A stretch of DNA of 64,000 nucleotides from a virus. Numbering within the stretch: position 1 is the first letter of the stretch; the number at the start of each line of letters is the position of its first letter. Where the stretch lies: IMG/VR virus record IMGVR_UViG_3300035698_018280, positions 32,001-96,000 of that record; one strand, given 5' to 3'. Shown here one piece after another: positions 1 through 64,000 of the stretch. Under the pieces are notes generated by a model, which searched no databases, had not been told where the DNA came from, and saw only the letters and a program-made list of their open reading frames with translations. The translations under genes and the position numbers were made by a program.

Positions 1-9
1 TCGTTCTAT

Positions 10-492
10 TCACCAGTCAATGCTGCAATAATCGCAAAACTTACGAAGAGCATCATAAACCGCTCCATGTCCGCCATTATTAACAGACTGGTAATTCGAG
101 CAATCTACGACTTCAGGTATTGCATCTAATGGACAAGCAGTCCATTCTGCTCTTGACATAACTTCAACATCATTCTCTGCATCGCCAATATAGCCAAGCG
201 AAGACCATTCAAGACCCCTGGACTCCAATACTTGCTTCATCTCTTCAAATTTATTACGAATGCCTATATAGATCGTAAAGTCAAAGTCTAAGCATTTTTC
301 CACAATTATAGAGTCATCTGCAGAAGTCATAATCAGGATTTCGTAACCAAGCTGCCTCATGCGATTGAGCGCATAAAAATCTCGTGTATGAAATTTTTTA
401 GAGATAACACCTGCTTCATTCACCTGATAACAACCATCAGTAAGCGTGCCATCGACATCAACAGCAATCACCTGTACTTTGTCAAGATCCAT
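10..492 (-). CDS. kdsC: KdsC-family HAD phosphatase (KDO-8-P / KDN-9-P phosphatase-like)
   Basis: HAD motif I DVDGTLTDG, KKFHTRD, YIGDAENDV, C-terminal GGHGAV; directly downstream of neuB. Confidence 0.9.
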   Translation of the reverse strand: MDLDKVQVIAVDVDGTLTDGCYQVNEAGVISKKFHTRDFYALNRMRQLGYEILIMTSADDSIIVEKCLDFDFTIYIGIRNKFEEMKQVLESRGLEWSSLGYIGDAENDVEVMSRAEWTACPLDAIPEVVDCSNYQSVNNGGHGAVYDALRKFCDYCSIDW

Positions 493-1348
493 AGCCTTCT
501 CCGCTAAACTTCAACTTATTACGTTGAGATAGTTCTTCGTCGTCCATCGACTTGGGTTTGTTTTGCAATGCACGATGAACGGCCTTGAGATCCCTACAAA
601 GCTTCTGGAGGCCGCTGGGTTCGAGACTGGCGGCAGCATCAGTATGATTGAGTAATCGATCATCAACGAAGTGCCTCTCAATCCATTCCGCACCGATCAT
701 ATGCGCTGCTACGTCTATGGCGATGCCTTTACCGTGATTGCTGAATCCAATTTCAATTCCGTATTTTTTGAGCGGCTGCATTTTCTCAATTTCAAGTAGA
801 TACAAATCATCAAAATTACAAGGATATTTACTGGTGCAATGATAGTAAACGATACGATTGCCAATAGGTTTCATCCATTCAACAAGCTCAACAGTTTCTT
901 CAATAGTCGTCATCCCTGATGATATATGGATCTTGCCTGCGTACTCATCTCTCAGAATATTCATCATCTCCCAATGCTGATTGCAAGCGCTTGGTACTTT
1001 GATAAAATCAGGATCCAAAGAAATTATTTCTCTAGCAGAAGTAATATCCCAAACTGAAGTTGAATATGCAATGCCAATACTCTCGCAATACTCTTTTAGT
1101 TCAATATGCTCTTCTATACTTAATTCAAGATTCTGGCGATGTTGAAGATAGGTTTCTCCGTAAGAAAACATCTTATTCGGATGCGGTTTGTCCCTCATAT
1201 GTAGAGGAGTGCTTTCTGATGGGTTTCGCTTTTGCGTCTTGATATAATCTGCGCCGCACAATTTAGATAGATTTACAAGTTCTTTCGCTCTATCAATATC
1301 GCCAAGATGGACGCACCCAATCTCAGCTATTACTTTTGCTTGCTTCAT
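482..1348 (-). CDS. neuB: N-acetylneuraminate/nonulosonate(-9-phosphate) synthase, short form without the C-terminal AFP-like/SAF domain
   Basis: VIAEIGCVHLGD, GADYIKTQKR, IKVPSA, SSGMTT, YHCTSKYP, GFSNH, IERHF, TDAAASLEP; only 288 aa. Confidence 0.93.
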   Translation of the reverse strand: MKQAKVIAEIGCVHLGDIDRAKELVNLSKLCGADYIKTQKRNPSESTPLHMRDKPHPNKMFSYGETYLQHRQNLELSIEEHIELKEYCESIGIAYSTSVWDITSAREIISLDPDFIKVPSACNQHWEMMNILRDEYAGKIHISSGMTTIEETVELVEWMKPIGNRIVYYHCTSKYPCNFDDLYLLEIEKMQPLKKYGIEIGFSNHGKGIAIDVAAHMIGAEWIERHFVDDRLLNHTDAAASLEPSGLQKLCRDLKAVHRALQNKPKSMDDEELSQRNKLKFSGEGYGS

Positions 1349-2112
1349 GTTAGAAATCCCCCTTGAACTTCCGCCATCTTTTCCATGATTAGAAAGTCCT
1401 GTTCAGTATCAATTTGCATAGACTGAAATTGATCAGTCTCATATATCACTGGATTTCGTCCATATCGACCATGAGACTTGAATAAGTCAGCATCTACTGC
1501 GTAAACATTTCCGTTATCATGAAAGTAAAAGTCTTTTTCAGGTATATCTTGTCGCATAGGCCGCTCAAGATTGGAGTAATTAGCATAAGGCTTCCCATCT
1601 TTATCAAGCTGCCAGAAAAATGGAGTATGACGAGAAACAGTCAGGACGCTATCGGCCTCTTTATCTATCATCTTTTCCAGACACCGATCAATCAGCATAT
1701 TATTACGACATGGAGACGTAGGTTGAAGAAGAACAATATACCCAAAATCCATCTTATAAAGATCGCTAAGAACTTCAAGAGCATGAGTCATAGCATCTTC
1801 AGTTTTTGCTGTTGAGTTTGACAATTCATCTGGTCTAAGAATAGGATAAAGACAGAATTTTAGTTCAAGAGGTGTTGTTGTTTCGTCCAAAATATGCCAT
1901 TTTGCATGTGACTTATGAATCATTGCCGCTGAAATACATTTATCGCAGTTCGATGAAACAGCAGCTACGTCTATGTATTTGCTCATGGCAGCAGCTTCCA
2001 TGCTCCACCAAATAAGAGAACGTTTATAGATTTCTCGATAGTTCTTACCAGGGACACCTTGGCTATTAGCGCGCGCCGGTATTATTGCAACTACCTTTTT
2101 ACCATTTAACAC
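1345..2112 (-). CDS. neuA: CMP-nonulosonate synthetase (acylneuraminate cytidylyltransferase)
   Basis: AIIPARANSQGVPGKN, LLQPTSPCR, RQD, NGNVY, IDTEQDF. Confidence 0.92.
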   Translation of the reverse strand: MLNGKKVVAIIPARANSQGVPGKNYREIYKRSLIWWSMEAAAMSKYIDVAAVSSNCDKCISAAMIHKSHAKWHILDETTTPLELKFCLYPILRPDELSNSTAKTEDAMTHALEVLSDLYKMDFGYIVLLQPTSPCRNNMLIDRCLEKMIDKEADSVLTVSRHTPFFWQLDKDGKPYANYSNLERPMRQDIPEKDFYFHDNGNVYAVDADLFKSHGRYGRNPVIYETDQFQSMQIDTEQDFLIMEKMAEVQGGFLT

Positions 2113-2873
2113 TTTTTACGATCTCCGTATTTTTTAATGACATCTTGTAGATCCCAATTCTTACCAAAACACTTCAAGATACCGCCAGGCGATGCATAAA
2201 TTATATTTGCTTTATCTTTATTAGTTTCAGCAAATTTTTCCCAATACTCAATAAAGTCTACACAATGACTATCGACAGGAGAGCCATGCACCCTCCCTCG
2301 ATTGGGGCTAGAAAAAACTTCTCGGCCCTGATATTGATATCCTTTCTGTTCATTAGGGAATTGCCAGAAATATCGTTTGTTACCATGATAACAACAATCG
2401 CAGCCCAGCAATACGATCGGGTCACAGCCCATGATGTATGAAAAATGAATAGCTGTAGCAAGAGAAGTGCGAGCGCCAACAATCGGAGCCTCAGCATCTT
2501 TTGTTATCGTGCCTCCGCCTTTTCGCCATGCATTCTTGCTCGGCTCATACCAAGACTTGTGATTAAACAGAACAACTTCGTCAGGTCGGAAATGGTTTGT
2601 TGCGTTCTCTAGTTTTGTTTTAAAGAGCAACTTCGTAGAACGACTATTGCGAGCCGTTTCTCTGTAGTAATTCCAATATTGAACGCCATGATCATCAGTT
2701 ACAAAATAATCACAATCAGGTAATCTTTTTGGAACAACCAACATACCAGAATTTACAGCAAGAGTAACATAGTCTTTCAAAGGAGAGATATCTTGAAAAT
2801 GCAGCGAAGGCCCTGCTCCGATCACAAACCCCATCTTTCCTTTATGCTTATCTTGAAGGTCTGTCAGTTTCAT
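2106..2873 (-). CDS. DUF115/Maf-like putative nonulosonate transferase (paralog 2)
   Basis: GFVIGAGPSL, LAVNS, GARTSLATAIHFSYIMGCDPIVLLGCDC; adjacent to neuA. Confidence 0.7.
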   Translation of the reverse strand: MKLTDLQDKHKGKMGFVIGAGPSLHFQDISPLKDYVTLAVNSGMLVVPKRLPDCDYFVTDDHGVQYWNYYRETARNSRSTKLLFKTKLENATNHFRPDEVVLFNHKSWYEPSKNAWRKGGGTITKDAEAPIVGARTSLATAIHFSYIMGCDPIVLLGCDCCYHGNKRYFWQFPNEQKGYQYQGREVFSSPNRGRVHGSPVDSHCVDFIEYWEKFAETNKDKANIIYASPGGILKCFGKNWDLQDVIKKYGDRKKC

Positions 2874-3649
2874 TTTTTACGATCTTCGTATTTTTCTAGA
2901 ACTTCTTGCAATGTCATCGACGGAAATGAATCGATCAATCCTCCCTCAGATGCATAAATAATGTTTGCATCAGTGTTTGATTGTCGCAAACGGTTCCAAT
3001 ATTCATTGAAGTCGCAACAATGCTGGTCTACAGCCTTGCCTTTTATATGCCCTCGATCTGCTCTGCAATATGCTGGCTTAGAGCTTGTCAGCCTTACGGC
3101 TCTCTGTTCTCCTGGGAACTGCCAGAAGTATCGTTTGCCATGACGATAACAGGCGTCGCATCCAAGAAGTACAATAGGATCGCAGCCCATCAGATAGGCC
3201 AGATGAACGGCTGAGCCAGAAGAAGTACGAGCCCCTATGATTGGGACGGACGCATCTCGGCTCATTTCATAGCCTTCTAGGTTGTTTGCTTGAAAATCTG
3301 GATTGTGTCCTGATACATGATCGTACCACACAACTTCGTCCTTGCAAAAATGGTCAATCTCATTTACAAGCTTTTCCTTGAAGAGCAGCTTTATACATTT
3401 GCTCTTTTTGGCTGTAAGTTTGTAGTAGTTCCATTGATTTGCAGCGGTATCATCAGTTACAAAATAATCGCAATCAGGCATCTTGAGAATACCAGAATTG
3501 ACTCCAAATGTAACGTAATCGCCAAGAGCGGAAGTATCTTGAAAGTGTAGAGATGGTCCAGCGCCGAGAATGAAAGCCATCTTGTTGAGATGAAAACCTT
3601 CAAATTCCTTAAGGTTTTTAGTCAAATTCGATGAATTCGCCTCGCGCAT
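2870..3649 (-). CDS. DUF115/Maf-like putative nonulosonate transferase (paralog 1)
   Basis: AFILGAGPSL, FGVNS, GARTSSGSAVHLAYLMGCDPIVLLGCDA; clear paralog of 2106..2873; the real start may be the TTG at 3625. Confidence 0.7.
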   Translation of the reverse strand: MREANSSNLTKNLKEFEGFHLNKMAFILGAGPSLHFQDTSALGDYVTFGVNSGILKMPDCDYFVTDDTAANQWNYYKLTAKKSKCIKLLFKEKLVNEIDHFCKDEVVWYDHVSGHNPDFQANNLEGYEMSRDASVPIIGARTSSGSAVHLAYLMGCDPIVLLGCDACYRHGKRYFWQFPGEQRAVRLTSSKPAYCRADRGHIKGKAVDQHCCDFNEYWNRLRQSNTDANIIYASEGGLIDSFPSMTLQEVLEKYEDRKK

Positions 3650-4031
3650 TGATCTCGATCTCTATAGCAATATTATCTTCTTCGGCTGATTTTGCTTTCT
3701 CTATATCGCTATCAGGTATAGAATCAAAATAAACAACAAATTGTAGCAGGTATAAATGTTTAGTAGCATGATAAGAGGCTCGACGAACAAAGCATTCCTG
3801 CTCATTATTACCGACCCTCAAAATAGCTGTTGCGCTAATATCGAAAGGTTCTGTAGCTATCGCTCCTTTCAAAGGAGGCCCTAGCTTGTCTTGCTCATTT
3901 ACGTCTATCCACGCCTCATAAATAACCTGTTTGCTATCCCAGTCTACTTTGAGGTTTCTCATTTTGCTGAGCGCTATTTCTCTTTCTCGCAAAATAATAT
4001 AATCGTTCGCTTTCGGTATGAATATTTTCAT
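3618..4031 (-). CDS. hypothetical protein
   Basis: 137-aa ORF in operon context; ends RGEFIEFD. Confidence 0.7.
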   Translation of the reverse strand: MKIFIPKANDYIILREREIALSKMRNLKVDWDSKQVIYEAWIDVNEQDKLGPPLKGAIATEPFDISATAILRVGNNEQECFVRRASYHATKHLYLLQFVVYFDSIPDSDIEKAKSAEEDNIAIEIEINARGEFIEFD

Positions 4032-4040
4032 TACTACATC

Positions 4041-4241
4041 TCATTCTAGATCAAGAAACTCCCCGCGAGAAGTTTCATTAGATAGTTTATCTATCTCTTT
4101 TTGTAATCTTTTAGCTTTATCTTCTAATACTTTCTCTTTCTTTTCTTTATAAGAAAGCAGTCCTCGGTCTTTATCATGTTGATCCATTTCAACGATCTGA
4201 TGTCCAACAACTTTCATTTTTTTAATATTGCCATATGACAT
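4041..4241 (-). CDS. small hypothetical protein
   Basis: 66-aa ORF coupled (TAATG) to the upstream methyltransferase; ends RGEFLDLE. Confidence 0.65.
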   Translation of the reverse strand: MSYGNIKKMKVVGHQIVEMDQHDKDRGLLSYKEKKEKVLEDKAKRLQKEIDKLSNETSRGEFLDLE

Positions 4242-5275
4242 TATTCTTTTTCCGCGAAAAGATCTTGTTCTTTAAACATGTTCTCAGGAGATGTTTTCAT
4301 TAACCTACCATTACATTCCTTTAAGAACTTACTGTTAACTTCAATTCCCTTGAAGTGCCTACCATGCCTTAAGCACGCAACCCCTGTTGTAGCTAATCCC
4401 ATAAACGGGTCTAAAATAATTGGCTTTTCATAGCTATCAGTCGGAGTAGGACATTCCCAACCAATATGGGTTATTTCTGTAAGGTGCCTACCTATGTCTC
4501 TCAAAGCTTTGCCGGTAATCTCTTTCTTAGACTTCGTGCCAGAGCGAGTAGCGTATCGCTTCCTATCAACAATTCGTATCGCTGGTTGTCCTGTAGTAGG
4601 GTGTACGCCTTTATCGCTTGTTCCTGCCCTCGTCATGATCTCAGCTAAAAGCGGAGGAAAAGTAGAGCAATGCGAAGACCAGTTTTTTCGAGTAGGAACG
4701 TCTAATACCCAATAATCTTCTTCTGGCTCTAAAACAATAGAATCACCATTGCGAAACAAACGGGTTGTAAGGCCAGCTTGCTCTTTGGCTGAAAACTGAT
4801 CATAGTAATAATCGTTTTTGTTCTTTGCAAACATCATAACGACTTCTAAATTATCATTTGGTCTCTTAGCTCCGCCTCTAGGTATTCCGTTGCGCTTCAA
4901 CCATGGAAACCATTGTTTCTGAAACCAACCATGCTTCTTCATGCTTTCCGCAAATAAAAACGGAATATTCATAACATTACCATCAAAAACACGGTCTCCC
5001 ATGTTGACCCATAGCGTTCCATCATCACGAAGGACATTACTAACTTCATCAAAAGCTTCGCAAACATTAAAGATATAGCCATCTAAGGTATCTTCATTAC
5101 CTAGCTGTTCAACATCCCCGTAATCTCGTTGTTTCCAGTAGGGAGGACTGGTTATACAAGAATGAACGCTTTGTTTCTCAAACTCTTTTGGCAAAACATT
5201 TCGAAGATCACCTTCGTAAAGATCAAATTTACCCTGCTCACTATAACTTGTCGCCATAAGGTATCCCCATATCAT
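4241..5275 (-). CDS. DNA methyltransferase (N4-C/N6-A, beta class)
   Basis: Catalytic TSPPY near the N-terminus, SAM-binding LDPFMG near the C-terminus; start may be the ATG at 5257. Confidence 0.9.
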   Translation of the reverse strand: MIWGYLMATSYSEQGKFDLYEGDLRNVLPKEFEKQSVHSCITSPPYWKQRDYGDVEQLGNEDTLDGYIFNVCEAFDEVSNVLRDDGTLWVNMGDRVFDGNVMNIPFLFAESMKKHGWFQKQWFPWLKRNGIPRGGAKRPNDNLEVVMMFAKNKNDYYYDQFSAKEQAGLTTRLFRNGDSIVLEPEEDYWVLDVPTRKNWSSHCSTFPPLLAEIMTRAGTSDKGVHPTTGQPAIRIVDRKRYATRSGTKSKKEITGKALRDIGRHLTEITHIGWECPTPTDSYEKPIILDPFMGLATTGVACLRHGRHFKGIEVNSKFLKECNGRLMKTSPENMFKEQDLFAEKE

Positions 5276-5558
5276 CTCTCCCGAACAGCGTCGGCAACCT
5301 ATTGAAGTTAATCAGGTTATCATTTTCCGACATCGATTCTATCGCTTTCAAATACAACGATACAAGAATCGAATCATCTACATCTTTGTCTTCTACCTGC
5401 ATAAGTAATTCATTGGCCTCGGCAACCATGCTGATAGAATACTCGCCTTTTCCTTCGATTCGAAAACCAAACTCAAAATAGAGTTTCAAGAAGTTTCTCA
5501 TTAGTTCTCTAGATACTTTTCTTAGATGGTCATCATAAAAAGGATTGATTTTATCCAT
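5241..5558 (-). CDS. hypothetical protein
   Basis: 105-aa ORF in operon context. Confidence 0.65.
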   Translation of the reverse strand: MDKINPFYDDHLRKVSRELMRNFLKLYFEFGFRIEGKGEYSISMVAEANELLMQVEDKDVDDSILVSLYLKAIESMSENDNLINFNRLPTLFGRDDMGIPYGDKL

Positions 5559-5562
5559 AGCT

Positions 5563-5862
5563 TCAGTGTATCCTGCTACCTAGCGCCTGAACTGGAACAC
5601 TAATGATGTCAAGTCCATCTTTCTTACATCTGTCAACAATCTCGATATAGAGTTCCCAAAGCTCATCCCATTCACATTCGCTATCCAACGAAGCATCTAA
5701 TGCCATTACAAGTCTGGTAATATCAGAATCAAATTGATATTTAGTCAAATGGAAAAATTTCATAACAGCCATAAGGTGTTGCAGTCCTGCAAACATAACA
5801 TGAGCCTGAATTTTATTTTCCTCTCCAAGTTCTTCAAGTAAATGTTTCAAAGTTTTTGACAT
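5563..5862 (-). CDS. hypothetical protein
   Basis: 99-aa ORF in operon context. Confidence 0.65.
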   Translation of the reverse strand: MSKTLKHLLEELGEENKIQAHVMFAGLQHLMAVMKFFHLTKYQFDSDITRLVMALDASLDSECEWDELWELYIEIVDRCKKDGLDIISVPVQALGSRIH

Positions 5863-5871
5863 AGTTATTCT

Positions 5872-7809
5872 CTAAGCTCTTATTCGCTTTACTTTATCAA
5901 GCACATTTGCTTCCTTAAGAAAACGACTTGGCTTAACAGGGACGTTGTATACGCCCTTATTGCGATTTCTCTTAGTCCTTGTAGTCGGAAAAGTTAATAT
6001 CAAACGTTCTTTTGCTCTTGTCATTCCGACATATGCCAAACGTCTTTCTTCATCTGGTTGCCCATCATTTTCTTGGAGAGACATAGCATGAGGCAAGGTT
6101 CCTTCGTCCATACATGGCATAAAAACAACAGGAAATTCTAGTCCCTTTGATGAATGTATTGTCATGAGAGAGACAGCATCTTCAACAGCGTCTTTATCCA
6201 AACTTGATTGCAAAGAAATTTTATTGATGTATCCGGCTAAATCTCCGCCATTGCTACTAAAGTTAGATGCTGATACGAAAAGTTCTTGCAAATTCTCTGA
6301 TCTATTTTTCATAGAATCTTCGTCATTATCTTCCAGATATTTAACATATTCAAGAGATGTAATGAATTCCTCCATAATATCACCTATCTGAAATCCGCTA
6401 AAGTCTTTAGAGAACAAGTCGGCCATCATCTTGAGGCTTTTGTGTATCAAAAGGCTGTTGGCACCCTTGATATATTCGTCGCCTCTTTTCATAGCCTCAA
6501 GCATATTTAGTTTATTTTGAGAAGCAAACTTTTCAATCTTACCAAGCGTTCCCTGTCCGATTTTACGACTAGGCTTGTTGATGAATCTAGCAAGTGCAAT
6601 GCCGTCCTTTGGATTGTTATAGAATCTAAGCATTGCCAAGCAATCCTTAATTTCCATACGATCAAAGAAACTAAAGGCCCCAAAAACCTGATAGTTAACT
6701 CCGCTAGCCATAAGACCGGCCTCGATAGCGCGAGACATAGCATTCGTTCGATACAAGATAGCGCAATCATGCAGCTTGTAGCCTTCTTTCATCGCCATCC
6801 GCTTTACTGCCTTGCCAAGCCATCGACCTTCTTCGTCAGGAGAATCGAAGCAGAAGCTATCAATAGCCTTGCCCTCATCATTGACTGTATCAAAGTCAAC
6901 ATTCTCTCTATTGCTATTAAAACCTATCAATCGACCGGCAGTCTTTACAATTGTTTTTGTTGAGCGATAATTAATAGGCAAACGAATAACCTCTGCTTCA
7001 AAATTAGTAATGAAGTCCTGAATGTTTTCAAAACGAGCGCCTCGCCAGCCATAGATCGATTGATCTGGATCTCCGACCATAAAGACATTACCAGATTCGC
7101 CAAGTTTTTCGACAAGTCTAAACTGAGCCAAGTTTGTATCTTGAGCTTCATCTACCTGGAGAATATCAAAACGCTCCTGCAGTTTGCATAGAATTTCTCT
7201 ATCTTTCTCAAACAATTTTATGGTTTCAGAAAGAAGACCGCTAAAATCAACACGATTTGTTCTTTGCAGGCATGAAATATATTCGCGAGCGATGGCTGTA
7301 TGAGATGGAATATCAAAGTAATCTTCAAATTCGCTTGACTCTGGATCTGCAAGCTTTTCTCTTGCATCGCTAGTTGCCCATAGAATTTTGCGAACCTCAT
7401 ACGCTCCAAGTTCATGTTCAAGCTGTCGAGCGCATTGAGCCATAAGAGACTCCTGGTCGTCAGAAGCAAGAATAGTCATATTCTTGTCGTACCCAAGATA
7501 TGCACCGAATTTGCGTAGAATTTTCGCGCACAACGTATGGAAAGTGCTGATATGAACTTTTTTCGCATCCTCTCCAATTAACGAAACAAGACGGTTCTGC
7601 ATTTCATTAGCAGCCTTGTTGGTGAAAGTTATACAAAGAATGTTCTTGGGTTCAAAGTTTTGTTCTATTAATCGAGCGCATCGCTCGACAATAACTCTGG
7701 TTTTACCTGATCCAGGGCACGCAGAAACAAAACACGCTCCCCAAACATGATTGACAGCTTTGCGTTGTTCGTCATTAAGATTTACTTTTGTTCTTGTCAT
7801 TGCAGCCAT
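5872..7809 (-). CDS. uvrD: UvrD/PcrA/Rep SF1A DNA helicase
   Basis: ACPGSGKT, TFTNKAANEM, VDEAQDTN, VGDPDQSIYGWRGA, NYRS, TIHSSKGLEF, EERRLAYVGMTRA. Confidence 0.95.
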   Translation of the reverse strand: MAAMTRTKVNLNDEQRKAVNHVWGACFVSACPGSGKTRVIVERCARLIEQNFEPKNILCITFTNKAANEMQNRLVSLIGEDAKKVHISTFHTLCAKILRKFGAYLGYDKNMTILASDDQESLMAQCARQLEHELGAYEVRKILWATSDAREKLADPESSEFEDYFDIPSHTAIAREYISCLQRTNRVDFSGLLSETIKLFEKDREILCKLQERFDILQVDEAQDTNLAQFRLVEKLGESGNVFMVGDPDQSIYGWRGARFENIQDFITNFEAEVIRLPINYRSTKTIVKTAGRLIGFNSNRENVDFDTVNDEGKAIDSFCFDSPDEEGRWLGKAVKRMAMKEGYKLHDCAILYRTNAMSRAIEAGLMASGVNYQVFGAFSFFDRMEIKDCLAMLRFYNNPKDGIALARFINKPSRKIGQGTLGKIEKFASQNKLNMLEAMKRGDEYIKGANSLLIHKSLKMMADLFSKDFSGFQIGDIMEEFITSLEYVKYLEDNDEDSMKNRSENLQELFVSASNFSSNGGDLAGYINKISLQSSLDKDAVEDAVSLMTIHSSKGLEFPVVFMPCMDEGTLPHAMSLQENDGQPDEERRLAYVGMTRAKERLILTFPTTRTKRNRNKGVYNVPVKPSRFLKEANVLDKVKRIRA

Positions 7810-8209
7810 TACATCCCTTATTAGCTTTCTTCGGCAATTTTGGTCCCATTGGACGCCTTCTTACACCTTGCATCATCTTGTGAGGAGGATCATTTAACGC
7901 TTCCTTAGCTTCTATGATTTCCTGCATAATTACTAACGGAGAAGTGAAACCTATTCTATTATAAAACACTTTGTCTTCTTCCTCATAAGCCTGTATGTGA
8001 GGAAGCTCATCAACGCCATGCTTATCGCAAAGTTTTTGCGTTTCATCAGCCATTGCATCAATCCATTTATAACTAATCGAATGCATATCGAAAGCTCTTT
8101 TGAGCTTATCGCATTTTTCGCAATCATCCGATCCGAATAATCTAATTATAATTATATTATTCTTCAATGCTCTGTATTTCTTTGGCCGCACTGAGTACAT
8201 CACTTGCAA
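7775..8209 (-). CDS. glutaredoxin/thioredoxin-fold protein
   Basis: CEKC motif after a hydrophobic strand, GVDELPHI cis-Pro region; start uncertain. Confidence 0.65.
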   Translation of the reverse strand: MQVMYSVRPKKYRALKNNIIIIRLFGSDDCEKCDKLKRAFDMHSISYKWIDAMADETQKLCDKHGVDELPHIQAYEEEDKVFYNRIGFTSPLVIMQEIIEAKEALNDPPHKMMQGVRRRPMGPKLPKKANKGCNGCNDKNKSKS

Positions 8210-8528
8210 AGAGATCAGCCTGCTTTTTGCAATCTTCGATTTCTGCTTCTACTTCTTTTTTCTTTTCAAGATCAATCTCTGGCTCAACCTTGGTAACTTC
8301 GCCTTCAACCTTGAACATAATTTCTTTACCGACCATCGCGGTGCAGTGTTCATGAAGATGAATAGGATCGACTTTATTCGGATCGATACCTACGCTATTG
8401 AGGTAGTCAACGCTTGGCCAACAGTAGGACTGTTCTTTTTCTGTATCTAGATCAAAAATAACGAAGACAATAAGGTCATTCTTTTCCTGATACTTCGCTC
8501 CCAATATCTTTGCTCTCATTTGGTTCAC
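8157..8528 (-). CDS. hypothetical protein
   Basis: 123-aa ORF; contains QADLF near the C-terminus. Confidence 0.65.
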   Translation of the reverse strand: MNQMRAKILGAKYQEKNDLIVFVIFDLDTEKEQSYCWPSVDYLNSVGIDPNKVDPIHLHEHCTAMVGKEIMFKVEGEVTKVEPEIDLEKKKEVEAEIEDCKKQADLFASDVLSAAKEIQSIEE

Positions 8529-9240
8529 CCTGAAACTTTCTCAAGCCTTCTATAGACTGTTTAATGATAGATTGCTTTTGTTTTTTATTACCATGCTCTC
8601 GCATTTCGCTTATAGCTTCCATGCCCTCGTCTCCTATGAGATGAATAAGAACATGCTCGTAATAATGTCTGTAAGAACCGCCAAAACCGTCATGAATATC
8701 TTCATCTTTAATTCCTAGACTCTTCTCGGAATTTCGAATAAGACTCCATACGCTATCTAGATTCTTCTTAGTAAATTTTTTGTCGCCAACTGTCGAAACT
8801 AAACCGCATTGATCTTTTGTATTTGGATAGATAACTTTTAGTCTTTCATAGCGAGGCTTCCATTCCTCTTCCGGAGTTATACCATAGATACGACAATTGA
8901 ATGGACGAGTTTCATGTTGTCCGCAAAGTTTGGTTTCAGAATCCCAAAAAACACATCCCTGTCGATGTTCTTCAAAAAGATATGCATTAAAACATGCTTC
9001 TACTAATTCAACAACATCCTCATCAGACCAGTTATTTTTGATGAAATCCCATGTATTGCGAAATTCAACATAAAGAACTTGGGGATTCTGAGACTGGCAA
9101 CACCAGGCACCGCACCCGCCTTCCGAAGGAGCTAGTTTTAAGTTTTTTATACAACCTTCAGTTTCAGGTATTTTAGAATAAATATACTCTAAAACCTTAC
9201 GAGAATCTTCAAGTCGAGTTGGCTTTTTGATTTTAGACAT
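8476..9240 (-). CDS. YkgJ-family (CxxCxxCC) Fe-S/Zn cluster protein
   Basis: GC...GCGAWCC, GCVFWD..TKLC..HETRPFNCRIYG. Confidence 0.8.
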   Translation of the reverse strand: MSKIKKPTRLEDSRKVLEYIYSKIPETEGCIKNLKLAPSEGGCGAWCCQSQNPQVLYVEFRNTWDFIKNNWSDEDVVELVEACFNAYLFEEHRQGCVFWDSETKLCGQHETRPFNCRIYGITPEEEWKPRYERLKVIYPNTKDQCGLVSTVGDKKFTKKNLDSVWSLIRNSEKSLGIKDEDIHDGFGGSYRHYYEHVLIHLIGDEGMEAISEMREHGNKKQKQSIIKQSIEGLRKFQGEPNESKDIGSEVSGKE

Positions 9241-9249
9241 AAATATTGA

Positions 9250-9900
9250 TCAAACTTCTATAGCGTCATACGAATTTGAATCAACTCCCGCCTGGGGCTG
9301 AGGTTGGGACTGAGATGCCTTCTGCCATCTCTCCTGATCCCTCTTCGCTTCGGCTTCCTTCGAGCGGCCAGAGGCATTGTCATGGAACGAGACAACAAGA
9401 GAAGTACTATCTTTGTCTTTTTTTGCAACATCTTCAGAAATATTGTTATTATCTTCAAGTTCACCAAGAAGCTTAGTTAGTTTTCTCTTATCATACTTCC
9501 AGGATTTTTCAGCCACATCATTGATAACATTCAAAGATTCAAGATGCTCATCAAGCATTTCTTGATCAACAATTTCCCAAGCGCCCTTTTTATTGCGCTG
9601 AGACAATTTTGCTACTTCTGGAAAATCAAGCTTAGTAGTCTTGTTACTCTCCATGCAACCAAGAATAGCCTTCTTGAGAATATCAACATGCTCATTTGCT
9701 TGCTTCATACGACGATCAAGAGGTTCAACACGCCGTTTCTTGAGTCGTTTAAAGAATTCTACCTCTCGCTCAAGTCTATTGACTTCAAGAAGGGCATCTT
9801 CAATTTCTATTTCATCAGTAATTTCTGCTTCGCCTCGCAAAACTTTGCTAATCTTGTCAGGTTCAGCGAATAAAATTTCATCCATCATATCGTTGTTCAT
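9250..9900 (-). CDS. Gam/Gp157-like coiled-coil DNA-end-protection protein
   Basis: Coiled coil followed by KLDFPEVAKLSQR..WEIVD..KYDKRKL, resembling Mu Gam/Gp157; lies in a recombination cluster. Confidence 0.55.
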   Translation of the reverse strand: MNNDMMDEILFAEPDKISKVLRGEAEITDEIEIEDALLEVNRLEREVEFFKRLKKRRVEPLDRRMKQANEHVDILKKAILGCMESNKTTKLDFPEVAKLSQRNKKGAWEIVDQEMLDEHLESLNVINDVAEKSWKYDKRKLTKLLGELEDNNNISEDVAKKDKDSTSLVVSFHDNASGRSKEAEAKRDQERWQKASQSQPQPQAGVDSNSYDAIEV

Positions 9901-9913
9901 CTAAATCTCCATT

Positions 9914-10252
9914 TCAGTTTCGGTTTCGATCTTCAATTTTCAGCATTATTGCCGTCTTGATAGCTCCATCGAAATTTGCGCTATCAAAACTCATCTCTGC
10001 CACTAAGTCCAATCCCTTTTTAACGCCTTCGCCTCTTGCAACGATAGATGATTTCACAGCGTTACTAAGAGAAGATGCACCGACCGTTCTAAGTTTGGCG
10101 TGCCCGTGTTTTCCAATGACCGTCAAAATAGCAGAAGAAACACGTTTAATATAATCTTTTCGCTGGCGATCTCGTTCTTCATCATTCTCTGCATCGAAGG
10201 AACCTTCGCCCTTAATTTTTAGAATTGTGGGGTCATCTTCATGATTGGACAT
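9914..10252 (-). CDS. spoVS: SpoVS-family (Alba-like) nucleic-acid-binding protein
   Basis: ILKIK...VSSAI....GHAKLRTVGASSLSNAVKSSIVARG...GLDLV...F....DGAIKTAIMLKIE aligns by eye with the SpoVS pattern (IGAGALNQAVKAVAIARG..G.DL..PAF..IDGEERTAI). Confidence 0.8.
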   Translation of the reverse strand: MSNHEDDPTILKIKGEGSFDAENDEERDRQRKDYIKRVSSAILTVIGKHGHAKLRTVGASSLSNAVKSSIVARGEGVKKGLDLVAEMSFDSANFDGAIKTAIMLKIEDRNRN

Positions 10253-10278
10253 CTTCTTCTCCTTGGATCAACTTGGTC

Positions 10279-11292
10279 CTAGGAGAATTCTCCATAGAAC
10301 TGCTGACGTTTATCATCTAGTGACGGGTCTTTCCATATTCCCGCTGAGTGACATATCGACTGAAACTCACAATATCTGCACTCGTAGTTATCCTTGGTCT
10401 TTGGTCTTGGCGGCGGTAAAAGATTATCATCGCACATTTGTCCCATAGTTATAGCTTGCTCCCTAATCTTGTCCCACAATTTATCATCTCGATAAACAGG
10501 AAGAAGTTTAGTAGAACTATCATCCTTATTTTCAAAATACAAAATACCATATTCAAGATCAAGTAAATGAATATAGATTGTAACCTGTACCTTGTATCCG
10601 AATGGAGGGCCATTCTCTAACTTGCTTTTATAACCAAACGAATTGATACTTTTCATATCAACCAGAATAGGTTTCTTCGGTAGATCCTCATCTTTGAAAA
10701 GGACTCTTACGCCATTGCCTTCTCTGTACTGATCGCCGCCATTGAATCCGGAGAAATCAAGAATCTGGTCAACATGTCCCCGAAAGTTCATCTCTTTATC
10801 TTGAACAGTAATTTCATGGTAAACAAATTCTTTATGGCCGCAGTTACATTTATCTGGCTTGAAGCAACCAAGCTTATTTTCGTAGCCATAACGACGAGGT
10901 TTAGTCGGATGATCTTTAGGGGGACTGCCTCCCTGAGGAATGCTAAAGATACTGGTGCCGTCATCAAGAGTGTTATGACAGCGGACATTGCCGCATTCCC
11001 AGATACCTCGGAGTACGCCAATGTCTTCCCAATATTTTGCCCATCGATCATGCATCGAATGACCAGTATCAAAAATACGAATAGTCTTACCTTCAAACTT
11101 CTGAGGTATCGCTTTGATTTTTCCGTTATCAACATATCTTTGATATTGCATTCGTCGCAAGCAATTACCAAAAGCTGACGGGTGATAAACCTCATAACCT
11201 CTCGGGGGACCGTTGATACCTTTCCATCTAAGATAGGTATTCAACAAATTTGAGATAGACTTTATTTCAGGCGGTTGTTTGTGGAATTGCAT
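10279..11292 (-). CDS. Cas4-like PD-(D/E)XK exonuclease with Fe-S cysteines
   Basis: HPSAFGNCLRR, G..MH, GHVD, DMKS, QVTIY, C-terminal CRYCEFQSIC. Confidence 0.85.
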   Translation of the reverse strand: MQFHKQPPEIKSISNLLNTYLRWKGINGPPRGYEVYHPSAFGNCLRRMQYQRYVDNGKIKAIPQKFEGKTIRIFDTGHSMHDRWAKYWEDIGVLRGIWECGNVRCHNTLDDGTSIFSIPQGGSPPKDHPTKPRRYGYENKLGCFKPDKCNCGHKEFVYHEITVQDKEMNFRGHVDQILDFSGFNGGDQYREGNGVRVLFKDEDLPKKPILVDMKSINSFGYKSKLENGPPFGYKVQVTIYIHLLDLEYGILYFENKDDSSTKLLPVYRDDKLWDKIREQAITMGQMCDDNLLPPPRPKTKDNYECRYCEFQSICHSAGIWKDPSLDDKRQQFYGEFS

Positions 11293-12049
11293 ATTCTAAT
11301 AACCTTCTGTCAATGTCCTCATAGGAGAACTGGTTTCTTTCTAGTTTGGCTTGCCGAAGTACGTTTCGCATTCCTTTTGCGCCGTGCTTCGATAAGAATC
11401 CGTCTGGATCTTCTTTCTTCTGATCGTTTCTGGGGAGTATAACAGGTATAACCGTCATACCAAATGTCTCCGCCATTTCCTGATTTTTGACCATAGTCAT
11501 ACTACGCGATAAAGTTTTAAGTCCAGATTCATCATAATCGAACAACAAAAATATTTCGCTGCAATATCGTCTTAGTATGCATGCGTGTTCTAGCGTAAAT
11601 GCGCTGCCCAAAACTCCTACGGTCATATCGAAACCGAAATCATGCATGCGAGCAGTATCAATTTGTCCTTCAACAATAATTGCCTTGCCGCTTTTACGAA
11701 TGGCTTCTTTAGCTATATTCAATCCATACATGTAGAATCGCTTATTGAATTCTTCATGCAAATGAGGAAATTGTTTTTGATCTGTTGTTCTAAATTTTCT
11801 ACTGGTAAGAACAACCAAATCATCATAAGGGTCAAACAAGGGCATGATGATCCTTTCAGACCACGCATGCCGAACTCTACTGGGAACATACCCAAAACGG
11901 AACTGCTTGAGTATCTTTTCCGATAAATGTCTCTTCTCGCGCAAGTATGACAGCGCTTCTACTACGTCTGCAGAATCATCTTTCCAGAGAGTTTTCTGGC
12001 CGCGATCACAAAAGTATTCGCGCTCATGTTCAGGAAGCTTTACGCTCAT
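11267..12049 (-). CDS. dnaG: DnaG-type primase catalytic (Toprim) subunit with no zinc-binding domain
   Basis: YLREKRHLS..FRFGY, RIIMP, YGLN, IIVEGQID, LGSAFT, FDYDESG, KEDPD. Confidence 0.88.
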   Translation of the reverse strand: MSVKLPEHEREYFCDRGQKTLWKDDSADVVEALSYLREKRHLSEKILKQFRFGYVPSRVRHAWSERIIMPLFDPYDDLVVLTSRKFRTTDQKQFPHLHEEFNKRFYMYGLNIAKEAIRKSGKAIIVEGQIDTARMHDFGFDMTVGVLGSAFTLEHACILRRYCSEIFLLFDYDESGLKTLSRSMTMVKNQEMAETFGMTVIPVILPRNDQKKEDPDGFLSKHGAKGMRNVLRQAKLERNQFSYEDIDRRLLEYAIPQTTA

Positions 12050-13284
12050 ATTTCATTACTATCAACTGTTATTGCTGCAGGAGAATTCTTACGACTCAAT
12101 TTAGGCTTTGATTTTTCCTTATCAGATTCAGAAAATTCTTTACCCTTCTGAACATCATTAGATTTTTTGAACTTCATATGTTTTTCAAAGTTACTAACTT
12201 CTGGTGGGATAGGTATGCCTGCTTCTTTGGCAGCTTCAGAAATAGCTACAACAAGCTGAGATAAATTCTCTTGTTTTTCAACTTGCTTCATAAACTCTTT
12301 CTTGCCCTCGACCTTGATTCCGTTCCAGGAATAAATTCCTTTGCGAACAGTAATAGTTTTGGCTTTACGACCAGAGTCAAAAATGACTTCGCTAGCATCT
12401 GGGAAGTAATATTTGTAGTAGATAGGAATACGGACTCCCTGCTTATGAGGGCTAGAAAATCTGTTTTTCTCAATCCAAACATTAGATGTACCTGCAATAA
12501 GATTTTCATTTCCTTGTTCATCTTCAACATAATGAAGCGCATCTTTTGAAGACAGTTTGTTCATCTTCAAAATTACTGAACAAGCGTGTTTGATAGCATG
12601 TCCGCCAGTTGTTCCTTCTGGATTTCCAAACATCTGCCCAGGATTGACTCGAAGTTGATTGATAAAAATAACAAGAGTATTATTTGCCGCCGCATAGCCA
12701 GCAATTTTATGAAGTGTCTTACCTAATACACGAGCAAGAATTGCTACAGTATCTTTTTCGGCAGGATTCTCCATAACATATTTTGGTATAAGGTGAGCAA
12801 CAGAGTCAACAACAACGACTCCTGCGCCAGCCTGACAAGCCTTCATAATAGTATCAAGGATTCTCTCTGCATCAAATATCTTCTCTGGATCTTTTGCATC
12901 GAATAAGTTCTGCAGAGCAATGTTCTCTGGATCCATTCCATTGATCTTTGCAAGCTGAGGACTAAATGAGTTTTCGCAATCGATCCAAAAAACAGGACGA
13001 TCAATTTGTTGCGCATTACCGCAAACTCGATATGCAAGAGATGATTTTCCGCATCCTTCGCCCCCATAAAACATTACTAGCTTACCAGGAGGAAGGCCAT
13101 AAATTATTTCTTCATCATATTCAATTACTTCTCCGTGTTCATCTTCATACATTCCGCGAGAAATGTAAAAATCTAACTCGGCATGACCAGTAGGATTCAT
13201 AACAATCTTACTGTTGTCTATTTCCGTATCGTGACCAGCAAGCATTCGCAATGCTCCAAGTTTGCTGGGTAGTTTCTTCGCCAT
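12046..13284 (-). CDS. recA: RecA/UvsX recombinase
   Basis: GLPPGK, Walker A GGEGCGKSS, IDCENS, VVDSVAHL, IFINQLR, FGNPEGTTGGHAIKH, KNR. Confidence 0.93.
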   Translation of the reverse strand: MAKKLPSKLGALRMLAGHDTEIDNSKIVMNPTGHAELDFYISRGMYEDEHGEVIEYDEEIIYGLPPGKLVMFYGGEGCGKSSLAYRVCGNAQQIDRPVFWIDCENSFSPQLAKINGMDPENIALQNLFDAKDPEKIFDAERILDTIMKACQAGAGVVVVDSVAHLIPKYVMENPAEKDTVAILARVLGKTLHKIAGYAAANNTLVIFINQLRVNPGQMFGNPEGTTGGHAIKHACSVILKMNKLSSKDALHYVEDEQGNENLIAGTSNVWIEKNRFSSPHKQGVRIPIYYKYYFPDASEVIFDSGRKAKTITVRKGIYSWNGIKVEGKKEFMKQVEKQENLSQLVVAISEAAKEAGIPIPPEVSNFEKHMKFKKSNDVQKGKEFSESDKEKSKPKLSRKNSPAAITVDSNEI

Positions 13285-13314
13285 TAATTACTCCAATTCA
13301 TTATTTGTTCAGAT

Positions 13315-13343
13315 AGAAACACCGCAGCCGCGAACGGCTGCGG
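13315..13343 (-). terminator. GC-rich UUCG-loop hairpin downstream of the SSB gene (intrinsic terminator or mRNA stabiliser)
   Basis: Minus strand CCGCAGCCG-TTCG-CGGCTGCGG (perfect 9-bp stem, 13322-13343) followed by TGTTTCT. Confidence 0.7.
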
Positions 13344-13374
13344 CGGTCCAAGTGCCTTTATTTTACTTCAACTA

Positions 13375-14058
13375 TTAGAAGTTGAGATCGTCGTCATCGT
13401 CGTTAGACGAGCTTGATGCGCCCGCCGCAACAGTGGCCGACTGATCTCCGCTAGAGCCTCTGGAAAGGCCCAGCTTCTCTTCAATCTCATTCTGAGCAGT
13501 TGGTTCGAATAGTTTATTCAGATCGAATGCGCCATGCTCCTTGAGATACGCCTTCTCTGTATCAGAGAAAGGAGTCTGAAGCATAGGAATAACTTCGTAA
13601 CGAGTATTTCTCTTATCAGTTCCCTTGCAAGTAACATTGATGGTAAAATCAGCGCCCTTGCCCGAACCAGGATTGACATCGTTTGCCTTACCCCAGTCTC
13701 GAATAAATCGAGCTATGGTAGGAGCGACCTCAACGATCTTGAGGCGAGCCATTCCATTGTCATCAACATCGTTGCGATCGAGTACGTTGAAAGCGTAACG
13801 AATACGCTGATCATACTCTGGATCGCCATCTGCATTCTTGTGATTACGAAGAACGACGCAATCTCCGCCAGCATCGGTAATAGCAACTTGATACTTGCCA
13901 TCATCGCCCTGAACAAAATAACGTCTAACCTCTGCAGGTCGTCCTACTGGACGAAGCTTATAACTTTGATTTGCTTCAATTTTGAGGAATTTGCCGCCGC
14001 CGCCGCTTGATTCGCCTGCTGGACGTGGATCTACCTCGCCCCATTCTACTGTACCCAT
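13375..14058 (-). CDS. phage single-stranded DNA-binding protein (gp32-like)
   Basis: KFLKIE...KLRPVG, RYAFNVLDR, GADFTI, TRYEV, acidic tail DDDDDLNF; strong RBS AAAAGGAG; next to recA. Confidence 0.75.
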   Translation of the reverse strand: MGTVEWGEVDPRPAGESSGGGGKFLKIEANQSYKLRPVGRPAEVRRYFVQGDDGKYQVAITDAGGDCVVLRNHKNADGDPEYDQRIRYAFNVLDRNDVDDNGMARLKIVEVAPTIARFIRDWGKANDVNPGSGKGADFTINVTCKGTDKRNTRYEVIPMLQTPFSDTEKAYLKEHGAFDLNKLFEPTAQNEIEEKLGLSRGSSGDQSATVAAGASSSSNDDDDDLNF

Positions 14059-14173
14059 AATGTGTCTCCTTTTGTTCTTATTTGACTAATTGGGTGTGGT
14101 TTTCTAACTTAGATTACATTTTCCCTGTGGTCTTATATGTGCTTTCTGTTCTCTAACACCTCCTGGTTACTGA

Positions 14174-15448
14174 TCAATCAACATCGTCCCATGAAAAGGA
14201 CTCTTTTGACTTCGTTTCAGCTACTACATTCTTCGGCGTTTCGAGGATTATTTCCTTCCCTTCCACGCCATTTTCTAGACGATCAAACCCGCTTAAATTA
14301 GATTTGGTTTTTGCTGGTTTTTCGATAGGTTTTTCCTCATTCCAAGGAGGACTTTTATCATTATTGTTATGGGAATTTTCTTCAGATTGAAAACTACTAA
14401 TAAGAGATTTAGTAGGCATAGACATAGTAACAAGACGACTAATATTCTCGTACTTAGTATCTAGATTTTTTAGTATATCTTGAGTAACATCATTCAATCC
14501 CTCAAGGTCTCCCATGTAGAGTTCAAGGTCATACATATGCTCGAACTTTACGCCTGCCTGTCTAGCTGCTGGCTTATCATAAAAACAACGAGCTAGTTGG
14601 CCTTCAAGCATCGGAACAAATCGCTTAAAGTGATGATATTGAAAGAGAAAAGTTGACCTGATTTCAGTTACACGATCTCGCCATTGGCGAATTTCAGACA
14701 GACCTCGGCTGATACGCTCATAATCGTGCATATCAATATCTCTACAGTCAATTTTGATCTGTATAAGTTCTCGCTTATATGCTCGAACAGGAACCTTGCC
14801 TCCGTCTAAAAGTTTCGGAAGGATCTCTGATTTCGCCTTGTAGAATGAAGCAAACTTATCTGAAGGACAATTAAGGAACCAACCATCTGGTTCTTCAATT
14901 ACAGGTTCTATTTCTTCTTGTTTTTGTTGCGAAGGTACTGTAGAGTCGCTATGCTCGGGCCGTAACTCGCTGCTATCCACGCTGCCTTCTCCCGACTCGG
15001 AATCGTCACTGATGACTGTTTCCTGAGGTGGCTGTCTGTCCACTTCATTTTCTTTCGATTTTCTACTGGTCGTAGTTGGAATCGACTCCGAGAGGATTGT
15101 TTCAGGGTCGCCTTTGGCTGATTCATCTTTACCTCCACTATCTGGTTCAGGACTATCAGTATTTTCGGGCTCAGATGAAGAAGATTCCTTCGTATCAATA
15201 ATTTCGGCTTTTGGGACGCCCCCAAATTCAACGTTAGCGCCTTCACCTTCATCAATTTGATTGCTAATCTTACCTGCCTTATCATCAAAAGATGACGCTA
15301 TGTTGTCAGAAGAAGCATCTGAATAAGCCTCTTCTTGAGATTCATCATCTGATTCTTTCGTCTCAATATTCCCGCCATCACGGGTAACACTAAAAATATC
15401 ATCCATTGTATCAACTATATCAAATTCATCAGCCATCTTGCTGCCCAC
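14174..15448 (-). CDS. hypothetical protein with acidic disordered N-terminal half and helical C-terminal domain
   Basis: 424-aa ORF, S/E/D-rich N-terminus; lies between DnaE and SSB. Confidence 0.75.
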   Translation of the reverse strand: MGSKMADEFDIVDTMDDIFSVTRDGGNIETKESDDESQEEAYSDASSDNIASSFDDKAGKISNQIDEGEGANVEFGGVPKAEIIDTKESSSSEPENTDSPEPDSGGKDESAKGDPETILSESIPTTTSRKSKENEVDRQPPQETVISDDSESGEGSVDSSELRPEHSDSTVPSQQKQEEIEPVIEEPDGWFLNCPSDKFASFYKAKSEILPKLLDGGKVPVRAYKRELIQIKIDCRDIDMHDYERISRGLSEIRQWRDRVTEIRSTFLFQYHHFKRFVPMLEGQLARCFYDKPAARQAGVKFEHMYDLELYMGDLEGLNDVTQDILKNLDTKYENISRLVTMSMPTKSLISSFQSEENSHNNNDKSPPWNEEKPIEKPAKTKSNLSGFDRLENGVEGKEIILETPKNVVAETKSKESFSWDDVD

Positions 15449-15456
15449 TCCTTATT

Positions 15457-15741
15457 CTATAGAGAGTCGAAATCATCCTTCTTGAATTTGGTAGTTGGGC
15501 CATCATTGCGAACCGCATTTTGACTGTCCAAATTCAACTCTTGTAAAGTTTTCAATTCAAATCTCTGGTAGTCTTCTAATACCAATTTACCAACATTTTC
15601 CGATTTCTTCATAAGCTCCTCAACAGAGCCCCATTCTACTTCTTGAGAGATCTCTGCAAAAATATCGCAGGTCTCATATTTTGCAGTATTCAGCTTGCGT
15701 GTTACGCCCTTCTTGATCATCGATTTTCTAATATCGCCCAT
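15457..15741 (-). CDS. hypothetical protein
   Basis: 94-aa ORF with AAGGAG RBS. Confidence 0.7.
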   Translation of the reverse strand: MGDIRKSMIKKGVTRKLNTAKYETCDIFAEISQEVEWGSVEELMKKSENVGKLVLEDYQRFELKTLQELNLDSQNAVRNDGPTTKFKKDDFDSL

Positions 15742-15756
15742 CGTTTACTCCTTCTT

Positions 15757-17799
15757 TTATTCATCGCCAAACATATCGTCTGACTCCAATCCTTTTCGAC
15801 GAGATTTCCTTCTGTCTTCCCGTAGTTCACCAAACTCTTTTACAACATCTTCAGACTTACGTTTTTTCGTTCTACCAGTCTTCATATCTTTCTCTCTAAA
15901 GAAGCCAGCAATCGCCAGGCATTCTGCACTTTTTGCATCAACAAACTTTGGATCAGTATTGAAAGCAAAATCTCTCATATCCGAATACGGCTGCTTGGCC
16001 TCAATCTCTGTAGCCGCTCGGTGGCTCATACCCTTACAACGAAGCGAAGGTCTGATCTGAGACTTATGAACACCGTTTGACGGATCTTTGCGGACAACAA
16101 TTTCGTAGTCATAACTACACTTGTTGATACTACGAGGAAGAACGTCCATATTCATCTTGCCGCAATCTTTTTCAAACTGCACAATCTTTTCATACTTATC
16201 AGCTTTTTTACTTCTCAATAAAACATTCATGTATGATGTCATAAACTCTTCAGGATAATGAGTTTTCAGATAAGCAGTTGTATACGATAAATAAGCATAA
16301 CAAGCGCTATGAGATTTATTAAATCCATAATCAGCAAAGGGAGTAATAAACTTATCCCAATACTGTTGCGCAACTTCTTCAGGAACATTGTTGACTTTAC
16401 AGCCGTCAATAAACTGAATTTGATACTTATTCATGAGTTCCGGTATTTTCTTACCGACTGCTTTGATCATAGCATAACCATCAGTAATAGAAAAACCAGC
16501 AAGAGAATTACAGACTTGCATCAACTGTTCTTGATAACAAAGAACTCCGTATGTAGGTTCTAGATATTTTCTAACATAAGGCTCAATAGACTCATGAAAA
16601 TATCCAACAGGTTCTTCGCCTTTCTTACGAGAAGAATATAATGGAATTGATTTCATAGGCCCTGGACGATACAAAGCTACTCCTACAATGACATCTTCAA
16701 AACGATTGACTCTAAGTTGTCGCATCGTTTGTTGCATACCTGGATTTTCGCATTGGAAAACGCCATTGAGTTTGCCGCTTCGATATAGATTTAGTGTATC
16801 CTTATCGTCAAGAGGCATATTCTCTACATCAATTGTAATTCCATAATTTTCTTTAATAAGTTCTACTGTCCGACGAATAACTGCCAATGTTGATATGGCA
16901 AGAATATCAAATTTGATAAGACCCATAAACTCAAGGTCTTCATATGCATATTGCGTAGCAAGTTCATAATGAGTACCCTTACCTTCTTCGTCTGCAACTT
17001 TCTTTCGGCTTAGCCTCAGAGGAGCAATAGACTGAAGAGGTACGCTAGAAATAACAATTCCGGCAGCATGAACGCTAAAGTTAGATAGTAATCCCTGAAT
17101 ATTGGGCGAATGCTCAAGAAGCTCAGGATATTTATCCACATATCTTTTAAAGTCATCGCAATATTTTGCCCCATCTGCAACAGTCCTGATAACGACATCA
17201 TTACCCTCCTCATCGGTGGCCCTGATGTTTGCCCCGACCTGTTTTGGAAGAGATTTTGCTATCTCGTCCCCTCTATCCTGCGTTTCCTTGCGCCAACGTT
17301 CCCTGTTCTCATTCCTAACAGTCTTGCTCTCGTGAAGAGCCATAGTAGGTGAAAATACTTTATCAGGATCCAGGGCTCTAAACCCTTGGCGAATATAAGA
17401 CTTAAGCTTCAACGACTGATAAGTACCGATATTACCAACATGGTCTCTACCATACTTGTCAATAATGTAAGTATAAATTTCATCGCGAAACTCATCATCA
17501 AAATCAGAATCAATATCAGGAAAGCCCTTACGAGCAAAACAACGACGAATAGGAAGAAATTCTTCGTCCTCTGGTCTTTTCTCAGTTATACCCAATAGAT
17601 AAGCTGTATGAGAATTGATCTTATTAGTCTTACCGATAAGACTCTTCTCTTTAGCGCTCTTCCACATATTATAAAACTTAAGGAGAATAGGCTCTCCATC
17701 AAGATTATCGGTTTGAGCCATAAAGTCCAATTCTTCTCGAACTTTATCAGTGGCTTTACTTCCAATAGTTTCAAGAATCTCTTGTTTGATCTTGTTCAT
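15757..17799 (-). CDS. dnaE: DNA polymerase III alpha subunit, C-terminal part (catalytic palm, thumb, fingers)
   Basis: FPDIDSDF, HAAGIVIS, GLIKFDIL, GVFQCE, ALYRPGPM, TYGVLCYQEQ, YGFNKSHS, YLKTHYPEEF; no OB fold visible. Confidence 0.93.
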   Translation of the reverse strand: MNKIKQEILETIGSKATDKVREELDFMAQTDNLDGEPILLKFYNMWKSAKEKSLIGKTNKINSHTAYLLGITEKRPEDEEFLPIRRCFARKGFPDIDSDFDDEFRDEIYTYIIDKYGRDHVGNIGTYQSLKLKSYIRQGFRALDPDKVFSPTMALHESKTVRNENRERWRKETQDRGDEIAKSLPKQVGANIRATDEEGNDVVIRTVADGAKYCDDFKRYVDKYPELLEHSPNIQGLLSNFSVHAAGIVISSVPLQSIAPLRLSRKKVADEEGKGTHYELATQYAYEDLEFMGLIKFDILAISTLAVIRRTVELIKENYGITIDVENMPLDDKDTLNLYRSGKLNGVFQCENPGMQQTMRQLRVNRFEDVIVGVALYRPGPMKSIPLYSSRKKGEEPVGYFHESIEPYVRKYLEPTYGVLCYQEQLMQVCNSLAGFSITDGYAMIKAVGKKIPELMNKYQIQFIDGCKVNNVPEEVAQQYWDKFITPFADYGFNKSHSACYAYLSYTTAYLKTHYPEEFMTSYMNVLLRSKKADKYEKIVQFEKDCGKMNMDVLPRSINKCSYDYEIVVRKDPSNGVHKSQIRPSLRCKGMSHRAATEIEAKQPYSDMRDFAFNTDPKFVDAKSAECLAIAGFFREKDMKTGRTKKRKSEDVVKEFGELREDRRKSRRKGLESDDMFGDE

Positions 17800-18137
17800 T
17801 ATATACCTGCGCTAAAATGGGCTGTTACGCCCAGGCTAGAATATTTCTTCACTATTTTTAGGTTCAGCCTATTTTGCAATAGCTCTCCTTGTCGTTCTAT
17901 CTCTTTCATTTCGGCCCAATACCCTTCGCTATTATCATCATCCACCAACATCGTTCCAGGTTTAGCCTGCCAATAGCAATATACACTAATTTCTGTATGA
18001 TATGTCCTACTTGAAAAATGCAAGCCCCACGAGTTGATATCTATTTCAAAACGAGGTTCATCAACTTCCTGGCTAACTTCATCCGATGTTTGACGAACCA
18101 TTTTTAAGATATTTTGAATTACGCTAGAAGACAACAT
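17799..18137 (-). CDS. hypothetical protein between the two dnaE parts
   Basis: 112-aa ORF; its TAA overlaps the ATG of dnaE-C (TAATG). Confidence 0.65.
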   Translation of the reverse strand: MLSSSVIQNILKMVRQTSDEVSQEVDEPRFEIDINSWGLHFSSRTYHTEISVYCYWQAKPGTMLVDDDNSEGYWAEMKEIERQGELLQNRLNLKIVKKYSSLGVTAHFSAGI

Positions 18138-18140
18138 GAG

Positions 18141-19535
18141 TTAATACCTATCTACTCCGCCCATATCGTCTTCAAACTCTCGATCCAGAGCGGCGGTTTC
18201 AATAAACAACTCTTCTGCAGATTTGGCTTCATCTAAACCAAAATCGCTCTCTTGCAGGAATCTCTTGTCATCGAAGCCCAAGAATCTTTCCCAAAGAAGT
18301 CCATACTCCAATGGATCTGGCCCATATGCAATACCAAGGCAACGTAAAAGCACGCTGCCGTATCCTGAACCCCGGCCGCATCCGGTCAAGATGTTTCGCC
18401 TTCGAGCTTCCATCATGTAGTCTCGAACAATAAGTAGATACGTTGCAAAGTCATATTTATTATTATCCCATGCAACTTTGATATCATCCATTTCGAGTTT
18501 CAATCGAGCTATATGTTCAGGACTCTGCGCCCATCCTAATTTCTGAAGACCGTCGTTTGCCAACTGCCCCATGTAATCATGAGGAGATTTAAAACTTTTA
18601 GGTATATCGAATCTAGGCAGTCTCATACCGCTTGTCATATTTGTAAGTATATCGGTAGTGTCAACCTTGTCGGCAACAAGCATGGTATTCGTCAGAAGCT
18701 CAGGATGCGTTCCAAATGTCTTAGACATTTCAGCAGCCGACTTTAGATAGAACTCACTGTAAGGAAACTTGATGCGGCTAGGATCGCTGAAGCAACGAGA
18801 AGTTGACATTGCCATTAGAAGCTCATGAGATTTGCCCTGGCATTTTTCGCAATAGTGACAATCATTAGTAGCATGAACGCATACATCCATGTCTTTACCA
18901 AGCTTGAGAATATCCGGGATAATCATGCCTTCAGCATCTATACCATGATACATAGCCTCAAGATGAAAATCTTTATCGAATATGTCTTTAAAAAGGGCAA
19001 CGGCCTTCTTGGCCTGATCGTAACGGTCATGCAACAAGTTAGCATTGATAACGCTACTTAGACAAGCAGAAGTGCAAATAAGCCCTTCGCTATATTTACC
19101 AAGAAGATCAAAATCTATACGAGGATCAAAGAAATAACCTTCGGTCCAGCTATGCTCAGAAAGACGACAAAGGTTCTGGTATCCTGTCCAGTTTTTAGCA
19201 ATCAAAACAATATGTCTATTGCCCTTTCGCTTGTCTGGTTGTTCTTGTACTGAATGAGCGTGCCTGTCTTTGGACAAATAAAACTCGCAGCCTACGATGG
19301 GCTTGCATGTTGGAATCTCGTTTCCATGCTCATCTTTAGCAGGCTTTAGGCATTCCTGCATAAACTTGATAGCACCAGCCATGTTTCCATGATCAGTCAT
19401 GGCAAGGGCCTTGAATCCTTTTTTGCGAGCAGCAAGAGGAAACTGTCCTATCTTATTTAGCCCATCAAAAGATGAGTATTCAGTATGGTTATGAAGGTGA
19501 CAAAAATCGGCGTTAGTGATACGAAGTTTTCCCAT
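18141..19535 (-). CDS. dnaE: DNA polymerase III alpha subunit, N-terminal part (PHP domain plus start of palm)
   Basis: HLHNHTEYSSFDG, TDHG, GCEFY, CTSAC, TNDCHY, GCGRGSGYGS, DPLEYGLLWERFL, then a stop. Confidence 0.93.
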   Translation of the reverse strand: MGKLRITNADFCHLHNHTEYSSFDGLNKIGQFPLAARKKGFKALAMTDHGNMAGAIKFMQECLKPAKDEHGNEIPTCKPIVGCEFYLSKDRHAHSVQEQPDKRKGNRHIVLIAKNWTGYQNLCRLSEHSWTEGYFFDPRIDFDLLGKYSEGLICTSACLSSVINANLLHDRYDQAKKAVALFKDIFDKDFHLEAMYHGIDAEGMIIPDILKLGKDMDVCVHATNDCHYCEKCQGKSHELLMAMSTSRCFSDPSRIKFPYSEFYLKSAAEMSKTFGTHPELLTNTMLVADKVDTTDILTNMTSGMRLPRFDIPKSFKSPHDYMGQLANDGLQKLGWAQSPEHIARLKLEMDDIKVAWDNNKYDFATYLLIVRDYMMEARRRNILTGCGRGSGYGSVLLRCLGIAYGPDPLEYGLLWERFLGFDDKRFLQESDFGLDEAKSAEELFIETAALDREFEDDMGGVDRY

Positions 19536-19581
19536 AACTCCCTATCGTCTGCAAATAATCATGTGTAGATATGTTCCACCG

Positions 19582-19941
19582 TTAAGTCGAACGTTTCTTG
19601 CCATGAGGCTTGATTTTATTAGCATTCTTATTTAAAGAAGAACGTTTTTCCATATATTCCGAATAATGCTTAGTAAATCCAGGAGGCGCATCGCATGTTA
19701 GTCTTTGTTCAAAGGCTTCAGCAAGCGAAATTATTTTATCGTCATCTAAATTATCTGGTATATTTGCCATACCTGAAAAAGGTCCAGACTTAGCTGCTTC
19801 TCTCATTCGCAACAGTTCGGCTTCCAATCTAGTTTTACGATCTTCTTCAGACTCAACTACAGGATTATTCTTTGCATCTTGTAGTTTTTTCTCAAACTCT
19901 TCTTGTAATTTACGAATTTCTTCTGAACCTGGGCGGTGCAT
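19582..19941 (-). CDS. hypothetical protein
   Basis: 119-aa ORF, coupled to the upstream gene. Confidence 0.65.
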   Translation of the reverse strand: MHRPGSEEIRKLQEEFEKKLQDAKNNPVVESEEDRKTRLEAELLRMREAAKSGPFSGMANIPDNLDDDKIISLAEAFEQRLTCDAPPGFTKHYSEYMEKRSSLNKNANKIKPHGKKRST

Positions 19942-20216
19942 TATACGCCTCCTTTTGGAAATCTTTTGCGTATACCAGTTTTGTCGTCTCTAATATACTT
20001 TGGTTTCATATGATTAATATAACTAGCTGTTGACTGACACCAGTCCCACGCAGGACCGCTATGAGTTACGCTGCAACCTGTAATCGCTCTTCTGCATGGG
20101 CGATCAGTCTCAGGTTCCTTAGTAAGTGACTCGTCAGCCATTCGTTGTACAATTTCGAACCGTTCTCCTGTAGGCTCATCATTTTTATCTAAGATGTCAT
20201 AAACGTAGGTCGGCAA
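19941..20216 (-). CDS. FmdB-family regulatory (zinc-ribbon-like) protein, Cys-poor variant
   Basis: MPTYVY...GERFEIVQRM..E.LT..PET.RPCRRAIT; TTG start. Confidence 0.7.
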   Translation of the reverse strand: MPTYVYDILDKNDEPTGERFEIVQRMADESLTKEPETDRPCRRAITGCSVTHSGPAWDWCQSTASYINHMKPKYIRDDKTGIRKRFPKGGV

Positions 20217-20219
20217 ATT

Positions 20220-20456
20220 CTATTCCTTGGGTTTTTTCTGATATGCGTCGCAATCAACAACGGCTTGATATGTATCATGGCTGCTATAAAGCCGCCAATG
20301 TTTAGTAACTCCAAGAATACTAATTTCAACTGGTTCTATTGGATTTCCACAATTATGATGAATGCAAGTTTGACAAAGAGGTTCAGGAATCCCCATCGGA
20401 CCAACATTAAGCCTTGTAACAGGCATTTTTCTGCAATTAGGTCGAAAGCTATGCAT
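20220..20456 (-). CDS. small Cys-rich hypothetical protein
   Basis: C..LCQTC..HNC...DC pattern; 78 aa. Confidence 0.6.
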   Translation of the reverse strand: MHSFRPNCRKMPVTRLNVGPMGIPEPLCQTCIHHNCGNPIEPVEISILGVTKHWRLYSSHDTYQAVVDCDAYQKKPKE

Positions 20457-21097
20457 TAGTCAACTTCTGTACGGCGCTTGATGCCTCTTGGCGCAGCTTT
20501 CTGAGTAGCCGCAGATCGCTCTTTCAAAATTTCATCCCGGTTTGGTACGTTATCAGATGAAACATTCTGTTTCTTAGGACGGTTTGCAACTGTAAAAGTT
20601 TCAAATGCAGTTGAATCTGGATCTATATCCAAATCTGTAACATCCTCTACAGAATGACCTTCTGGCAAAAATACGCCTTCCCCTTCTTCTGCCGCAGCAT
20701 CCATTTCAACCTGTGAAGCTTGAAAAACCCTTCCATCCGCCTGTGTCGGTGTCAAATTATTCTGAAGGGCTAACTGGGCTGGCTGAGGAGCCGCTGGACG
20801 CTTTTGCCTGCCGATACTGGGCAATGCTAACCCCGGGACAGTAGTCGGCACAGAGACGGACTGAGGGCCTTTACGAAGCGGACTTGGTAGATACTGTTGA
20901 ATATGACCCTGAACCTCAGTAAGAAAACTTGCAGGAAGACTAAACGAAGATTCTCCTTGCTCGTCAAGGAATGTTAACGTCCATCCGAACTCATCTGTCT
21001 CATGGAGACGTAATGAAAATCCTAATTCTTCCTGTCCTGGTCCATTACTGAATCTCCAGGCAAAATCAATGTTTCGTAATGTTTCTTCGATCGGCAT
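20456..21097 (-). CDS. hypothetical protein
   Basis: 213-aa ORF; compact N-terminal domain plus P/Q-rich disordered tail. Confidence 0.7.
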   Translation of the reverse strand: MPIEETLRNIDFAWRFSNGPGQEELGFSLRLHETDEFGWTLTFLDEQGESSFSLPASFLTEVQGHIQQYLPSPLRKGPQSVSVPTTVPGLALPSIGRQKRPAAPQPAQLALQNNLTPTQADGRVFQASQVEMDAAAEEGEGVFLPEGHSVEDVTDLDIDPDSTAFETFTVANRPKKQNVSSDNVPNRDEILKERSAATQKAAPRGIKRRTEVD

Positions 21098-21290
21098 GCT
21101 TGCTACTCCACTTTTCTTTCAAATAATCCTGCGCCATCGTTTGCTGCTTCTTTTGTCTATCGTCCAAATGCCTTTTTAGACCAGATTTTTTAATCGGTGC
21201 AATATAAGATTTACAAGACACACAAAACGTACCGTATGCCCCGATTCGATCATCGTCAGTCTTTCCGCAAGATGGACAGGTATATCCCAT
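21066..21290 (-). CDS. small zinc-ribbon protein
   Basis: CPSC-x12-CVSC. Confidence 0.65.
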   Translation of the reverse strand: MGYTCPSCGKTDDDRIGAYGTFCVSCKSYIAPIKKSGLKRHLDDRQKKQQTMAQDYLKEKWSSKHADRRNITKH

Positions 21291-21826
21291 TATCGGTATT
21301 TATCTAAATTACCATCGTCATTATCAACAATGATTCTATCTATTGCCTCGTCGTCGTCAGCATCTTCGTGTAATTCGCTAGCAAACATATCAACACCTCT
21401 TTCGCCTTTTTTGCTCGTGAGGTAATCAGAATCTACTACATGTGTTTCCCATTGTATAACCCAAAAGTCCTTCTGCGCATCAACAATATGAGGAAGAGGT
21501 TCAGGCCTTTTCCAGCCATATGCTTGCGCCCAAGCAGATAAACATCGAATATCAATACAGTACAAGTCTTTTGCAGAAGGCTGATAACCTACTATGACAA
21601 CTTTTTTATCATGATAAAAATCGCATGTTATCGTACTAAAACCAAGAGCATGAAGTATTGTTACATTTGATTTTACACACCATTTATCAGACTGGACAGG
21701 AGATTTTATGCCTCCAATAATTTCTTGGTCTTCCATCATAAGAGTATGAACTTCATCGAATTCGCCGTTTGCCTCAAGCATAGTAAGATCTGTGAAATTT
21801 ACTTCGAATTCCATGTTCTCCATCAT
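21290..21826 (-). CDS. hypothetical protein
   Basis: 178-aa ORF with acidic tail, coupled to both neighbours. Confidence 0.7.
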   Translation of the reverse strand: MMENMEFEVNFTDLTMLEANGEFDEVHTLMMEDQEIIGGIKSPVQSDKWCVKSNVTILHALGFSTITCDFYHDKKVVIVGYQPSAKDLYCIDIRCLSAWAQAYGWKRPEPLPHIVDAQKDFWVIQWETHVVDSDYLTSKKGERGVDMFASELHEDADDDEAIDRIIVDNDDGNLDKYR

Positions 21827-22644
21827 ATCATTGCCTCTTCCATGCCCGCAAAAATATCGGCAGAATCATCTATACGATCTCTCGCATATCTAACTGTTTC
21901 TTTATCGTTATCGATTCCAAGATAACTTCGGTTCAAGACATGGGCAGCAACAGCGGTTGTACCAGATCCCACAAACGGGTCAAGAACAATGTCTCCAGGA
22001 TACGAGAACAATTTGATAACTGGTCTAGCTAACCGTACAGGAAATGGAACTTCATGACCGCCTCTATTCTGAGTCTCAGGAGTTATATGCCAAAAACTCA
22101 TTGTCCATTTCTGGAACTCTTCATCCGTTAGATCGCTTTTCGTATCCTTGGTTGGCGGCTCAAGCCTCCATGGTCCCTTGTTCCAAACAAGAATATACTC
22201 ATGGTTTCGACGGACGATAGGGTTGGAGCATGACTTGTAACTACCCCAGGCAGTAGCCCTGCCAACAACCTGATGCTTATACCAACAAATGTCGCATCTA
22301 TAATTGTAACCGATGTCTTCATTCATATTACATAGATCAGCAACTATGGGGCGGAAGTATTCTCGTCCTGTATCATCAGCGGTCTTGGCAACACGATCTT
22401 CTTCGTGATTTACCATAGAATCAATATTGATAGCCAGCCGACCGCCTGGACGTAGAACTCTATAACATTCTATCCAAACCTTTTTTAGCCATTCAAGGTA
22501 AAGCTTATAAGGCATACCGTCCTTATGATTACGATAAGGAATATTTACGTTGTATGGAGGCGATGTAAAAATTAGAGATACTGAGTTATCAGGTATTTTC
22601 TTTAATCCGTCTAATACATCAGCATGAATTATTTTGTCTTTCAT
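21823..22644 (-). CDS. DNA methyltransferase (N4-C/N6-A, beta class)
   Basis: FTSPPYN, HEVPFP, VLDPFVGSGTT. Confidence 0.92.
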   Translation of the reverse strand: MKDKIIHADVLDGLKKIPDNSVSLIFTSPPYNVNIPYRNHKDGMPYKLYLEWLKKVWIECYRVLRPGGRLAINIDSMVNHEEDRVAKTADDTGREYFRPIVADLCNMNEDIGYNYRCDICWYKHQVVGRATAWGSYKSCSNPIVRRNHEYILVWNKGPWRLEPPTKDTKSDLTDEEFQKWTMSFWHITPETQNRGGHEVPFPVRLARPVIKLFSYPGDIVLDPFVGSGTTAVAAHVLNRSYLGIDNDKETVRYARDRIDDSADIFAGMEEAMI

Positions 22645-22910
22645 CCAGTTCTCGCTTTGTACGCTGCAAAATCTGCGGCCAAACGCAGAACTTCATGCAT
22701 AGCTATATCTGCTAATTCTTCGCCATTTCGATTTGCCATGTTCTTTTCAATAACCCATTCTTTAAATTCGTTCGAAGCAAACATATAAAAACGCTGAGGA
22801 CATCTCGAAGAAAAACCATCAATACGAATAAGATCAGAATTCACAAAATCTCTAAAAGAATTGCTTTCTCTATCTATGTAGAACTTGTATTCAGCTTCAA
22901 TCATTGTCAT
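22641..22910 (-). CDS. hypothetical protein
   Basis: 89-aa ORF between two methyltransferases. Confidence 0.6.
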   Translation of the reverse strand: MTMIEAEYKFYIDRESNSFRDFVNSDLIRIDGFSSRCPQRFYMFASNEFKEWVIEKNMANRNGEELADIAMHEVLRLAADFAAYKARTG

Positions 22911-23679
22911 CGAATAAATCCTCTTCTATGTTGCTCATTCTGTTCTCTACAATATCACAAGCATGTCCGCTTATGTCGCACCCCGCAGCATGCCTACGAG
23001 CAAGGATAGATGCTTCTAATGTAGTACCGCTACCCATAAACGGATCAAAAACCCATTGTTCTTCATTACTAAACATCTTGACAACTCTGCTTAGCAGCGC
23101 AAGAGGTTTTTGGGTAGCATAACCAGTCTTCTCTTTTTCATTGCGACACAACGATGGAATATCTGTCCACCAATCTTCAAGAAGCTTACCTTTTTCCTGG
23201 TAATACTCCCATGGAATTTTCTCTTTAGACCAAGCAGTTTTACCGCCTACGTTCATCTTGGCGCTATGATGTATCCGCTGAGGATTATAAGGATAATCTC
23301 CAAAACCATACCATAAAAGGGTGTCATGCTTGCGGGGTAAGTGAGAAACAACAGTAGCAGGACTAGAGTAACACCAAATGATTTCATTCTTGAAGTTTTT
23401 TCTTCCAAAGATACTATCCATCATTACTTTGATATTATGAACAGCCTTATAGTCAACATGCACTATTATATTACTATCAGCTAGAAGAAGAGTTTTGAGA
23501 TTAGTAAAAACTTCAAACATATATGCCATATATTCATGAAAACTATCTCCTACGCCATAATATTTGTCCTCGTCTTTAGAGCTATACGGAGGATCTAGAT
23601 AAATGAGAGAGAATTTTTCTTCTCTTGTGTAATCAATACAACTTATTTTATTTATTTCATGCTGCATTAAATATCCCAA
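22897..23679 (-). CDS. DNA adenine methyltransferase (beta class)
   Basis: IYLDPPY, NEIIWCY, YATQKP, FDPFMGSGTT. Confidence 0.92.
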   Translation of the reverse strand: MGYLMQHEINKISCIDYTREEKFSLIYLDPPYSSKDEDKYYGVGDSFHEYMAYMFEVFTNLKTLLLADSNIIVHVDYKAVHNIKVMMDSIFGRKNFKNEIIWCYSSPATVVSHLPRKHDTLLWYGFGDYPYNPQRIHHSAKMNVGGKTAWSKEKIPWEYYQEKGKLLEDWWTDIPSLCRNEKEKTGYATQKPLALLSRVVKMFSNEEQWVFDPFMGSGTTLEASILARRHAAGCDISGHACDIVENRMSNIEEDLFDDND

Positions 23680-24293
23680 GAGCGAAATGAATCTAACTCT
23701 TTTTTTTCTTTGGCATCCATATACGAATGAAATCTAGGGCCTAGTTTGAAAGGCAAATCCTCAGCCGCCTGTTGTAGCTGGATAACATCTCTGTTCATCA
23801 TTAATCGATCGACCACTTTGAAGAATGAATCACAAACTTCCACCTCTTTAGGATCAAAATCACATTTGCTCATATGATCATGACACAGTTTACTTATATA
23901 AGTTGAGCACATAAGAGAATCGTTGACGATATCTTGACCGCGAGAAATAATAACCTCTCTGGCTCTGGTAACCAGGTGGTCAATTTCGTTATCTACATTG
24001 ATATTCAGCTTCTTACTTAGTCGCTGAATAGTTTCTTTTATTGATATATTCTCATACTCAGAAATGAATTGAATAATGCCTCCGCCTGACTTGCAGCCAA
24101 AACACCAGTAATCCTCATGATCTCCTTTTGAGAATGTGTAGAACGACGGATGGGAATCAGTCCCGTGACCAGGCAGCGGACACAAGTAAACTTTACGATC
24201 CATGGTATTTCGACGCGGACTAACACCTTTCTCAGCAAGATAATCTGAGATGCTATAAGATTTACTAATTAGGTCAATTGCATACGAACTCAT
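23667..24293 (-). CDS. stand-alone primase zinc-binding (CHC2) domain protein
   Basis: CPLPGH.TDSHPSF...YWCFGCKSGGGIIQF, then a helical tail; no Toprim domain. Confidence 0.85.
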   Translation of the reverse strand: MSSYAIDLISKSYSISDYLAEKGVSPRRNTMDRKVYLCPLPGHGTDSHPSFYTFSKGDHEDYWCFGCKSGGGIIQFISEYENISIKETIQRLSKKLNINVDNEIDHLVTRAREVIISRGQDIVNDSLMCSTYISKLCHDHMSKCDFDPKEVEVCDSFFKVVDRLMMNRDVIQLQQAAEDLPFKLGPRFHSYMDAKEKKELDSFRSWDI

Positions 24294-25867
24294 AAATCGT
24301 CAAAATCTTCAAAGACAACTCGGCCTTTACCGCCTGATTTTTCTTTCTTTGGTTTTTCAACCTTGATTGATGAAACTGGTTTAGAATCGCTACTCTCGCA
24401 TACGTCTAAATCAAGATCATATTCGACCGTAGTACCTTCTGCTTTTTTAATAACAGGATCGTCATTATCATCTCCCCAATCAGCATCGCTAGCTCCAGTA
24501 ATACGACAAATGTCAGGAGTAACATCAAGAATAGCTCTTGTAGAACCAGCAAATTCTTTCTTACCATATCTTGCCTTGATGCAAAATACTTGCAACTGGT
24601 TCCGCTGTTGTGTAGGACTAGGAACTAGAGCGTAGATGTTGTCTGCATCTGCAGAGAAATCATGCGAACCTCGAAGGTCTTCTGAACCGACAGTCTGCTT
24701 GCCTTCTTTCTGGGAGCGGAGTCTCTTGATCGCATCTCTACCAAGCTGAGCAGCGGAAAGAATAGCGAACCCGTGCTTACGTCCAAGCTGTCGAAGATCC
24801 TTACACATATGGCCGACCCATTCGTGGGACTTCTGGTTAGCGTATGATCTCTCTGGCGAAAGGATCGAGATATAGTCAATGACGACGAGCCTTGGCTTGA
24901 AGAAACCAGCCTCCCTCTCGATCCTTGCCTTGATTGCAGAAACAGTCAGGCGTTCCTCTGTATCTTCAATACAGAATCTCATAGGACGATCATCAAACTT
25001 AACCCATTCTCCCCGAATACGATCAATCTCCCCATCGGTCAGTAGCTCGGGCCTGTTGATATGATCATTCGTAACACCAGTTTCGCATGAGATGATCTTG
25101 TTCTGAAGCATTCGCTTTGGCATTTCAAGGCTTACAAACAAAACATCTTTCTGAGATCGAAGATAAACATTCAAAGCGATGTTAATCATCATTGTTGTTT
25201 TGAAGCCGCCGACATCTGCGACCATCAAAGTCAGAGATCCAGGAGGCATGCCAACAACCATCGATTCGTCAAGATCACTTATACCTGTAAGAAGACGTTC
25301 TGAAGGATTGTCTTTCTCTTGAAGAAGCTCTCTTAGAAAGTCTCCGCCTTCTTCGTCTAGGAACGACCAAGTAGATGAAGACTTCGAACCATCAACTCTC
25401 AGCTTGTCTAGCCCCTCGGCAAGGCTACTGACAGCGCCCATATAATTCTTCTTAGCATCTTGCTCAAAAGAATCGAACAGACCATTGAAACTTTCTCTGG
25501 CATGCATCTCCTGAATGCGACCCAAGTATACTTCTATGTCATCGCCAGATGCTCGCTGCATCTGAGAGACATTAGCAAACATGCCGTTTTCTTTAAGAAG
25601 CGCCTGCTTTGGTTTGTCTACGGCCTTTCGGCCCGTCCATTTAGCGTACTCGCCGCTTGCTATGGCCTTCTCGATGAAGTCTCCATAGCCAATGCCGGTC
25701 AGCCTGCCGTTCCTCTGATGAACATTGTAAATGGCATGTAATAGCGGTCGAAACTGAACATCAAAAAAGTCAGGATCAATCTTCTCATCTTGCAATCTAC
25801 TAACAAGCGTTGGCTCATTGAGCAGTAGGTATAAAATCTTCTCTTGACATGCGGATTTTTCTCTCAT
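24290..25867 (-). CDS. dnaB: DnaB-like replicative helicase
   Basis: TGISDLD, ADVGGFKTT (Walker A), FVSLEMP, VVIDYI, AAQLGR, DLRGS..FSADAD, KARYG. Confidence 0.9.
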   Translation of the reverse strand: MREKSACQEKILYLLLNEPTLVSRLQDEKIDPDFFDVQFRPLLHAIYNVHQRNGRLTGIGYGDFIEKAIASGEYAKWTGRKAVDKPKQALLKENGMFANVSQMQRASGDDIEVYLGRIQEMHARESFNGLFDSFEQDAKKNYMGAVSSLAEGLDKLRVDGSKSSSTWSFLDEEGGDFLRELLQEKDNPSERLLTGISDLDESMVVGMPPGSLTLMVADVGGFKTTMMINIALNVYLRSQKDVLFVSLEMPKRMLQNKIISCETGVTNDHINRPELLTDGEIDRIRGEWVKFDDRPMRFCIEDTEERLTVSAIKARIEREAGFFKPRLVVIDYISILSPERSYANQKSHEWVGHMCKDLRQLGRKHGFAILSAAQLGRDAIKRLRSQKEGKQTVGSEDLRGSHDFSADADNIYALVPSPTQQRNQLQVFCIKARYGKKEFAGSTRAILDVTPDICRITGASDADWGDDNDDPVIKKAEGTTVEYDLDLDVCESSDSKPVSSIKVEKPKKEKSGGKGRVVFEDFDDL

Positions 25868-26676
25868 TAAACTTTGATCCTATATGTATTTTCATCATTA
25901 AATAGCTTTTGAAAAGCAAGACCCATTCGCTCTTCAACTGAAATCTTTTCTACGTCAAATTCGCAAACCAGGATCGTTGGTTTACGTTCATTGATTCTCT
26001 CAATCAAAAACGTATCAAAAAGTTCTCTTGTCCACATCTCCGAACGACTGCCTTTTCCTTTGTCTATTTCTGTAACATCATCAATAACCAACCAATCAGA
26101 ATCTTGGATATCATATAATTGATCGCTTCTATCTTTTAGTATTTGTCTGAGATTAATAAATGAAACCCAATCATAGTTCCATACTTTACTTTCAGGATAT
26201 TTCTTGCGATATATAGCATCGATCATGATAGTTGCTGCAAGAAGACTTTTACCAGATTGCTGATGTTTTCTTGTGCGACGACCATTGTTGTTTTCAATAC
26301 GAGTTGATTCGCCATGAATAACAACACAAGCTCCCTGCTTAAACCTATTGTTCAATACAGAAAGTTTATTCAGTTCTAATCGATCCGTTTCAGTAACACG
26401 ATCCAGGCCATATAGGTATTTATTTAAAGTTTCTCTAACTTCTTTTACAGTGCTTGCATCGATCCGGCGTTCGCCGCCTTTGTCAACGCCTGTGAAATCA
26501 TGTATAGTAGCGTTTCTTAATTTTTGTGGAATAAGAGAGTAAATGAGAGCATGGATTTCTCCCATCTTTTTGCAAACGCAACCGTCCTCTCTAGAACACT
26601 CGCCTTCACTAAATACAGAGCAATCAGACTGAAACCTCTGCGTAAATATATTGATCTCGTTACTGAGGTCTCGCAT
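25867..26676 (-). CDS. DnaC/IstB-like AAA+ helicase loader
   Basis: N-terminal C..C..CVC, Walker A with insertion (IHG...SGKSLLA), WLVIDDV, ER..ERKPTI; coupled to dnaB. Confidence 0.75.
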   Translation of the reverse strand: MRDLSNEINIFTQRFQSDCSVFSEGECSREDGCVCKKMGEIHALIYSLIPQKLRNATIHDFTGVDKGGERRIDASTVKEVRETLNKYLYGLDRVTETDRLELNKLSVLNNRFKQGACVVIHGESTRIENNNGRRTRKHQQSGKSLLAATIMIDAIYRKKYPESKVWNYDWVSFINLRQILKDRSDQLYDIQDSDWLVIDDVTEIDKGKGSRSEMWTRELFDTFLIERINERKPTILVCEFDVEKISVEERMGLAFQKLFNDENTYRIKV

Positions 26677-26719
26677 ATCAACCCTTCGACTTTTGGGGAT
26701 TTAAAAACGGAAGGATACA

Positions 26720-29700
26720 CTAGTCAATATCAATGTGATCTGCTATTGATGAGCCGCTATGAGCATCATTCTTTCCGATAAGCGGAACGTCAGGCTGCCC
26801 ATCGCCGTCTACATCAGTATTAGCAAAAACGCAGTTCTGTTTTGCCCATGCCCTCATCTCAGAAAGTTCTGTTTTACGAATTTCAGATAAGGGTTTCATA
26901 TTGCTTACAGAATCAAGTATATCTTTTGTTCTTAGCTTTCGTTTTTTAGATTTGAAAGCAATAAACATTCCTGCATCTATAGCTTTTTCAATTTCTGCGC
27001 CGCTATAACCGTTAGTCTTCTCAGAAAGTTTTTCAATATCAAACTTTTTAGGATCTAATTTCTGTTTCTTCAATAGAATATCAAAGATTTGCTTGCGTCC
27101 TTCAAGACCAGGTAAATCAATCCAAAACACTTCATCAAATCTTCCTGCTCGCATAAATTCGGGCGGAATATCTAACACGTTATTGGCAGTAGTAACTACA
27201 AAAACAGGTTTTGTTTTTTCTTGCAGCCATGTCAGGAATGTAGAGATTACTCGCTTTGTCGTACCAGAATCCCCCGAGCCTGCGCCAACGCCGCCCGACA
27301 ACCCTTTCTCAATCTCATCGCACCAAAGAACGCAGTTGTGACAAAGAATTTCATTAGCAACAAAGTTATGGTTTCCTTCGCATGCCAGATCGTAAGCCCA
27401 CTTAGTTCCGACCTCTTCAATCTTTGTAACTTTCATACCAACAAGATCGCAACATATAAGATCAACAATAGAATCTTTAGTTACCTGGTTATTTTGAGTT
27501 CCATTTTTGTTACTAAGCGTCTCGGCAATAGCCCATGCTTTTATAAACGGTACTATAGAACCTTTTTCATAGTGAGTCATTGACTGAGAAGCAATAGGGA
27601 AATCATTTTTAGTAAGACCGTAGAAGATTCTCTCTTTCAAGAGAGAATTTCCAAGCTTATACCCAATGCTGCGATTTTCTTTACCAAATTTATTGCTGAC
27701 TATATAGGCAAGATCAGTCGAAAGACTATCTACTTTTAGGTCCATAGCAATAGCCAATGCCTCGATATCGTCGGCATTCTCGATAGATATCTCCATGCCC
27801 CTAGCAGGCTCCTTATAAGATATTACGCCAAAAATATGAATCGCTTTTCTAATCCGCATTCTATATACGGGATCAGTTGATTGTAATTTAAATATAATCT
27901 TCGATTTGTTATCATTCTCAATAATTTCGCCAGAAGTATCAAACATACCGCTCAAAAAATTGCGAACGTACTCGTCTTCTTGCGCAAATAATTCATCTCT
28001 AGCATGATTGAGAATATCAGCTACAATTTTATTACTTACCTTGATATTATAACCGCATGATGTTTTTTCAAGGGCTGGTTCAACCCCGAACATGTCAGCC
28101 ATTGCATTGACAATAAGATACGACTTATCCAGTGTGCCCGCCTTGAAATGAACCTCTCCTTTAGAGATATCAATCCAGCCACATCCGTGAATAGCACCAA
28201 CAAGATAATAGACTAAACAGCGGTTGAATCCGCTCAACAAAGTTACATCATGATATTCGCCTTCGAATTTACCAGCAATTTTATTACAACCGTTTTTATC
28301 TCCTGGTTTAAAAGTGTCATAAGGAATAGAGATAGCTTCTTTCCAGTTTGTCTCTCGCCCTCGACGCATAAAATACTTAGGCGTCATAACTAAATCGCCC
28401 TTTTCAATATCTTTAGCTTCAACCCATTTGAGATCGCCATCTCGATTAACCATAATCTTATGATCTTTAGTAACTTCAATGGAAGTCGTTGCTGTTTTAA
28501 TTCGGATCATCGCTTTTTTCTTGGCGTGTCTAATAACTGTTCGAACCCGAGTCGGTTCCATCTTCTTTTGTTCTTCATTGAATGCATAAATAAATAGCTC
28601 TTCTTTACTAAACAGCCTCTTATCATCTGCAAGATCAGAAATTCTGTGTTGTACGCCATCTATATCATAGATAATTGAATCACCGGATACGCATGGAGCA
28701 ATAGTCTCAGCCAACTTGATAGCAGCACGGGCTGTTTTTTCAGACTCGCCAACCAGCGAATCAAACATACGGCCAAAATCGAGACGAAGCAGAGGCATAC
28801 CGTAATCCTTAGCAATTGCTTTTGCCGTTAGACTCTTTCCTCCGCCAGGCACACCAAGCAGCATGACTCCTTTAGGCATTTTCAAACCGTATTCCTGCGC
28901 CTCATGAGAAAAGGCCAGTTTGCGATCATGGAGCCAACCTATCATATTGTCCAAACCGCCGACATCCGCAAGAGAAACATTTGGATCTACATATTCAAGG
29001 ATGTCTGTCTTGCGAATTATCGATCTTTTTTCCTTCATCAATATTTCTAAATCAAACGGATTATGACCAAGCTGGTTAGCCATAACCATTGATTTGAAAA
29101 ATGCGGCTTGCGCTTCTGTGAGAGTTAGTCCCTTTACCGAATTGACCAGGTCTTCTCGATTTTCTTCTACATATTTTATTACATCAGGACAATGAGGAAA
29201 GGCGTTTTTATTGTCCCCAATAAGCGAAACAGCTTCATCAAGAATTTCATTAACCTCGTATTCATTCGGATATGGAAAATCAAGTGCAGCCATATCTTTG
29301 TCGAGAGACGCTGTGCTTGTGAAAGAAGGCCCTGTTAGTATGACGCTAGCAGCCTTAGACTCAGACGAAAGGTACTTCAAACGCCGCTGGATGGCAGGTG
29401 CAGGCGGTTTCAAATAACGATAGAAATCCAACAGGACATACAAATTGCCGTTGCTCGGTTTAGCATTAGTCGAAGAAGATTCTGCCTTGTTCTTATTTTT
29501 TCTCTTGTTGATTTGAAATTTTTCAATTTGATCTATAACAAAATTGAGTGTAGTTTCAGGATTAGTGAAATCAATTTTATTGTTGCCGTCTACGTTGACA
29601 GGCTGACGACCATCGAGATGCCGTAAACCTTTATAACAATCCCAAACATATCCAACGTAATTGCGAGCTTCACAAAGATTTTCAACGTGAGCCAGGAATC

Positions 29701-29824
29701 TCTTCTCTTCATTTGTAGAAACAAAGATCAGAGGTTGGCGACTTTTGATAAGTGCCAGTAAACCATTATTGAACTCAGGTGTTGCGCATAATGAAAATAA
29801 CTTCTCTGCTTCGATATTTGACAC
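26720..29824 (-). CDS. Ycf46-like AAA+ ATPase containing an intein
   Basis: STNEEKR, DVGGLDNM, PKGVMLLGVPGGGKSL, LLRLDFG, IAP|intein|CVLWCDEIEKG, PPEFMRAGRFDE, GYSGAEIE. Confidence 0.9.
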   Translation of the reverse strand: MSNIEAEKLFSLCATPEFNNGLLALIKSRQPLIFVSTNEEKRFLAHVENLCEARNYVGYVWDCYKGLRHLDGRQPVNVDGNNKIDFTNPETTLNFVIDQIEKFQINKRKNKNKAESSSTNAKPSNGNLYVLLDFYRYLKPPAPAIQRRLKYLSSESKAASVILTGPSFTSTASLDKDMAALDFPYPNEYEVNEILDEAVSLIGDNKNAFPHCPDVIKYVEENREDLVNSVKGLTLTEAQAAFFKSMVMANQLGHNPFDLEILMKEKRSIIRKTDILEYVDPNVSLADVGGLDNMIGWLHDRKLAFSHEAQEYGLKMPKGVMLLGVPGGGKSLTAKAIAKDYGMPLLRLDFGRMFDSLVGESEKTARAAIKLAETIAPCVSGDSIIYDIDGVQHRISDLADDKRLFSKEELFIYAFNEEQKKMEPTRVRTVIRHAKKKAMIRIKTATTSIEVTKDHKIMVNRDGDLKWVEAKDIEKGDLVMTPKYFMRRGRETNWKEAISIPYDTFKPGDKNGCNKIAGKFEGEYHDVTLLSGFNRCLVYYLVGAIHGCGWIDISKGEVHFKAGTLDKSYLIVNAMADMFGVEPALEKTSCGYNIKVSNKIVADILNHARDELFAQEDEYVRNFLSGMFDTSGEIIENDNKSKIIFKLQSTDPVYRMRIRKAIHIFGVISYKEPARGMEISIENADDIEALAIAMDLKVDSLSTDLAYIVSNKFGKENRSIGYKLGNSLLKERIFYGLTKNDFPIASQSMTHYEKGSIVPFIKAWAIAETLSNKNGTQNNQVTKDSIVDLICCDLVGMKVTKIEEVGTKWAYDLACEGNHNFVANEILCHNCVLWCDEIEKGLSGGVGAGSGDSGTTKRVISTFLTWLQEKTKPVFVVTTANNVLDIPPEFMRAGRFDEVFWIDLPGLEGRKQIFDILLKKQKLDPKKFDIEKLSEKTNGYSGAEIEKAIDAGMFIAFKSKKRKLRTKDILDSVSNMKPLSEIRKTELSEMRAWAKQNCVFANTDVDGDGQPDVPLIGKNDAHSGSSIADHIDID
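27335..28693 (-). mobile_element. intein (453 aa) with degenerate LAGLIDADG endonuclease
   Basis: Starts CVSGDS, block B VTKDHKI, ends YDLACEGNHNFVANEILCHN followed by Cys; removing it restores IAPCVLWCDEIEK. Confidence 0.92.
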
Positions 29825-29859
29825 TATCTACTCCGTCCATTGTTACGTCTTGTTCCAAT

Positions 29860-29889
29860 ATTATATCGGATTTAGCAGCACAAATACAA
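29860..29889 (-). promoter_or_regulatory. sigma70-like promoter upstream of the AAA+/loader/helicase genes
   Basis: Minus strand TTGTAT-N18-TATAAT in the longest intergenic gap, about 35 nt before the GTG start, which has a GGAG RBS. Confidence 0.5.
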
Positions 29890-29978
29890 ATCAATCTGTT
29901 TTTAGATATTATCGTACTTAGTTGCATGTGTAAAATCATCTATGTGCAACCATAGAACAGTAGTTATGGTATTGCTTA

Positions 29979-30815
29979 TTATTTTAGAAAGCTAAATCTA
30001 TCAGATGCATCAGAGAATCTTGTGTTTATAATGTCAAAGAATTCTCCAGTTTCTACTGAAAGCTCTTTTTTTAAGTCACCAACAGAAAAATTACACCAAA
30101 CAGGATATGGATTATGTTTCTCTGTAGCCTCTACTAGTTTATTATAAAATCCTTTATTGACCAACTCAACTGCTTCAGCAATAACGAATGTTTTGGCTTC
30201 TTTCTCAGACATGCCTTTGTTTCGCATAATCCATATTGGCGATAAAACCAGCCCATACCTCAATACAAATTGCGAAACGCTAGATGCGTATACGGCGCTC
30301 ATTGTTGAATCGCTAAAGATGTTTGAATCTTTCAAAACATTGTTAGCGCCAGTCTCTTTTTCTTTGATCTCTACATTTTTTTCATACTGTTCAAAAAAGT
30401 TTACAATATCCATATTCGACATCATAAACTTCATCTTGAAACAATTATAGGTGCTAACAAGATACTCTGCTTTACCGGAAATGAACCAAGTAACATAATC
30501 TTTAATAATAGAGATACTTGCTCTGTAACCAATGTATTCCGAAACTCTATCCTGCAAAACTTTTAAACGCTCGCAGCCAGCAGCAAGTGCGATAATGAAC
30601 TGATCATTCATGTATTCTTCGTATAATTCCATGAAGTAATAGTAGAGGTCTTTGATGCCCCAAAGCGAAACATCTTTCTGGCTGTGATGTATATTACCTT
30701 TGATAGTTTTTGACCACCCACCATTACGATCGCTGATGTCTCCTTTTGTAAGATTTTTCTTACCTTCATTGGTGACACTAACGGCTGCAGACAGTATGTT
30801 TTCAAAATTATCCAT
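29979..30815 (-). CDS. hypothetical protein
   Basis: 278-aa AT-rich ORF with RBS. Confidence 0.75.
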   Translation of the reverse strand: MDNFENILSAAVSVTNEGKKNLTKGDISDRNGGWSKTIKGNIHHSQKDVSLWGIKDLYYYFMELYEEYMNDQFIIALAAGCERLKVLQDRVSEYIGYRASISIIKDYVTWFISGKAEYLVSTYNCFKMKFMMSNMDIVNFFEQYEKNVEIKEKETGANNVLKDSNIFSDSTMSAVYASSVSQFVLRYGLVLSPIWIMRNKGMSEKEAKTFVIAEAVELVNKGFYNKLVEATEKHNPYPVWCNFSVGDLKKELSVETGEFFDIINTRFSDASDRFSFLK

Positions 30816-30825
30816 TATTTCCTAT

Positions 30826-32013
30826 CTATGGTAAAGCCACTATAAGATACTCTGTACCAGCAGACTTTTCCTTTGCTCGATACAGATACTTATACTCAAT
30901 TTCATGCATAACAACGCTAGGGCCAAAAGATTCAATACATTGTTTTATTTCTTCCGGGCTAGCCCAACTAGAATCATTATAACTAAAGACCCATGGGCAG
31001 TTAGGGAGCTTGCTAAGAAGCTCTTCAAAACTTTCCCTATAAGTTTTAGACTTAGTAAATCTTTTCTTATTTTTCTCAGAATGCTTCTCGTCATATCCCA
31101 GGAAATCTTCAAAAATCTGGTACATATGAGCATAGTCACTCTGATCTCCGCCGTAGGGAGGATCTATGTAAGCAACATCAAAATCTACAGGATTGGTTTT
31201 GAACAGATCAAGTAGCTCTATAGCATCAAGTTTTGTTGAAACAGAAGTTAGACCATTGCCAAAAGGCATGTCATACGAGTTGATTCTATTGAATGTCATA
31301 TTCTGTCGCTGCAGTCTGTGATTTACTTCTGCAACGACCTGTCCGTTGTTCAGCCGCCCGCCGAGATCGCAGTTGCGCATGACATAGTGCAAAATAGCAA
31401 TAGCTTCTTGCGCAAAGTTTTGAGCAACGTCAATATCATCAGTAGTTTCTGATAGTTTTCCAAAGTTGCGAAATGCTAACGTATGATCGCTGAACATATC
31501 TATTAGCTTTGTTAAATTCTTCTCGCCATCGGGAAGACAATCCCCGTATTGCTTTAGTAAGTTATGACGAGCAACATCCAATCGCTCAGCCTCTTCTTCG
31601 GTAAACCTTTTGCCAGCGTACTTGTCCCGCATGAACGTGTCAACATTGCCTGGATCATTCCAAATGATGTCATGAATCTGTTCTTCGCTTGTATAGTTAC
31701 TATCACCTTCAACCAACGCGGCTGATCCAAGATATGAAAAAGCTAATAGATCGTTAGACCATACAGCAGCGCCCTGCCTCTTCATAAAGTAGCTAACAAA
31801 AGAACTACCAGTAAAAAGATCCAGAGCCTTGCCTCCGTCGAGATTAATATCATGTTTCCTAAGAACGCCTGCAAGATCAGAGATCAACTTACGTTTGTTC
31901 CCTCTGTATGGATTAGTGACGCTTCTTAGCTTGTTCTGAGTATCCAAAACATCGCCTAGCCAATCATCTGTACTGAACATATCATTTGATTCTAAGCTTT
32001 TACTCATTTCCAA
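30826..32013 (-). CDS. Dam/D12-class DNA adenine methyltransferase (alpha class)
   Basis: PYRGNKRKL, LDLFTGS, WSND, AYIDPPY, FSYND. Confidence 0.88.
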   Translation of the reverse strand: MEMSKSLESNDMFSTDDWLGDVLDTQNKLRSVTNPYRGNKRKLISDLAGVLRKHDINLDGGKALDLFTGSSFVSYFMKRQGAAVWSNDLLAFSYLGSAALVEGDSNYTSEEQIHDIIWNDPGNVDTFMRDKYAGKRFTEEEAERLDVARHNLLKQYGDCLPDGEKNLTKLIDMFSDHTLAFRNFGKLSETTDDIDVAQNFAQEAIAILHYVMRNCDLGGRLNNGQVVAEVNHRLQRQNMTFNRINSYDMPFGNGLTSVSTKLDAIELLDLFKTNPVDFDVAYIDPPYGGDQSDYAHMYQIFEDFLGYDEKHSEKNKKRFTKSKTYRESFEELLSKLPNCPWVFSYNDSSWASPEEIKQCIESFGPSVVMHEIEYKYLYRAKEKSAGTEYLIVALP

Positions 32014-33536
32014 TCTCTGATCTCAAACTTTGGTTCGGTTTCATATATTTGACGACGCTTACGAGAATGACCAAGCATGTATTTCATGTTATCTTGGAAA
32101 TCGACAACAAACGCATCTTTCTTTATAAAACCACTCGCTTCTTCTGAATAAGGTCTAATGATACGACCGACTCGCTGTAGGGCTCTCGTTTGACTCTTAC
32201 CGCTCCCGCCAAGGATAAGGCCATCCAGAGGCTTTACATCAACGCCTTCGTCAAAGATGCTTGTAGAGATTGTGATGCTAGCTTCTCTCTGCCTCATTTT
32301 AGTAAGTCGATCAACTCTTTGCTTTTCAGTATGAGAACCATGAATAAAAAAGCTGTCAGGAATCATTGCTTCTAAAGTTGTTCCATGCTCAATGAATCGA
32401 ACAAGGATAAGAACCTGGCGACCATGCTCAACCATTTTTTGAGCAACATTAGAAATCATTAGATTACGATCCGCATTCTCTACGATGCCTTCTTTGTAAA
32501 CTGTTTGGTATGCTCCTTCAAGATTTGGCAAACGGTTATGAACAAAGTAAATCGTAGGCTTGACAAGAAAATCTCGATCGATCAAAAATGAAGCGTTGAT
32601 GTCTGCTATAGCCTTGCCAAAACAAGCATCAATAAGCATATCGTCGCCAAGGTCTCTCCATGGCGTAGCACTCAATCCATAACGGTTGCGAGCGCTATAA
32701 GATGCTTCTGAAATTGCTTGACAAGTTTTTGCAGCCCAATGCTGTACCTCATCACATACCATGACATTAGCAGAATGAATTAGGTCTTTAATTTCTTTCT
32801 TCTGCTTATCGTTTAGTTTTTGCTTGTCTCGCTTAGCGCCATCATCTTCTTCGTCGTATGGCGTATAGCGATGTCCAAGCGCACGAATAGCGGTCTGAAC
32901 AGTCATAACGGTGATCGGTTGTATGTTGAACTTACCGCCGCCGACCTCGCCGACCTCAATATCCTGTCCATTTTTACGAATGAACTTCTCAAGCTCATCT
33001 TTCGCCTGCTTGCGTAGGTCATTTGATGTGACATAGAAGATCGTTGGCTCGCAACCAAGTTCGGCTATAATACTAGCAGAAAGGGCCGTTTTTCCCCCGC
33101 CTGTCGCGACTTTTATAATGCCCCTACCTATATTACAAGCATCGTCTCGTATAATAGATTGATAGTCTCTGGGCTCGAACCAGTCAGACATAGAGTAGCC
33201 GCCAACCTTGTGGGTGGCTGCTCTTGCATCAACAAGGCCAACAGTTCTACCAGTTATTTTAAAGAACTCGCGAGCCCTAGAAAGCAGTCCGCTTGGAAAG
33301 CTGATCTCTTTAGTTTTTCTATTGTATTGAACGGTTGTTTGAACGCCGTCCCAATTTTTTACCCAAGAAGTATTCTTGCCTTGAGATGCCAACTTTTTCT
33401 CAAGCTGTCGAGCGCGCCAAATCGCCTTATCATCGGAAAAACCGAGATATTTCTTAAATGCATCATACGTTGATTTGTCCAAATGTCCGTCAACACTAGT
33501 ATTGACGTTTTGAACCCGCAATTTAATATGGGTCAT
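32004..33536 (-). CDS. SF2 helicase (UvsW/XPB-like)
   Basis: PRDYQ, ATGGGKT, CDEVQH, GLSATP, IFDEGVD, LQRVGRIIR, VVDFQD. Confidence 0.9.
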   Translation of the reverse strand: MTHIKLRVQNVNTSVDGHLDKSTYDAFKKYLGFSDDKAIWRARQLEKKLASQGKNTSWVKNWDGVQTTVQYNRKTKEISFPSGLLSRAREFFKITGRTVGLVDARAATHKVGGYSMSDWFEPRDYQSIIRDDACNIGRGIIKVATGGGKTALSASIIAELGCEPTIFYVTSNDLRKQAKDELEKFIRKNGQDIEVGEVGGGKFNIQPITVMTVQTAIRALGHRYTPYDEEDDGAKRDKQKLNDKQKKEIKDLIHSANVMVCDEVQHWAAKTCQAISEASYSARNRYGLSATPWRDLGDDMLIDACFGKAIADINASFLIDRDFLVKPTIYFVHNRLPNLEGAYQTVYKEGIVENADRNLMISNVAQKMVEHGRQVLILVRFIEHGTTLEAMIPDSFFIHGSHTEKQRVDRLTKMRQREASITISTSIFDEGVDVKPLDGLILGGSGKSQTRALQRVGRIIRPYSEEASGFIKKDAFVVDFQDNMKYMLGHSRKRRQIYETEPKFEIRDWK

Positions 33537-33811
33537 AAGCTGATAAGGTTTTTCTTGATATCGCGCTGCATCACAGGAACATCTATACCTAGTTGATAAA
33601 TACGCTTCTTCAATTCTTTTTTTCGTCGTTTACGCTTCTTCGGGTCTTGCTCGAAGTATTCCATGATTTCTTCTTCAGAAGGATCTCTGGGCCTCTGGCT
33701 TAAACCGCCAGGATGCCTATCTCGATTGACAAAACCGGGTTGATCATCCCAGCTAGCCGCTCGCTTTTTAAATCCTTCAGTCTGAATTACTCTCATCGAT
33801 ACTCCCGCCAA
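33533..33811 (-). CDS. small basic hypothetical protein
   Basis: ORF in operon context; K/R-rich; probable start MRVIQT. Confidence 0.6.
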   Translation of the reverse strand: MAGVSMRVIQTEGFKKRAASWDDQPGFVNRDRHPGGLSQRPRDPSEEEIMEYFEQDPKKRKRRKKELKKRIYQLGIDVPVMQRDIKKNLISL

Positions 33812-34028
33812 GTTCTACAACTCGTCGCTCTATGTTATTAACAAGATGCTTAACGCCATCTGATACGCCTTGAAGCTGTTCATAAGAAACAACTTGCTGA
33901 CCGTTTCTAAGCAAATTCTTAGAGCTTTCAATCTTTGTCCAAAGAACACGCATCTTTTGCGAAAGATAATTATCAAACTCTAGTTCTGTGAAATCCCCAT
34001 TTACCACTTCTTTTATTTCTTCACTCAT
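33777..34028 (-). CDS. hypothetical protein
   Basis: 83-aa ORF with AAGGAG RBS. Confidence 0.65.
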   Translation of the reverse strand: MSEEIKEVVNGDFTELEFDNYLSQKMRVLWTKIESSKNLLRNGQQVVSYEQLQGVSDGVKHLVNNIERRVVELGGSIDESNSD

Positions 34029-34040
34029 TACTTCGTCTCC

Positions 34041-35105
34041 TTACCAAATTCTATTATCAGACAATAGTGCCTGAAGCGTTTGCATACCGTCTACACTATC
34101 TAATTGGTCCAAATCTCGTTGAACATCTAATAGCAGTTCAAATGGTGCTTCGTCCAAACCTCGACTTCTTCTCTCTGTTTCCACCCTTTGCCATAGTTCA
34201 TCAGTAAAAGGTTTCCAATTTTGATAGACTGTCCAGTCTTCAGATCGGGCAGGTTCTAAAAACTTCTCCATCAGCCCCATGTACCACCAGTTGTGAGTAT
34301 TACCCTCAGCCTGTGCTTCCTTGACCTTCTTCTCTTCTGTTTTGCCATTGATTGCTAGTCGCTCTAGATCTTCAGACTGGCAAAGAATAGAAAGCGTACC
34401 AAAGAAATCAGCCTCATCTCGGTCTTCGACATAAACCATCTGCACAAAAGAAATCATACGTTCCTTCATAAAGAAGTTCGCAAAAAGGTCTCTAATAATA
34501 GCCTCAGCCTCATCCCCAAAATGAGCCCTTGTCGCTTCTACTAGCATATATGCTGATCTAATAGAGTCTCTACCAACATCTAAATTCATAAAAACAAATG
34601 GAAACTCGTCTTTATCCAGATTAGCTTTTGGCATTTCTTTTTCAGTAATAAGTCGAGCAACATCAACAATCGACGACTTAGAAGCTAGGACTCTAACATT
34701 TTTGCAAGGCGCATCCCTGGATGGGCATATGATATTCTTTAACAGAATCCAAGGCAAAGGACATTGGTCGAGTCGCATAGGTACAACTTCATCAGGTTCT
34801 ATTGAATCAAAACCGCAATGGGGACTATGCTTGAAATCCTTAACAAGAGCCAATACCATCATCATCGCATCTCTGCGAGCATCATCTGGTATATCGCTCA
34901 AAAAATACTGTAGATAAAGAAATATAATAGAAAAAATCGTCTTCTGTAAAGACCCGTTTTCCTGTAGATAAAACACGCCATCACGATGTTCAGGGCCTTC
35001 TTCTCCGAAGACTACTTCAACATCAACAAATTCGCAATCAAACCTAAAACATAAAAGTTCAATGGTTTTCTTTGCTAGAGCAAAATCACTTATCTGAGCG
35101 TCCAT
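34041..35105 (-). CDS. hypothetical protein
   Basis: 354-aa ORF with GAGG RBS. Confidence 0.75.
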   Translation of the reverse strand: MDAQISDFALAKKTIELLCFRFDCEFVDVEVVFGEEGPEHRDGVFYLQENGSLQKTIFSIIFLYLQYFLSDIPDDARRDAMMMVLALVKDFKHSPHCGFDSIEPDEVVPMRLDQCPLPWILLKNIICPSRDAPCKNVRVLASKSSIVDVARLITEKEMPKANLDKDEFPFVFMNLDVGRDSIRSAYMLVEATRAHFGDEAEAIIRDLFANFFMKERMISFVQMVYVEDRDEADFFGTLSILCQSEDLERLAINGKTEEKKVKEAQAEGNTHNWWYMGLMEKFLEPARSEDWTVYQNWKPFTDELWQRVETERRSRGLDEAPFELLLDVQRDLDQLDSVDGMQTLQALLSDNRIW

Positions 35106-35583
35106 CCTCGTCCTTATCCTTATCTAAATTTTTCAGCCTCTTAATCTCTTCATCGTCTATTCCGATGACTCGCAAAAAATCTTCATGAGAATTACAGGAA
35201 GCAAGATATTTTTTGAAGCGTTCAAACTCTTTGTTCGATATTTTGCTCTTTGATACCTTGTTCCTAGCAGCCTTACGAGCCTCAACAAAGGTATCTAGCA
35301 TATTTTGCAGCATATCTTGAGCCGTAAGCTCTGCGTCATCTGGATCTGCTAGCCATATCGTTCGTTTGTCGCAAGAAGGACAATGATATTCAAACATTAG
35401 AAGAACTTCGCCTTTTTGAGGAAGACGAGGTGATTCTCTGCGTTCTTTAAGACCTATAGCTTCAACGCATTTAGGATCAGTTTGTTTTTCGCAAACTGGG
35501 CATTTCCTGTCCGTAAGATATGGTAGAGCCCACCTTGGTAGAGGCATCATTTTTAGACTCCTTTGGCGAACGGTCTGCGTCAA
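35086..35583 (-). CDS. zinc-finger hypothetical protein
   Basis: CPVC...CPSC pairs; probable start at MMPLPRW (~35550) after an AGGAG RBS. Confidence 0.7.
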   Translation of the reverse strand: MTQTVRQRSLKMMPLPRWALPYLTDRKCPVCEKQTDPKCVEAIGLKERRESPRLPQKGEVLLMFEYHCPSCDKRTIWLADPDDAELTAQDMLQNMLDTFVEARKAARNKVSKSKISNKEFERFKKYLASCNSHEDFLRVIGIDDEEIKRLKNLDKDKDEDGRSDK

Positions 35584-36934
35584 GGTTAACGTCGTACCTA
35601 AACGTTATGCCTCTTTTATCATGTATTCCGAAAATCTTCTGCTCTGCCCTTGTTCCGGGTAGACAGTTTTTCAATGAATAGACATCTGAGCCTACAAAAG
35701 AACCATTCATAAGACATTTACCATTGCTGCTAGTGATTTCAGATGCGTTATGAAAGTGGCCAGCCAATGTGTAGTGAGCATGATCATTGACGAAGCCAGC
35801 CATTTTTCGTTCAATTTCCAAGAATGAAGCAATAGGAGGGTTCTTGCCTTTGGCGTCATCTCCATGCATCATCAGGAACTTATGATTTCTGATTTCTGCC
35901 ATATGCCACCATGATTTAGGAACATGGAACTTGATACGAGGATTGTTACGAAATTCTTGTTCTAAGAATAAGTAAACAACTCTGTCCCAGTTGCTATAGT
36001 CTTTCTCAGCGCCGCTCTTGGCAACTCGCCCATGGTTTCCTCGAATACCATAGAACTCAATTTCTTCAAATATCGTTAGCCAATACCAGATAGCATCAGA
36101 TAACGATCTCATACCAATAATGACCTGTTCCATGATTGGCGTACCAATATAAACAGGAGACCATGCGCCAACATCGTTCATACCATCAACAACATCGCCG
36201 AGACTAAAGATGTGCAATTTAGGGATTTTGTAAAGATGCGAATGAATCTCGTAGATATCAGCAACCGCATATTTGAGATTAGAAAGTCGTTGCTCATACA
36301 TCTTGATATTATACTGAGAAATACCGCCAGTTTCTTCAAGCGAATGCTCATGGCCGATATGAAGATCACTCAACATAAGCCCCATATCTTCAGGACAGCT
36401 TTGATATTTCTCTCTCCTAGGCTTCCATTTAGACAGAGGAGCCCTGGGTAGTCTGTCTGCGGCTTCTGCGAGAGCATCCCCAATAGAGTCCGATCGCATT
36501 CTCCAACGGTCCAGAGACCTGTTGACGTTGTTCTCAGTCTTAGTCTTGAATGTATCCAACGCACGTTTATGAGCCCTGGATTTCATACTGTTTGCATATG
36601 GTTTTTGAGACCAATCTGTTTTACCATAAACATCTCGGCAAGAGTTATACGCTCTTCCAAGAGTACGGGAAATTAATGAATACGGCAAATTATCAAGACG
36701 ACTCTCGAAAAGATACTGAAGTTCATCTTCTTCCCATGGCGAGGAAGATTTTACAGGAGTCAAATCATCATTGATTTCTCCATTATTAAATGCATCCCAA
36801 TTAAACTCTTTGAATTTACATTGAACAGAATCTAAGCTACGTCCTAGGGAACGTGCGATTGTTGTCCAATCGTGATTTGCTTTGCGTTTGTCGTGCAGTG
36901 CTGCTAGTTCTTCGAGTGTCCATTTGCGAGCCAT
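35477..36934 (-). CDS. calcineurin-like metallophosphoesterase/nuclease with two N-terminal Myb/SANT-like repeats
   Basis: SDLHIG, LGDVVDG, GNHGR, HGD, GHFH; N-terminal WTLEE..L..W..IARSLGRS..SV and WEEDE..L..Y..ISRTLGRA..SC. Confidence 0.85.
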   Translation of the reverse strand: MARKWTLEELAALHDKRKANHDWTTIARSLGRSLDSVQCKFKEFNWDAFNNGEINDDLTPVKSSSPWEEDELQYLFESRLDNLPYSLISRTLGRAYNSCRDVYGKTDWSQKPYANSMKSRAHKRALDTFKTKTENNVNRSLDRWRMRSDSIGDALAEAADRLPRAPLSKWKPRREKYQSCPEDMGLMLSDLHIGHEHSLEETGGISQYNIKMYEQRLSNLKYAVADIYEIHSHLYKIPKLHIFSLGDVVDGMNDVGAWSPVYIGTPIMEQVIIGMRSLSDAIWYWLTIFEEIEFYGIRGNHGRVAKSGAEKDYSNWDRVVYLFLEQEFRNNPRIKFHVPKSWWHMAEIRNHKFLMMHGDDAKGKNPPIASFLEIERKMAGFVNDHAHYTLAGHFHNASEITSSNGKCLMNGSFVGSDVYSLKNCLPGTRAEQKIFGIHDKRGITFRYDVNLDADRSPKESKNDASTKVGSTISYGQEMPSLRKTN

Positions 36935-37682
36935 AATTACTCCCGAGCCTTTGTTCTTTTAGCTGAGACTTAAATTCTCGCCAAACTATCATGTGGGCTC
37001 TTATCATTTCTTCTTTGTGTTTTCCAGTCATCCCATCAGGGTTTGTTCTGTATCTAATGAGCGGTTTCTTTATATTTGCCATTTTGCGACCTGCGAGAAT
37101 AGCTCTACACCAAAGGTCCATGTCTGGAACCGTGTATATCTCAGTTCTCGTCGTATATCCGCCTAGCTCAAGAAAATCCTCTCGTAGAAACATTGTTGTC
37201 GGATCTATCATTGGATTCTGACATCGGTACAATTGACCTACGATTTGTTCATGCGATGTCTTGGGGTAGTCCATTTCGCCCAACGGCTCGCTTTCTAAAT
37301 CAATTTTTAGAGCATGTCCGCCAACACAAAATACATCAGGATTAGATTCAAGAAATTCAAACTGCTCACTCAGTCTGTATGGAAGACTAATATCGTCCCC
37401 ATCATGGATAGCAATGTACTTTCCTTTGGCCATACGAATTGCCTGGTTCCTCCGACGAGGAATCCTTATGTTATCACTGTCGTCTATTAGACGAACGGAA
37501 ACCCCAGCTAGACACGCAAAATCGTAATCGCACACGATATCCCAAGTCAAATCTGTAGAACCATCATTCATAATTAACCATTCAAAATCTCTAAATTTAT
37601 TCTGTTGACAAATAGATTCAAGAGATTCTTTTATATACTTTTCACAATTGTAAACAGGTGTAATTATGCTAACTGATGGCAC
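36837..37682 (-). CDS. GT2-family glycosyltransferase
   Basis: SIITPVYN, NDGSTD, RNQAI, HDGDD; GTG start at 37682 after AAAGGAG. Confidence 0.9.
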   Translation of the reverse strand: MPSVSIITPVYNCEKYIKESLESICQQNKFRDFEWLIMNDGSTDLTWDIVCDYDFACLAGVSVRLIDDSDNIRIPRRRNQAIRMAKGKYIAIHDGDDISLPYRLSEQFEFLESNPDVFCVGGHALKIDLESEPLGEMDYPKTSHEQIVGQLYRCQNPMIDPTTMFLREDFLELGGYTTRTEIYTVPDMDLWCRAILAGRKMANIKKPLIRYRTNPDGMTGKHKEEMIRAHMIVWREFKSQLKEQRLGSNYGSQMDTRRTSSTARQTQSKSRLDNNRTFPRT

Positions 37683-38433
37683 TGCAATTCTCCTTTGCCC
37701 AGTTATATAGCTCAATATCATATCTATTAAAATCTTCTAATAAATCATTGACTTTTTTACTGTAATCTTCTGGATTGCGAGATAAATGACTTTTAGTGAT
37801 GCCGCAAAAATAATCTGAATCAGGAATTCTAACTTTATCACCGAACTTTTCACCTACAGTAATTTCTCCAAAATCATCAAGCGAATCCGTATATCCTATC
37901 TTTATGTTTTGAAGATTGATTTTAGCCCTTTCATAAGCTTCATCCATTGGATATCCTTCTCTCCAACACCCTGCGCCGAATGGCTCTCTTATAGCTTTAT
38001 TCTCCATGAAATCATTAACATAAATATCTGGAAGAACACCGCTAAGTTGTCTTGTTAGAAAATTGAAGTTCTTATTTAATTCTCTATAGCGATCAAGCTG
38101 TTTTATAATAGATTCTTCGCTACAGGATTCTTTGGTCTTAAAATATCTTTTGTTATAGAATGCTAAAATAGATAGCATTCGTATTTTAGGTTCCCTCAAA
38201 ATTGTGTAATATGAAGCATCTAAGCCAAAACATTCGTGAAATCCATACGGAAGATGACCATGTATCCAACAATCATCAACAACATCTAAAGGCATACCTT
38301 TTGCTTTTCTCCATGCATATTTACGAAAAGTAACCGGAACTAATGTCTTGTTATGATCCAGTAACAGATTTATAAACGAATGACCACCTGTCTTCGGTAT
38401 ATGTAGGAATATATTAACTTTCATTATTGGCAT
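37669..38433 (-). CDS. PAPS-dependent sulfotransferase (Sulfotransfer_2-like)
   Basis: 5'-PSB motif FLHIPKTGGHS, GHLPYG, 3'-PB motif LREP..RMLS, C-terminal NRYDIELY; start at 38424 or 38433. Confidence 0.85.
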   Translation of the reverse strand: MPIMKVNIFLHIPKTGGHSFINLLLDHNKTLVPVTFRKYAWRKAKGMPLDVVDDCWIHGHLPYGFHECFGLDASYYTILREPKIRMLSILAFYNKRYFKTKESCSEESIIKQLDRYRELNKNFNFLTRQLSGVLPDIYVNDFMENKAIREPFGAGCWREGYPMDEAYERAKINLQNIKIGYTDSLDDFGEITVGEKFGDKVRIPDSDYFCGITKSHLSRNPEDYSKKVNDLLEDFNRYDIELYNWAKENCSAIS

Positions 38434-39538
38434 GTTCTGCTGTGAAGACTTCATGATATTTTTTACTTATATTATTCCAGTCAAATTCCTTGAGAATCTG
38501 CTGATATCCATCTTCTGCTTTTTCTTTACGAAGTTTTTCGCTTGACAACAACTCATCTAAATGCTGAGCAAAACTCTCATGCATAACGCTGTTATACAAC
38601 CATCGACCGCCTGATTTCTTCGCCCCATTAACTATAAAGCCTCCGTCTAATTGATCCATGTTGCCAACATTCAATGAAACCCATGGCAGCTTACTCGCCA
38701 TAGCTTCAAGAGCAACAAGCGGCGCAACCTCAACCTGAGAAGGAAATGCAAAGATATCCGCATCTAAAAACGCCTGAATTGTGTCATCGCGAGGAATATC
38801 AATCAAAAGCTTACTATCAAAGCTGGCTTTCTTCAATGCTTCTTTATGGCGATGCCTCATAACATTTGCTGGTTGAAAATTAACACTGGTGCAAATAAAA
38901 ACTGCTACAAAGTCTTTGCCTCTAGCTCTAAGCTTTTTAAGAACATGCATTAGATGTTCTTGGCCTTTTCCTGGGAAGAAATTAGAAACGCACAAAATCA
39001 TTGGTTTATCAGGAATACGGTACTTCTTTCTAAATGAAAATCCCTTATCCTGAAACTCTGTCAAATCAATAGCATTAGGAATAACATTGACCTCAGCACC
39101 CATCGCTCGGCATGTCTGATAATCTAGGTAATTGTTTGAATGGGTTATTATCGAGAAGTGTTTATGATTTCTGCGAAAAACTCTACCTACATCTCCGTGG
39201 CTGCGCATAAAATTCATGCCAACCATCGCTATGCTCTTCGAGCAATTAATCTTATCGGCTCGACGAATGGTTGTCTCCCATTGCATAAATGAATCGCTAT
39301 AAACCATATAATGATCTGGTTTTAGACCATTTATCTGCCTTATATAAGCATCTGGGTCTCGATTGACAGGATGTATTTTGACGCCATTATGCTCTATAGT
39401 TTTATTGGCAAAGTGAGTCAAGACATGGCAATCCATGCCAAAATCTTTTGTCATAGATTCTGTTATCTGTTGAACTACTTTTTCCGATCCGCCTATATGA
39501 TGCGGAGCCGAATGATTAACGCCTATTACAAGTCGCAT
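38414..39538 (-). CDS. GT4-family (GT-B) glycosyltransferase
   Basis: GGSE, VIPNAID, KGQEHL, FPSQVEVAPLVALEAMAS, FDWNNI. Confidence 0.9.
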   Translation of the reverse strand: MRLVIGVNHSAPHHIGGSEKVVQQITESMTKDFGMDCHVLTHFANKTIEHNGVKIHPVNRDPDAYIRQINGLKPDHYMVYSDSFMQWETTIRRADKINCSKSIAMVGMNFMRSHGDVGRVFRRNHKHFSIITHSNNYLDYQTCRAMGAEVNVIPNAIDLTEFQDKGFSFRKKYRIPDKPMILCVSNFFPGKGQEHLMHVLKKLRARGKDFVAVFICTSVNFQPANVMRHRHKEALKKASFDSKLLIDIPRDDTIQAFLDADIFAFPSQVEVAPLVALEAMASKLPWVSLNVGNMDQLDGGFIVNGAKKSGGRWLYNSVMHESFAQHLDELLSSEKLRKEKAEDGYQQILKEFDWNNISKKYHEVFTAEHANNES

Positions 39539-39562
39539 ATGTTCTTCGCCTTTTCAAATCTT

Positions 39563-40300
39563 TTATTGCAAGACGGGTACAGGATGCTGCCTCATTGGTC
39601 GAACCTTTTTACCTCGCCACTTCTCAAGAAACTTCGTTCTACTACGCTTAAACAATTCGAGACGACGAGGATTTTTTCCTAAAGTCTGATGCGGCAAATG
39701 AATAACTCTCGCTTTATAATTCCAACATAATTTATAGCCAGCATCCATCGCTCTGAAACAAAAATCAGGATCTTCATAGTAACAAGGATTAAATCGTTTA
39801 TCAAACATCCCTAGCTTGATAGGGATTTCGCCCTTCATCAACATGCCTCCACATCCGACATATGTCCAGGGTTCATTGGGCCTCTTACATTGGTGAACCG
39901 GAATAAAATCATTACTCATTAACCAGGCTTCTACTCCTACAACATCTGCATTTGATTGTTCTAGAACATCATGATGGTGCTGAAGCCAGTCAGATTGTAC
40001 ATACTGATCATTATCTAAAAAGTTAATATATTCAGGCCTATCAGCTAGAGATTGATAAATATTAAAACCATGATTTCGACCGCCTATAACTCCTAAATTA
40101 TTGTCATTGCAGGCTAAAGTAATATCGTCTCGCTCAGAAGCAAGATCACCGAGATATTCAACGGAACCATCTGTGGAACCATTATCAATCATAATAACAT
40201 GAAAATTTTCTGTATGGGCAAAAAGATGAGTGAAGAACTTTTTTGTTACTTCAAGCCCATTATAGTTCAGTACAACGATAGCGGTTTTGGGATGGCTCAT
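39563..40300 (-). CDS. GT2-family glycosyltransferase
   Basis: IVVLNYN, IDNGSTDGS, NLG..GGRN, FLDND, YYEDPDFCFR. Confidence 0.9.
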   Translation of the reverse strand: MSHPKTAIVVLNYNGLEVTKKFFTHLFAHTENFHVIMIDNGSTDGSVEYLGDLASERDDITLACNDNNLGVIGGRNHGFNIYQSLADRPEYINFLDNDQYVQSDWLQHHHDVLEQSNADVVGVEAWLMSNDFIPVHQCKRPNEPWTYVGCGGMLMKGEIPIKLGMFDKRFNPCYYEDPDFCFRAMDAGYKLCWNYKARVIHLPHQTLGKNPRRLELFKRSRTKFLEKWRGKKVRPMRQHPVPVLQ

Positions 40301-40314
40301 ATCATCCTATCGTC

Positions 40315-43300
40315 TTATTGGACTGTTGCGGTATTACTTCTTACAGTTATCCCAACTGAAACGCCATCAAACGGTATAACTTCCGCATACCATAGATCGC
40401 CGCTAGCAGTCAATAAATTAGAAACAAGCGACTGATTTGCTACCGAAGCAACTTCTTCAAATAAATCTGCGCCTGATGATTTACGGAACCAACGAATTGA
40501 ACTTTCGTCAGATTGTTCGGTATTTCCCGTGTCAATGTCTTGATCAAAGAACGACCATACAACCGTTAGGTTAGAATTTGAAGTTGGATTTTCAGGTTCA
40601 ACAATAACATTAGTAACAACCGGAGGAGCATTTTGAACAGTAACTACAGGACTCGTTACTGGATCTCCAATAGTGTTACCAGTTGCAGGTCGAACTTCAA
40701 CCTGAATATCATTTCCAATGATTAGAGCAACTACGCTAGTTGATGTTTGTAATTCACCTGGTATAAGTTCATTGTTGTTGAATCCGTTTGTGTTTCCATT
40801 TAGGTTTCCTCGCTTAAACTCAACGCCATTGATATACCAAATGATAGTAGAAACATCTTCTCCTCCATCATCAAAGAAATCGAAATCAGCGAAAGCTATT
40901 GTAGCTGTTGTAACTTCAGTTTGAACTACGCCGCTCGAAGTTCTTCCATTGACAAGAAGAGTTGTAATGAACGGAGGAGCGGCCTCAACTGTAACGGATG
41001 AAGAACGAACAAGAGTTCCAAGAACTTTACCATCGCTCGGTTTAACCGTAAAGTAAATGATGTCACCAACATTCAACAAACTTTCATTTCGTTCACGAGC
41101 AAATTGCTCAGCAGTTGTGCTAGAAGGAACATCCTCTGGCTGAAAACTAAAGCCAAAGGTCCATAGGGGGTCTGCGAAATTAGTAATATCATTCCATTCT
41201 CGTAATCCTCTTAAAAACTCTATTTCAACTCCATTGACATACCATCGTATATCTGTTTTATCAAGATCTTCTATATCTAGATTGAGATCAAAGAACCTAT
41301 AACTTGCAGAAATCTTGTTATAGATAGTCGGAATAGTCGGGAATATTTTAAGATCCAATGCTTCTGGTGGCCGCTCGGCCAATGGCGGCGGCAAGAAAAC
41401 GTTGCTGTTAAAGAAGTAACCAACGCCCTCAATAGCAATAGGATCTGTAGCAAACTTGTTCGTTATTTTTAGACCTATTCTTAATTTTCCAGCATTCTCA
41501 ACGTCTATTATAAACGAGTCAACCTGTTTTGTTTTGAAGACAATCAGTCCATTGCGAGGATAAGATTTGTAATCAGTTTCCTCAATGATGGTCTTATCAG
41601 TTTTCTTAACAACAACTCTGGAAGTTGGGTTCCAGCGTCCATACTTAGCCGAGAAAACAAAGCCATCAATGTTCTCCAGCGGCTCATTGAGAGCATCGTC
41701 AGTTTGTTGTGTTCGAATAGGCAGGTATATCTTTCCATACCTGTCAGCGGCGGGTTGAGATCCGCTCTGGTAGTCATCCCAATTATAAGAATCGCTTGTT
41801 GCTGCTCCTACTTCAATAAAGCTATTAGGTGGAGTATTCGCTCTGATAGCGACAGCGATCTGTTGAGCGCTGAACTCCGGAGTATCACAATCAATATAAA
41901 CAAAACTGTCCTTTGGAACGCTATAGTTGATATTTATATCTGTCAGCGCAGGGATACCTGGCGTAGCAACATCTTCATACACTTCTTCAACGGAAGCGCT
42001 AAGACCGCTCAAGATAGTTGCTCGGAATCTAAAGTAGCGACCGTTAAGTCTGAAGAACTCGACTTCTGCATCAGGATTGAATTTATCACTAAATTCCCCG
42101 AAGTTAAAACCATCATCGCTTGCTGAGACTTGCCAGTTACCGTCTGTGTTATCAAATAAATCGTAATCAAGAGAGATGCTATGAACAACAGCGTTTACGC
42201 CAAGGTCAATAGTCCTTTCATAAACTCCGTAGCCAATAGAACCAGCAACTCTTCCTAACGTATTATTTAGAATTTCATCAAGGAAAGCAGCATCAAGAAC
42301 AGTCTGCGATTGACCGCCTGTAGTCCTTGCTATTTCTTCAAGCGAGTCTGTATCTGTACGAGAAACAAGCGCTGATAATGTAACTGGGAATACGATCGAG
42401 AAGTTATTGATAACAACTGGCGTCTGCCCAAAACCATCAATAGCCTGAATATCTTCAATCGCTTCGGCCTGAGTAGCAAACGATAGATTTTCTTCATTGT
42501 CAGTATGCGAGTAGATTGTTTTCGCTCGACCATCTGCATTATCATTAAGCAGATCTTCTGTTATTTCAGTTAATCCATCAAAATACGGAGACGCTCCAAA
42601 AGGTATAGCATTATCTAAGCGAGCAATGACGTTAAGAGCTTCTGACGCTGTTCCTACATTACCGCTTAGGTGGCGAACTATTTGAGGAATCCATTCAATG
42701 TCCGAAAAATATTGAATAGATGGGCTCTGAAGCTGAGACGTTTGTGAAGGGTTGATATTGAATATCAAGCTACTGTCATCCAGCCCGTCATCAATAGGTT
42801 GATCTGGATTGCTGCTGCTGTCATCATCGCCAGGATCGTCATCATCGCCTGGAAGATCCTTGCTAGCAGAATATTCTCGGCAACCTTCAAACTCGACGAT
42901 ATCGACACCGCCCCCATCATCTCCGCTATCGCCATCGTCTCCCGTATCCCCGTCATCATCGTCGCCATCGTCGCCCGTATCGTCGTCTGGATCTTCAACT
43001 ATATCAGGATCTTCATTGTCCTCAATATCAACTACGGTCTGTCCGTAGAAAAAATCATCAACAACAGTAATCTGAATTCTAATCTTATATGGCCTACGAG
43101 TTGTCCCTTCCTTGATAAGTAAGATATCATCCTGCCCGCCCTGTCCTTCGCCTGTAACTGTTTCTGAAATTCCAAGCTTGTTTTTAATATCATCAATCTT
43201 TCGAAGAATATCATCAGCCCTTGGCAACATTGTTGTTGTACCAAATCCGCTCGATATTTCAAAATCATTACTACTAAATACAACAGGGTAAACAAACGCT

Positions 43301-46300
43301 TGTCGGGAAATAGTATCAGATGCCGACTGCTGTCCCTGGTCGCTGCCGCTAGAAGATTCCTCTGAACCTTCGTCTGTGTTATCTTCGTTACCTGGAAACA
43401 GCAAAAATCCTCGAACTAAAATCCTGATGTCCTTCGGAGGAATTTCGCCAGCATCATCTTTGAGTTCAATGTCTATTGCAACAGACTGACGGCCATCGAG
43501 CCTAGCATTAGCTGGCTCTGCCTTAGCGAGGATCTGAAGGAATCCAGGAGGACGACCGCTTGTTATTCCGCCAGCTACATAGATGAACTGATCGCCGTCT
43601 GACGCAATCCCAAACGATTGTCGTCCAACCGGGTTCTCTGTTAGATTTTGTAAAGATAGTCTAGGGACTGTTCCGCTTTCACCAATAAGTTCAAATCTTC
43701 TTAATGTAGGTGATTTTTTATTAGCGCCTCCGAGGAAGTAAACTCCTTCATATGCTCCAGTTTCAATAGCTGCTGTGCCGCCCTTGTATCTAGGATGAGG
43801 AATATCTCCAAACGAATTATCGTGAACCGTAATAGAGTTTGGATGTAACGGATCAAAAGAAACCGTATCTGTAGGGAATTCAAGTTCCTGATTCTCCCCT
43901 GATCCAATCAATATGGCTCCGCCAAGAATAACTATCGACGGCGTAGATACTGCAAAGTCATCAATAAAAACAAACGGAGATATACGATGATACAATTCAT
44001 AGTCCTGATCAACAAACGAATCGGAATACGTCCAGCTATCTGTCATAATATCATATATCAAAATACGATCATTGAAAAATCTAATTCCTCCCTGACTATC
44101 GATTTCAGTTAAACCTCCGACAATATAAATAGAATCTCCATACTTGACAGCAGAGCTAAGAGCGGTTCCATATTCTGTGCCCGAAATCTCTGGCATTGAA
44201 GAACCGACAGTCCATGTATCAGTAAAGACATCGTAAATTTCTAACTTATTAGAAACATGTAGATCTCCATTTTCTGAAGACAAACCTCCAAAGACATATA
44301 TCTTGCCAGCATCTTCAACAGCTACATGATGCATACGAGGATTTGGAATTGGGGCAAACTCGGTCCATTCATCTGTATCAATAAGATACTGTTCATTACG
44401 TCCAGAGATGCTAGTCCCATTAACCCCTCCGATCGCATATGTAGCATAGCCATAAGGCGTTATTGTATAACTGAGAGAAAGGGCTCCTCTCGGGAAGTTC
44501 ATAGCAGCCTTGTCTTCCCAAGCATCAGTTGATGCATCATAAATGCTCATCTTTGCATCAAAGACGTTATTTACAATTCCTTTTTCATCCGTATCATCGT
44601 CGTCAGTATCTTGATCCTGCTGCTCGGAATCATAAACAATAGTCAAACAAGTGGTCATATTTCGTTCAACATCGCCCCTCTTATCATATTGAGTTTTTGC
44701 TTGAACCTGTGCACTAAAGCTTTCAACAGGGTTCAATGGCAATATAGTAAAGGACGCATAGGATTTGACACCTCCGCCAAGAAACTCATCCTCCTGTTGG
44801 AATGTAAAGACAACTGATTCAGTGACTACAACCTTAGATGGATTTTCTCCTGCGATAGTTAAGAAGACAGGAGTTCCGTTTGGAACTGGCTTGCCAGAAA
44901 ATGAAACCTCAAGAATAAACGTATGTCGAGATTGTCCATCAACTAGCAAATCTTCTATAGGCTCATTATCTCTACGAACATCAACAATGCGGATTTTGAG
45001 AGGTTCTTTTAATCGAAGGACTGTTGGTGGGATTCCGTTTTCGTAGCCGCCGCCGCCGTTAAGAAAGCGAGTCTCTCCATCAAGAATAACTGTTGTTCTT
45101 CCTATTATCGATCTATCAAAAGGTTCTTCTTTCAATCCTCCAGGAAGTTCTATTGCAGAACAAATATTACTTAATGAACCGGGTGAATCGGTATTATCGT
45201 TCTTCTGCGGCGGGCCAATAAATCTATTTATTCTTAGATAGACATCAGTTGTATCATTCTCTTCTGATAATGGAAGAGATACGAACGCAGTCTCTTTATT
45301 AGCATCTAAGAAAACGAATTCATCAAGATAAGGATCTAATTCAATTGAAAGATCTTCTCCATAAAGTATTTCAAACGCATCGCCTGTTTCTATTTCAATA
45401 AGCTGTCCAAAGTTCAAAATAAACAACGTTCCGCTAAATGCGCTCGCGCACGATCTAAACTCAGTTGAAAATGGAATCGATGCAGTATTGGGGTCTCTAG
45501 CAATCTTTAGATTTTCAAAATCATATCCATCGGCCCACATTTCATTAATGAGACGACGAAAACTCATATGGAAACGAGAGCCAAAACTGCCAGGAACAGC
45601 CTGCGGATACAGAGTTAAAGGCCTTTCCTCAAAAGCATTCAATCCGTCATAAGTTATAGATGCTTTGAGAGCATACATTTCAGGGACGAGAGCAGGACCA
45701 CCTCTTTCTGGTCCCAAATCAACAACTGTCCATGTAACCCCGCAAGCAGGACCAAAGAAAATCTTTCGGGCAGTATTATTTCGAATGAATGAAAATACTC
45801 CTGATGCAATCGGTACATTATCAAGAGAATAAAATGGTCTATCTCGACCACCAAGACCTTTCTGCAGGTTCCATTTACAAATCTCATTATCAGGAATACG
45901 AGTTTTACGAGGATTTCTTGAATCAGGACTATCTGGATCGATCAAGTAACAATGAGCAAATTCCTCAACAATATCAATACAGTCTGGATCGGGGGCGCTA
46001 ACAGTAAGCTCGACTCGCAAGATATTTTCGAATGCTATGTAAAGGCTTTTACGACCAACAAATCCGTTGAATGTAGCTTGAGCAAACAGCATAACTCCCT
46101 GCGGCCTATTGGGAGCCAACAATGGTATATCTGCAAAACTAATCTCTGTAAGATTACCTTCCCCGTCGTCCTCAAGCCCAAGACTCAGGTCCAAAGTTGT
46201 TGACGGAGGAAGAACTTCACGGCTCTTACGGTCAGAGAATCCTGGATCAAATGGTACTGGCGGATCAGCATCAGGATCATCGCAAATTGGATCTGAAGCC

Positions 46301-49300
46301 TCATGAACAGCAACAAAAGCTCGACCGCCAATTCTTACTGGCTCATCTCTGTACTGTACTTTTATTCTAGCTACAAACGGAGTTGTTTTACGAATATATG
46401 TTCCATCAAAGTCTTTCTCGTGATTAGGATTAAATCCGGTGCCGCCAGAAGCAATAAAATCAACATCAAACAATGGAACTTCTTGCTTACAAAGATGAGT
46501 AATACGATCTCTACCAAAGTTGATAAGTTCCATCTTAAACGGATTTTTCATCGTTATAGAAATAGGTAGCGATGTAAAACGAAACGCATCTTTACCTGGA
46601 TCTTCTTTATCAGGTACAGAAAAAATAATCTTGATCGAAAGAGACAATGTACTGATAGCAGATATAATATTGAAATCAGGGGCCATGCGAACAATGCCCT
46701 TAAGAATTCCGTTGCCTTGCGGAGTAGATGATAAAATAAACGTCTCTTCAGGCGTTGGTCTGAATGAAGAGCGATCAATCGTCTCGCCAAATACATCCTC
46801 TGCTAATTGAGACGAACTTGTTGATGCTATCGCCTCGAAACGAAGACGAGAATCATCTGCCAGAGGCGCTCCAAACTCATCTGTTATCTGCGCAAAAAGA
46901 GCTATTCGTTGATCGAACCATGCCTCGATGTTCTTCTGGAAGCGGATAGGCTGCTCCCATTGAAGACTAAGAGCATTCTCGTTTACCAATTCGTAGCGAA
47001 GCTTCCTTACCTCAAGAAGGGGTATACCAGTTTCATCAGCAGTCTCAAGAGGTATGCCTTGAAAATAGAATGGAATAGATTTATAGCCATACCTATCCGT
47101 AGAAACAATAGCATAAAAAGCAACAGTATTATTACTTATGTTTCGATGAACAAACTCAGTTTGACTATCTGTTCCAGAGAAAATACGTTCCGCATCGCTT
47201 GATACAATTCCATTATCATCAAAAACAGGTAATGAGTCTTCAGAGTAATATATTTCAGTCTGTGTATGCCTGTCGTCAGTGGCAGACAGGTTCCATTTAA
47301 TATAATTCTTTCTATTTCCAACTTGTTGTGTAACATTTGTTATTTGCAATAACGCCGGCGACGGAGGATCAATTGCATTAGCCCGGTCAGTGGCATTGGT
47401 TTGATCTTCAGTTGAAAAAGCTGGTATTGTTACTGACAAAACAGGAGAGTCAGCCCAGTTGCTATAGTTGCCAACCGTGTTGCGAGAAAATATTTTATAA
47501 TGGTAAACTCTGCCATGAACATAATCCTGTTGCAAACTGAAAACAAATGCGCCAGATGAAACAGTGTCATCGAATACGATAGTACCATCATTTTCATGGA
47601 ATGGTTCTAATCCATAACCATTGAATTCTCTAATTAGATCGCCGTTGTCATCGACTTCTCCAGTAAACGAGTAATCAACGCCGCCTGCAGCTTGTTTCTC
47701 AAGAATACGCACTCCGCCGCCTTCAAAATCAAAGTTATCAGGAACAGAGTAGTTTAGTAGCAATAACCTATCGCCGTTGTCATCGACTTTTTCTCGAAAA
47801 TCTTCCGGAAGAACAGCGGCAGCAGAAATGAACTCAGCAGATTTTACTTCATTATAAACAGCAACATCGGAAACTTTTCCAAATAACGATTGCGATAAAC
47901 TTCCATTATCAATCGATCCTACTTGAAACACCTTATTAGAAGTTCCATCTTCAAAAGGATTAAGATCGCCTGTCGGAACGGATGACGTTAGAACTTCTCC
48001 ATTCAGATAGAATAGAACCGTATCAGTATCGAAATCAACAGTAACAGCAATATGAATCCACTCATCATAAGGAATGGTTTCAGATGCTACTACAAGCTTT
48101 ATTGAAGGGAACTTCGTTGCTAATAAAATAGACTGACTTGAAGTAACGCTTATCCAGTATGAAACATCATTGGTAACAGTATCAAATCTGGAAAATAATG
48201 TAGATCCTCCAGCACTTTCCTGTATATAGAACCAGCCTGAAAATGTCATCTGGTTATTTACTAAATTGTTTTCATTATCATCTACGCTAAAACTATCTCT
48301 AACTGTATCAAACGTTTCGCCGCTCATTCTAGCGCCGCTACGACCGCTTGGAACATCTACAGGATTTAGCCAAATTGGATCAGAGTCATCTCCCGCCCAG
48401 GTTATATGTCTTTGATTCTGAGTAAAGTCATATGCAATTCCGCCTATTCCCTCATCAAAGTGCCAAAGACCAAGAGCATTATCTTCTACCAATGGACCGC
48501 TGCCCGTCATGATATTAGCAGTAAACTGACCTATGCCAGTTGGAATATCTCGAATTCGGGGAGTTGCTTGAACTTCAACCCCCTGGCTAAAAGTTCCATT
48601 TTCATCAAATGTGAAAACCTTATAGAATAGCTCGGTATCTTCGGCAAGATTATCATCAAAAGTTCGATCAAAAAATCCTTCTTGAACAATGTCCCCATCA
48701 ATAGCATTGGTTGGGAATCCCCCAGCTTTACGGACAATTCTAATGCCAGCATAACCGCTTTCTTGATCTGAAAAGAATGACGAAGCAACAGCGTCAGTAT
48801 CGCTTGTATCAATCGAATCATCTTCAACAACAGCAAAGAAATTAACCCTAATCGGAGTACCTTCAAATGAATAGACATTCCATTTGACATCGCCAGGATA
48901 AGTAGAGTCCACCCTATTGATCATGCGACGACTTAGTTCAAGCCTAGTGTTCTCGCTATCATTCCAAGACATCGAACCGCTCTGATCGACAAGCAAACTG
49001 ACAACTCGATCTGGAAGATTGAGTTCAACTTTTTCTTCGCCATTATCATCATTTGGAACAACGCTAGTATTTAATAATACAGGATCTCCTAATGGATCAT
49101 CAAAATCATTAACGATAAGCGTCTGCGCTTCGGAAGGAGGCGTATTTATTTTGCAATCAGCAACGTCAAAAGAATCTCGGAATGACCACGCTTGTATAGC
49201 CAAGCTGTCGTTACTAACAAGAGTCCAAAGGCCAGTATCAGGATCAAACGTAACTGTAGGAGTCAAAAAAGTAGTTGGCTCATAAGGATCAAGATCAGCT

Positions 49301-50109
49301 TTTGCCAAATCCCAGATAACATAATGGTCGTCAGTCTTCTCAGAAGAAAATAGTAAGAATCCCAAAGAAGTATCATCATCAACAGATATAGGAGATTGTC
49401 CTGGAAGAACCCCTATATCAAAATTGTACCAATCATCGATCGTAATATGATCTTTAGTATTTTTTAGATCATATATAGAAAGCTCTGTAGTCGGTAATAG
49501 ATTACTATCTAGTTCAAAAACCTTACTATGAATAGTCACATATGGAGGAGTACCGAAGCCAGGATTATTTACATCCCAACCTACAATATCAAAATCACCT
49601 CGACTTAATGCAATCGCATCTATATAAACTCCATCTCCAACATCATTACTGGCTGATATGCCAAGAACATGTTCTGCATTATCTGGTATAACAAAAGGAG
49701 AAAAAAGATCAGCATCTATCCACGCCCAAATATTGGCAGGTAAGGAAAACGAACCAGTTTCAATAATCTGGTTATCATCGAGATATATTTTTACATTTAT
49801 ATTGCTGGACGAGATATTTCTAACTCTTACCCAAATATTGATCTTGTCTGATTTTTCAGCCTTCACGGGAAATTCAATAATAGGCTGAGCTTCGCCAATC
49901 AAACTATCGGATCTCATGCACCCGGTTCCAGAGAAATCAACAACCTGATTATCGAAAACTACAGGATTAGTTCCGTGCGAAACGCTTGCGGCGTTAGCAG
50001 CATTGATCATAAGAACTTCAGAATCGTCTTCAGGCACGACAAAGAAATCTGCAGGCGATGAGCCAACAGGTCTTAAATAAGTTGATACTTTTGTTGGAAA
50101 ACCTGCCAT
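40315..50109 (-). CDS. giant modular putative virion/adhesion protein (CBM-like, discontinuous vWA, FN3, LamG, Ig-like, Kelch propeller)
   Basis: 3264 aa; LVDQSGS MIDAS motif; LamG (GLWHFDEG, WIHIAVT, FYLNG); six Kelch blades (YAIGG, YVFGG, YIVGG, VILGG, YFLGG, YVAGG); C-terminal repeats ending in V.P.DG; no signal peptide visible. Confidence 0.85.
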   Translation of the reverse strand: MAGFPTKVSTYLRPVGSSPADFFVVPEDDSEVLMINAANAASVSHGTNPVVFDNQVVDFSGTGCMRSDSLIGEAQPIIEFPVKAEKSDKINIWVRVRNISSSNINVKIYLDDNQIIETGSFSLPANIWAWIDADLFSPFVIPDNAEHVLGISASNDVGDGVYIDAIALSRGDFDIVGWDVNNPGFGTPPYVTIHSKVFELDSNLLPTTELSIYDLKNTKDHITIDDWYNFDIGVLPGQSPISVDDDTSLGFLLFSSEKTDDHYVIWDLAKADLDPYEPTTFLTPTVTFDPDTGLWTLVSNDSLAIQAWSFRDSFDVADCKINTPPSEAQTLIVNDFDDPLGDPVLLNTSVVPNDDNGEEKVELNLPDRVVSLLVDQSGSMSWNDSENTRLELSRRMINRVDSTYPGDVKWNVYSFEGTPIRVNFFAVVEDDSIDTSDTDAVASSFFSDQESGYAGIRIVRKAGGFPTNAIDGDIVQEGFFDRTFDDNLAEDTELFYKVFTFDENGTFSQGVEVQATPRIRDIPTGIGQFTANIMTGSGPLVEDNALGLWHFDEGIGGIAYDFTQNQRHITWAGDDSDPIWLNPVDVPSGRSGARMSGETFDTVRDSFSVDDNENNLVNNQMTFSGWFYIQESAGGSTLFSRFDTVTNDVSYWISVTSSQSILLATKFPSIKLVVASETIPYDEWIHIAVTVDFDTDTVLFYLNGEVLTSSVPTGDLNPFEDGTSNKVFQVGSIDNGSLSQSLFGKVSDVAVYNEVKSAEFISAAAVLPEDFREKVDDNGDRLLLLNYSVPDNFDFEGGGVRILEKQAAGGVDYSFTGEVDDNGDLIREFNGYGLEPFHENDGTIVFDDTVSSGAFVFSLQQDYVHGRVYHYKIFSRNTVGNYSNWADSPVLSVTIPAFSTEDQTNATDRANAIDPPSPALLQITNVTQQVGNRKNYIKWNLSATDDRHTQTEIYYSEDSLPVFDDNGIVSSDAERIFSGTDSQTEFVHRNISNNTVAFYAIVSTDRYGYKSIPFYFQGIPLETADETGIPLLEVRKLRYELVNENALSLQWEQPIRFQKNIEAWFDQRIALFAQITDEFGAPLADDSRLRFEAIASTSSSQLAEDVFGETIDRSSFRPTPEETFILSSTPQGNGILKGIVRMAPDFNIISAISTLSLSIKIIFSVPDKEDPGKDAFRFTSLPISITMKNPFKMELINFGRDRITHLCKQEVPLFDVDFIASGGTGFNPNHEKDFDGTYIRKTTPFVARIKVQYRDEPVRIGGRAFVAVHEASDPICDDPDADPPVPFDPGFSDRKSREVLPPSTTLDLSLGLEDDGEGNLTEISFADIPLLAPNRPQGVMLFAQATFNGFVGRKSLYIAFENILRVELTVSAPDPDCIDIVEEFAHCYLIDPDSPDSRNPRKTRIPDNEICKWNLQKGLGGRDRPFYSLDNVPIASGVFSFIRNNTARKIFFGPACGVTWTVVDLGPERGGPALVPEMYALKASITYDGLNAFEERPLTLYPQAVPGSFGSRFHMSFRRLINEMWADGYDFENLKIARDPNTASIPFSTEFRSCASAFSGTLFILNFGQLIEIETGDAFEILYGEDLSIELDPYLDEFVFLDANKETAFVSLPLSEENDTTDVYLRINRFIGPPQKNDNTDSPGSLSNICSAIELPGGLKEEPFDRSIIGRTTVILDGETRFLNGGGGYENGIPPTVLRLKEPLKIRIVDVRRDNEPIEDLLVDGQSRHTFILEVSFSGKPVPNGTPVFLTIAGENPSKVVVTESVVFTFQQEDEFLGGGVKSYASFTILPLNPVESFSAQVQAKTQYDKRGDVERNMTTCLTIVYDSEQQDQDTDDDDTDEKGIVNNVFDAKMSIYDASTDAWEDKAAMNFPRGALSLSYTITPYGYATYAIGGVNGTSISGRNEQYLIDTDEWTEFAPIPNPRMHHVAVEDAGKIYVFGGLSSENGDLHVSNKLEIYDVFTDTWTVGSSMPEISGTEYGTALSSAVKYGDSIYIVGGLTEIDSQGGIRFFNDRILIYDIMTDSWTYSDSFVDQDYELYHRISPFVFIDDFAVSTPSIVILGGAILIGSGENQELEFPTDTVSFDPLHPNSITVHDNSFGDIPHPRYKGGTAAIETGAYEGVYFLGGANKKSPTLRRFELIGESGTVPRLSLQNLTENPVGRQSFGIASDGDQFIYVAGGITSGRPPGFLQILAKAEPANARLDGRQSVAIDIELKDDAGEIPPKDIRILVRGFLLFPGNEDNTDEGSEESSSGSDQGQQSASDTISRQAFVYPVVFSSNDFEISSGFGTTTMLPRADDILRKIDDIKNKLGISETVTGEGQGGQDDILLIKEGTTRRPYKIRIQITVVDDFFYGQTVVDIEDNEDPDIVEDPDDDTGDDGDDDDGDTGDDGDSGDDGGGVDIVEFEGCREYSASKDLPGDDDDPGDDDSSSNPDQPIDDGLDDSSLIFNINPSQTSQLQSPSIQYFSDIEWIPQIVRHLSGNVGTASEALNVIARLDNAIPFGASPYFDGLTEITEDLLNDNADGRAKTIYSHTDNEENLSFATQAEAIEDIQAIDGFGQTPVVINNFSIVFPVTLSALVSRTDTDSLEEIARTTGGQSQTVLDAAFLDEILNNTLGRVAGSIGYGVYERTIDLGVNAVVHSISLDYDLFDNTDGNWQVSASDDGFNFGEFSDKFNPDAEVEFFRLNGRYFRFRATILSGLSASVEEVYEDVATPGIPALTDININYSVPKDSFVYIDCDTPEFSAQQIAVAIRANTPPNSFIEVGAATSDSYNWDDYQSGSQPAADRYGKIYLPIRTQQTDDALNEPLENIDGFVFSAKYGRWNPTSRVVVKKTDKTIIEETDYKSYPRNGLIVFKTKQVDSFIIDVENAGKLRIGLKITNKFATDPIAIEGVGYFFNSNVFLPPPLAERPPEALDLKIFPTIPTIYNKISASYRFFDLNLDIEDLDKTDIRWYVNGVEIEFLRGLREWNDITNFADPLWTFGFSFQPEDVPSSTTAEQFARERNESLLNVGDIIYFTVKPSDGKVLGTLVRSSSVTVEAAPPFITTLLVNGRTSSGVVQTEVTTATIAFADFDFFDDGGEDVSTIIWYINGVEFKRGNLNGNTNGFNNNELIPGELQTSTSVVALIIGNDIQVEVRPATGNTIGDPVTSPVVTVQNAPPVVTNVIVEPENPTSNSNLTVVWSFFDQDIDTGNTEQSDESSIRWFRKSSGADLFEEVASVANQSLVSNLLTASGDLWYAEVIPFDGVSVGITVRSNTATVQ
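42820..42995 (-). repeat. low-complexity Asp/Gly coding repeat (DDGD-like)
   Basis: Encodes DPDDDTGDDGDDDDGDTGDDGDSGDDGGG and PGDDDDPGDDD. Confidence 0.7.
47638..47789. repeat. 20-bp exact direct repeat within the giant gene
   Basis: ATCGCCGTTGTCATCGACTT at 47638 and 47770; both copies encode VDDNGD, 44 codons apart. Confidence 0.75.
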
Positions 50110-50110
50110 A

Positions 50111-53100
50111 TTAAATAGTCTTACCAGTTACAAGTCTACGAATTGTACTGTCTCCTCTAATTTTGAATTCATCATAACTGAATAACCAAATATCATCATT
50201 TACAAATAAAACTTGGTGAATAGTGTCGAACTCCGTTACATCTACAATCAAAAATCCGCTATCATCCCATACTAGATATCGGCCATCTGCAAGAGTTGCT
50301 ACAGCGGTTGTGAAATTCGATGTAACGTCATTGATAATAGCGCTTCGAGAATCATCCGCATCGCCTAAGAAATTTACAAGTGACGTATTGACGCTTTCGG
50401 CATAAAAATTACCGCCATCAACATACAGTCCTGCATCAGTCGCTATAAGAATTTCAGATCGATGTTTTGTAAGTTCATTAACGTTCTTACTTGATATACT
50501 TCCAATTAAAGTCCAAGTAAATCCTTCTGTAGAAAGCCAAACTTCGTTATTTGCAACCGCAAAAGCAGCATCAGGGACGATCAATGTGCTAACTGGACCA
50601 GATGTTTCAGCAACCCTTTGCCACTCGTCCTGAGTCTGGCGACGAGTATAAATGCCGTCTGAGCCTCCAATAACCAAGTTCGAGCTAAACATCACAGCAA
50701 CTCTTGATAAAATATCTGGCAATCCAAGACCTGAATCTTTTGTAACTTCTCCTGTAAGCATATCATAAACGTAAAGATTTCTTTCATCAAGAACATAGAG
50801 CTTATTAGAGAACGTATCTAGATAAAAGTCTTTGATAAAAAGTTCTCGTCGAGAATCTATTACAATCTTTGAGACTACCAATGTATCTGTGTCAATCGAG
50901 AGTACGCCTCCCTGCCCTCCGACCCAGACCTGCCCCAAATCCCCTAGATGTATAACGGCGCTCGGATACGGCAACGACAGCCCTCTGTTGCCATAATCTT
51001 GATCGAGATCAAAATCTACTGTTGAATTAAAATTATCATACCATTCCTGATTACACGCAACAAGGAATCTACCCTGATAAATCGGAGCGCACGCTTCCTG
51101 AAGGCCAGGATTAGTCTTAGCAAGATCTATCCCAAAGTTTACGATATTAGAATGATAAACCTGTGACATATGAGAAGGCATACCAGAGTTTATCCATTCA
51201 AATGAATCTTCAACAACCCAATGCGGAAAACCAGTATTCTTGAAAGCTACGTTAATAACATCTATCTCGACCCTTGTATACTTACTCAAAGGGGCAGCGA
51301 ATGAAAAAATACCATCAATAGAATTTGCAATTGCGACAACATCATAACTGCTATAATCCTCTGGAAATTTATCTCCTACCGCCCCGCCAAATCCTCCTAC
51401 AAATCTTTGTAAACCAAAGCCATCAATGGTATCTATAAGATTAGTACCTGAATTGGCTATATCAGCTTCATTTGGGCCGGTGCCAGTTGAAGGGTTGTTA
51501 ATAGATCGACCTCTCGATGCATCGTTTTCATCCTCAAACCCCACACCTCCATCATTATTTCCATCCCCGTCGCTGCCTGATCCACCGCCGCCTCCGCCTC
51601 CCTCAGCAGGAGGATCGCCAAGGTTCGGTTCAAGAAGAACAGAGTCATACCATCCGGGGGTTCCCCATACGACTATACCAAGAGAAGCAATGGTTCTAAT
51701 ATCATCTGATGTCAAAGACATATCAGCAGTTAAAATAACCCCAATTTCTGTCGTGGTGCTATCAAATTTCCATTGCAACAAACCCTGTAAATCATCTAAA
51801 TCGTCATAAGGTAGTATCCATGGAATATCGTTGATTTCAACATCTGGCAATCCATCGCTATCTAGGGGAATTCCTCCTCCTGCAATTTTTCTGCCCAACA
51901 TCCACTGGGTAAATGCTGTCCTAGTAATATGATTTCTTACTGCGATCGGTGAGGTCTGATGAAAAACAAGCATGTCGATACCTACGTCATCAAACCATGG
52001 TCCCCAGTTTCTACGAAAATATTCAGCATGAATAGGCGCTCTTATATCATATGGAACGCCTCCGTCTAAAACATCATGAATATTGATTCTGTCTAAATCT
52101 TCATTTATATAATAACCAGCATAAATTGATACAGATACTTCTGTATGACTGTCTATCCAGCCTCCCAGCTTAGTTTTGATTTCATTTCTTCTATCTTCAG
52201 ACATAGTAAACCAATGGTTAGGACTGAATATGCCTCCAACGTTACTGCCTGCAGGCAACCATAGCATAAACCTTCTAAAGCCCTGTTCATAATCAGTATT
52301 CAAACGAGATATTAGATTATTAACGCCTTCAGCAACTTTCCACCAAGATATAAGTTCGCCAGAGACTTCTCCTGTTTGAGACAGGAACTCGTCTGACCAC
52401 AAACGATAAACTCGACCAGATCGACGGTCAATATCAGAAATTATAGAAGTCTCACCTTCGCCAAACAATAGAATAGGATCTGCTATAGGATCAATAAATT
52501 CATCCTGTCGAACAGGAATTGGCTTTCTTACATCAGGATCAAATTCTATACCTGTAATAGAACTAAACGCATTTATATCAATAAGCTCTCTCAGAGTTGG
52601 TTCAATGATATCATCTAACTGATCATTGATCTGTCTATCTCTGCCTTCGTTCTCTAGCGAATCAAAAATAACATATCCAAAAGCTCCTATGCTAGCAGGA
52701 TTTCTAAGAACATGGTTCCAGTTGACATTGTTCAAAGGACGACGGTGATATGGCGCTGCACCTTCTGTCTTATAAACATGCCATATCTGTGGCATGAACT
52801 CTTTGTTATGTTTTTTTCCTAGTCTTAGATTCTCTTTGCTATTACTCGTTATCCATTCGCTATTGTCAAAAATACTATTCTCAAATCGCTCAGGCGAAGG
52901 GAATAAACTATTTCCAATTGTATATCTTTGAGAATAAAATGATGGAAGAAGTACGCCAACCTCATCCCATAACCAGTTGATAGAGTTATTGATTGACTGT
53001 CCCGTATTAAGAGATTGATCCGCATTATCAATATCGATAAGCTCCGAACGACCATATCCTAAAACACCAGGGCCTCCATTGTTGAGATTAGAATCTGCAT

Positions 53101-53710
53101 AGATTGCACCTGGCAGATCAAAGAATCCCCATACCGCATTCGGCCTAGCTTCTTTGCAAGCATTGAGAGTCTTTAGAAAGAAATCTTTAGCAAGAGAGTT
53201 CCACTCTTCTCTCATAAAGTTTTCAAGAACATTCTCGCCTTCATCATATAGAGACTGTATAGCTACGGGGTTATCAAAGTACCACCAGTTATAAAAGTTT
53301 TCTTTGTAATCGAAGTCTGCAGGATTCATCAGATTAGACTGTGAAGCCTGTAAATTAAAACCTTCGTCAAAAAAGAATCCTGAACCGCTGTCGTAATTGC
53401 TCCAATCAAAACTCGGATGAAAACGACTGTAATCAATAATAGCAAGACCGTCATAATCAGCCGTTATTTTACGCTGAGCGTCATCTACGACCTTGGCAAT
53501 ATGAGATTCTAAGAGATCTGGATTATCAAGGAATTCATGAAGACCAGCATATGGATAGCGACCAAGCTCAGAAGGCCGATAGATAGCTGCGTCAGTCATA
53601 ATATCACGAGGATATGTGATAATATCCTGCGGATCTATAAACGAAAATCTACCAAACTGGCCTCTTTCGTAGGCAGTATGAAAGCGAAATCTTTCAAACC
53701 TAGTTGTCAT
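50111..53710 (-). CDS. putative virion protein: GH56 hyaluronidase-like domain, second TIM-barrel-like domain, C-terminal beta-propeller
   Basis: LGRYPY...HIAKV.DD...YDGLAIIDYSRFHP, FFLKTL..CK..RPNAVWGFFDLP, INWLWDEVGVLLPSFY match the GH56 pattern; G-rich linker; propeller repeats (GGQGGV, GSDGIY, TDAGLY). Confidence 0.75.
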   Translation of the reverse strand: MTTRFERFRFHTAYERGQFGRFSFIDPQDIITYPRDIMTDAAIYRPSELGRYPYAGLHEFLDNPDLLESHIAKVVDDAQRKITADYDGLAIIDYSRFHPSFDWSNYDSGSGFFFDEGFNLQASQSNLMNPADFDYKENFYNWWYFDNPVAIQSLYDEGENVLENFMREEWNSLAKDFFLKTLNACKEARPNAVWGFFDLPGAIYADSNLNNGGPGVLGYGRSELIDIDNADQSLNTGQSINNSINWLWDEVGVLLPSFYSQRYTIGNSLFPSPERFENSIFDNSEWITSNSKENLRLGKKHNKEFMPQIWHVYKTEGAAPYHRRPLNNVNWNHVLRNPASIGAFGYVIFDSLENEGRDRQINDQLDDIIEPTLRELIDINAFSSITGIEFDPDVRKPIPVRQDEFIDPIADPILLFGEGETSIISDIDRRSGRVYRLWSDEFLSQTGEVSGELISWWKVAEGVNNLISRLNTDYEQGFRRFMLWLPAGSNVGGIFSPNHWFTMSEDRRNEIKTKLGGWIDSHTEVSVSIYAGYYINEDLDRINIHDVLDGGVPYDIRAPIHAEYFRRNWGPWFDDVGIDMLVFHQTSPIAVRNHITRTAFTQWMLGRKIAGGGIPLDSDGLPDVEINDIPWILPYDDLDDLQGLLQWKFDSTTTEIGVILTADMSLTSDDIRTIASLGIVVWGTPGWYDSVLLEPNLGDPPAEGGGGGGGSGSDGDGNNDGGVGFEDENDASRGRSINNPSTGTGPNEADIANSGTNLIDTIDGFGLQRFVGGFGGAVGDKFPEDYSSYDVVAIANSIDGIFSFAAPLSKYTRVEIDVINVAFKNTGFPHWVVEDSFEWINSGMPSHMSQVYHSNIVNFGIDLAKTNPGLQEACAPIYQGRFLVACNQEWYDNFNSTVDFDLDQDYGNRGLSLPYPSAVIHLGDLGQVWVGGQGGVLSIDTDTLVVSKIVIDSRRELFIKDFYLDTFSNKLYVLDERNLYVYDMLTGEVTKDSGLGLPDILSRVAVMFSSNLVIGGSDGIYTRRQTQDEWQRVAETSGPVSTLIVPDAAFAVANNEVWLSTEGFTWTLIGSISSKNVNELTKHRSEILIATDAGLYVDGGNFYAESVNTSLVNFLGDADDSRSAIINDVTSNFTTAVATLADGRYLVWDDSGFLIVDVTEFDTIHQVLFVNDDIWLFSYDEFKIRGDSTIRRLVTGKTI

Positions 53711-56700
53711 TAGCCTCCTCCAGAATCATCATTGTCTTCGTCAACCTGATCTCCGATATCCCCAAATGTATCATCCTCTCCTAGTTCAGTGCCAAATCCT
53801 CCGATGCCAGCTTCGCCAGTGTAAAGCTCATTATAGATACCAAGCGAAACGACTCCTTGGCTTTCAAAATCCTTGGTATCAGCTAAAAGAACAACATTGA
53901 ATTCAGGAAGAATAAAAGGTACAGTTTTTTGTATAGCGCCAGGAATATCTTCTGTAATAATATTTTCATTACTATCGACAAATATTGGATTACCATTACC
54001 GTCAAGTTCTGGCACGACTCTAGCATCAATGTATATCTGAGAGGTAAATCTCTCTGTCTTATATATTAACTGTCGAACATTTTCCTTGTTAAATGCTGTC
54101 AACTGAGGATTATCTTCATCATCGCTCAAAGCCAAAATAGCAACTTGTTGAATACCTAAATTATCAAATGCAATCTGAGCGCCTACTGCATGAGCATTCC
54201 TATCATGGAATGTAGGCCAAATTATTGTCGAAACAGCAATTGCTGGTTTTTCAGCTATGCTTCCTCTGTTGATTCGAAAACCATCAATATAAGCGAATAC
54301 CTTAGCCGCATAATCAGCACCAGTCCATCCCCCAAATTTGGCCTTATAATTCTGATACTGATTAGCTACAGTAACTATCGCTTCAACATCTATTTTGATA
54401 TCAAATGTAACAAATTTTCTCAAACGATTAGTATCAGTTGTATATCTAAAACCAATTCTTTGTTCTATACCATTGATATAGACAGTAGGAATTACCCCGA
54501 GAATAATTTCACTTTGAAGAGACATTTTTCCAGGTGACTCCGAAATAAATAGTCTCTCCTCTGTTCCTACAAACAACTTGTCATCAATAAGATTCATCGA
54601 TGAGGGAGGAGAGAGGTAGGCTCCTCTATTCATTTGCGCAAAAGTAAAACCGAACTCAACAGCAGCATCATTCTCAATATCTGCTTCTATATTTGAAACA
54701 AAAACTCCAAGATCAGTTGTTATGTAAATACGATCCCGCCATACGAATAGTTTACGAGCAATTTCAACATCATCAAGTATAGTGATACGTTGAAACTCGT
54801 CTTCGCCCAATTTTCGTCGCCATACCATGAAGCGAGTTAGCGCATATATAGTATCGCCGTCCTTGAAGAAAGCGAAGATATTTCGTTGTTCCGGGAATTC
54901 ATCGCTGAAGTCCCATCTAACACCAGCATTCGGAGTTTCAAATATACCAAGCTCATTACTGACTATAACACGATCTCTCAGATCATCGTAGAACATAGCA
55001 AACGACTCAGTTGATCTTGGGCCGAAGATGGGAGTCTGCTCCCAAAAGAAAGAGCCTCGGCCAACATCTTTAACCAACTTGAATACGCCGATATCGGCAG
55101 AACAAAAAACCTGTCCGTTATTGTCTTCAACAATATCTCTGGCAACCTTAGCATTCTCCATGCCTCGAATTTCGTTCCATATACTAAAACCGCCTGCGGT
55201 TCCGCCGCCGGAGCCAAGAACTCCTCGGTTCGTCAGTGCAAAATAGAAATCATAAGTAGGCGAGTAAAACAGCTTAATGACTGGTGTAATCGGTGTAAAT
55301 CTTTTATCCCATGTCAGCCCAAAATCTTCGCTTGTATAGATACCATTACTTGTTGACGCCACAAGAATGTCGCCTTCTGATCCTTCTGCCAAAAGAACAT
55401 CATACCATGTAAGAGCTTGTCCAACTCTCTCAATTTCAGAATCTACAGGAGCAAATCTAAACCCATCATCAACCGCAAAGAAATCTTCTTGGATTGGTAA
55501 GAGGCGTTCCTTTATCCGTCCTTCATGATTGATTTCAGGAAGCTGAAACTCTTGAATAAGCCCATTAGAAACTTGTTGAGCGCTAGCCCCTTCAATTCTT
55601 TCGCGAGGTAAAGTATTCTGAACCTCAGTTAGATTGTCGAAAATAACAGATACCGTTGGAGGATCTTCAAACGGGAAAGATTCATCATCATCCGCAAAAA
55701 GACCGCCTCTCGTCAAACGAGTTTCAAACGTTATTCTGCCAATATCCTGATCAATGGTAAAGAAAATATCAAGATTTTCAGGACGTTCTCCATTTAAAAA
55801 TACAGTAAACGTTGTTGAATCTGTAAGATCTGTTACAGTAAAGTAATTCTGAAAATCATTTGTTGTCCAGTTAGTTATAACAAGAGTATCTGCAAGGTTA
55901 ATACGACGATCATCAATTTCAGTAAGATATTGATGCTTATGCGCCGCAATCCTAACTTGAGCTTCTTCCCGTATAGGATCTTCAAGGTCTTTGATGTTTC
56001 TAACATCTTCTAGATCAAATGTCATAACTCCGCTGTCTGTTACAACTTGTCCTATAAACAAAGCGCCAATAACAACCGCACTAGATTCAGTTACAAAAAG
56101 ATCAGCTTCATTACGGAATTTTCTAACAATATAATAATATACGCCGTCTGAATCAAGAACATCTTCATCAGTATAAGAAGTAACAGATGGAGCGACAGTA
56201 GCAATTCTCTCAAACGAGAATTTATTATCAAAAGATCGGAAAATTTCATAACCATCAAATTGACCAGCGGTAACATCCCATACCAAATCAACATCAACAG
56301 AATTTGAACCGCTAATAGTAGCAAGTAACCCTGATGGCTCAGGAAGGTCTCCTGTTCTCGATGGAGTCAATAGTACAAGGTTATAATCAAAGAACCCATC
56401 TTCAACCGGATTAAGAGATTCTCTCCCATAAATATCAATAGTCGTTACAAAATAAACATAGTTGATATCATTTTCAACTTCAAAATCATCAAACTCAAAT
56501 ACATCAGAACCGACAGTCTCGACAGCAACAAAATTGCTTGTAGAATAAAGTACCTGCTCTTCTGATCTATAAATTTTATAACCTGAAACAAATTCAAGAT
56601 TTGGTTTGTTCCACGCAATAGTTGCTTGCTTATCTCCCGCAACCCCAAACTGTTGGCTTGGAACAGGCGGCCTTGGAATATCGCTAAGATCAGGAATACT

Positions 56701-58293
56701 AAAAAAGCCAACAGCTTCATCGCCTTCGTTTCCAAACTCATCAACTGCTCTAATTCTAAACTCAAAATTAACGCCAGCCTCAATATCTCCTACCTCAATA
56801 ATATAAGATTTTGAAATACCAACATCTACTTCATCAAGAATCGTCTCAAGAGTGCTAGGAGAATCCGGATCAACCTTATCAATACTCAATAAGTTGTGAT
56901 CAAAAATAGAAACCGAATTCGCCCATGTAAGTAGCAGGCTTTGATCTTCCAACTGTTCAATATTTAATTGAGATGGAGGACGAGGAGATTCAAAAGAGCG
57001 AGTTGTATAAACACCAACTTTACCAACGCTTCTTAATCCATTGATATCGATAGCTCTAACCATGACAAAATATTGAGTTCTTGCTCGAATGGATCTATTG
57101 ACAATTCCGAATTCATTATCATAAGGGTACAATTTGAATGACCGTGTATTTCCTTCAGGTACCTCAATAAACTGAGAGACAATTTCTCCACCGTTTTCTC
57201 CATCGAGTTCCGTAATTTGTATTTCATGGGATACAGCAGCAGGACTAAGATCATACGGGTCACTAAATGGAACCCATTCTACAATAAGAGTAACATCAGA
57301 TATGATGCTATCTCCCTCTTCATCTGTAATAATAAGATCCACAATGTCCTTGGGACCATTAAACAAGTCAGGCGTACCGGAAACAGTTACTCCTTCAGAT
57401 TCAACACCATTTGTCCCAACAGACCTAAGTATAATTCTATATCTTTGCCCATTTAACAAATCTCCTAGCGTCATATAAAGCTGAGTTCCTGGAACTGAGA
57501 CAGAGAAGATATCGCCAGAAGGAATTCCTTCTACTGAGACAGGAGTTATATAGGCAACGTAATCGGCAATATCGCCAAATGCAGGACGCCAAATGAGATG
57601 CAATACTTCATCAGCAATAGTAACTTCAACCGTAGAAGGATCAGATGGAGGGGTTGTGTCTGTCTCCGTCAGAACTGCCAGAGATGCTGTCTGCGAACTT
57701 TCATTGCCAGTCTTATCTACAGAAGATAAACGATAATAATAAGTCGTATCATCATCAAGACCAGTGTCTATATAAGAATTACTACTTGTTTCAGCAAGAA
57801 GCGTGAATTCTATATTATCAAGACTTTTAAAGACCTTGAAGACACTGAAATCAATATCAGATATATCATCCCATGTCAAAGCAATAGACGTAACCGTAAT
57901 TGTTCCTGCCGCAAAGCTTGTTGGAACTATCGGCGGCGATGAATCTTCATGATCAATCAATTCTATATTAGAAAAAGCGCTCGTTTGACCAATTACTCCA
58001 GGACGACGTTTCATCCAAACATAAACAACATTGTTATCTAGTAATGTCTTTGTATATGGACCAATTGTTCTGGTAACAAAACGATCAATCATACCCATGC
58101 CTGCGGAAACTTGCAAGACGAGAGCGCTCTGCTCACTTAGATCCCAACCCTCGATGACTCCCTTGCCAATTAAATCAGCAAGAAAAGCAAAGTGGTTATC
58201 AATCTGAAGCATTCGTCTGCGATCAGCGGTTGCTGAGAACGCATCGCCAGAAACAAATGCTTTCAGTCCAAAGTGTGGTGTCTTTACAGGCAT
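53710..58293 (-). CDS. large FN3-repeat/beta-propeller putative tail or baseplate protein
   Basis: 1527 aa; phage-tail-like N-terminus (TPHFGL, GVIEGW..LQVSAG), about 6 FN3 repeats (YYYRLSSVDKTGNES, FRIRAVDEFGNEG), Asp-box SEDFGLTW. Confidence 0.8.
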   Translation of the reverse strand: MPVKTPHFGLKAFVSGDAFSATADRRRMLQIDNHFAFLADLIGKGVIEGWDLSEQSALVLQVSAGMGMIDRFVTRTIGPYTKTLLDNNVVYVWMKRRPGVIGQTSAFSNIELIDHEDSSPPIVPTSFAAGTITVTSIALTWDDISDIDFSVFKVFKSLDNIEFTLLAETSSNSYIDTGLDDDTTYYYRLSSVDKTGNESSQTASLAVLTETDTTPPSDPSTVEVTIADEVLHLIWRPAFGDIADYVAYITPVSVEGIPSGDIFSVSVPGTQLYMTLGDLLNGQRYRIILRSVGTNGVESEGVTVSGTPDLFNGPKDIVDLIITDEEGDSIISDVTLIVEWVPFSDPYDLSPAAVSHEIQITELDGENGGEIVSQFIEVPEGNTRSFKLYPYDNEFGIVNRSIRARTQYFVMVRAIDINGLRSVGKVGVYTTRSFESPRPPSQLNIEQLEDQSLLLTWANSVSIFDHNLLSIDKVDPDSPSTLETILDEVDVGISKSYIIEVGDIEAGVNFEFRIRAVDEFGNEGDEAVGFFSIPDLSDIPRPPVPSQQFGVAGDKQATIAWNKPNLEFVSGYKIYRSEEQVLYSTSNFVAVETVGSDVFEFDDFEVENDINYVYFVTTIDIYGRESLNPVEDGFFDYNLVLLTPSRTGDLPEPSGLLATISGSNSVDVDLVWDVTAGQFDGYEIFRSFDNKFSFERIATVAPSVTSYTDEDVLDSDGVYYYIVRKFRNEADLFVTESSAVVIGALFIGQVVTDSGVMTFDLEDVRNIKDLEDPIREEAQVRIAAHKHQYLTEIDDRRINLADTLVITNWTTNDFQNYFTVTDLTDSTTFTVFLNGERPENLDIFFTIDQDIGRITFETRLTRGGLFADDDESFPFEDPPTVSVIFDNLTEVQNTLPRERIEGASAQQVSNGLIQEFQLPEINHEGRIKERLLPIQEDFFAVDDGFRFAPVDSEIERVGQALTWYDVLLAEGSEGDILVASTSNGIYTSEDFGLTWDKRFTPITPVIKLFYSPTYDFYFALTNRGVLGSGGGTAGGFSIWNEIRGMENAKVARDIVEDNNGQVFCSADIGVFKLVKDVGRGSFFWEQTPIFGPRSTESFAMFYDDLRDRVIVSNELGIFETPNAGVRWDFSDEFPEQRNIFAFFKDGDTIYALTRFMVWRRKLGEDEFQRITILDDVEIARKLFVWRDRIYITTDLGVFVSNIEADIENDAAVEFGFTFAQMNRGAYLSPPSSMNLIDDKLFVGTEERLFISESPGKMSLQSEIILGVIPTVYINGIEQRIGFRYTTDTNRLRKFVTFDIKIDVEAIVTVANQYQNYKAKFGGWTGADYAAKVFAYIDGFRINRGSIAEKPAIAVSTIIWPTFHDRNAHAVGAQIAFDNLGIQQVAILALSDDEDNPQLTAFNKENVRQLIYKTERFTSQIYIDARVVPELDGNGNPIFVDSNENIITEDIPGAIQKTVPFILPEFNVVLLADTKDFESQGVVSLGIYNELYTGEAGIGGFGTELGEDDTFGDIGDQVDEDNDDSGGG

Positions 58294-58294
58294 T

Positions 58295-61200
58295 TTAAGT
58301 AATCTTCAGAGTTACAAACTGGTTTCCTTCAAGCTCAAACATAACAGAGAAATTCTTGACAACAGGGACATCGACATACGGGCCACAATAAATGTCAGTA
58401 TCAATATCGCGAGCCCTAAACGTAAACGAATTACTATTGTTTATAAATTGCAAGCCATCAAAAACATCAATCGACAGATAATATGTAACGCCTGTTTCAA
58501 AGGTTGACAATGTTGGCGGCTGATACGTTATAGTTTTTGTCTGACCGCCTAATATTGTTAAGCCTGATCCTGGGAAATCTGCATCATCAGCAATCCAACC
58601 AGAAGTATCATTTCCGCTATAAGCAGTAGTTAGAAGATCAGTTCTCTCAGCATTCTTGTAGAATCTTACTCGGAAGTGAAAATCATCAGCTATGCCAGAG
58701 TTCGTGAAATCAAAATCAATGATATCAACATATGTTGTACCGCATGCTTCTATAAACGATCGGTTATCAAAGATAGTCGAGAAAATACTTGAACCATTCT
58801 GCTCTTCAACCTTGATGAAGTAAAATGTGTTACAGCGTATTGGGTTTTCTCCAACTGGTACAAATGAATATTCCTTCGTAGATCCTGCTGCCAAAATAGA
58901 TCCAGTTGATTGGAAAATATCACCATCGTCTGTAAATCCCAATGTACTCTCGCCAGAATAAGCAATATAGACAGGCTCAGACAGAGAGAAATCGTCATAG
59001 AACGAAACTCTGTATTGGAATGTGTCATCGCTGCCAGAAGAGTTGGTATTAGCCCATTGGATAGCATTGAATGACAAGGCTGTATCATATGGACCATACT
59101 CGCCAAAATCATCGGCAATCGACTCGCCCTTACTTGGAGTAATGAGCTTGATAGCAACTCTAAGGTTATCGCCAATCTGGTCATCAGCAGTTGTGAAAAT
59201 ACGATTCTCGTCAATAACCTGGTAGTCTGCAAAGTCTACAGAGTTATTAGCATTGACTCCAAATACGATGTCGGCAGCAATAGGAATCATTTTAGTGCTA
59301 GTCAGTATACCGCTCTTAACTCTCGAAGGCAGAACAAAGTTTGTGGTAAAGAAGTGAGTTGAATCGCTAGCAATGCTTCGAACAATAACGCTCTGCAGAG
59401 AAGGGCTAAGGCCTCGAATCGAGCTATCCATAACAACTTTGAACTGAAGATACTGACCGCTGATAAACGATATATCCGCACTCTCATCCAGGCCATTGAT
59501 CTCGATTTCAAAGTCTTTATCAAGAACCTCATCTCTGGTATTACCAGTGCGAACGAATACGGTCAAAGAAGTATTCTCAGGGATCGTTGCGATCCAACTT
59601 ATGCGGTCCCATGAGACCAAGCTATTAGTACCATTGAATATCTCAGAGAAGTAAGTCCCTCTCTCTTCATCAACCTTATCAGCAGAATAAAATCTATCAT
59701 CGCCAGAAACCGTAAATTCAGGCAATGTATTACCAAACTCGTCAACCTCAAGGATGCGATTTCGATTAGTAAACTCAACAAGCTGCTCAAGCGTAATACT
59801 GTCAAAGAGAGTTGGATCTAATTCTGTTTGATTTTCGTCTAGGAATAAACTTGTTTCATTACCTGCTCGGTCAATCATCTTCATGTAAACATTTTTGACT
59901 GAAGTTGTAGCGCCAACCTTGAAAATGAAACCATCAGAGATAAACCATGGAACATCCCCAAGCCCTATAGCTATGTCCTTGATTCCTTCAGTATGAGTGA
60001 ATTTGGCATTCCAAACATTCTCAAGCGCAAAAAGCGTATTTCCGATTGAAGCGTATAGCGTACCGCCAACATTTCTCATAGCATAAACTGGGGCATTGAT
60101 AGTCTTGAACGAATGAACAAAGGCGTTATCAGGCAGTTTGCTTCTGCGAATAGTAGCGGATGATCCAGTGCCAGAGAAAACGAATTTCTTATCATTGACT
60201 TCTGCAAATCCAAGACTCAATATTCTTGAGTCAGCATTGACATCGAGAATCTGCTGTGTAGAGTTCGAAGGATCGAGACGATAGATACGACCTTCTGATT
60301 CTGTGCCTGCATATATTTCGCCTTTTGCTACAACCATTGATAATATGCCGCCGCTTATATTATCAAAAACAAGCTCGAACTGAAGTCCATCCCATGAATA
60401 AAGCTGTCCAATATCTCCGCCAGCGCCTATATAAAGCTTGCTCTCTAGCTCAACCGCATCGTAAGCATGAGCTACTGGCAAAGTTCCTATAATAGCATAG
60501 TTTTCGCCGTCTGTTGAAGCCCATAATTTTCCTATGCCGCCCTCAATGCCGGTTCCAATAATAAGAGTTCCCTGGTATTGCGTGATAAAATTGATCTGAC
60601 TATCTGTATTTCCATCATCAATAGTTGCCTTGAGCGACCAGGTTTCAGTAATTGCATCGAAGATATATATACTAGATGGAGATGCTGTTCCAGCAACCAT
60701 TTTCTGAGATCCATCAAGTCTGTCCCAGCGATATATAGAACTTCCGTTTCCAATAGGAAATTCAAATTCTTGAGTGATGCTATCAAAAACAACGCCAAGA
60801 TCAAAGTCTGAGATACTAGTGACAAAAGGAATAGGATCAAGAGGCGTTTCGCCATCTTCAGAAAAATTCGTAAAGTTAGAAACAACCAATTTATCAATAC
60901 CTGATGTCGCATCGAATGGAAGATACTCGTCGCCTTCAAGAATAGGATTGATATTAATACGGAACCTAGTCTGATCGACTTGCTCCCCAATTCTAATCTG
61001 GCCAACTGGAGGAATAGTGTCGAGAGTAATACGGTCAAACGGTAGGTCTGTTGTTTCATCATTAAGTTGAAGCGTATTGATATCGCCGCCTGTTTGCGCG
61101 TAGATACCCCCTCTTGCAGATAGCAGCTTCTCAATCCTGGTAGACTGGTTACCAAGAGCAATTTTAGCAGCATCATTTTGCTTAAAATCATTGACCAACT

Positions 61201-64000
61201 GGATATCGAATCTAATATTTATTTGAACAATATCGCTCGATTTCAATGGGTAATCAAAACGAAGGACTTGCTTATCGGGAGAGAATCTAAAACCACGAGT
61301 AATTTTGTTGCCGTTAAGAACGACCTCGTATAGAACATTTTTTGGGATCTCTCGATCTTCAAGGCCAACAATGCGGAAAGTTTGAAGATCATCGTTTCTT
61401 TGAGTCGTTATATCAGTTAGCGAGAAATCTTGACTAGAGAACTGCGTGATCTCTGCACGCTCTGTTTGGAAGGCATCATCAACAAATTCAATCTGATAAA
61501 CAGAACTTGTAACTGCAATAAACAGAACATTAGGATTCTTCCATCTGACTGCCATGACGTTATTGAAACGAGGAACAAATATATCTGGCTTGATATCTTC
61601 GATCCCCCTAATTGGAGCCGTCATATTTCCAAAATCAAGTTTTTCTAATGTAACGCCAGTCATCTTGTCTACGCCTGCTGTTGTTGCTATAAAGCGAACC
61701 GCAGTATTTTTAACAGCAATATCATTGACTTTATTAGAAGACATTCCATTAGACATAGTAAAGACAGTTGTCTGCCCATTCGAAAGTCTTACAAGACCAT
61801 TATTGGTTCCAATCCAAGCAACATCATTAGCATCAATCTTGACGACCTTAACAAGATTGGTTGGCAACCCGTTGTCGGTATTGTATATGATAGCATTTTG
61901 AGCCTCGATGGTTCTTGCTATCGTTGCATTATCTTTATTCGTTTTAATAGTTGCAACAATCTGATCTGTTGACAATACTGTTACGCCCTCGAACGAACCA
62001 ATAAACAGTCTATTACGACTATCTGTTTCTATAGATGTCGCTTCTATTGGTATGCCTGTTCCAGTTATCTTATAGAAGAAAGCGTGATCTATACTTACGA
62101 ATATACCATTGTTTGTAGCGAGGTACATATTGGAATTGCGATCAAAAACAATTCCTTTTATTTCGAGTCCATCAATACCAAACTCTTCGCCTGTAAAGAA
62201 GAATGTTTCATTCGTTCTATTCTTGAAGAATATGAGACCTTCATCAGTTCCTAGCCATGCGTCTCCTCGGTTATTAGAGGCTGTTGACAATACATTGGCG
62301 TTTGGCATATTGACGGTTGCAGGAGAAACAAAACGAATATTGAATGGAGTATAGTTCCCTCCAAGGTAGTATCGCAACTTGCTGATTATGTAACGAACAC
62401 CAATCGTATCTGAAAAATCTCCGAATCTAATTTCTTTGCGAAGGACCATTCCGCTGACATCGATATCTCTATCGAAGTAAGGATCAGGTATAGCTATATT
62501 ATAAACCGAAGCCCATGTTAGATCGAAAACCGCATCGCGAATGTTAGTGAAATGAAGTCCATTGTCTAGAACAACGCCAGTATTAGCAATCATCTGAGAT
62601 TCATAAAGAATATGTAATTGACCATCATAGAAAACCGGAGGAACCGCTGGTCGTCTAGACCAACGAGGATCTGGTTCTTCTATACGAACGTCAAATCCTC
62701 CGCCCCCGCCGCCAACGTTATGAGCCTTATTGCTACTTTCCCACTGTTGAACAGAACGATTGTATCTAGCCAAAAATAGTTCTGGTTGACCAAAGCTAAG
62801 ATTCTGATCTGAAAAATCATTATAAGGACTATACGGATCTACCGCAGTTGTCTCGCCTCTTTCAAAGACGACATATACGCTCGATGTTGCGGCTTCGACG
62901 GATAATTGAGGGAACCTAGAATCAAGATCACCTTTTGTTAGAATAACAATTGCTTTGGGGATAGTAAGTCGAGCATTTGTTATTCTGGCATGAATTTGGT
63001 AAGTGTTACTAACTTCTTCATGCCAGGCAAAGAAAATCAAGCCCTTGGTATCATCGATAATGTCAACAAAATCTGCTCTTGTACTTGATATACCAGAAAC
63101 CAAGAAATCGGAACCACCCTGACCACTACTATTCCAAGATGTATCTATTGTATTAGGAATATTTGTGCCGGCAAGACCTAACTCCGAAGCAGTCGTCTCT
63201 ACTCCTTCTACAGATACAGGCAGTACAGAAGAATCGGACTCTTTTGCATTATCAATTAATTGGACTGATAGCCCAGAAAGGCTACCGCTATTCGATGCCG
63301 CATAAATTTGACTGTTACCATCTTTTGTAAAGGCAGTCCATGCAAGCGTTATATCAACATCGCCTGCTATAATCTTAGGCCTATATGCTCCTGCTGTACT
63401 ATCGCTTATTCGAGTGTCGCTATACCCAAAACCGCTAGATTCCCACTGCCCGTTATTTCCGTTACGACGGCAATAGAAAATTTCAGGCTCAATGAATCTA
63501 TAATCTTCCCAGGCCAAATGAACGTTATTGTTCCTGTCAATAGCTATACTAGGAGCCAAAGAATTTCCTATATCATTTGCTACTAGATAAGGATCGGACC
63601 ATCCGCCTGCTGTTCTCTGAATAACGGATATATCTGTAAAATCAGATTGATGAGTTTCAAATGCAACATAAATAGTTCCATTGTCGTCTATAGCTATGTC
63701 TGGATTCGATGCGCCAAACTCGTCAGAAACAAGCAGCAGCGGAGTTGTCCATCCAGAAGAAGAATCGTACTCAGCAAAGTAGATCTGACGCTTACTTCCA
63801 TCTCCATCATCATGCCATGCGAGATAAATATTACCGCTATCGTCTGTGACGGTCGTAGGCCGCCCTGCGTTCGCTTGAGCAGACGATGGGGAAGTCATCT
63901 TCGACTCGGTTAAAAGCTCATATTCGAGAGACTGAGGGCGTTTGACATATATCTGTATATTTTCATCGCTACCTAGTATTCGAAACCTATTTGCTTCAGT
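58295..64000 (-). CDS. giant multi-propeller putative virion protein, 5'-truncated by the window edge
   Basis: The frame stays open from 63898 to 64000 (TEANRFRILGS...), so the start lies outside the window; repeats P.IAID..N.VH.AW.D, propeller repeats WIGT.NGL, Ig-like DTIPPVG...DRAGNE. Confidence 0.85.
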   Translation of the reverse strand, partial: TEANRFRILGSDENIQIYVKRPQSLEYELLTESKMTSPSSAQANAGRPTTVTDDSGNIYLAWHDDGDGSKRQIYFAEYDSSSGWTTPLLLVSDEFGASNPDIAIDDNGTIYVAFETHQSDFTDISVIQRTAGGWSDPYLVANDIGNSLAPSIAIDRNNNVHLAWEDYRFIEPEIFYCRRNGNNGQWESSGFGYSDTRISDSTAGAYRPKIIAGDVDITLAWTAFTKDGNSQIYAASNSGSLSGLSVQLIDNAKESDSSVLPVSVEGVETTASELGLAGTNIPNTIDTSWNSSGQGGSDFLVSGISSTRADFVDIIDDTKGLIFFAWHEEVSNTYQIHARITNARLTIPKAIVILTKGDLDSRFPQLSVEAATSSVYVVFERGETTAVDPYSPYNDFSDQNLSFGQPELFLARYNRSVQQWESSNKAHNVGGGGGGFDVRIEEPDPRWSRRPAVPPVFYDGQLHILYESQMIANTGVVLDNGLHFTNIRDAVFDLTWASVYNIAIPDPYFDRDIDVSGMVLRKEIRFGDFSDTIGVRYIISKLRYYLGGNYTPFNIRFVSPATVNMPNANVLSTASNNRGDAWLGTDEGLIFFKNRTNETFFFTGEEFGIDGLEIKGIVFDRNSNMYLATNNGIFVSIDHAFFYKITGTGIPIEATSIETDSRNRLFIGSFEGVTVLSTDQIVATIKTNKDNATIARTIEAQNAIIYNTDNGLPTNLVKVVKIDANDVAWIGTNNGLVRLSNGQTTVFTMSNGMSSNKVNDIAVKNTAVRFIATTAGVDKMTGVTLEKLDFGNMTAPIRGIEDIKPDIFVPRFNNVMAVRWKNPNVLFIAVTSSVYQIEFVDDAFQTERAEITQFSSQDFSLTDITTQRNDDLQTFRIVGLEDREIPKNVLYEVVLNGNKITRGFRFSPDKQVLRFDYPLKSSDIVQINIRFDIQLVNDFKQNDAAKIALGNQSTRIEKLLSARGGIYAQTGGDINTLQLNDETTDLPFDRITLDTIPPVGQIRIGEQVDQTRFRININPILEGDEYLPFDATSGIDKLVVSNFTNFSEDGETPLDPIPFVTSISDFDLGVVFDSITQEFEFPIGNGSSIYRWDRLDGSQKMVAGTASPSSIYIFDAITETWSLKATIDDGNTDSQINFITQYQGTLIIGTGIEGGIGKLWASTDGENYAIIGTLPVAHAYDAVELESKLYIGAGGDIGQLYSWDGLQFELVFDNISGGILSMVVAKGEIYAGTESEGRIYRLDPSNSTQQILDVNADSRILSLGFAEVNDKKFVFSGTGSSATIRRSKLPDNAFVHSFKTINAPVYAMRNVGGTLYASIGNTLFALENVWNAKFTHTEGIKDIAIGLGDVPWFISDGFIFKVGATTSVKNVYMKMIDRAGNETSLFLDENQTELDPTLFDSITLEQLVEFTNRNRILEVDEFGNTLPEFTVSGDDRFYSADKVDEERGTYFSEIFNGTNSLVSWDRISWIATIPENTSLTVFVRTGNTRDEVLDKDFEIEINGLDESADISFISGQYLQFKVVMDSSIRGLSPSLQSVIVRSIASDSTHFFTTNFVLPSRVKSGILTSTKMIPIAADIVFGVNANNSVDFADYQVIDENRIFTTADDQIGDNLRVAIKLITPSKGESIADDFGEYGPYDTALSFNAIQWANTNSSGSDDTFQYRVSFYDDFSLSEPVYIAYSGESTLGFTDDGDIFQSTGSILAAGSTKEYSFVPVGENPIRCNTFYFIKVEEQNGSSIFSTIFDNRSFIEACGTTYVDIIDFDFTNSGIADDFHFRVRFYKNAERTDLLTTAYSGNDTSGWIADDADFPGSGLTILGGQTKTITYQPPTLSTFETGVTYYLSIDVFDGLQFINNSNSFTFRARDIDTDIYCGPYVDVPVVKNFSVMFELEGNQFVTLKIT

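Follow-up and report, generated by a model that had tools for sequence, protein, structure and literature searches.

A five-gene cassette in an uncultured huge phage is predicted to supply and transfer CMP-Kdn

The five genes at positions 10–3649 of the window, the 64,000-nucleotide stretch of viral DNA analyzed here, are most plausibly read as a phage CMP-Kdn supply-and-transfer module that heads a glycan island and likely serves virion proteins, a reading that we consider reasonably probable. All five ORFs lie on the minus strand, with neighbors overlapping by 4–11 nt, and their identification in the original prediction as two DUF115/Maf-like proteins, NeuA, NeuB and a KdsC-type HAD phosphatase was borne out by the ORF list and by Pfam and NCBIfam profile searches. 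The cassette genes and their upstream neighbors are the following:

2870–3649, minus strand: DUF115a, putative CMP-nonulosonate transferase resembling a stand-alone Maf catalytic domain, 259 aa (Pfam MptE-like, E = 3.6e-9)
2106–2873, minus strand: DUF115b, putative CMP-nonulosonate transferase resembling a stand-alone Maf catalytic domain, 255 aa (Pfam MptE-like, AF2 model, structure match)
1345–2112, minus strand: NeuA-type CMP-nonulosonate synthetase, predicted CMP-Kdn synthetase, 255 aa, GTG start (CTP_transf_3, PDB matches)
482–1348, minus strand: SAF-less NeuB-family synthase, predicted Kdn-9-P synthase, 288 aa (PF03102, 196 bits)
10–492, minus strand: C0-type HAD phosphatase of the KdsC/KDN-9-P phosphatase family, 160 aa (TIGR01670, 79.5 bits; NF058599, 77.3 bits)
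3618–4031, minus strand: 137-aa ORF of uncertain cassette membership, overlapping the DUF115a start by 32 nt (homolog at the same position in locus L004)
4241–5275, minus strand: N6/N4 DNA methyltransferase, an upstream neighbor outside the sugar pathway, given for context only (PF01555, E = 1.6e-28)

The source is an IMG/VR virus record, a 164-kb contig estimated to cover 33% of the ≈0.5-Mb genome of an uncultured phage. Helicases, UvsX, DnaB and a split DnaE are among the proteins it encodes, and direct terminal repeats occur in relatives, in agreement with the earlier description of the genome as phage-like. The gene order DUF115 (one to three copies)–NeuA–NeuB–HAD was found again in ≈22 other huge-phage contigs, with NeuB identities of 45–67%. 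Since the same gene set occurs in the same order in so many other viral contigs, the cassette is not a chance assembly, and it is common to a whole group of huge phages. In L004–L011 and L013, too, the DNA methyltransferase gene is the immediate upstream neighbor of the DUF115 genes. The 137-aa ORF has no Pfam or NCBIfam match and, in the comparison of phage loci, a homolog was detected only in L004, the closest relative. We found no paper describing this phage cassette.

The NeuB protein matches PF03102 with 196 bits against a cut-off of 22.1, covering profile positions 1–239 of 241 and residues 24–264 of the protein. Its catalytic/metal and PEP motifs (E in IAEIG, K.Q, S.H and ERHF) align with those of NmeNeuB and PseI, and these residues are invariant in 32 family members. 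Pfam found no C-terminal SAF/antifreeze-like domain in the 288-aa protein, confirming the predicted lack of an AFP-like domain. Among the matches listed, the close relatives are nearly all 279–302 aa long, with two longer outliers, and have NeuB as their sole Pfam domain; PDB entry 6ncs, a short NeuB of 290 aa, shows that SAF-less members exist. The protein is about equally distant from PseI, 6ncs and NmeNeuB. In a phylogenetic tree, built without a characterized Kdn-9-P synthase (BT1714, P. parvum) and without LegI, the phage and Sinorhizobium proteins grouped in one clade with an SH-aLRT of 98, separate from PseI and from proteins named NeuB by PGAP. Clade membership is no guarantee of Kdn, because a Tritonibacter homolog (46% identity) adjoins pseB/pseC.

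Genes for making a precursor sugar were searched for in the contig and, for gene content, in five relatives, three of them complete (488–499 kb). The earlier statement that neuC, pse and leg precursor genes are missing from the window holds for the whole 164-kb contig. DegT-family PLP aminotransferases (PseC/LegC) had no match in the contig or in the five relatives, and Epimerase_2, the NeuC-type epimerase, was absent from two of the three complete ones. The absence of DegT and the position of NeuB outside the PseI group speak against a pseudaminic or legionaminic acid pathway. The synthase, the C0-HAD phosphatase and the CMP-synthetase are encoded together without NeuC, a gene set that supports the predicted logic of the 9-phosphate route. 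The phosphatase itself is capless, and its motifs (DxDGT, T/S, K and GDxxND) are present and invariant in 15 relatives. Its PDB matches are KdsC and the KDN-9-P phosphatase BT1713, which the family profile did not separate (KdsC 114, BT1713 108–111 and BT KDO8PP 104 bits); the single-sequence scores for TIGR01670 and NF058599 are both below the equivalog cut-offs.

The NeuA protein has a CTP_transf_3 domain and a PseF/NeuA-like C-terminus by Pfam and NCBIfam. With a family profile, the best match was the P. parvum CMP-Kdn synthetase 9t4z, at 161 bits vs. 132–138 for Neu5Ac enzymes. The gate-keeper position for C5 of the sugar is R216 in the phage protein and Arg in all 20 phage NeuAs; it aligns with R214 of the PpNeuA chain (R196 in the numbering of the paper), whereas Vibrio and Neisseria carry Phe and mouse carries Leu. 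In PpNeuA, Arg196 switches the preference between Kdn and Neu5Ac, and an R196L substitution lets the enzyme take Neu5Ac (PMC12934254). The Arg is not an absolute marker of Kdn, because trout CMAS prefers Kdn despite having Leu at this position (PMC12934254).

The closest cellular NeuBs, 49% identical over their full length, are in capsule loci of S. meliloti and S. fredii. The S. meliloti ml28/S. fredii NXT3 pSymB K-antigen locus encodes a NeuB family protein, a 389-aa NeuA–HAD fusion with the same gate-keeper Arg, a DUF6716 glycosyltransferase and an alpha-2,3-sialyltransferase. S. fredii makes a 5-O-methyl-Kdn polysaccharide (Gil-Serrano 1998, as referenced in PMC9000132). The locus itself appears to be uncharacterized, and its link to the phage cassette predicts the genes behind this published polysaccharide. 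The earlier proposal of a Kdn-type sugar has gained real support, resting on a NeuA specificity residue validated by mutation and on the Sinorhizobium homologs.

The Pfam MptE-like/DUF115 model recognizes the two DUF115 proteins by a narrow margin over its cut-off (E = 4e-9 and 5e-9). They are paralogs with 52% identity; DUF115a has an ortholog in L004 (62% identity) and DUF115b in ≈22 phage loci. All 149 relatives at E ≤ 1e-5 come from metagenomes or MAGs, two of them carrying MAG names from NCBI, and cultured organisms are not represented. An AF2 model of DUF115b (pLDDT 94) matched the glycosyltransferase domain of Maf (5mu5, residues 262–519) with a Z of 17.9 over 207 residues and an rmsd of 3.2 in VIA-align, followed by MptE (Z 13.0) and Cst-I (10.5), with Cst-I/CstII and GT29 about 10; Foldseek gave E = 3.5e-5 for the Maf-type fold. 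In the alignment with the P. multocida GT42 enzyme 9c08, the invariant family residues G21, S23, N41, S137, G157 and D159 coincide with its motifs GxGxS, N, S and GxD. A His in a D.H...F motif, a candidate for the catalytic base (His188 in CstII), is common but not invariant. The model and the conserved GT42 CMP-binding motifs together support a sialyltransferase/Maf-like fold, as the original prediction proposed.

The operon proved not to be self-contained as had been suggested. To the left of position 1, no neuC, pse or leg precursor genes were found, but the operon continues: the cassette forms the first five genes, at the 5' end, of a ≈35-kb co-directional island in which more than 15 genes code for glycosyltransferases and about 9 for methyltransferases, alongside a KdsB, UDP-sugar dehydrogenases, a GT9 heptosyltransferase-like gene and two more DUF115-like genes. 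None of the 51 minus-strand island ORFs encodes a multi-pass membrane protein, which points to an acceptor in the cytoplasm.

We propose that the SAF-less NeuB would join PEP to a hexose-6-phosphate of the host, mannose-6-P being the likeliest, and so yield Kdn-9-P, that the KdsC-type HAD would take off the 9-phosphate, and that NeuA would convert Kdn to CMP-Kdn. The two stand-alone Maf-domain proteins may then move Kdn onto acceptors in the cytoplasm. Together with the soluble glycosyltransferases, methyltransferases and KdsB of the island, the module would, most likely, assemble a methylated acidic glycan on virion proteins.

Two other readings concern the sugar. The same architecture might make Neu5Ac from ManNAc-6-P by the NANS/NANP route of animals, or a different or novel nonulosonate, which we regard as unlikely. 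Such a sugar would fit the top NCBIfam model for NeuB, NeuB_NnaB (175 bits, far below its cut-off), the Neu5Ac enzymes among the CMP-sialic acid synthetases that are the best single-sequence PDB matches of NeuA, and an Epimerase_2 gene near the cassette in the island of the closest relative in the gene-content comparison (G001). The NeuB clade is also deep and uncharacterized, and the many island methyltransferases could decorate the sugar. Neu5Ac in particular is opposed by the invariant NeuA Arg, at a position where Neu5Ac enzymes carry Leu or Phe, and the complete relatives do not share a NeuC, a NanE-type gene or an aminotransferase. Furthermore, mannose-6-P is a general bacterial metabolite, whereas ManNAc-6-P is not. 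Quite improbable is that the HAD is a KdsC feeding the island KdsB in a Kdo route, with NeuB taking an unphosphorylated sugar like the classical bacterial NeuB. The HAD does score slightly higher with KdsC than with BT1713, and KdsB, a CMP-Kdo synthetase above the TIGR00466 cut-off, is encoded 24 kb downstream of the cassette. However, the HAD gene overlaps NeuB by 11 nt and adjoins it in ≈20 phage loci, and the Sinorhizobium HAD is fused to NeuA. One relative that is 98% complete (G003) keeps the HAD, NeuB and NeuA but has no KdsB, the cassette NeuA being its only CTP_transf_3 gene. With no second cytidylyltransferase in this genome and no KdsA in any of the five relatives searched, the HAD probably does not serve Kdo synthesis.

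As to the acceptor, we infer that a virion protein is most likely, the host surface less likely and DNA unlikely. It is rather doubtful that the module remodels the LPS or capsule of the infected host, to exclude superinfecting phages or mask receptors, instead of modifying virions. The closest cellular homologs are capsule-locus genes, KdsB and the GT9 gene are typical of LPS-core chemistry, and phage glycosyltransferases are well known to convert serotypes; however, the 51 island ORFs include no flippase, polymerase, ABC exporter or initiating phosphoglycosyl transferase, and the nearest structural relative, Maf, is implicated in flagellin glycosylation and thought to glycosylate protein in the cytoplasm. 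Attachment to phage DNA as a hypermodified base, one of the acceptors originally suggested, now seems very remote. A DNA methyltransferase is a conserved upstream neighbor, replication genes lie upstream, and hypermodification of DNA by phage glycosyltransferases has precedent (Pyle et al. 2024, as cited in PMC12619734). Against this, a ThyA-family pyrimidine hydroxymethylase is absent from the contig and from two of the three complete relatives, the single match (417 bits) resembling an ordinary ThyA, and the transferase fold is closest to that of Maf, an enzyme implicated in protein glycosylation. To our knowledge, no nonulosonate on DNA has been described.

Nonulosonic acids are surface sugars that serve animals and bacteria in recognition and in evading immunity, and we found no description in the literature of a phage making one. 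A virion-directed CMP-Kdn module leads to a more specific possibility, which we advance only tentatively: that an entire lineage of ≈0.5-Mb phages sialylates its own particles, with mannose-6-P-derived Kdn, added by the Maf-domain proteins, capping a complex methylated Kdn/Kdo glycan on virion proteins. If so, it would be the first virus-encoded system of nonulosonate glycosylation in bacteriophages, with a glycan built wholly by soluble enzymes and Kdn from a phage-specific SAF-less synthase, and the glycan could mimic or mask K-antigen-type surfaces of the host. Capping of virion glycans with Kdn would be a virion modification of a new class, with consequences for adsorption, stability, defense evasion and particle charge in saline waters. 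It would also provide the phage-specific clade of NeuB proteins and a minimal transferase of the Maf type with a function; as compact enzymes, both could find use in making Kdn glycoconjugates. In addition, it would offer a testable way into the question of what huge phages use their very large sets of glycosyltransferases for.

Among known systems, virion glycosylation in mycobacteriophages (Freeman et al. 2023, as cited in PMC12619734) and the glycan machineries of giant viruses likewise use soluble virus-encoded glycosyltransferases, whose presumed targets are virion proteins in the cytoplasm; we found no nonulosonate pathway in the literature on either system. The DUF115 proteins share with Maf (Magnetospirillum, PDB 5mu5) and GT42 Cst-I/CstII the central glycosyltransferase fold and the CMP-binding motifs. 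Unlike Maf, a 632-residue chain, they comprise only its central domain in 255–259 aa, without the N- and C-terminal domains, and their genes have no flagellin context. The Sinorhizobium capsule locus has the same three activities, the NeuA Arg, a NeuB from the same clade and no NeuC, but its NeuA and HAD are fused, its transferases belong to other families and it has capsule export genes (ABC permease, KPS proteins), which are missing from the phage. The three activities also occur together in the CMP-Kdn pathways of Bacteroides thetaiotaomicron (BT1714, BT1713 and a CMP-Kdn synthetase) and Prymnesium parvum (PMC6200933, PMC12934254), which the phage resembles in having no NeuC and a gate-keeper Arg in a NeuA whose best match is PpNeuA. 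Unlike these, the phage NeuB belongs to a separate SAF-less clade, set apart in a tree without BT1714, and for the HAD, BT1713 is not a clearly closer match than KdsC. The cassette would thus represent a known pathway in a new, phage-encoded form, coupled to Maf-like transferases and a 35-kb glycan island.

The five genes of the cassette lie on the minus strand at window positions 10–3649, with neighbouring pairs overlapping by 4–11 nt:

2870–3649, minus strand: DUF115a, 259 aa, Pfam MptE-like (DUF115), first in transcription order
2106–2873, minus strand: DUF115b, 255 aa, Pfam MptE-like (DUF115), second in transcription order
1345–2112, minus strand: cytidylyltransferase (NeuA), 255 aa, Pfam CTP_transf_3, third
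482–1348, minus strand: NeuB, 288 aa, Pfam NeuB (196 bits), no SAF domain, fourth
10–492, minus strand: HAD phosphatase, 160 aa, NCBIfam KdsC (79.5 bits) and KDN-9-P phosphatase (77.3 bits), fifth

The ORF coordinates and the Pfam and NCBIfam matches showed that the original prediction had described these genes correctly in every particular, including a NeuB lacking the AFP-like domain: no SAF domain, the C-terminal domain of classical NeuB, was found in the protein. Promoter and terminator scans scored no better than shuffled sequence.

The source is an IMG/VR virus record, of which the window covers bases 32001–96000; it is 163,887 bp long and was estimated by CheckV to be 33% complete, corresponding to a genome of ≈0.5 Mb. 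The contig was identified as phage by PHROG matches to replication and recombination genes, namely a UvsX-like recombinase, a two-gene DnaE-type polymerase, DnaB and other helicases. A bacterial capsule locus was rejected, since genes for phage replication and tails are present on the contig and terminal repeats occur in its relatives.

Thousands of NeuB relatives are present in metagenomes. The closest 120 are 53–82% identical, nearly all 279–302 aa in length, and several reside on contigs of 400–570 kb. A scan of viral contigs with the single NeuB sequence gave no match. When IMG/VR was scanned with an alignment instead, 36 viral loci were obtained, and tblastn found the same gene set in ≈22 of them, in an identical or near-identical order: (DNA methylase)–DUF115 (1–3 copies)–NeuA–NeuB–HAD, often with DUF1257, radical SAM and GT4 genes next after HAD. 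Three complete genomes are among these relatives:

G001: 498,568 bp, terminal repeats
G002: 488,051 bp, terminal repeats
G003: 494,120 bp, 98% complete

The occurrence of the same set in ≈22 loci, including the three complete genomes, makes the module a conserved trait of a lineage of ≈0.5-Mb phages. No close NeuB was found among isolated phages in a collection of 50,697 phage records, where the best match was 35% identical, and no account of nonulosonate synthesis by a phage turned up in the literature searches.

The operon had been proposed to be self-contained, but this part of the original prediction was rejected, as the genes continue past position 10. The adjoining 32 kb beyond the left edge of the window (genome 1–32000, loci L003 and L002) is a near-unbroken series of minus-strand genes. 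Among them are at least 15 genes for glycosyltransferases (GT4, GT2, GT9 and GT-D-like), about nine for SAM methyltransferases, and one each for an SDR epimerase and an MDR dehydrogenase. Of the 51 minus-strand ORFs at genome positions 1–37000, none encodes a multi-pass membrane protein. With this leftward series of co-directional genes, the cassette heads a ≈35-kb island of soluble sugar enzymes. To our knowledge, the ≈32-kb gene run is among the largest soluble glycan islands in a phage. A UDP-glucose/GDP-mannose dehydrogenase, interrupted by an intein/endonuclease, appears in separated pieces (L003:3603–4754 and L002:1143–1958, both minus strand), and one piece has an Intein_splicing match. 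Two further remote DUF115/GT42-like genes (L002:3507–4139 and L002:4120–4836, both minus strand) matched the cassette family with hhalign probabilities of 74% and 87%, and one has a weak CST-I match; together with DUF115a and DUF115b, this would give the island four putative CMP-ulosonate transferases. Directly downstream of the HAD gene is a DUF1257 protein (L002:19571–19981, minus strand), accompanied by an AmmeMemoRadiSam-like radical SAM enzyme (L002:18616–19683, minus strand; TIGR04337 173 bits, below the cut-off); these two genes trail the cassette here and in about nine related phages. Another glycosyltransferase gene (phrog_2170; window 38414–39538, minus strand) stands outside the main island, just before the genes for giant tail-tip proteins.

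Pse, Leg and related sugars require a DegT-type aminotransferase, and none was found in the contig or in any of five relatives, of which three are complete. A NeuC-type Epimerase_2 gene was likewise not found in this contig, G002 or G003, and among the complete relatives occurred only in G001. The absence of neuC, pse and leg precursor genes, previously noted for the window, thus held across the contig. The profile scores of the HAD protein match it to neither KdsC nor the Bacteroides thetaiotaomicron Kdn-9-P phosphatase BT1713 in preference to the other. KdsA was not found in the contig or in any complete relative, and the sole CTP_transf_3 gene in G003 is the cassette NeuA, yet the HAD gene is retained there, suggesting that the phosphatase belongs with NeuB and not with a Kdo branch. 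Taken with the missing precursor enzymes, this is consistent with a 9-phosphate route, in which a sugar-6-phosphate and PEP would yield a nonulosonate (NulO) 9-phosphate, then NulO and finally CMP-NulO. The island does contain a bona fide KdsB (CMP-Kdo synthetase; L003:7562–8308, genome 7562–8308, minus strand), scoring 162.7 bits against a TIGR00466 cut-off of 155.2; with no KdsA, the phage would activate Kdo made by the host.

NeuA is a CMP-sialic acid synthetase-type enzyme. When a profile of 20 phage NeuAs was compared with known enzymes, the Prymnesium parvum CMP-Kdn synthetase (9t4z) scored best at 161 bits, followed by the Vibrio (138), Neisseria (133) and mouse (132 bits) enzymes. Arg196 of the P. 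parvum enzyme is the gate-keeper for Kdn, a relative of sialic acid; the R196L mutant shifts its preference to Neu5Ac, and Arg is also present at this position in bacteria making only Kdn (PMC12934254). The published numbering equals the 9t4z chain index minus 18, as checked on Tyr183, Gln110 and Leu164–Lys165, which places Arg196 at the R of the KCRLG segment. All 20 phage NeuAs without exception carry an Arg at the aligned position (R216 of the window protein), which is occupied by Phe in the Vibrio and Neisseria enzymes and Leu in the mouse enzyme. What had been a guess at a Kdn-type 9-phosphate route thereby becomes a marker-supported prediction.

NeuB itself is at a similar distance from every solved homologue; a segment with His70 and Arg71 is invariant within its clade. 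Its closest cellular relatives, identified by tblastn in a plasmid collection, are 49% identical over their full length and are encoded on pSymB megaplasmids:

L044: Sinorhizobium meliloti ml28 pSymB 1071672–1090577, capsule locus with SAF-less NeuB
L050: S. fredii NXT3, capsule locus with SAF-less NeuB

Only two cellular matches, both distant (28% and 24% identity), came from a scan of genome contigs with clade motifs. In the Sinorhizobium loci, the gene after NeuB encodes a 389-aa protein; its N-terminal half resembles the phage NeuA, with the same Kdn gate-keeper Arg, and its C-terminal half resembles the phage HAD. Next come genes for a DUF6716 glycosyltransferase and an alpha-2,3-sialyltransferase. 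NeuC was not found in these loci, which appear to be uncharacterised. A 5-O-methyl-Kdn polysaccharide has been reported from S. fredii (Gil-Serrano et al. 1998, as cited in PMC9000132), and the genes of these loci, from NeuB to the sialyltransferase, are candidates for producing this Kdn K-antigen. In a quick maximum-likelihood tree, which included neither a characterised Kdn-9-P synthase nor LegI, the phage NeuBs grouped with Sinorhizobium and Tritonibacter proteins (SH-aLRT 98), separated by a long branch from two PseI and one NeuB so named by PGAP. The Tritonibacter copy adjoins pseB/pseC. An E. coli plasmid (L049; NZ_CP145673.1 40836–53639, IncX1/IncY) encodes a NeuB-family protein of 514 aa that has an additional N-terminal domain. 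Its gene adjoins a GT2 gene and one of the inositol-monophosphatase family, which could be another case of a synthase paired with a phosphatase.

DUF115a and DUF115b (TRANSFERASES of the cassette) were matched by Pfam to MptE, raising the alternative of a pterin kinase. DUF115b was modelled with AlphaFold from 29 family members (pLDDT 94). The best match of the model was the Magnetospirillum Maf glycosyltransferase (Foldseek E 3.5e-5), with a VIA-align Z of 17.9 over 207 residues (Maf residues 262–519), compared to 13.0 over 160 residues for the archaeal MptE kinase and ≈10 for Cst-I/CstII and animal GT29 sialyltransferases. The family profile also had a weak match (E 0.016) to a Pasteurella GT42 sialyltransferase, in which the invariant GxGxS, N, S and GxD of the DUF115 family align with the corresponding GT42 motifs. 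The Maf-like identity originally given to these proteins thus gains support from the model, which suggests that they are stand-alone Maf catalytic domains, without the domains on either side that the 632-residue Maf has. With the stronger and longer Maf match, and with NeuA/NeuB genes linked to them in more than 20 genomes, an MptE-type kinase was rejected; the linkage argues for the DUF115 proteins being putative CMP-nonulosonate transferases. A search of 5.8 billion proteins gave only 149 relatives at E ≤ 1e-5; every one comes from a metagenome or a metagenome-assembled genome (two bear NCBI MAG names), and cultured organisms are not represented.

No export or lipid-carrier machinery was found in the island. 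Together with the apparent solubility of its enzymes, this favours an acceptor in the cytoplasm, as we infer it. Attachment of the sugar to phage DNA is unlikely: hydroxymethyl-pyrimidines need a ThyA-family enzyme, which was not found in the contig or in two of the three complete relatives. Remodelling of the host envelope is a serious rival to glycosylation of virion proteins, as KdsB and a GT9-like gene belong to the island, and the closest relatives in cells are genes for capsules.

As read from its genes, the cassette resembles a CMP-Kdn pathway of the Bacteroides/Prymnesium kind to which Maf-type transferases have been added. What sets it apart is that it is phage-borne, has a NeuB from a SAF-less clade and minimal Maf domains, and heads a very large soluble glycan-assembly island.

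What the first reader, a model, noticed from the sequence alone, without database searches (positions are those of the whole stretch)
15757..19535. DnaE split within the palm without an intein, with a degenerate duplicated segment at the break and an intervening ORF
Seen: the N-gene ends ...GRGSGYGS...DPLEYGLLWERFL plus an acidic tail. The C-gene resumes at RKGFPDIDSDF, but first carries about 85 aa that look like a decayed second copy of the preceding region (VREELDFM...LKFYNMWKSAKEKSLIGKTNKINSHTAYLLGITEKRP vs canonical RL..EL..I...G.GRGS..GS.VAY.LGIT.VDP). There is no Cys/Ser-start or His-Asn intein motif on either side, unlike cyanobacterial split-intein DnaE. The GRGS motif is on one chain and all three catalytic Asp (PDID, KFD) are on the other, so both chains should be needed. 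A 112-aa orphan gene separates them. Inference: a natural heterodimeric C-family polymerase that reuses the duplicated helices as an interface.
Basis: partly seen in the sequence, partly recalled or inferred. Interest (0 to 1): 0.72.

Follow-up and report, generated by a model that had tools for sequence, protein, structure and literature searches.

The report
Two-gene phage DnaE polymerase, no intein
This giant marine phage, like hundreds of uncultured relatives, encodes its only DNA polymerase (bacterial DnaE type) as two separate proteins cut through the catalytic core, which most likely join without splicing to build one active site; the small gene between them is optional cargo.

Summary
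On the minus strand lie a 464-aa N-gene (PHP exonuclease plus the first palm part with GRGS), a 112-aa orphan ORF, and a 680-aa C-gene (PDID and KFD aspartates, thumb, fingers, HhH). The genes abut or overlap.

No intron or intein signature was found. More than 100 stand-alone N-halves and about 110 C-halves exist on contigs of up to 548 kb. Three complete relatives have no other polymerase.

The gap between the halves ranges from -8 to 2,936 nt and holds 0 to 7 unrelated genes, so ORF112 is dispensable.

The C-gene's first ~88 residues are an extra helical module. A profile of 110 such heads matches the canonical GRGS segment of DnaE (E = 1.2e-4), which moderately supports a decayed duplicate.

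New here:
- Close relatives carry both copies fused in one ORF.
- Others have only a short second copy, or none.
- These states interleave on the tree.
- Most split N-halves end in a conserved acidic tail, ...EDDxGGVDRY.

Complex modelling scored 0.90 against a best control of 0.00, but this may reflect the model's memory of solved DnaE structures.

Split polymerases in phages are known, and this scan reported the same arrangement on at least seven other genomes.

The parts
18141..19535 (-). dnaE N-half gene (464 aa): PHP exonuclease domain plus the first part of the palm, up to and beyond ERFL
   Evidence: ORF. Pfam PHP 13-195 and DNA_pol3_alpha profile 3-99. Aligns to M. tuberculosis DnaE1 residues 2-427. 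All nine PHP metal ligands are present: H13/H15/H17, D24, H49, E84, H108, C158, D225, H227.
18366..18377 (-). GRGS loop (N residues 387-390), the dNTP-triphosphate-binding 'GS' motif of the Pol-beta-like fold
   Evidence: Invariant in 79 N-halves. Lies in the predicted interface with the C-half. The role of the motif is from published DnaE structures (own knowledge).
18144..18263 (-). N-tail (residues 425-464): degenerate PDxD-like 'ESDFGLDE', a variable acidic linker, and the conserved C-terminal ...EDDxGGVDRY
   Evidence: Tail alignment of 120 N-halves. D457, G459, G460 and R463 are invariant. pN of the last 13 codons is 0.03-0.13, at or below the core's 0.14-0.20. The tail is absent from fused type B relatives and from about 33 short-tail N-halves.
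17799..18137 (-). ORF112: orphan gene in the variable gap, translationally coupled to the C-half (TAATG)
   Evidence: No Pfam or PHROG hit. Three true homologues; for two of them (P0363, P0364) the contigs show the gene directly upstream of a C-half. AlphaFold2 pLDDT 87 with an alpha-beta-beta-alpha-beta order, and no PDB match at E <= 0.001. Absent from most relatives.
15757..17799 (-). dnaE C-half gene (680 aa): extra head, catalytic strand, thumb, second palm part, fingers, HhH domain
   Evidence: ORF. Pfam DNA_pol3_alpha, DNA_pol3_finger 304-471 and HHH_6 551-636. Aligns to T. aquaticus DnaE 411-508 and 554-943.
17536..17799 (-). C-head (residues 1-88): helical module missing from canonical DnaE; probable decayed copy of the helix-GRGS-helix segment, with GRGS replaced by 'GKTNKINS'
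   Evidence: hhalign of 110 heads against a full-length DnaE profile: E = 1.2e-4 in the expected register. The Pfam alignment starts at profile 69 on N62-S63. The module is helical with pLDDT 78-94 in the fused relative's model. pN is 0.32-0.37 against pS of about 0.73, so selection is weaker than on the rest but still purifying.
17503..17520 (-). PDIDSD (C residues 94-99): catalytic aspartates D95 and D97
   Evidence: Invariant in 109 C-halves. Aligned to PDIDTDF of T. aquaticus DnaE.
16906..16914 (-). KFD (C residues 296-298): third catalytic aspartate
   Evidence: K296 and D298 are invariant. Aligned to LKMD of T. aquaticus DnaE.
15769..15783 (-). SDDMF (C residues 673-677): possible sliding-clamp-binding motif near the C terminus
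   Evidence...G[VI]xSxD[LMI]F is conserved at the end of split and fused relatives; F677 is nearly invariant. The likeness to QADMF of E. coli alpha is from my own knowledge and was not tested.

Best explanation
The phage's replicative C-family polymerase is made as two polypeptides from adjacent, translationally coupled genes. They assemble non-covalently into one DnaE-like enzyme.

The N-subunit brings the PHP proofreading exonuclease and the first palm helices, including the GRGS loop that holds the incoming dNTP's triphosphate. The C-subunit brings the metal-binding aspartates (D95, D97, D298), thumb, fingers and HhH domain. The active site is therefore composite.

The break lies inside a tandem duplication of the palm segment. 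The N-side copy kept GRGS and lost the aspartates. The C-side copy kept the aspartates and lost GRGS, and it survives as an extra helical head.

Shown: gene structure, conservation, absence of splicing signatures, fused and duplicated relatives, and the variable gap.

Inferred: heterodimer formation, the composite site, and the idea that the head and the N-tail stabilise the interface.

ORF112 is cargo in an insertion hotspot, not a subunit.
For: Structure and motifs.

Conservation of the split:
- 605 near-length hits to the N-half, with more than 100 stand-alone N-halves at 52-77% identity on contigs of up to 515 kb.
- About 110 stand-alone C-halves.
- Of 30 IMG/VR loci, 19 could be read as split (18 more with the first set overlapping), 6 as fused and 5 could not be classified.

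Motif conservation: GRGS is invariant on N, and D95/D97/D298 on C.

Sole polymerase: three complete relatives of 488-548 kb have exactly two PF07733 hits each and no PolA or PolB hit.

No room for splicing: the halves are 14 nt apart in L002 and overlap by 8 nt in L011 and L025.

Selection: pN is 0.03-0.13 for the last 13 N-tail codons, and 0.32-0.37 for the head against pS of about 0.73.

Duplication:
- hhalign E = 1.2e-4.
- Both halves cover Pfam profile positions 69-97.
- Basal fused relatives P0172 and P0183 have a short, clearer second copy such as 'NSMSAYLLGITSKKPD'.
- Type B relatives of 1071-1117 aa hold both copies in one ORF.

Complex model of N 1-464 with C 1-310:
- Score 0.90 in all three runs; best of 3 controls 0.00.
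- The mark was reached by 58 of 80 solved complexes and 2 of 110 mismatched pairs.
- The runs share at least 91% of contacts; partner pLDDT is at least 84.
- N 382-391 and 418-434, and C 27-74 and 82-101, lie in the interface.
- N 373/376 pairs with C 108-112, as the neighbouring palm helices would in a single chain.
Against: No biochemical evidence exists.

The complex pass is what one expects for halves of a protein whose single-chain structure is solved, so it may come from memory, and my own alignments were used. The N-tail 435-464 was not confidently placed, though the C-half was cut at residue 310.

The duplication signal is modest: probability 55%, and the direct N-tail against C-head comparisons are not significant.

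Synonymous sites are saturated, so the selection ratios are qualitative only.

The C-half keeps all secondary-structure elements of the fold, so some activity on its own cannot be excluded.
Confidence: 0.8

Rival explanations
1. The two proteins work apart. The C-half is a self-sufficient polymerase that uses its own degenerate loop, and the N-half is a separate PHP exonuclease or phosphoesterase that associates only loosely or not at all.
For: The C-half contains a full set of fold elements (helix, loop, helix, DxD strand) plus thumb, fingers and HhH. The N-half has all nine PHP ligands. Proofreading subunits that are separate from the polymerase are common (own knowledge).
Against: GRGS is invariant on N, while the matching loop on C is variable and lacks the GS motif. 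The genes are always adjacent and in the same order, and often overlap. Close relatives are fused. The model places N's palm helices in the canonical position against C.
Confidence: 0.1
2. The halves are rejoined after transcription or translation, by an intron running from ERFL to RKGFPDID or by an atypical split intein made from the N-tail and C-head.
For: The stretch from ERFL to PDID is about 730 nt, which is the size of a group I intron. N-tail plus C-head is about the size of a mini-intein. C-heads have a conserved Asn-Ser (N62-S63). Inteins do occur elsewhere in this gene in relatives.
Against: No Rfam family reached an E-value below 0.39, and no intron family was hit. The region is protein-coding and under purifying selection. 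There is no HINT or intein Pfam hit. The N-tail has no Cys/Ser1 or TxxH block. The head is helical rather than all-beta. The same segment sits in frame inside fused type B proteins.
Confidence: 0.03
3. The split is a broken gene or an assembly or sequencing artefact.
For: Fragmented dnaE genes caused by frameshifts are known in bacterial genome records (PMC3919608).
Against: The same breakpoint appears in more than 100 independent assemblies from JGI, ENA, Tara and Logan. Each half has its own start, a conserved tail and a conserved head. Catalytic residues are intact. No other polymerase was found in complete relatives.
Confidence: 0.02

Closest known systems
Split 'minimal' DNA polymerase III alpha of group 2.2 (T4-like) jumbo phages (Iyer et al. 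2021, Viruses 13:63, PMC7824862)
   Same: A phage Pol III alpha catalytic module encoded as two proteins. [quoted passage not shown] It also predicts that they reconstitute one enzyme.
   Different: That version is minimal, without PHP or other domains. Its genes lie far apart, and it accompanies a family B polymerase. Here the enzyme is full-size (PHP, palm, thumb, fingers, HhH), the genes are adjacent, no PolB or PolA was found in complete relatives, and the break lies in a duplicated segment. I did not align the two sets.
'Fractured genes': dnaE and other replication genes split by split inteins with a free-standing homing endonuclease between the halves (Dassa et al. 2009, PMC2677866); also cyanobacterial split-intein DnaE
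   Same: A marine, phage-like dnaE in two neighbouring genes with a foreign ORF between them.
   Different: No HINT motifs were found on either side, so no protein splicing is expected. The gap gene here is not a recognisable endonuclease; only one relative (L030) has an HNH gene there. The break is also at a different site.
Intein-free split phage enzymes: gene 43A/43B family B polymerase of Aeromonas phages 25 and 44RR, the split nrdA of Aeh1, and T4 topoisomerase genes 39/60 (Edgell et al. 2010, PMC2988022)
   Same: An essential replication enzyme cut into two polypeptides that reassemble without splicing. According to that review, 43A and 43B co-purify and have polymerase activity, and a mobile gene may sit in the gap.
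   Different: The polymerase family and fold differ. Here the cut passes between the nucleotide-binding loop and the catalytic aspartates, and it is flanked by a duplicated segment. It is spread over a very large clade rather than a few phages.
Single-chain DnaE with an active PHP proofreader (M. tuberculosis DnaE1 5lew/7pu7; T. aquaticus 2hpi/3e0d)
   Same: These are the best sequence and fold matches, with the same domain order and catalytic residues.
   Different: They are one polypeptide with no duplicated palm segment, and they carry an OB fold and a C-terminal tau-binding region that are absent here.

Membership tests
C-family DNA polymerase, DnaE type (Pol III alpha) | N-terminal PHP domain with the nine metal-binding residues | tested here: met
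   Pfam PHP, E = 1.5e-42. H13/H15/H17, D24, H49, E84, H108, C158, D225 and H227 are present and conserved.
C-family DNA polymerase, DnaE type (Pol III alpha) | Pol-beta-like palm with a GS loop and three catalytic aspartates | tested here: met
   GRGS 387-390 is on the N chain; D95, D97 and D298 are on the C chain. All are invariant and align to solved DnaE structures. The feature is met only by the two chains together.
C-family DNA polymerase, DnaE type (Pol III alpha) | Fingers and HhH (beta-binding) domains | tested here: met
   PF17657, E = 6.9e-47; PF14579, E = 6e-08.
C-family DNA polymerase, DnaE type (Pol III alpha) | Catalytic core on a single polypeptide | tested here: not met
   There are two ORFs with a third between them, and the same holds in many relatives.
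C-family DNA polymerase, DnaE type (Pol III alpha) | C-terminal OB fold and tau-binding domain of bacterial DnaE1 | tested here: not met
   No PF01336 or further domain was hit; the protein ends about 45 residues after HHH_6. Bacterial relatives do carry PF01336.
Split-intein 'fractured gene' / cyanobacterial split DnaE | HINT splicing blocks: Cys/Ser at the start of the N-intein, TxxH, and a terminal (H)N followed by Cys/Ser/Thr | tested here: not met
   Neither half gave an intein or Hint Pfam hit, while intein-bearing relatives do give such hits. The N-tail consensus lacks Cys/Ser1 and TxxH. The head is predicted helical. The same segment lies in frame in fused proteins.
Split-intein 'fractured gene' / cyanobacterial split DnaE | Free-standing homing endonuclease gene between the halves | tested here: not met
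   ORF112 has no Pfam or PHROG hit and no nuclease-like fold match. Among 43 gap ORFs of relatives, only L030 has an HNH endonuclease.
Gene interrupted by a group I or II intron | Recognisable intron RNA structure between the exons | tested here: not met
   cmscan of 15500-19800 at E <= 10 hit no intron family. The halves are 14 nt apart or overlap in relatives.
Minimal split Pol III alpha of group 2.2 jumbo phages (Iyer et al. 2021) | Split between the NTP-binding and Mg2+-binding subdomains of the nucleotidyltransferase fold | tested here: inconclusive
   The break here lies between GRGS and PDID, which matches the paper's description. I did not fetch or align their proteins.
Minimal split Pol III alpha of group 2.2 jumbo phages (Iyer et al. 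2021) | No PHP or other DnaE domains; distant genes; accompanies a family B polymerase | tested here: not met
   PHP, fingers and HhH are present. The genes are adjacent. No PF00136 hit was found in three complete relatives.

The most novel reading that the evidence does not exclude
The split is an evolved two-subunit design rather than a tolerated accident. After a tandem duplication in the palm, fission produced a heterodimer whose active site closes only when the N-subunit's GRGS loop docks on the C-subunit. The decayed duplicate acts as a docking module. The split-specific acidic tail ending in GGVDRY acts as a latch onto the C-subunit or another replisome protein. This would allow regulated assembly or exchange of the proofreading and nucleotide-binding subunit. 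It would also make the inter-half gap a privileged, co-expressed landing site for cargo genes.
Probability: 0.2. Interest if true: 0.7.

Novelty: new variant of a known kind. Interest (0 to 1): 0.55.

Why it matters
No C-family replicative polymerase has been shown to work as two chains that share one active site. A reconstituted enzyme would show which palm elements must be covalently linked, and how the GS loop and the metal site cooperate.

The clade also holds unduplicated, short-duplicate, duplicated-fused and split forms of one orthologous gene. That is a rare natural series for studying gene fission by duplication and complementary decay.

In practice, annotation pipelines call these halves 'DNA polymerase III subunit alpha' or 'PHP domain protein' without noting the split. 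This affects polymerase-based phylogenies of huge phages.

Tried and rejected
- **Direct N-tail against C-head comparisons.** BLASTP gave E = 2.3. The two copies inside P0183 gave no alignment. Small profile against small profile gave E = 0.099. Heads and short second copies alone gave no Pfam hit. Only the deep head profile gave a usable signal.
- **Second hhalign hit.** It links the first 17 head residues to the helix after PDIDxDF (E = 0.36). The BLASTP pairing of 'DREFEDDMGGVDRY' with 'DDEFRDEIYTYIIDKY' is similar. Neither is significant, so I did not use them to set the limits of the duplicated unit.
- **ORF112.** Long cadherin, CARDB, ankyrin and SH3-repeat proteins in the phmmer list are repeat artefacts. 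Foldseek against the PDB found nothing at E <= 0.001, with best TM about 0.48. Its function is unknown.
- **Gap ORFs of 170-190 aa next to Dam methylases.** They have no Pfam or PHROG hit. A nuclease role is only a guess.
- **dN/dS.** Synonymous sites are saturated (pS 0.7-0.9), so I report only pN and pS.
- **GGVDRY tail and the C-half's C-terminal motif.** No link was found. The C-terminal motif occurs in long-tail, short-tail and fused forms alike.
- **Literature.** Four searches and nine papers gave no description of this full-length two-gene DnaE.
- **Type B palm model.** It is only moderate (pLDDT 68.9), so I used it for secondary structure and its DnaE match, not for contacts.
- **Sliding clamp.** No DnaN (PF00712) hit was found in three complete relatives. 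The clamp may come from the host or be too diverged to detect.
Full report
**What is there.** Three minus-strand ORFs fill 15757-19535.
- A 464-aa gene at 18141-19535.
- A 112-aa gene at 17799-18137.
- A 680-aa gene at 15757-17799.

The first stop is followed by CTC and then the ATG of ORF112. The ORF112 stop overlaps the next start (TAATG).

Pfam places PHP (13-195) and DNA_pol3_alpha profile positions 3-99 in the first protein. It places DNA_pol3_alpha, the finger domain and HHH_6 in the third, and nothing in ORF112. PHROGs agrees, and it already holds a family of N-half-sized proteins, phrog_7513.

Against solved structures:
- The N-protein aligns to M. tuberculosis DnaE1 residues 2-427. 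This includes GRGS, ERFL and a degenerate 'ESDFGLDE' opposite PDIDIDFD.
- The C-protein aligns to T. aquaticus DnaE 411-508 and 554-943. 'GKTNKINS' lies opposite GRGSAAGS, and PDIDSDF opposite PDIDTDF.

The record is an IMG/VR virus contig of 163,887 bp, rated 33% complete. It has only these two PF07733 matches.

**Not an artefact, intron or intein.**
- A search with the N-half found more than 100 stand-alone N-halves of 430-506 aa at 52-77% identity, on contigs of up to 515 kb from Tara, JGI, ENA and Logan.
- A search with the C-half found about 110 stand-alone C-halves of 636-683 aa.
- Of 30 IMG/VR loci on contigs of up to 548 kb, 19 could be read as split and 6 as fused; in 5 my motif search found no C-half.
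- In L002/L021 the halves are 14 nt apart. In L011 and L025 they overlap by 8 nt, with a TTG start inside the N stop region. This leaves no room for an intron.
- Rfam at E <= 10 hit no intron family.
- Neither half has an intein Pfam hit, although intein-bearing relatives are readily detected at other sites of the gene.
- GRGS is invariant in 79 N-halves, along with the full PHP ligand set. D95, D97, D99, K296 and D298 are invariant in 109 C-halves.
- Three complete relatives (498,568 and 488,051 bp with terminal repeats, and 547,943 bp) have exactly two PF07733 hits each and no PolA or PolB hit.

**The duplicated segment.** Direct comparisons of N-tail and C-head are not significant, and the head alone has no Pfam hit.

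A profile of 110 C-heads, compared with a 68-sequence full-length DnaE profile of 1153 columns, gives one hit. Head columns 18-80 match canonical columns 320-384 (RL.EL.vI ... GPGRGSaAGSivaYcLgIT.iDP), with E = 1.2e-4 and probability 55%.

Pfam local alignments of C-halves begin at profile position 68-69, while N-halves end at 97. About 30 profile positions are therefore covered twice.

Two basal fused relatives, P0172 and P0183, carry only a short and clearer second copy straight after ERFLGFDD..DF: 'QSVLAYYLGLTSAEPD' and 'NSMSAYLLGITSKKPD'.

In an AlphaFold2 model of a fused relative's palm, the extra module is four helices with pLDDT 78-94. Their order mirrors the preceding canonical segment. 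The model matches DnaE structures at Z 14-16.5.

I rate the duplication as moderately supported.

**Relatives in other states.** The 'longer' search returned N-halves with inteins. It also returned fused proteins at 45-56% identity, which fall into three kinds:
- Type A (928-999 aa) has ERFL about 20 residues before PDID, as in canonical DnaE.
- Type B (1071-1117 aa) has both copies in one ORF, with ERFL about 125 residues before PDID.
- 'Mid' forms have the short second copy only.

P0146 (type B) translates under table 11. It sits in the same gene neighbourhood as the window's locus: DnaB, the DnaG zinc ribbon, then RecA and Toprim downstream (compare).

On a quick maximum-likelihood tree of N-cores (89 rows), the phage clade has 100% SH-aLRT support. 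The mid forms are basal and three type B proteins branch next. Split, B and A forms then interleave; for example, P0148 (B) is sister to P0121 (split) at 100%. Even counting only well-supported branches, B and A each need at least three changes.

The direction of change (fission against re-fusion, deletion against gain) is not resolved.

**The N-tail.** Of the N-halves I classified, 79 end in a variable acidic stretch followed by (D/E)R(D/E)VEDDxGGVDRY, and 33 stop right after '..DF'. Type B proteins lack the motif. The last 13 codons have pN of 0.03-0.13, at or below the core's 0.14-0.20. What the tail binds is unknown.

**The gap and ORF112.** The gap ranges from -8 to 2,936 nt and holds 0 to 7 ORFs. 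Among 43 gap ORFs, the hits were:
- five D12 Dam methylases
- two ClpP-like proteases
- a dCMP deaminase
- a SAM methylase
- a HisRS-like protein
- one HNH endonuclease

ORF112 has three true homologues. Two of them could be placed on contigs, and both lie directly upstream of a C-half with an overlapping stop and start. Its model (pLDDT 87) has no PDB match. It is best read as lineage-specific cargo, though a small accessory role is not excluded.

**Complex model.** N 1-464 was modelled with C 1-310, using my own alignments.
- The score was 0.90 in all three runs, and the best of 3 controls was 0.00.
- The mark was reached by 58 of 80 solved complexes and 2 of 110 mismatched pairs.
- The runs share at least 91% of contacts, and the partner's pLDDT is at least 84.
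- The interface includes N 382-391 (GRGS), N 418-434, C 27-74 (head) and C 82-101 (catalytic strand).
- N 373/376 pairs with C 108-112, which is what the canonical palm packing predicts. This suggests the N-side copy takes the canonical place and the C-head is the extra element.

Single-chain DnaE structures are solved, so this pass may come from memory. It shows likeness, not binding.

**Known precedents.**
- Iyer et al. 2021 described a minimal Pol III alpha of T4-like jumbo phages. It is split into NTP-binding and Mg2+-binding parts encoded by distant genes (PMC7824862).
- Dassa et al. 2009 described marine dnaE genes 'fractured' by split inteins, with an endonuclease gene between the halves (PMC2677866).
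- Edgell et al. 2010 review intein-free split phage enzymes, including the family B polymerase 43A/43B, which co-purify and are active (PMC2988022).
- Surveys of bacterial DnaE mention only intein splits and frameshift fragments (PMC3919608).
- A study of marine jumbo phages notes PF07733 in their largest cluster but not the split (PMC9123017).

I found no paper on this full-length two-gene DnaE. This scan has already reported the same arrangement on at least seven other genomes, and my results agree with those reports.

**Verdict.** This is a real, old and selected two-gene DnaE with a probable composite active site. The break lies in a decayed internal duplication, and ORF112 is optional cargo. 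It is a new variant of a known kind, of moderate interest. Its value lies in the natural series of fused, duplicated and split forms, and in a testable two-chain C-family polymerase.

Noticed in passing
window 15769-15783 (-), C-half residues 673-677; also L018-L047 C-half ends: C-halves and fused relatives all end in ...REDxKKxxKKG[VI]xSxD[LMI]F(G). This resembles the internal beta-clamp-binding motif QADMF of E. coli alpha (own knowledge). No DnaN Pfam hit was found in three complete relatives.
   Followed up: partly
L005/L006 (= L026/L027) 5639-8176; proteins P0124-P0151, P0278, P0285, P0310, P0325: Many relatives carry LAGLIDADG-type inteins inside the PHP part of the N-half (ORFs of 845-900 aa) or inside the C-half (1064-1125 aa). 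Inteins therefore visit this gene, but not at the break.
   Followed up: partly
L011 4305-4844 and 12540-13298; L012 1428-2108 and 13399-14133; window neighbourhood: The DnaG primase is also in two genes. The zinc-ribbon part lies next to DnaB, and the Toprim part lies after RecA, about 8-12 kb away. This layout is conserved in split and fused-DnaE relatives. The scan noted the same for this window.
   Followed up: no
L030 8499-9533; L019/L020/L023/L024/L026 gap ORFs: The gap between the DnaE halves is an insertion hotspot. It holds an HNH endonuclease in L030, and Dam methylases preceded by unannotated 170-190 aa ORFs in several loci. It also holds ClpP-like proteases, a dCMP deaminase and a HisRS-like gene.
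   Followed up: partly
window 12046-14058 (-): A RecA/UvsX-like gene (412 aa) and a 227-aa gene with an acidic C-terminal tail ending DDDDDLNF, which looks SSB-like, lie downstream of the polymerase genes. This matches the neighbourhood in relatives.
   Followed up: no
P0365, P0367-P0370: phmmer of the 112-aa ORF pulled long repeat proteins (cadherin, CARDB, ankyrin, SH3 repeats) at E-values from 1e-5 down to 1e-11 through many short stretches. These are false positives and worth remembering for small queries.
   Followed up: yes

Follow-up and report, generated by a model that had tools for sequence, protein, structure and literature searches.

A giant adhesin-like protein from a large marine phage in which one small vWA (MIDAS-type) domain is very probably encoded as two pieces separated by about 2,050 residues

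Domain insertion in general is common, and integrin beta subunits, with their PSI, hybrid and beta-I domains, are the textbook example of nested insertion. The integrin beta-I domain also carries an extra loop of tens of residues in the b2-b3 region near its MIDAS face. In integrins the vWA-like domain is the inserted guest, whereas in the phage protein described here (P0001) a vWA domain would be the host of a giant insertion. Canonical vWA and integrin alpha-I MIDAS domains (PF00092, PF13519; e.g., TRAP, 4hqk/4f1j, and GBS104, 3tw0/3txa) have the same order of elements as P0001: b1 with DxSxS, a1, b2, b3, a2, the G-x-T/S loop, a3, b4 with TD, and L..IA..TGG. Unlike these domains, that of P0001 is discontinuous, with 2,051 residues (1,467–2,909 in relatives) placed in the b2-b3 hairpin, and its MIDAS differs in having Ser for Thr and, mostly in the P0001 family, TDN for TDG.

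The closest bacterial counterparts are adhesins. The pilus-tip adhesins RrgA (PDB 2WW8) and GBS104 contain a vWA domain with a MIDAS and two inserted arms that shape the binding face, and the review that covers them mentions no two-gene forms (PMC7893114). GBS104 was among the best PDB matches of our C-part profile (below), although the RrgA and GBS104 arms are short (hairpins, loops, two helices) in a vWA chain that is otherwise continuous, whereas the P0001 insert is an array of whole domains. The type IV pilus tip protein PilY1 has a small domain inserted between vWA b1 and a1 and is a surface adhesin that, like P0001, has a whole domain inside a MIDAS-bearing vWA domain and a beta-propeller as well (PMC11525922). 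It differs in belonging to a bacterial pilus rather than a phage, and in carrying one small domain at b1/a1 rather than a LamG and Kelch array in the b2-b3 hairpin. The published vWA inserts that we found are loops, arms (RrgA, GBS104) or one small domain (PilY1), and literature searches on discontinuous vWA domains and on megaphages with Kelch and vWA domains returned nothing relevant. In the phage family examined here, a host domain of approximately 210 residues accommodates a guest of 1,467–2,909 residues made up of whole domains.

The window analyzed is a 64,000-nucleotide stretch of an IMG/VR virus record (163,887 bp, estimated 33% complete). P0001 is encoded on the minus strand of this window, as are all features given below, by one uninterrupted ORF (40315..50109; 3,264 aa) that contains both of the vWA segments the original prediction had placed on a single chain. 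P0001 is a giant multi-domain adhesin-like protein, and its source is a large marine phage. It very probably carries one small vWA (MIDAS-type) domain encoded as two pieces approximately 2,050 residues apart, a reading based on the observed layout, homology to complementary vWA halves, MIDAS conservation, co-occurrence of the parts and gene fission in relatives. Full-length homologs (n = 26) were 25%–71% identical to P0001. A tblastn search with two stretches of P0001 against 50,697 phage records found no homolog in isolate phages, its sole match being 65 FN3-like residues in Bacillus phages. Ahead of the vWA domain, residues 1–355 (49045..50109) form a beta-sandwich region with a CBM6/CBM35-like fold according to AF2 (pLDDT approximately 90 across residues 1–270) and Foldseek (PDB matches to CBM6, CBM35 and Cry-toxin domain III, E 1e-5 to 1e-6). 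The C-terminal region (residues 2626–3264; 40318..42234) always lies downstream of the second vWA part and is kept there in both fused and split forms of the protein.

The N part of the vWA domain (residues 362–420; 48850..49026), delimited by Pfam, hhalign and AF2, comprises b1 (VSLLVD), the MIDAS DxSxS loop, a1 and b2 (VKWNVYSF, residues 408–415), with VSLLVDQSGSM at residues 370–380 (nt 49002–48970). AF2 predicted strands at residues 368–375 and 408–415 and a helix at 385–403. Pfam matched this segment to VWA_2 positions 3–51 of 107 (E 2e-5) at 25.6 bits, just under the cut-off of 27, a whole-domain threshold that a half-domain is not expected to attain. In hhalign, the N part alone aligned to vWA template columns 16–72 with a probability of 98% and a score of 74.2, a score inflated by the choice of 5 of the 10 template domains through the family's own DxSGSxxWN motif, with an unbiased template still giving 90.8%. 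The N half had been predicted to end after strand 2, which agrees with the b1-a1-b2 content and the VWA_2 match, although its limits are here widened to residues 362–420.

The C part (residues 2472–2625; 42235..42696) was identified from Pfam matches of relatives, the family profile, hhalign and co-folding. Its elements run in the order b3, a2, MIDAS Ser loop (FGASP), a3, b4 (KTIYSHTD) and a4, then b5 (PVVIN), a5 (LEEIARTTGG), b6 and a last helix. Segments along this course include EALNVIARL (residues 2490–2498), FGASPYFDGL (2504–2513), AKTIYSHTDNEEN (2529–2541), LEEIARTTGGQS (2590–2601) and LDEIL (2610–2614; nt 42282–42268). The chain break falls in the b2-b3 hairpin, with b3 (PQIVRHL, 2475–2481) belonging to the C part. 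The remainder described in the original prediction, with its Ser-loop and TD elements, was therefore recovered, but with wider limits and with b3 added. The vWA fold has the sheet order b3-b2-b1-b4-b5-b6, and the predicted secondary-structure order of both parts is compatible with it.

Direct searches with the window's own C part gave no Pfam match (three cuts of the segment) and, with phmmer against PDB, a single chance match (E 1.9). A profile of 27 close homologs returned nothing relevant from PDB, and HMMER C-part profiles gave no signal against six contiguous vWA proteins and shuffles. Because its own sequence is without matches, the vWA identity of this C part rests on family profiles and relatives, with the signal emerging only by profile-profile comparison and via divergent relatives. 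For example, the C part of P0136 matched PF00092 positions 60–167 of 174 at 25.6 bits, and that of the full-length relative P0140 matched PF00092 positions 60–166 at 25.1–25.4 bits (cut-off 23.8 for both) and VWA_2 positions 51–106 at 27.2 bits (whole P0140; cut-off 27). BLASTP aligns P0140 with P0001 over the two flanks (3e-17 and 9e-12), the middle remaining unaligned. Moreover, a 121-sequence C-part profile searched against PDB had the vWA domains of GBS104 and TRAP as its top matches, with the Thr loop and TDG in register. When the C-part profile was searched exhaustively, it matched a protein consisting of 12 canonical vWA domains in tandem (E 6.8e-10). In hhalign, the C-part family profile aligned to the latter half of ordinary vWA domains (template columns 99–203, E 5.6e-8, score 53.8; best E of column-shuffled controls, 0.34). 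For annotators, these cases are a caution that half-domains under Pfam cut-offs may be real.

The lack of a direct Pfam or PDB match for the window's C part, and an N part below the Pfam cut-off, would suit an alternative in which the segments are functionally unrelated, the N part being what remains of a decayed vWA domain, with the C part an independent alpha/beta lookalike of the second half of such a domain. We regard this as highly improbable, as the profile matches of the two parts are complementary and do not overlap (VWA_2 3–51 for the N part; VWA_2 51–106 and PF00092 60–167 for the C parts of relatives), and as both parts are found together in 96 proteins whose flanks and insert lengths differ greatly. 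A single domain in two parts also accords with the joined profile (74 members), which was compared by local hhalign with a template of 10 contiguous bacterial vWA domains. It aligned end to end (query columns 3–206, template columns 16–203; 178 aligned columns) with a probability of 99.05%, an E of 2.2e-18 and a score of 122.7, compared with 74.2 for the N part and 53.8 for the C part. Against a five-domain template chosen by PF00092 only, the joined profile still gave 96.5% (E 7.6e-10). Column shuffles reached a maximum probability of 0.7% and a maximum score of 18, and when the order was swapped to C+N, one half only aligned.

Co-folding of the N and C parts was predicted in two-part complex runs, with an ipSAE of 0.85 (best of three controls, 0.02), a high score that may reflect the predictor having learned the vWA fold, i.e., fold likeness and not physical binding. 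Among 80 solved complexes, 58 attained the 0.85 mark, as did 2 among 110 mismatched pairs; these counts serve only as a rough calibration because the N+C prediction was run with custom alignments. Contact agreement among the complex runs was at least 91%, and partner pLDDT was at least 80. The predicted contacts place b1 (370–373) parallel to b4 (2531–2533), the neighbor it has in vWA domains, with b2 (410–413) adjoining residues 2478–2481. With unrelated partners, pLDDT was 46 for the C part and 34–40 for the N part; in AF2 models it was 48.7 for the C part by itself and 54–71 for the N part with its local neighbors, whose adjoining domains were at approximately 90. Neither part is thus predicted to fold confidently alone, and in these models the folding confidence of each depends on the other, which also argues against unrelated segments. 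At the level of prediction, the halves are therefore not separate complete domains with their local sequence, and vWA likeness is present once they are joined, in both the end-to-end profile alignment and the predicted co-folding.

The MIDAS elements, which the original prediction had expected to be complete across both parts, were all present and conserved. Conservation was assessed in 74 full-length family representatives clustered at 50% identity, and for the C-part residues also in 121 C parts. In the DxSxS motif (D375-x-S377-x-S379; 48973..48987), Asp was found in 74/74, the first Ser in 73/74 (one Thr) and the second Ser in 74/74. S2507 (42589..42591) occupies the MIDAS Thr position in the G-x-S/T loop, aligns with the Thr of the TRAP and GBS104 MIDAS sites, and is Ser in 119/121 and Thr in 2/121 C parts; Ser thus replaces the canonical Thr in P0001 and nearly all relatives. 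D2537 (42499..42501), at the end of b4 (TD-N/G), aligns to the TDG motif of vWA domains and is Asp in 121/121 C parts. All five positions are invariant or have one exception among the 74 representatives, and a decayed remnant would not retain such near-invariance over both parts. The predicted MIDAS site may bind a divalent cation, as integrin I-like MIDAS domains do with an acidic residue of the ligand completing the coordination. Together, the profiles, the co-folding and the conserved MIDAS support the central claim of the original prediction, namely one vWA/MIDAS domain with its parts approximately 2,000 residues apart.

Between the two parts, the insertion (residues 421–2471, 2,051 aa; 42697..48849; Pfam and AF2) contains FN3-like, LamG and further beta modules, a Kelch propeller and an acidic low-complexity linker. 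Of the FN3, LamG, Ig-like and Kelch domains previously proposed to lie there, LamG and Kelch were identified by Pfam, and an all-beta FN3-like module appeared in the AF2 model (residues 455–515). The LamG/concanavalin-like domain spans residues 608–761 (47827..48288; PF13385, Laminin_G_3, E 2.9e-15), and the Kelch beta-propeller spans residues 1853–2031 (44017..44553; PF24681, PF01344 and PF24981, E 1e-16 to 1e-17), probably extending past these Pfam limits. An insert of this kind could in principle be an artifact or a removable element, i.e., an assembly chimera, or an intein-like or mobile sequence whose removal leaves a contiguous mature vWA domain. Relatives of this phage do contain inteins, as seen from a faint Intein_splicing match in the AAA ATPase of L027. 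Nonetheless, the insert consists of conserved structural domains and gave no Pfam match to an intein or endonuclease, its length varies smoothly across 96 relatives (1,467–2,909 aa), and its domains are shared between tightly abutting genes in split forms. The same layout also recurs in independent assemblies from many samples. We consequently rejected both the intein or mobile element and the chimera, and give this alternative almost no weight.

The two-part arrangement is widespread in the family. None of the 96 proteins with both vWA parts has them closer than 1,467 residues, while the start of the N part ranges from residue 1 to 2173, and the layout is conserved over about a hundred protein clusters from large uncultured marine phages. 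In two examined relatives (L027 and L023), the N and C parts are on adjacent genes, with different split sites. The two L027 ORFs, one of 1,773 aa with the N part and one of 1,096 aa with the C part, overlap by TAATG. In L023, the N-part ORF (2,039 aa) stops two bases before the next ATG, beyond the Kelch propeller. L024 and L025 share the split point of L023, with a TAATG overlap, although their contigs end short of the upstream N part; P0082, P0085 and P0051 are likewise on contigs too short to cover that region. Split forms therefore divide the insert domains between two genes with tight stop/start junctions. Random truncation was rejected as the source of the short forms, as the distances from their starts to the C part cluster at 195–248, 338–360 and 691–796 residues and the ORFs examined upstream of them (L023, L024/L025, L027, L034) end at or just before the start codon. 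The family thus displays a next evolutionary step, in which the gene has been cut inside the insert at two places and the vWA pieces lie on separate proteins.

In the arrangement we propose for P0001, residues 362–420 would supply b1, the DxSxS loop, a1 and b2, and the chain would exit the vWA domain at the b2-b3 hairpin. It would then traverse approximately 2,050 residues of adhesion-type modules and re-enter the domain at residue 2472, from which b3, the Ser loop, the Asp of b4 and all later strands and helices would follow. The metal site would be complete only once both parts pack together; where the gene of a relative is split within the insert, such packing would hold two different polypeptides together. 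As two parts complete the domain, the assembled vWA would tie the base of the inserted array to the N-terminal CBM-like and C-terminal regions. With its pieces far apart or on two proteins, the domain probably links regions that lie far from each other in a huge adhesin-like protein, and we infer a role as a metal-binding clasp closing a giant loop, or as a structural hub.

Pairing may instead occur between chains, with the same discontinuous vWA domain completed by domain swapping in an oligomeric fiber, giving rings or head-to-tail chains and no closed intrachain loop. Phage fibers are commonly oligomers, the two-gene forms show that both parts can work from separate polypeptides, and with approximately 2,050 residues between the parts, the sequence does not force intrachain pairing. 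However, the two-chain prediction fits pairing within and between chains alike, and the adjacency of the split genes, with their overlapping stop/start codons, suggests 1:1 heterodimers rather than swapped polymers. We consider between-chain completion rather unlikely, at about a one-in-four level of belief. Returning to one vWA domain in two pieces, a further and tentative possibility, which we hold to be less probable than its converse, is that it serves in nature as a split-domain fastener. The fold and the metal site of this domain would exist only on docking of distant segments or of two giant proteins, and cation-dependent assembly or release would control the holding of a fiber array of more than 2,000 residues, or its deployment on host contact. 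If true, the fastener would be a natural and evolutionarily repeated case of protein-fragment complementation, with cis and trans forms. The two-piece layout also suggests a compact, possibly metal-dependent heterodimerization module, and offers a natural system in which to study how a Rossmann-like domain can fold when its pieces are distant or separate.

Judged from its domain content (CBM-like, LamG and Kelch modules), P0001 may bind glycans, and it may be a virion-surface adhesin or fiber. In phages of roughly 500 kb, the vWA domain would mark a structural hub that is conserved among their giant unannotated proteins. PHROG matches were confined to the Kelch region and included one 'virion structural protein' family, and a neighboring giant ORF matched 'central tail fiber J' via FN3 repeats.

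The giant gene of the window (40315..50109, minus strand) is a single uninterrupted ORF encoding a 3,264-aa protein (P0001) that contains both parts of a vWA domain. The motifs behind the original prediction, that one vWA domain is divided by about 2,000 residues, were all located at the places given, with the DxSxS strand at residues 370-380, the next strand at 408-415 and the later motifs within 2490-2614. We refer to residues 362-420 (b1, DxSxS, a1, b2) as the N part, to 2472-2625 (b3 onward) as the C part and to the 2,051 residues between them (421-2471) as the insert.

The N part (P0001 372-420) aligned to positions 3-51 of 107 of Pfam VWA_2 (E 2e-5 for the isolated piece; 25.6 bits against a cut-off of 27), and a profile of 26 homologues had the vWA proteins PilB, CLCA1, PTMP1, CobT and BatB among its best PDB matches, at weak E values (0.3-1.4). 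AF2 modeling of residues 1-540 gave the N part a strand (368-375), a helix (385-403) and a second strand (408-415) at pLDDT 54-71, with residues 415-429 below 50, compared with about 90 for the N-terminal beta-sandwiches flanking it. Based on this difference in confidence, the model indicates that local sequence does not complete a domain around the N part. The P0001 C part alone matched neither a Pfam family nor, by sequence, any PDB entry, and was modeled poorly by AF2 (mean pLDDT 48.7); its predicted order of helices and strands nevertheless agrees with the later portion of a vWA. Relatives made its identity clear. Searched exhaustively as an HMM, the C-part profile yielded 166 cluster representatives at E <1e-3 and also returned a protein with 12 tandem canonical vWA domains (E 6.8e-10). 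When 121 C parts were scanned singly against Pfam (E up to 1), VWA_2 was matched by 9 (best E 1.8e-5) and PF00092 by 5 (best E 1.7e-5). The C parts of homologues P0136 and P0140 matched PF00092 positions 60-167 of 174 above its cut-off (25.1-25.6 bits; cut-off 23.8) as well as VWA_2 positions 51-106 of 107. P0140 is a full-length member, both flanks of which align to P0001 by BLASTP (3e-17 and 9e-12), and the middle does not. In the PDB, the 121-sequence profile matched GBS104 and Plasmodium TRAP best, in each case at the vWA domain (E 0.017-0.05); FGaS falls on the Thr loop of their MIDAS, and TDne on their TDG.

Joining the two parts strengthened the match. The N and C parts of 74 full-length members were concatenated and compared by hhalign with contiguous bacterial vWA domains. 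Against a template of 10 domains, the joined query scored 122.7 (probability 99.05%, E 2.2e-18) and aligned end to end over 178 columns (template columns 16-203), versus 74.2 for the N part alone (98.0%, E 2e-13, columns 16-72) and 53.8 for the C part alone (94.7%, E 5.6e-8, columns 99-203). Because half of these templates (5/10) had been selected via the family's own N-part motif, the comparison was repeated with five PF00092-only domains, giving 66.5 for the joined query (96.5%, E 7.6e-10, columns 1-163), 38.4 for the N part (90.8%, E 1.2e-6, columns 1-49) and 35.7 for the C part (70.7%, E 3.8e-5, columns 60-163). Column-shuffled controls reached at most 0.7% probability and a score of 18, and only one half aligned when the parts were swapped to C+N order. 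According to hhalign, the chain is interrupted in the b2-b3 hairpin, and b3 (PQIVRHL, 2475-2481) falls in the C part.

Structure prediction from both segments gave a similar picture. Supplied as two chains, each with its family alignment, the N and C parts produced a complex scoring 0.85, compared with 0.02 for the best control; of 80 solved complexes, 58 attain this level, as do 2 of 110 mismatched pairs, though these counts are rough given the custom alignments used. Contact agreement between runs was at least 91%, and partner pLDDT at least 80; with unrelated partners, pLDDT fell to 46 for the C part and to 34-40 for the N part. The most confident contacts, b1 (370-373) parallel to b4 (2531-2533) and b2 (410-413) with 2478-2481 and the next helix, match the strand neighborhood of a vWA. 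Together, the modeled parts look like one vWA domain, and since the predictor has knowledge of the vWA fold, this result shows likeness to the fold and not binding.

The MIDAS residues are distributed over both halves. In 74 full-length representatives (50% identity clusters), D375, S379 and D2537 are invariant (74/74), and S377 and S2507 are each present in 73/74 (one Thr each). Across 121 C parts, position 2507 is always S or T and position 2537 always D. Thus, judging from residue conservation, all five canonical MIDAS positions are retained across both sides of the insert, with Ser replacing the usual Thr.

Local HMMs of both parts, run over all retrieved proteins, identified 96 proteins with both (shortest 2,236 aa), separated by 1,467-2,909 residues (median 1,998); no shorter gap occurred. 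The start of the N part ranges from residue 1 to residue 2173, and a subgroup of 4,600-5,000 aa (P0027, P0052, P0056, P0071 and P0074) has approximately 2,000-2,170 extra residues ahead of it. Hence, the place of the N part in the chain is free, whereas a C part to pair with is always retained 1,700-2,000 residues further on. The N-terminal region of P0001 (residues 1-355; window 49045-50109, minus strand), modeled with high confidence as beta-sandwiches with CBM6, CBM35 and Cry toxin domain III as best PDB matches, is missing from P0024-P0026 and many other relatives, which start about 50-100 residues ahead of the N part.

A further 77 proteins have the C part alone, with length peaks at 1,000-1,099 aa (22 proteins) and 1,400-1,599 aa (17 proteins) and starts clustered at fixed distances ahead of the C part. 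The genomic context of split genes rules out truncation as the source of at least some of these short forms and shows that at least some are real gene fissions. Contig L027 (65.6 kb) shares synteny with the window; its 1,773-aa ORF with the N part (residues 344-401, E 5e-22) overlaps at its end, by TAATG, with a 1,096-aa ORF (P0105) that encodes the Kelch propeller and, at residues 555-698, the C part. In L034, a contig too short to include the N part, the break is at nearly the same place (approximately P0001 residues 1815-1850); a GGAG motif is present, and an ATG follows 13 nt past the stop. In three further loci, the break falls downstream of the Kelch propeller, near P0001 residue 2193. 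L023 has two bases between the stop and the following ATG, and its 2,039-aa upstream ORF has the N part (residues 88-143); in L024 and L025, stop and start overlap as TAATG, and the contig ends within the upstream ORF. With the parts on separate ORFs, the gene sequences therefore place them on two polypeptides in L023 and L027, as is probably also the case in the remaining split forms. At L023:9427-9620, the C-terminal fragment gene is also interrupted by an in-frame TAA at a position that is Tyr in homologue P0063 (KTAI*PVLF vs KTAVYPVLF); nonsense mutation, read-through and sequencing error are all conceivable causes.

The vWA most probably acts as a small structural hub: the chain would enter the domain, exit at the b2-b3 hairpin, run through an extended series of glycan-binding-type modules and come back to finish the domain. 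The b2-b3 hairpin of the vWA fold lies on the metal-site face. The modules of the insert include, as originally noted between the vWA parts, LamG and a Kelch propeller, and the N-terminal region is CBM6/CBM35-like in fold. Packing of the N and C parts would close the loop in fused forms, and the same packing would join two proteins in split forms. Pairing within the chain, metal binding and a virion location are all putative, and a domain-swapped oligomer, with vWA parts pairing between chains, is a less likely but plausible alternative. Conservation of the MIDAS points to a divalent cation as part of the putative function, perhaps together with an acidic ligand supplied by the host surface or by another virion protein.

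Among vWA-type domains, the integrin beta-I domain carries a specificity-determining loop. Published vWA inserts found in the literature are all small: two arms in RrgA and GBS104 (PMC7893114), and one small domain between b1 and a1 in PilY1 (PMC11525922). In contrast, the P0001 family is interrupted at the b2-b3 hairpin by a guest about 10 times the size of its host domain, and occurs either as one fused gene or divided over two. We place it among the MIDAS vWA adhesin domains that carry inserted domains, not in a category apart.

The source IMG/VR record (163,887 bp; estimated completeness 33%), homologues on viral contigs of up to approximately 500 kb and the neighboring genes place the P0001 gene in a very large, uncultured marine phage. 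All large ORFs in the window lie on the same strand as this gene, with three further giant ORFs upstream and a glycosyltransferase cluster, exonuclease, helicase and methyltransferase downstream. The ORF directly upstream (50111-53710, minus strand; 1,199 aa) matches Pfam Glyco_hydro_56 (E 1.2e-14, 54.5 bits; residues 162-375, profile positions 143-326 of 335), an animal-type hyaluronidase family that is unusual in phage. The next two (53710-58293, 1,527 aa, and 58295-64000, >1,867 aa; both minus strand) have FN3, BNR-like and Reg_prop-like matches, the former also matching PHROG "central tail fiber J" via its FN3 repeats. Glycosyltransferase genes (GT2, GT1/GT4) directly follow the giant gene in the window (36837-40300, minus strand) and relatives (L024:3164-6859; L027:13307-14233), fused or split alike, which points to a conserved link and possibly to glycosylation of the giant proteins. 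Lastly, an ORF at the end of a 289-kb contig from a "delta proteobacterium" MAG (L002:1294-1806; CAWBYW010000004.1) encodes an N part of the family type (LVVDQSGSMTWND...) and, after it, the beginning of an FN3-like module; the contig may belong to a large phage that was assigned to a bacterial MAG during binning.
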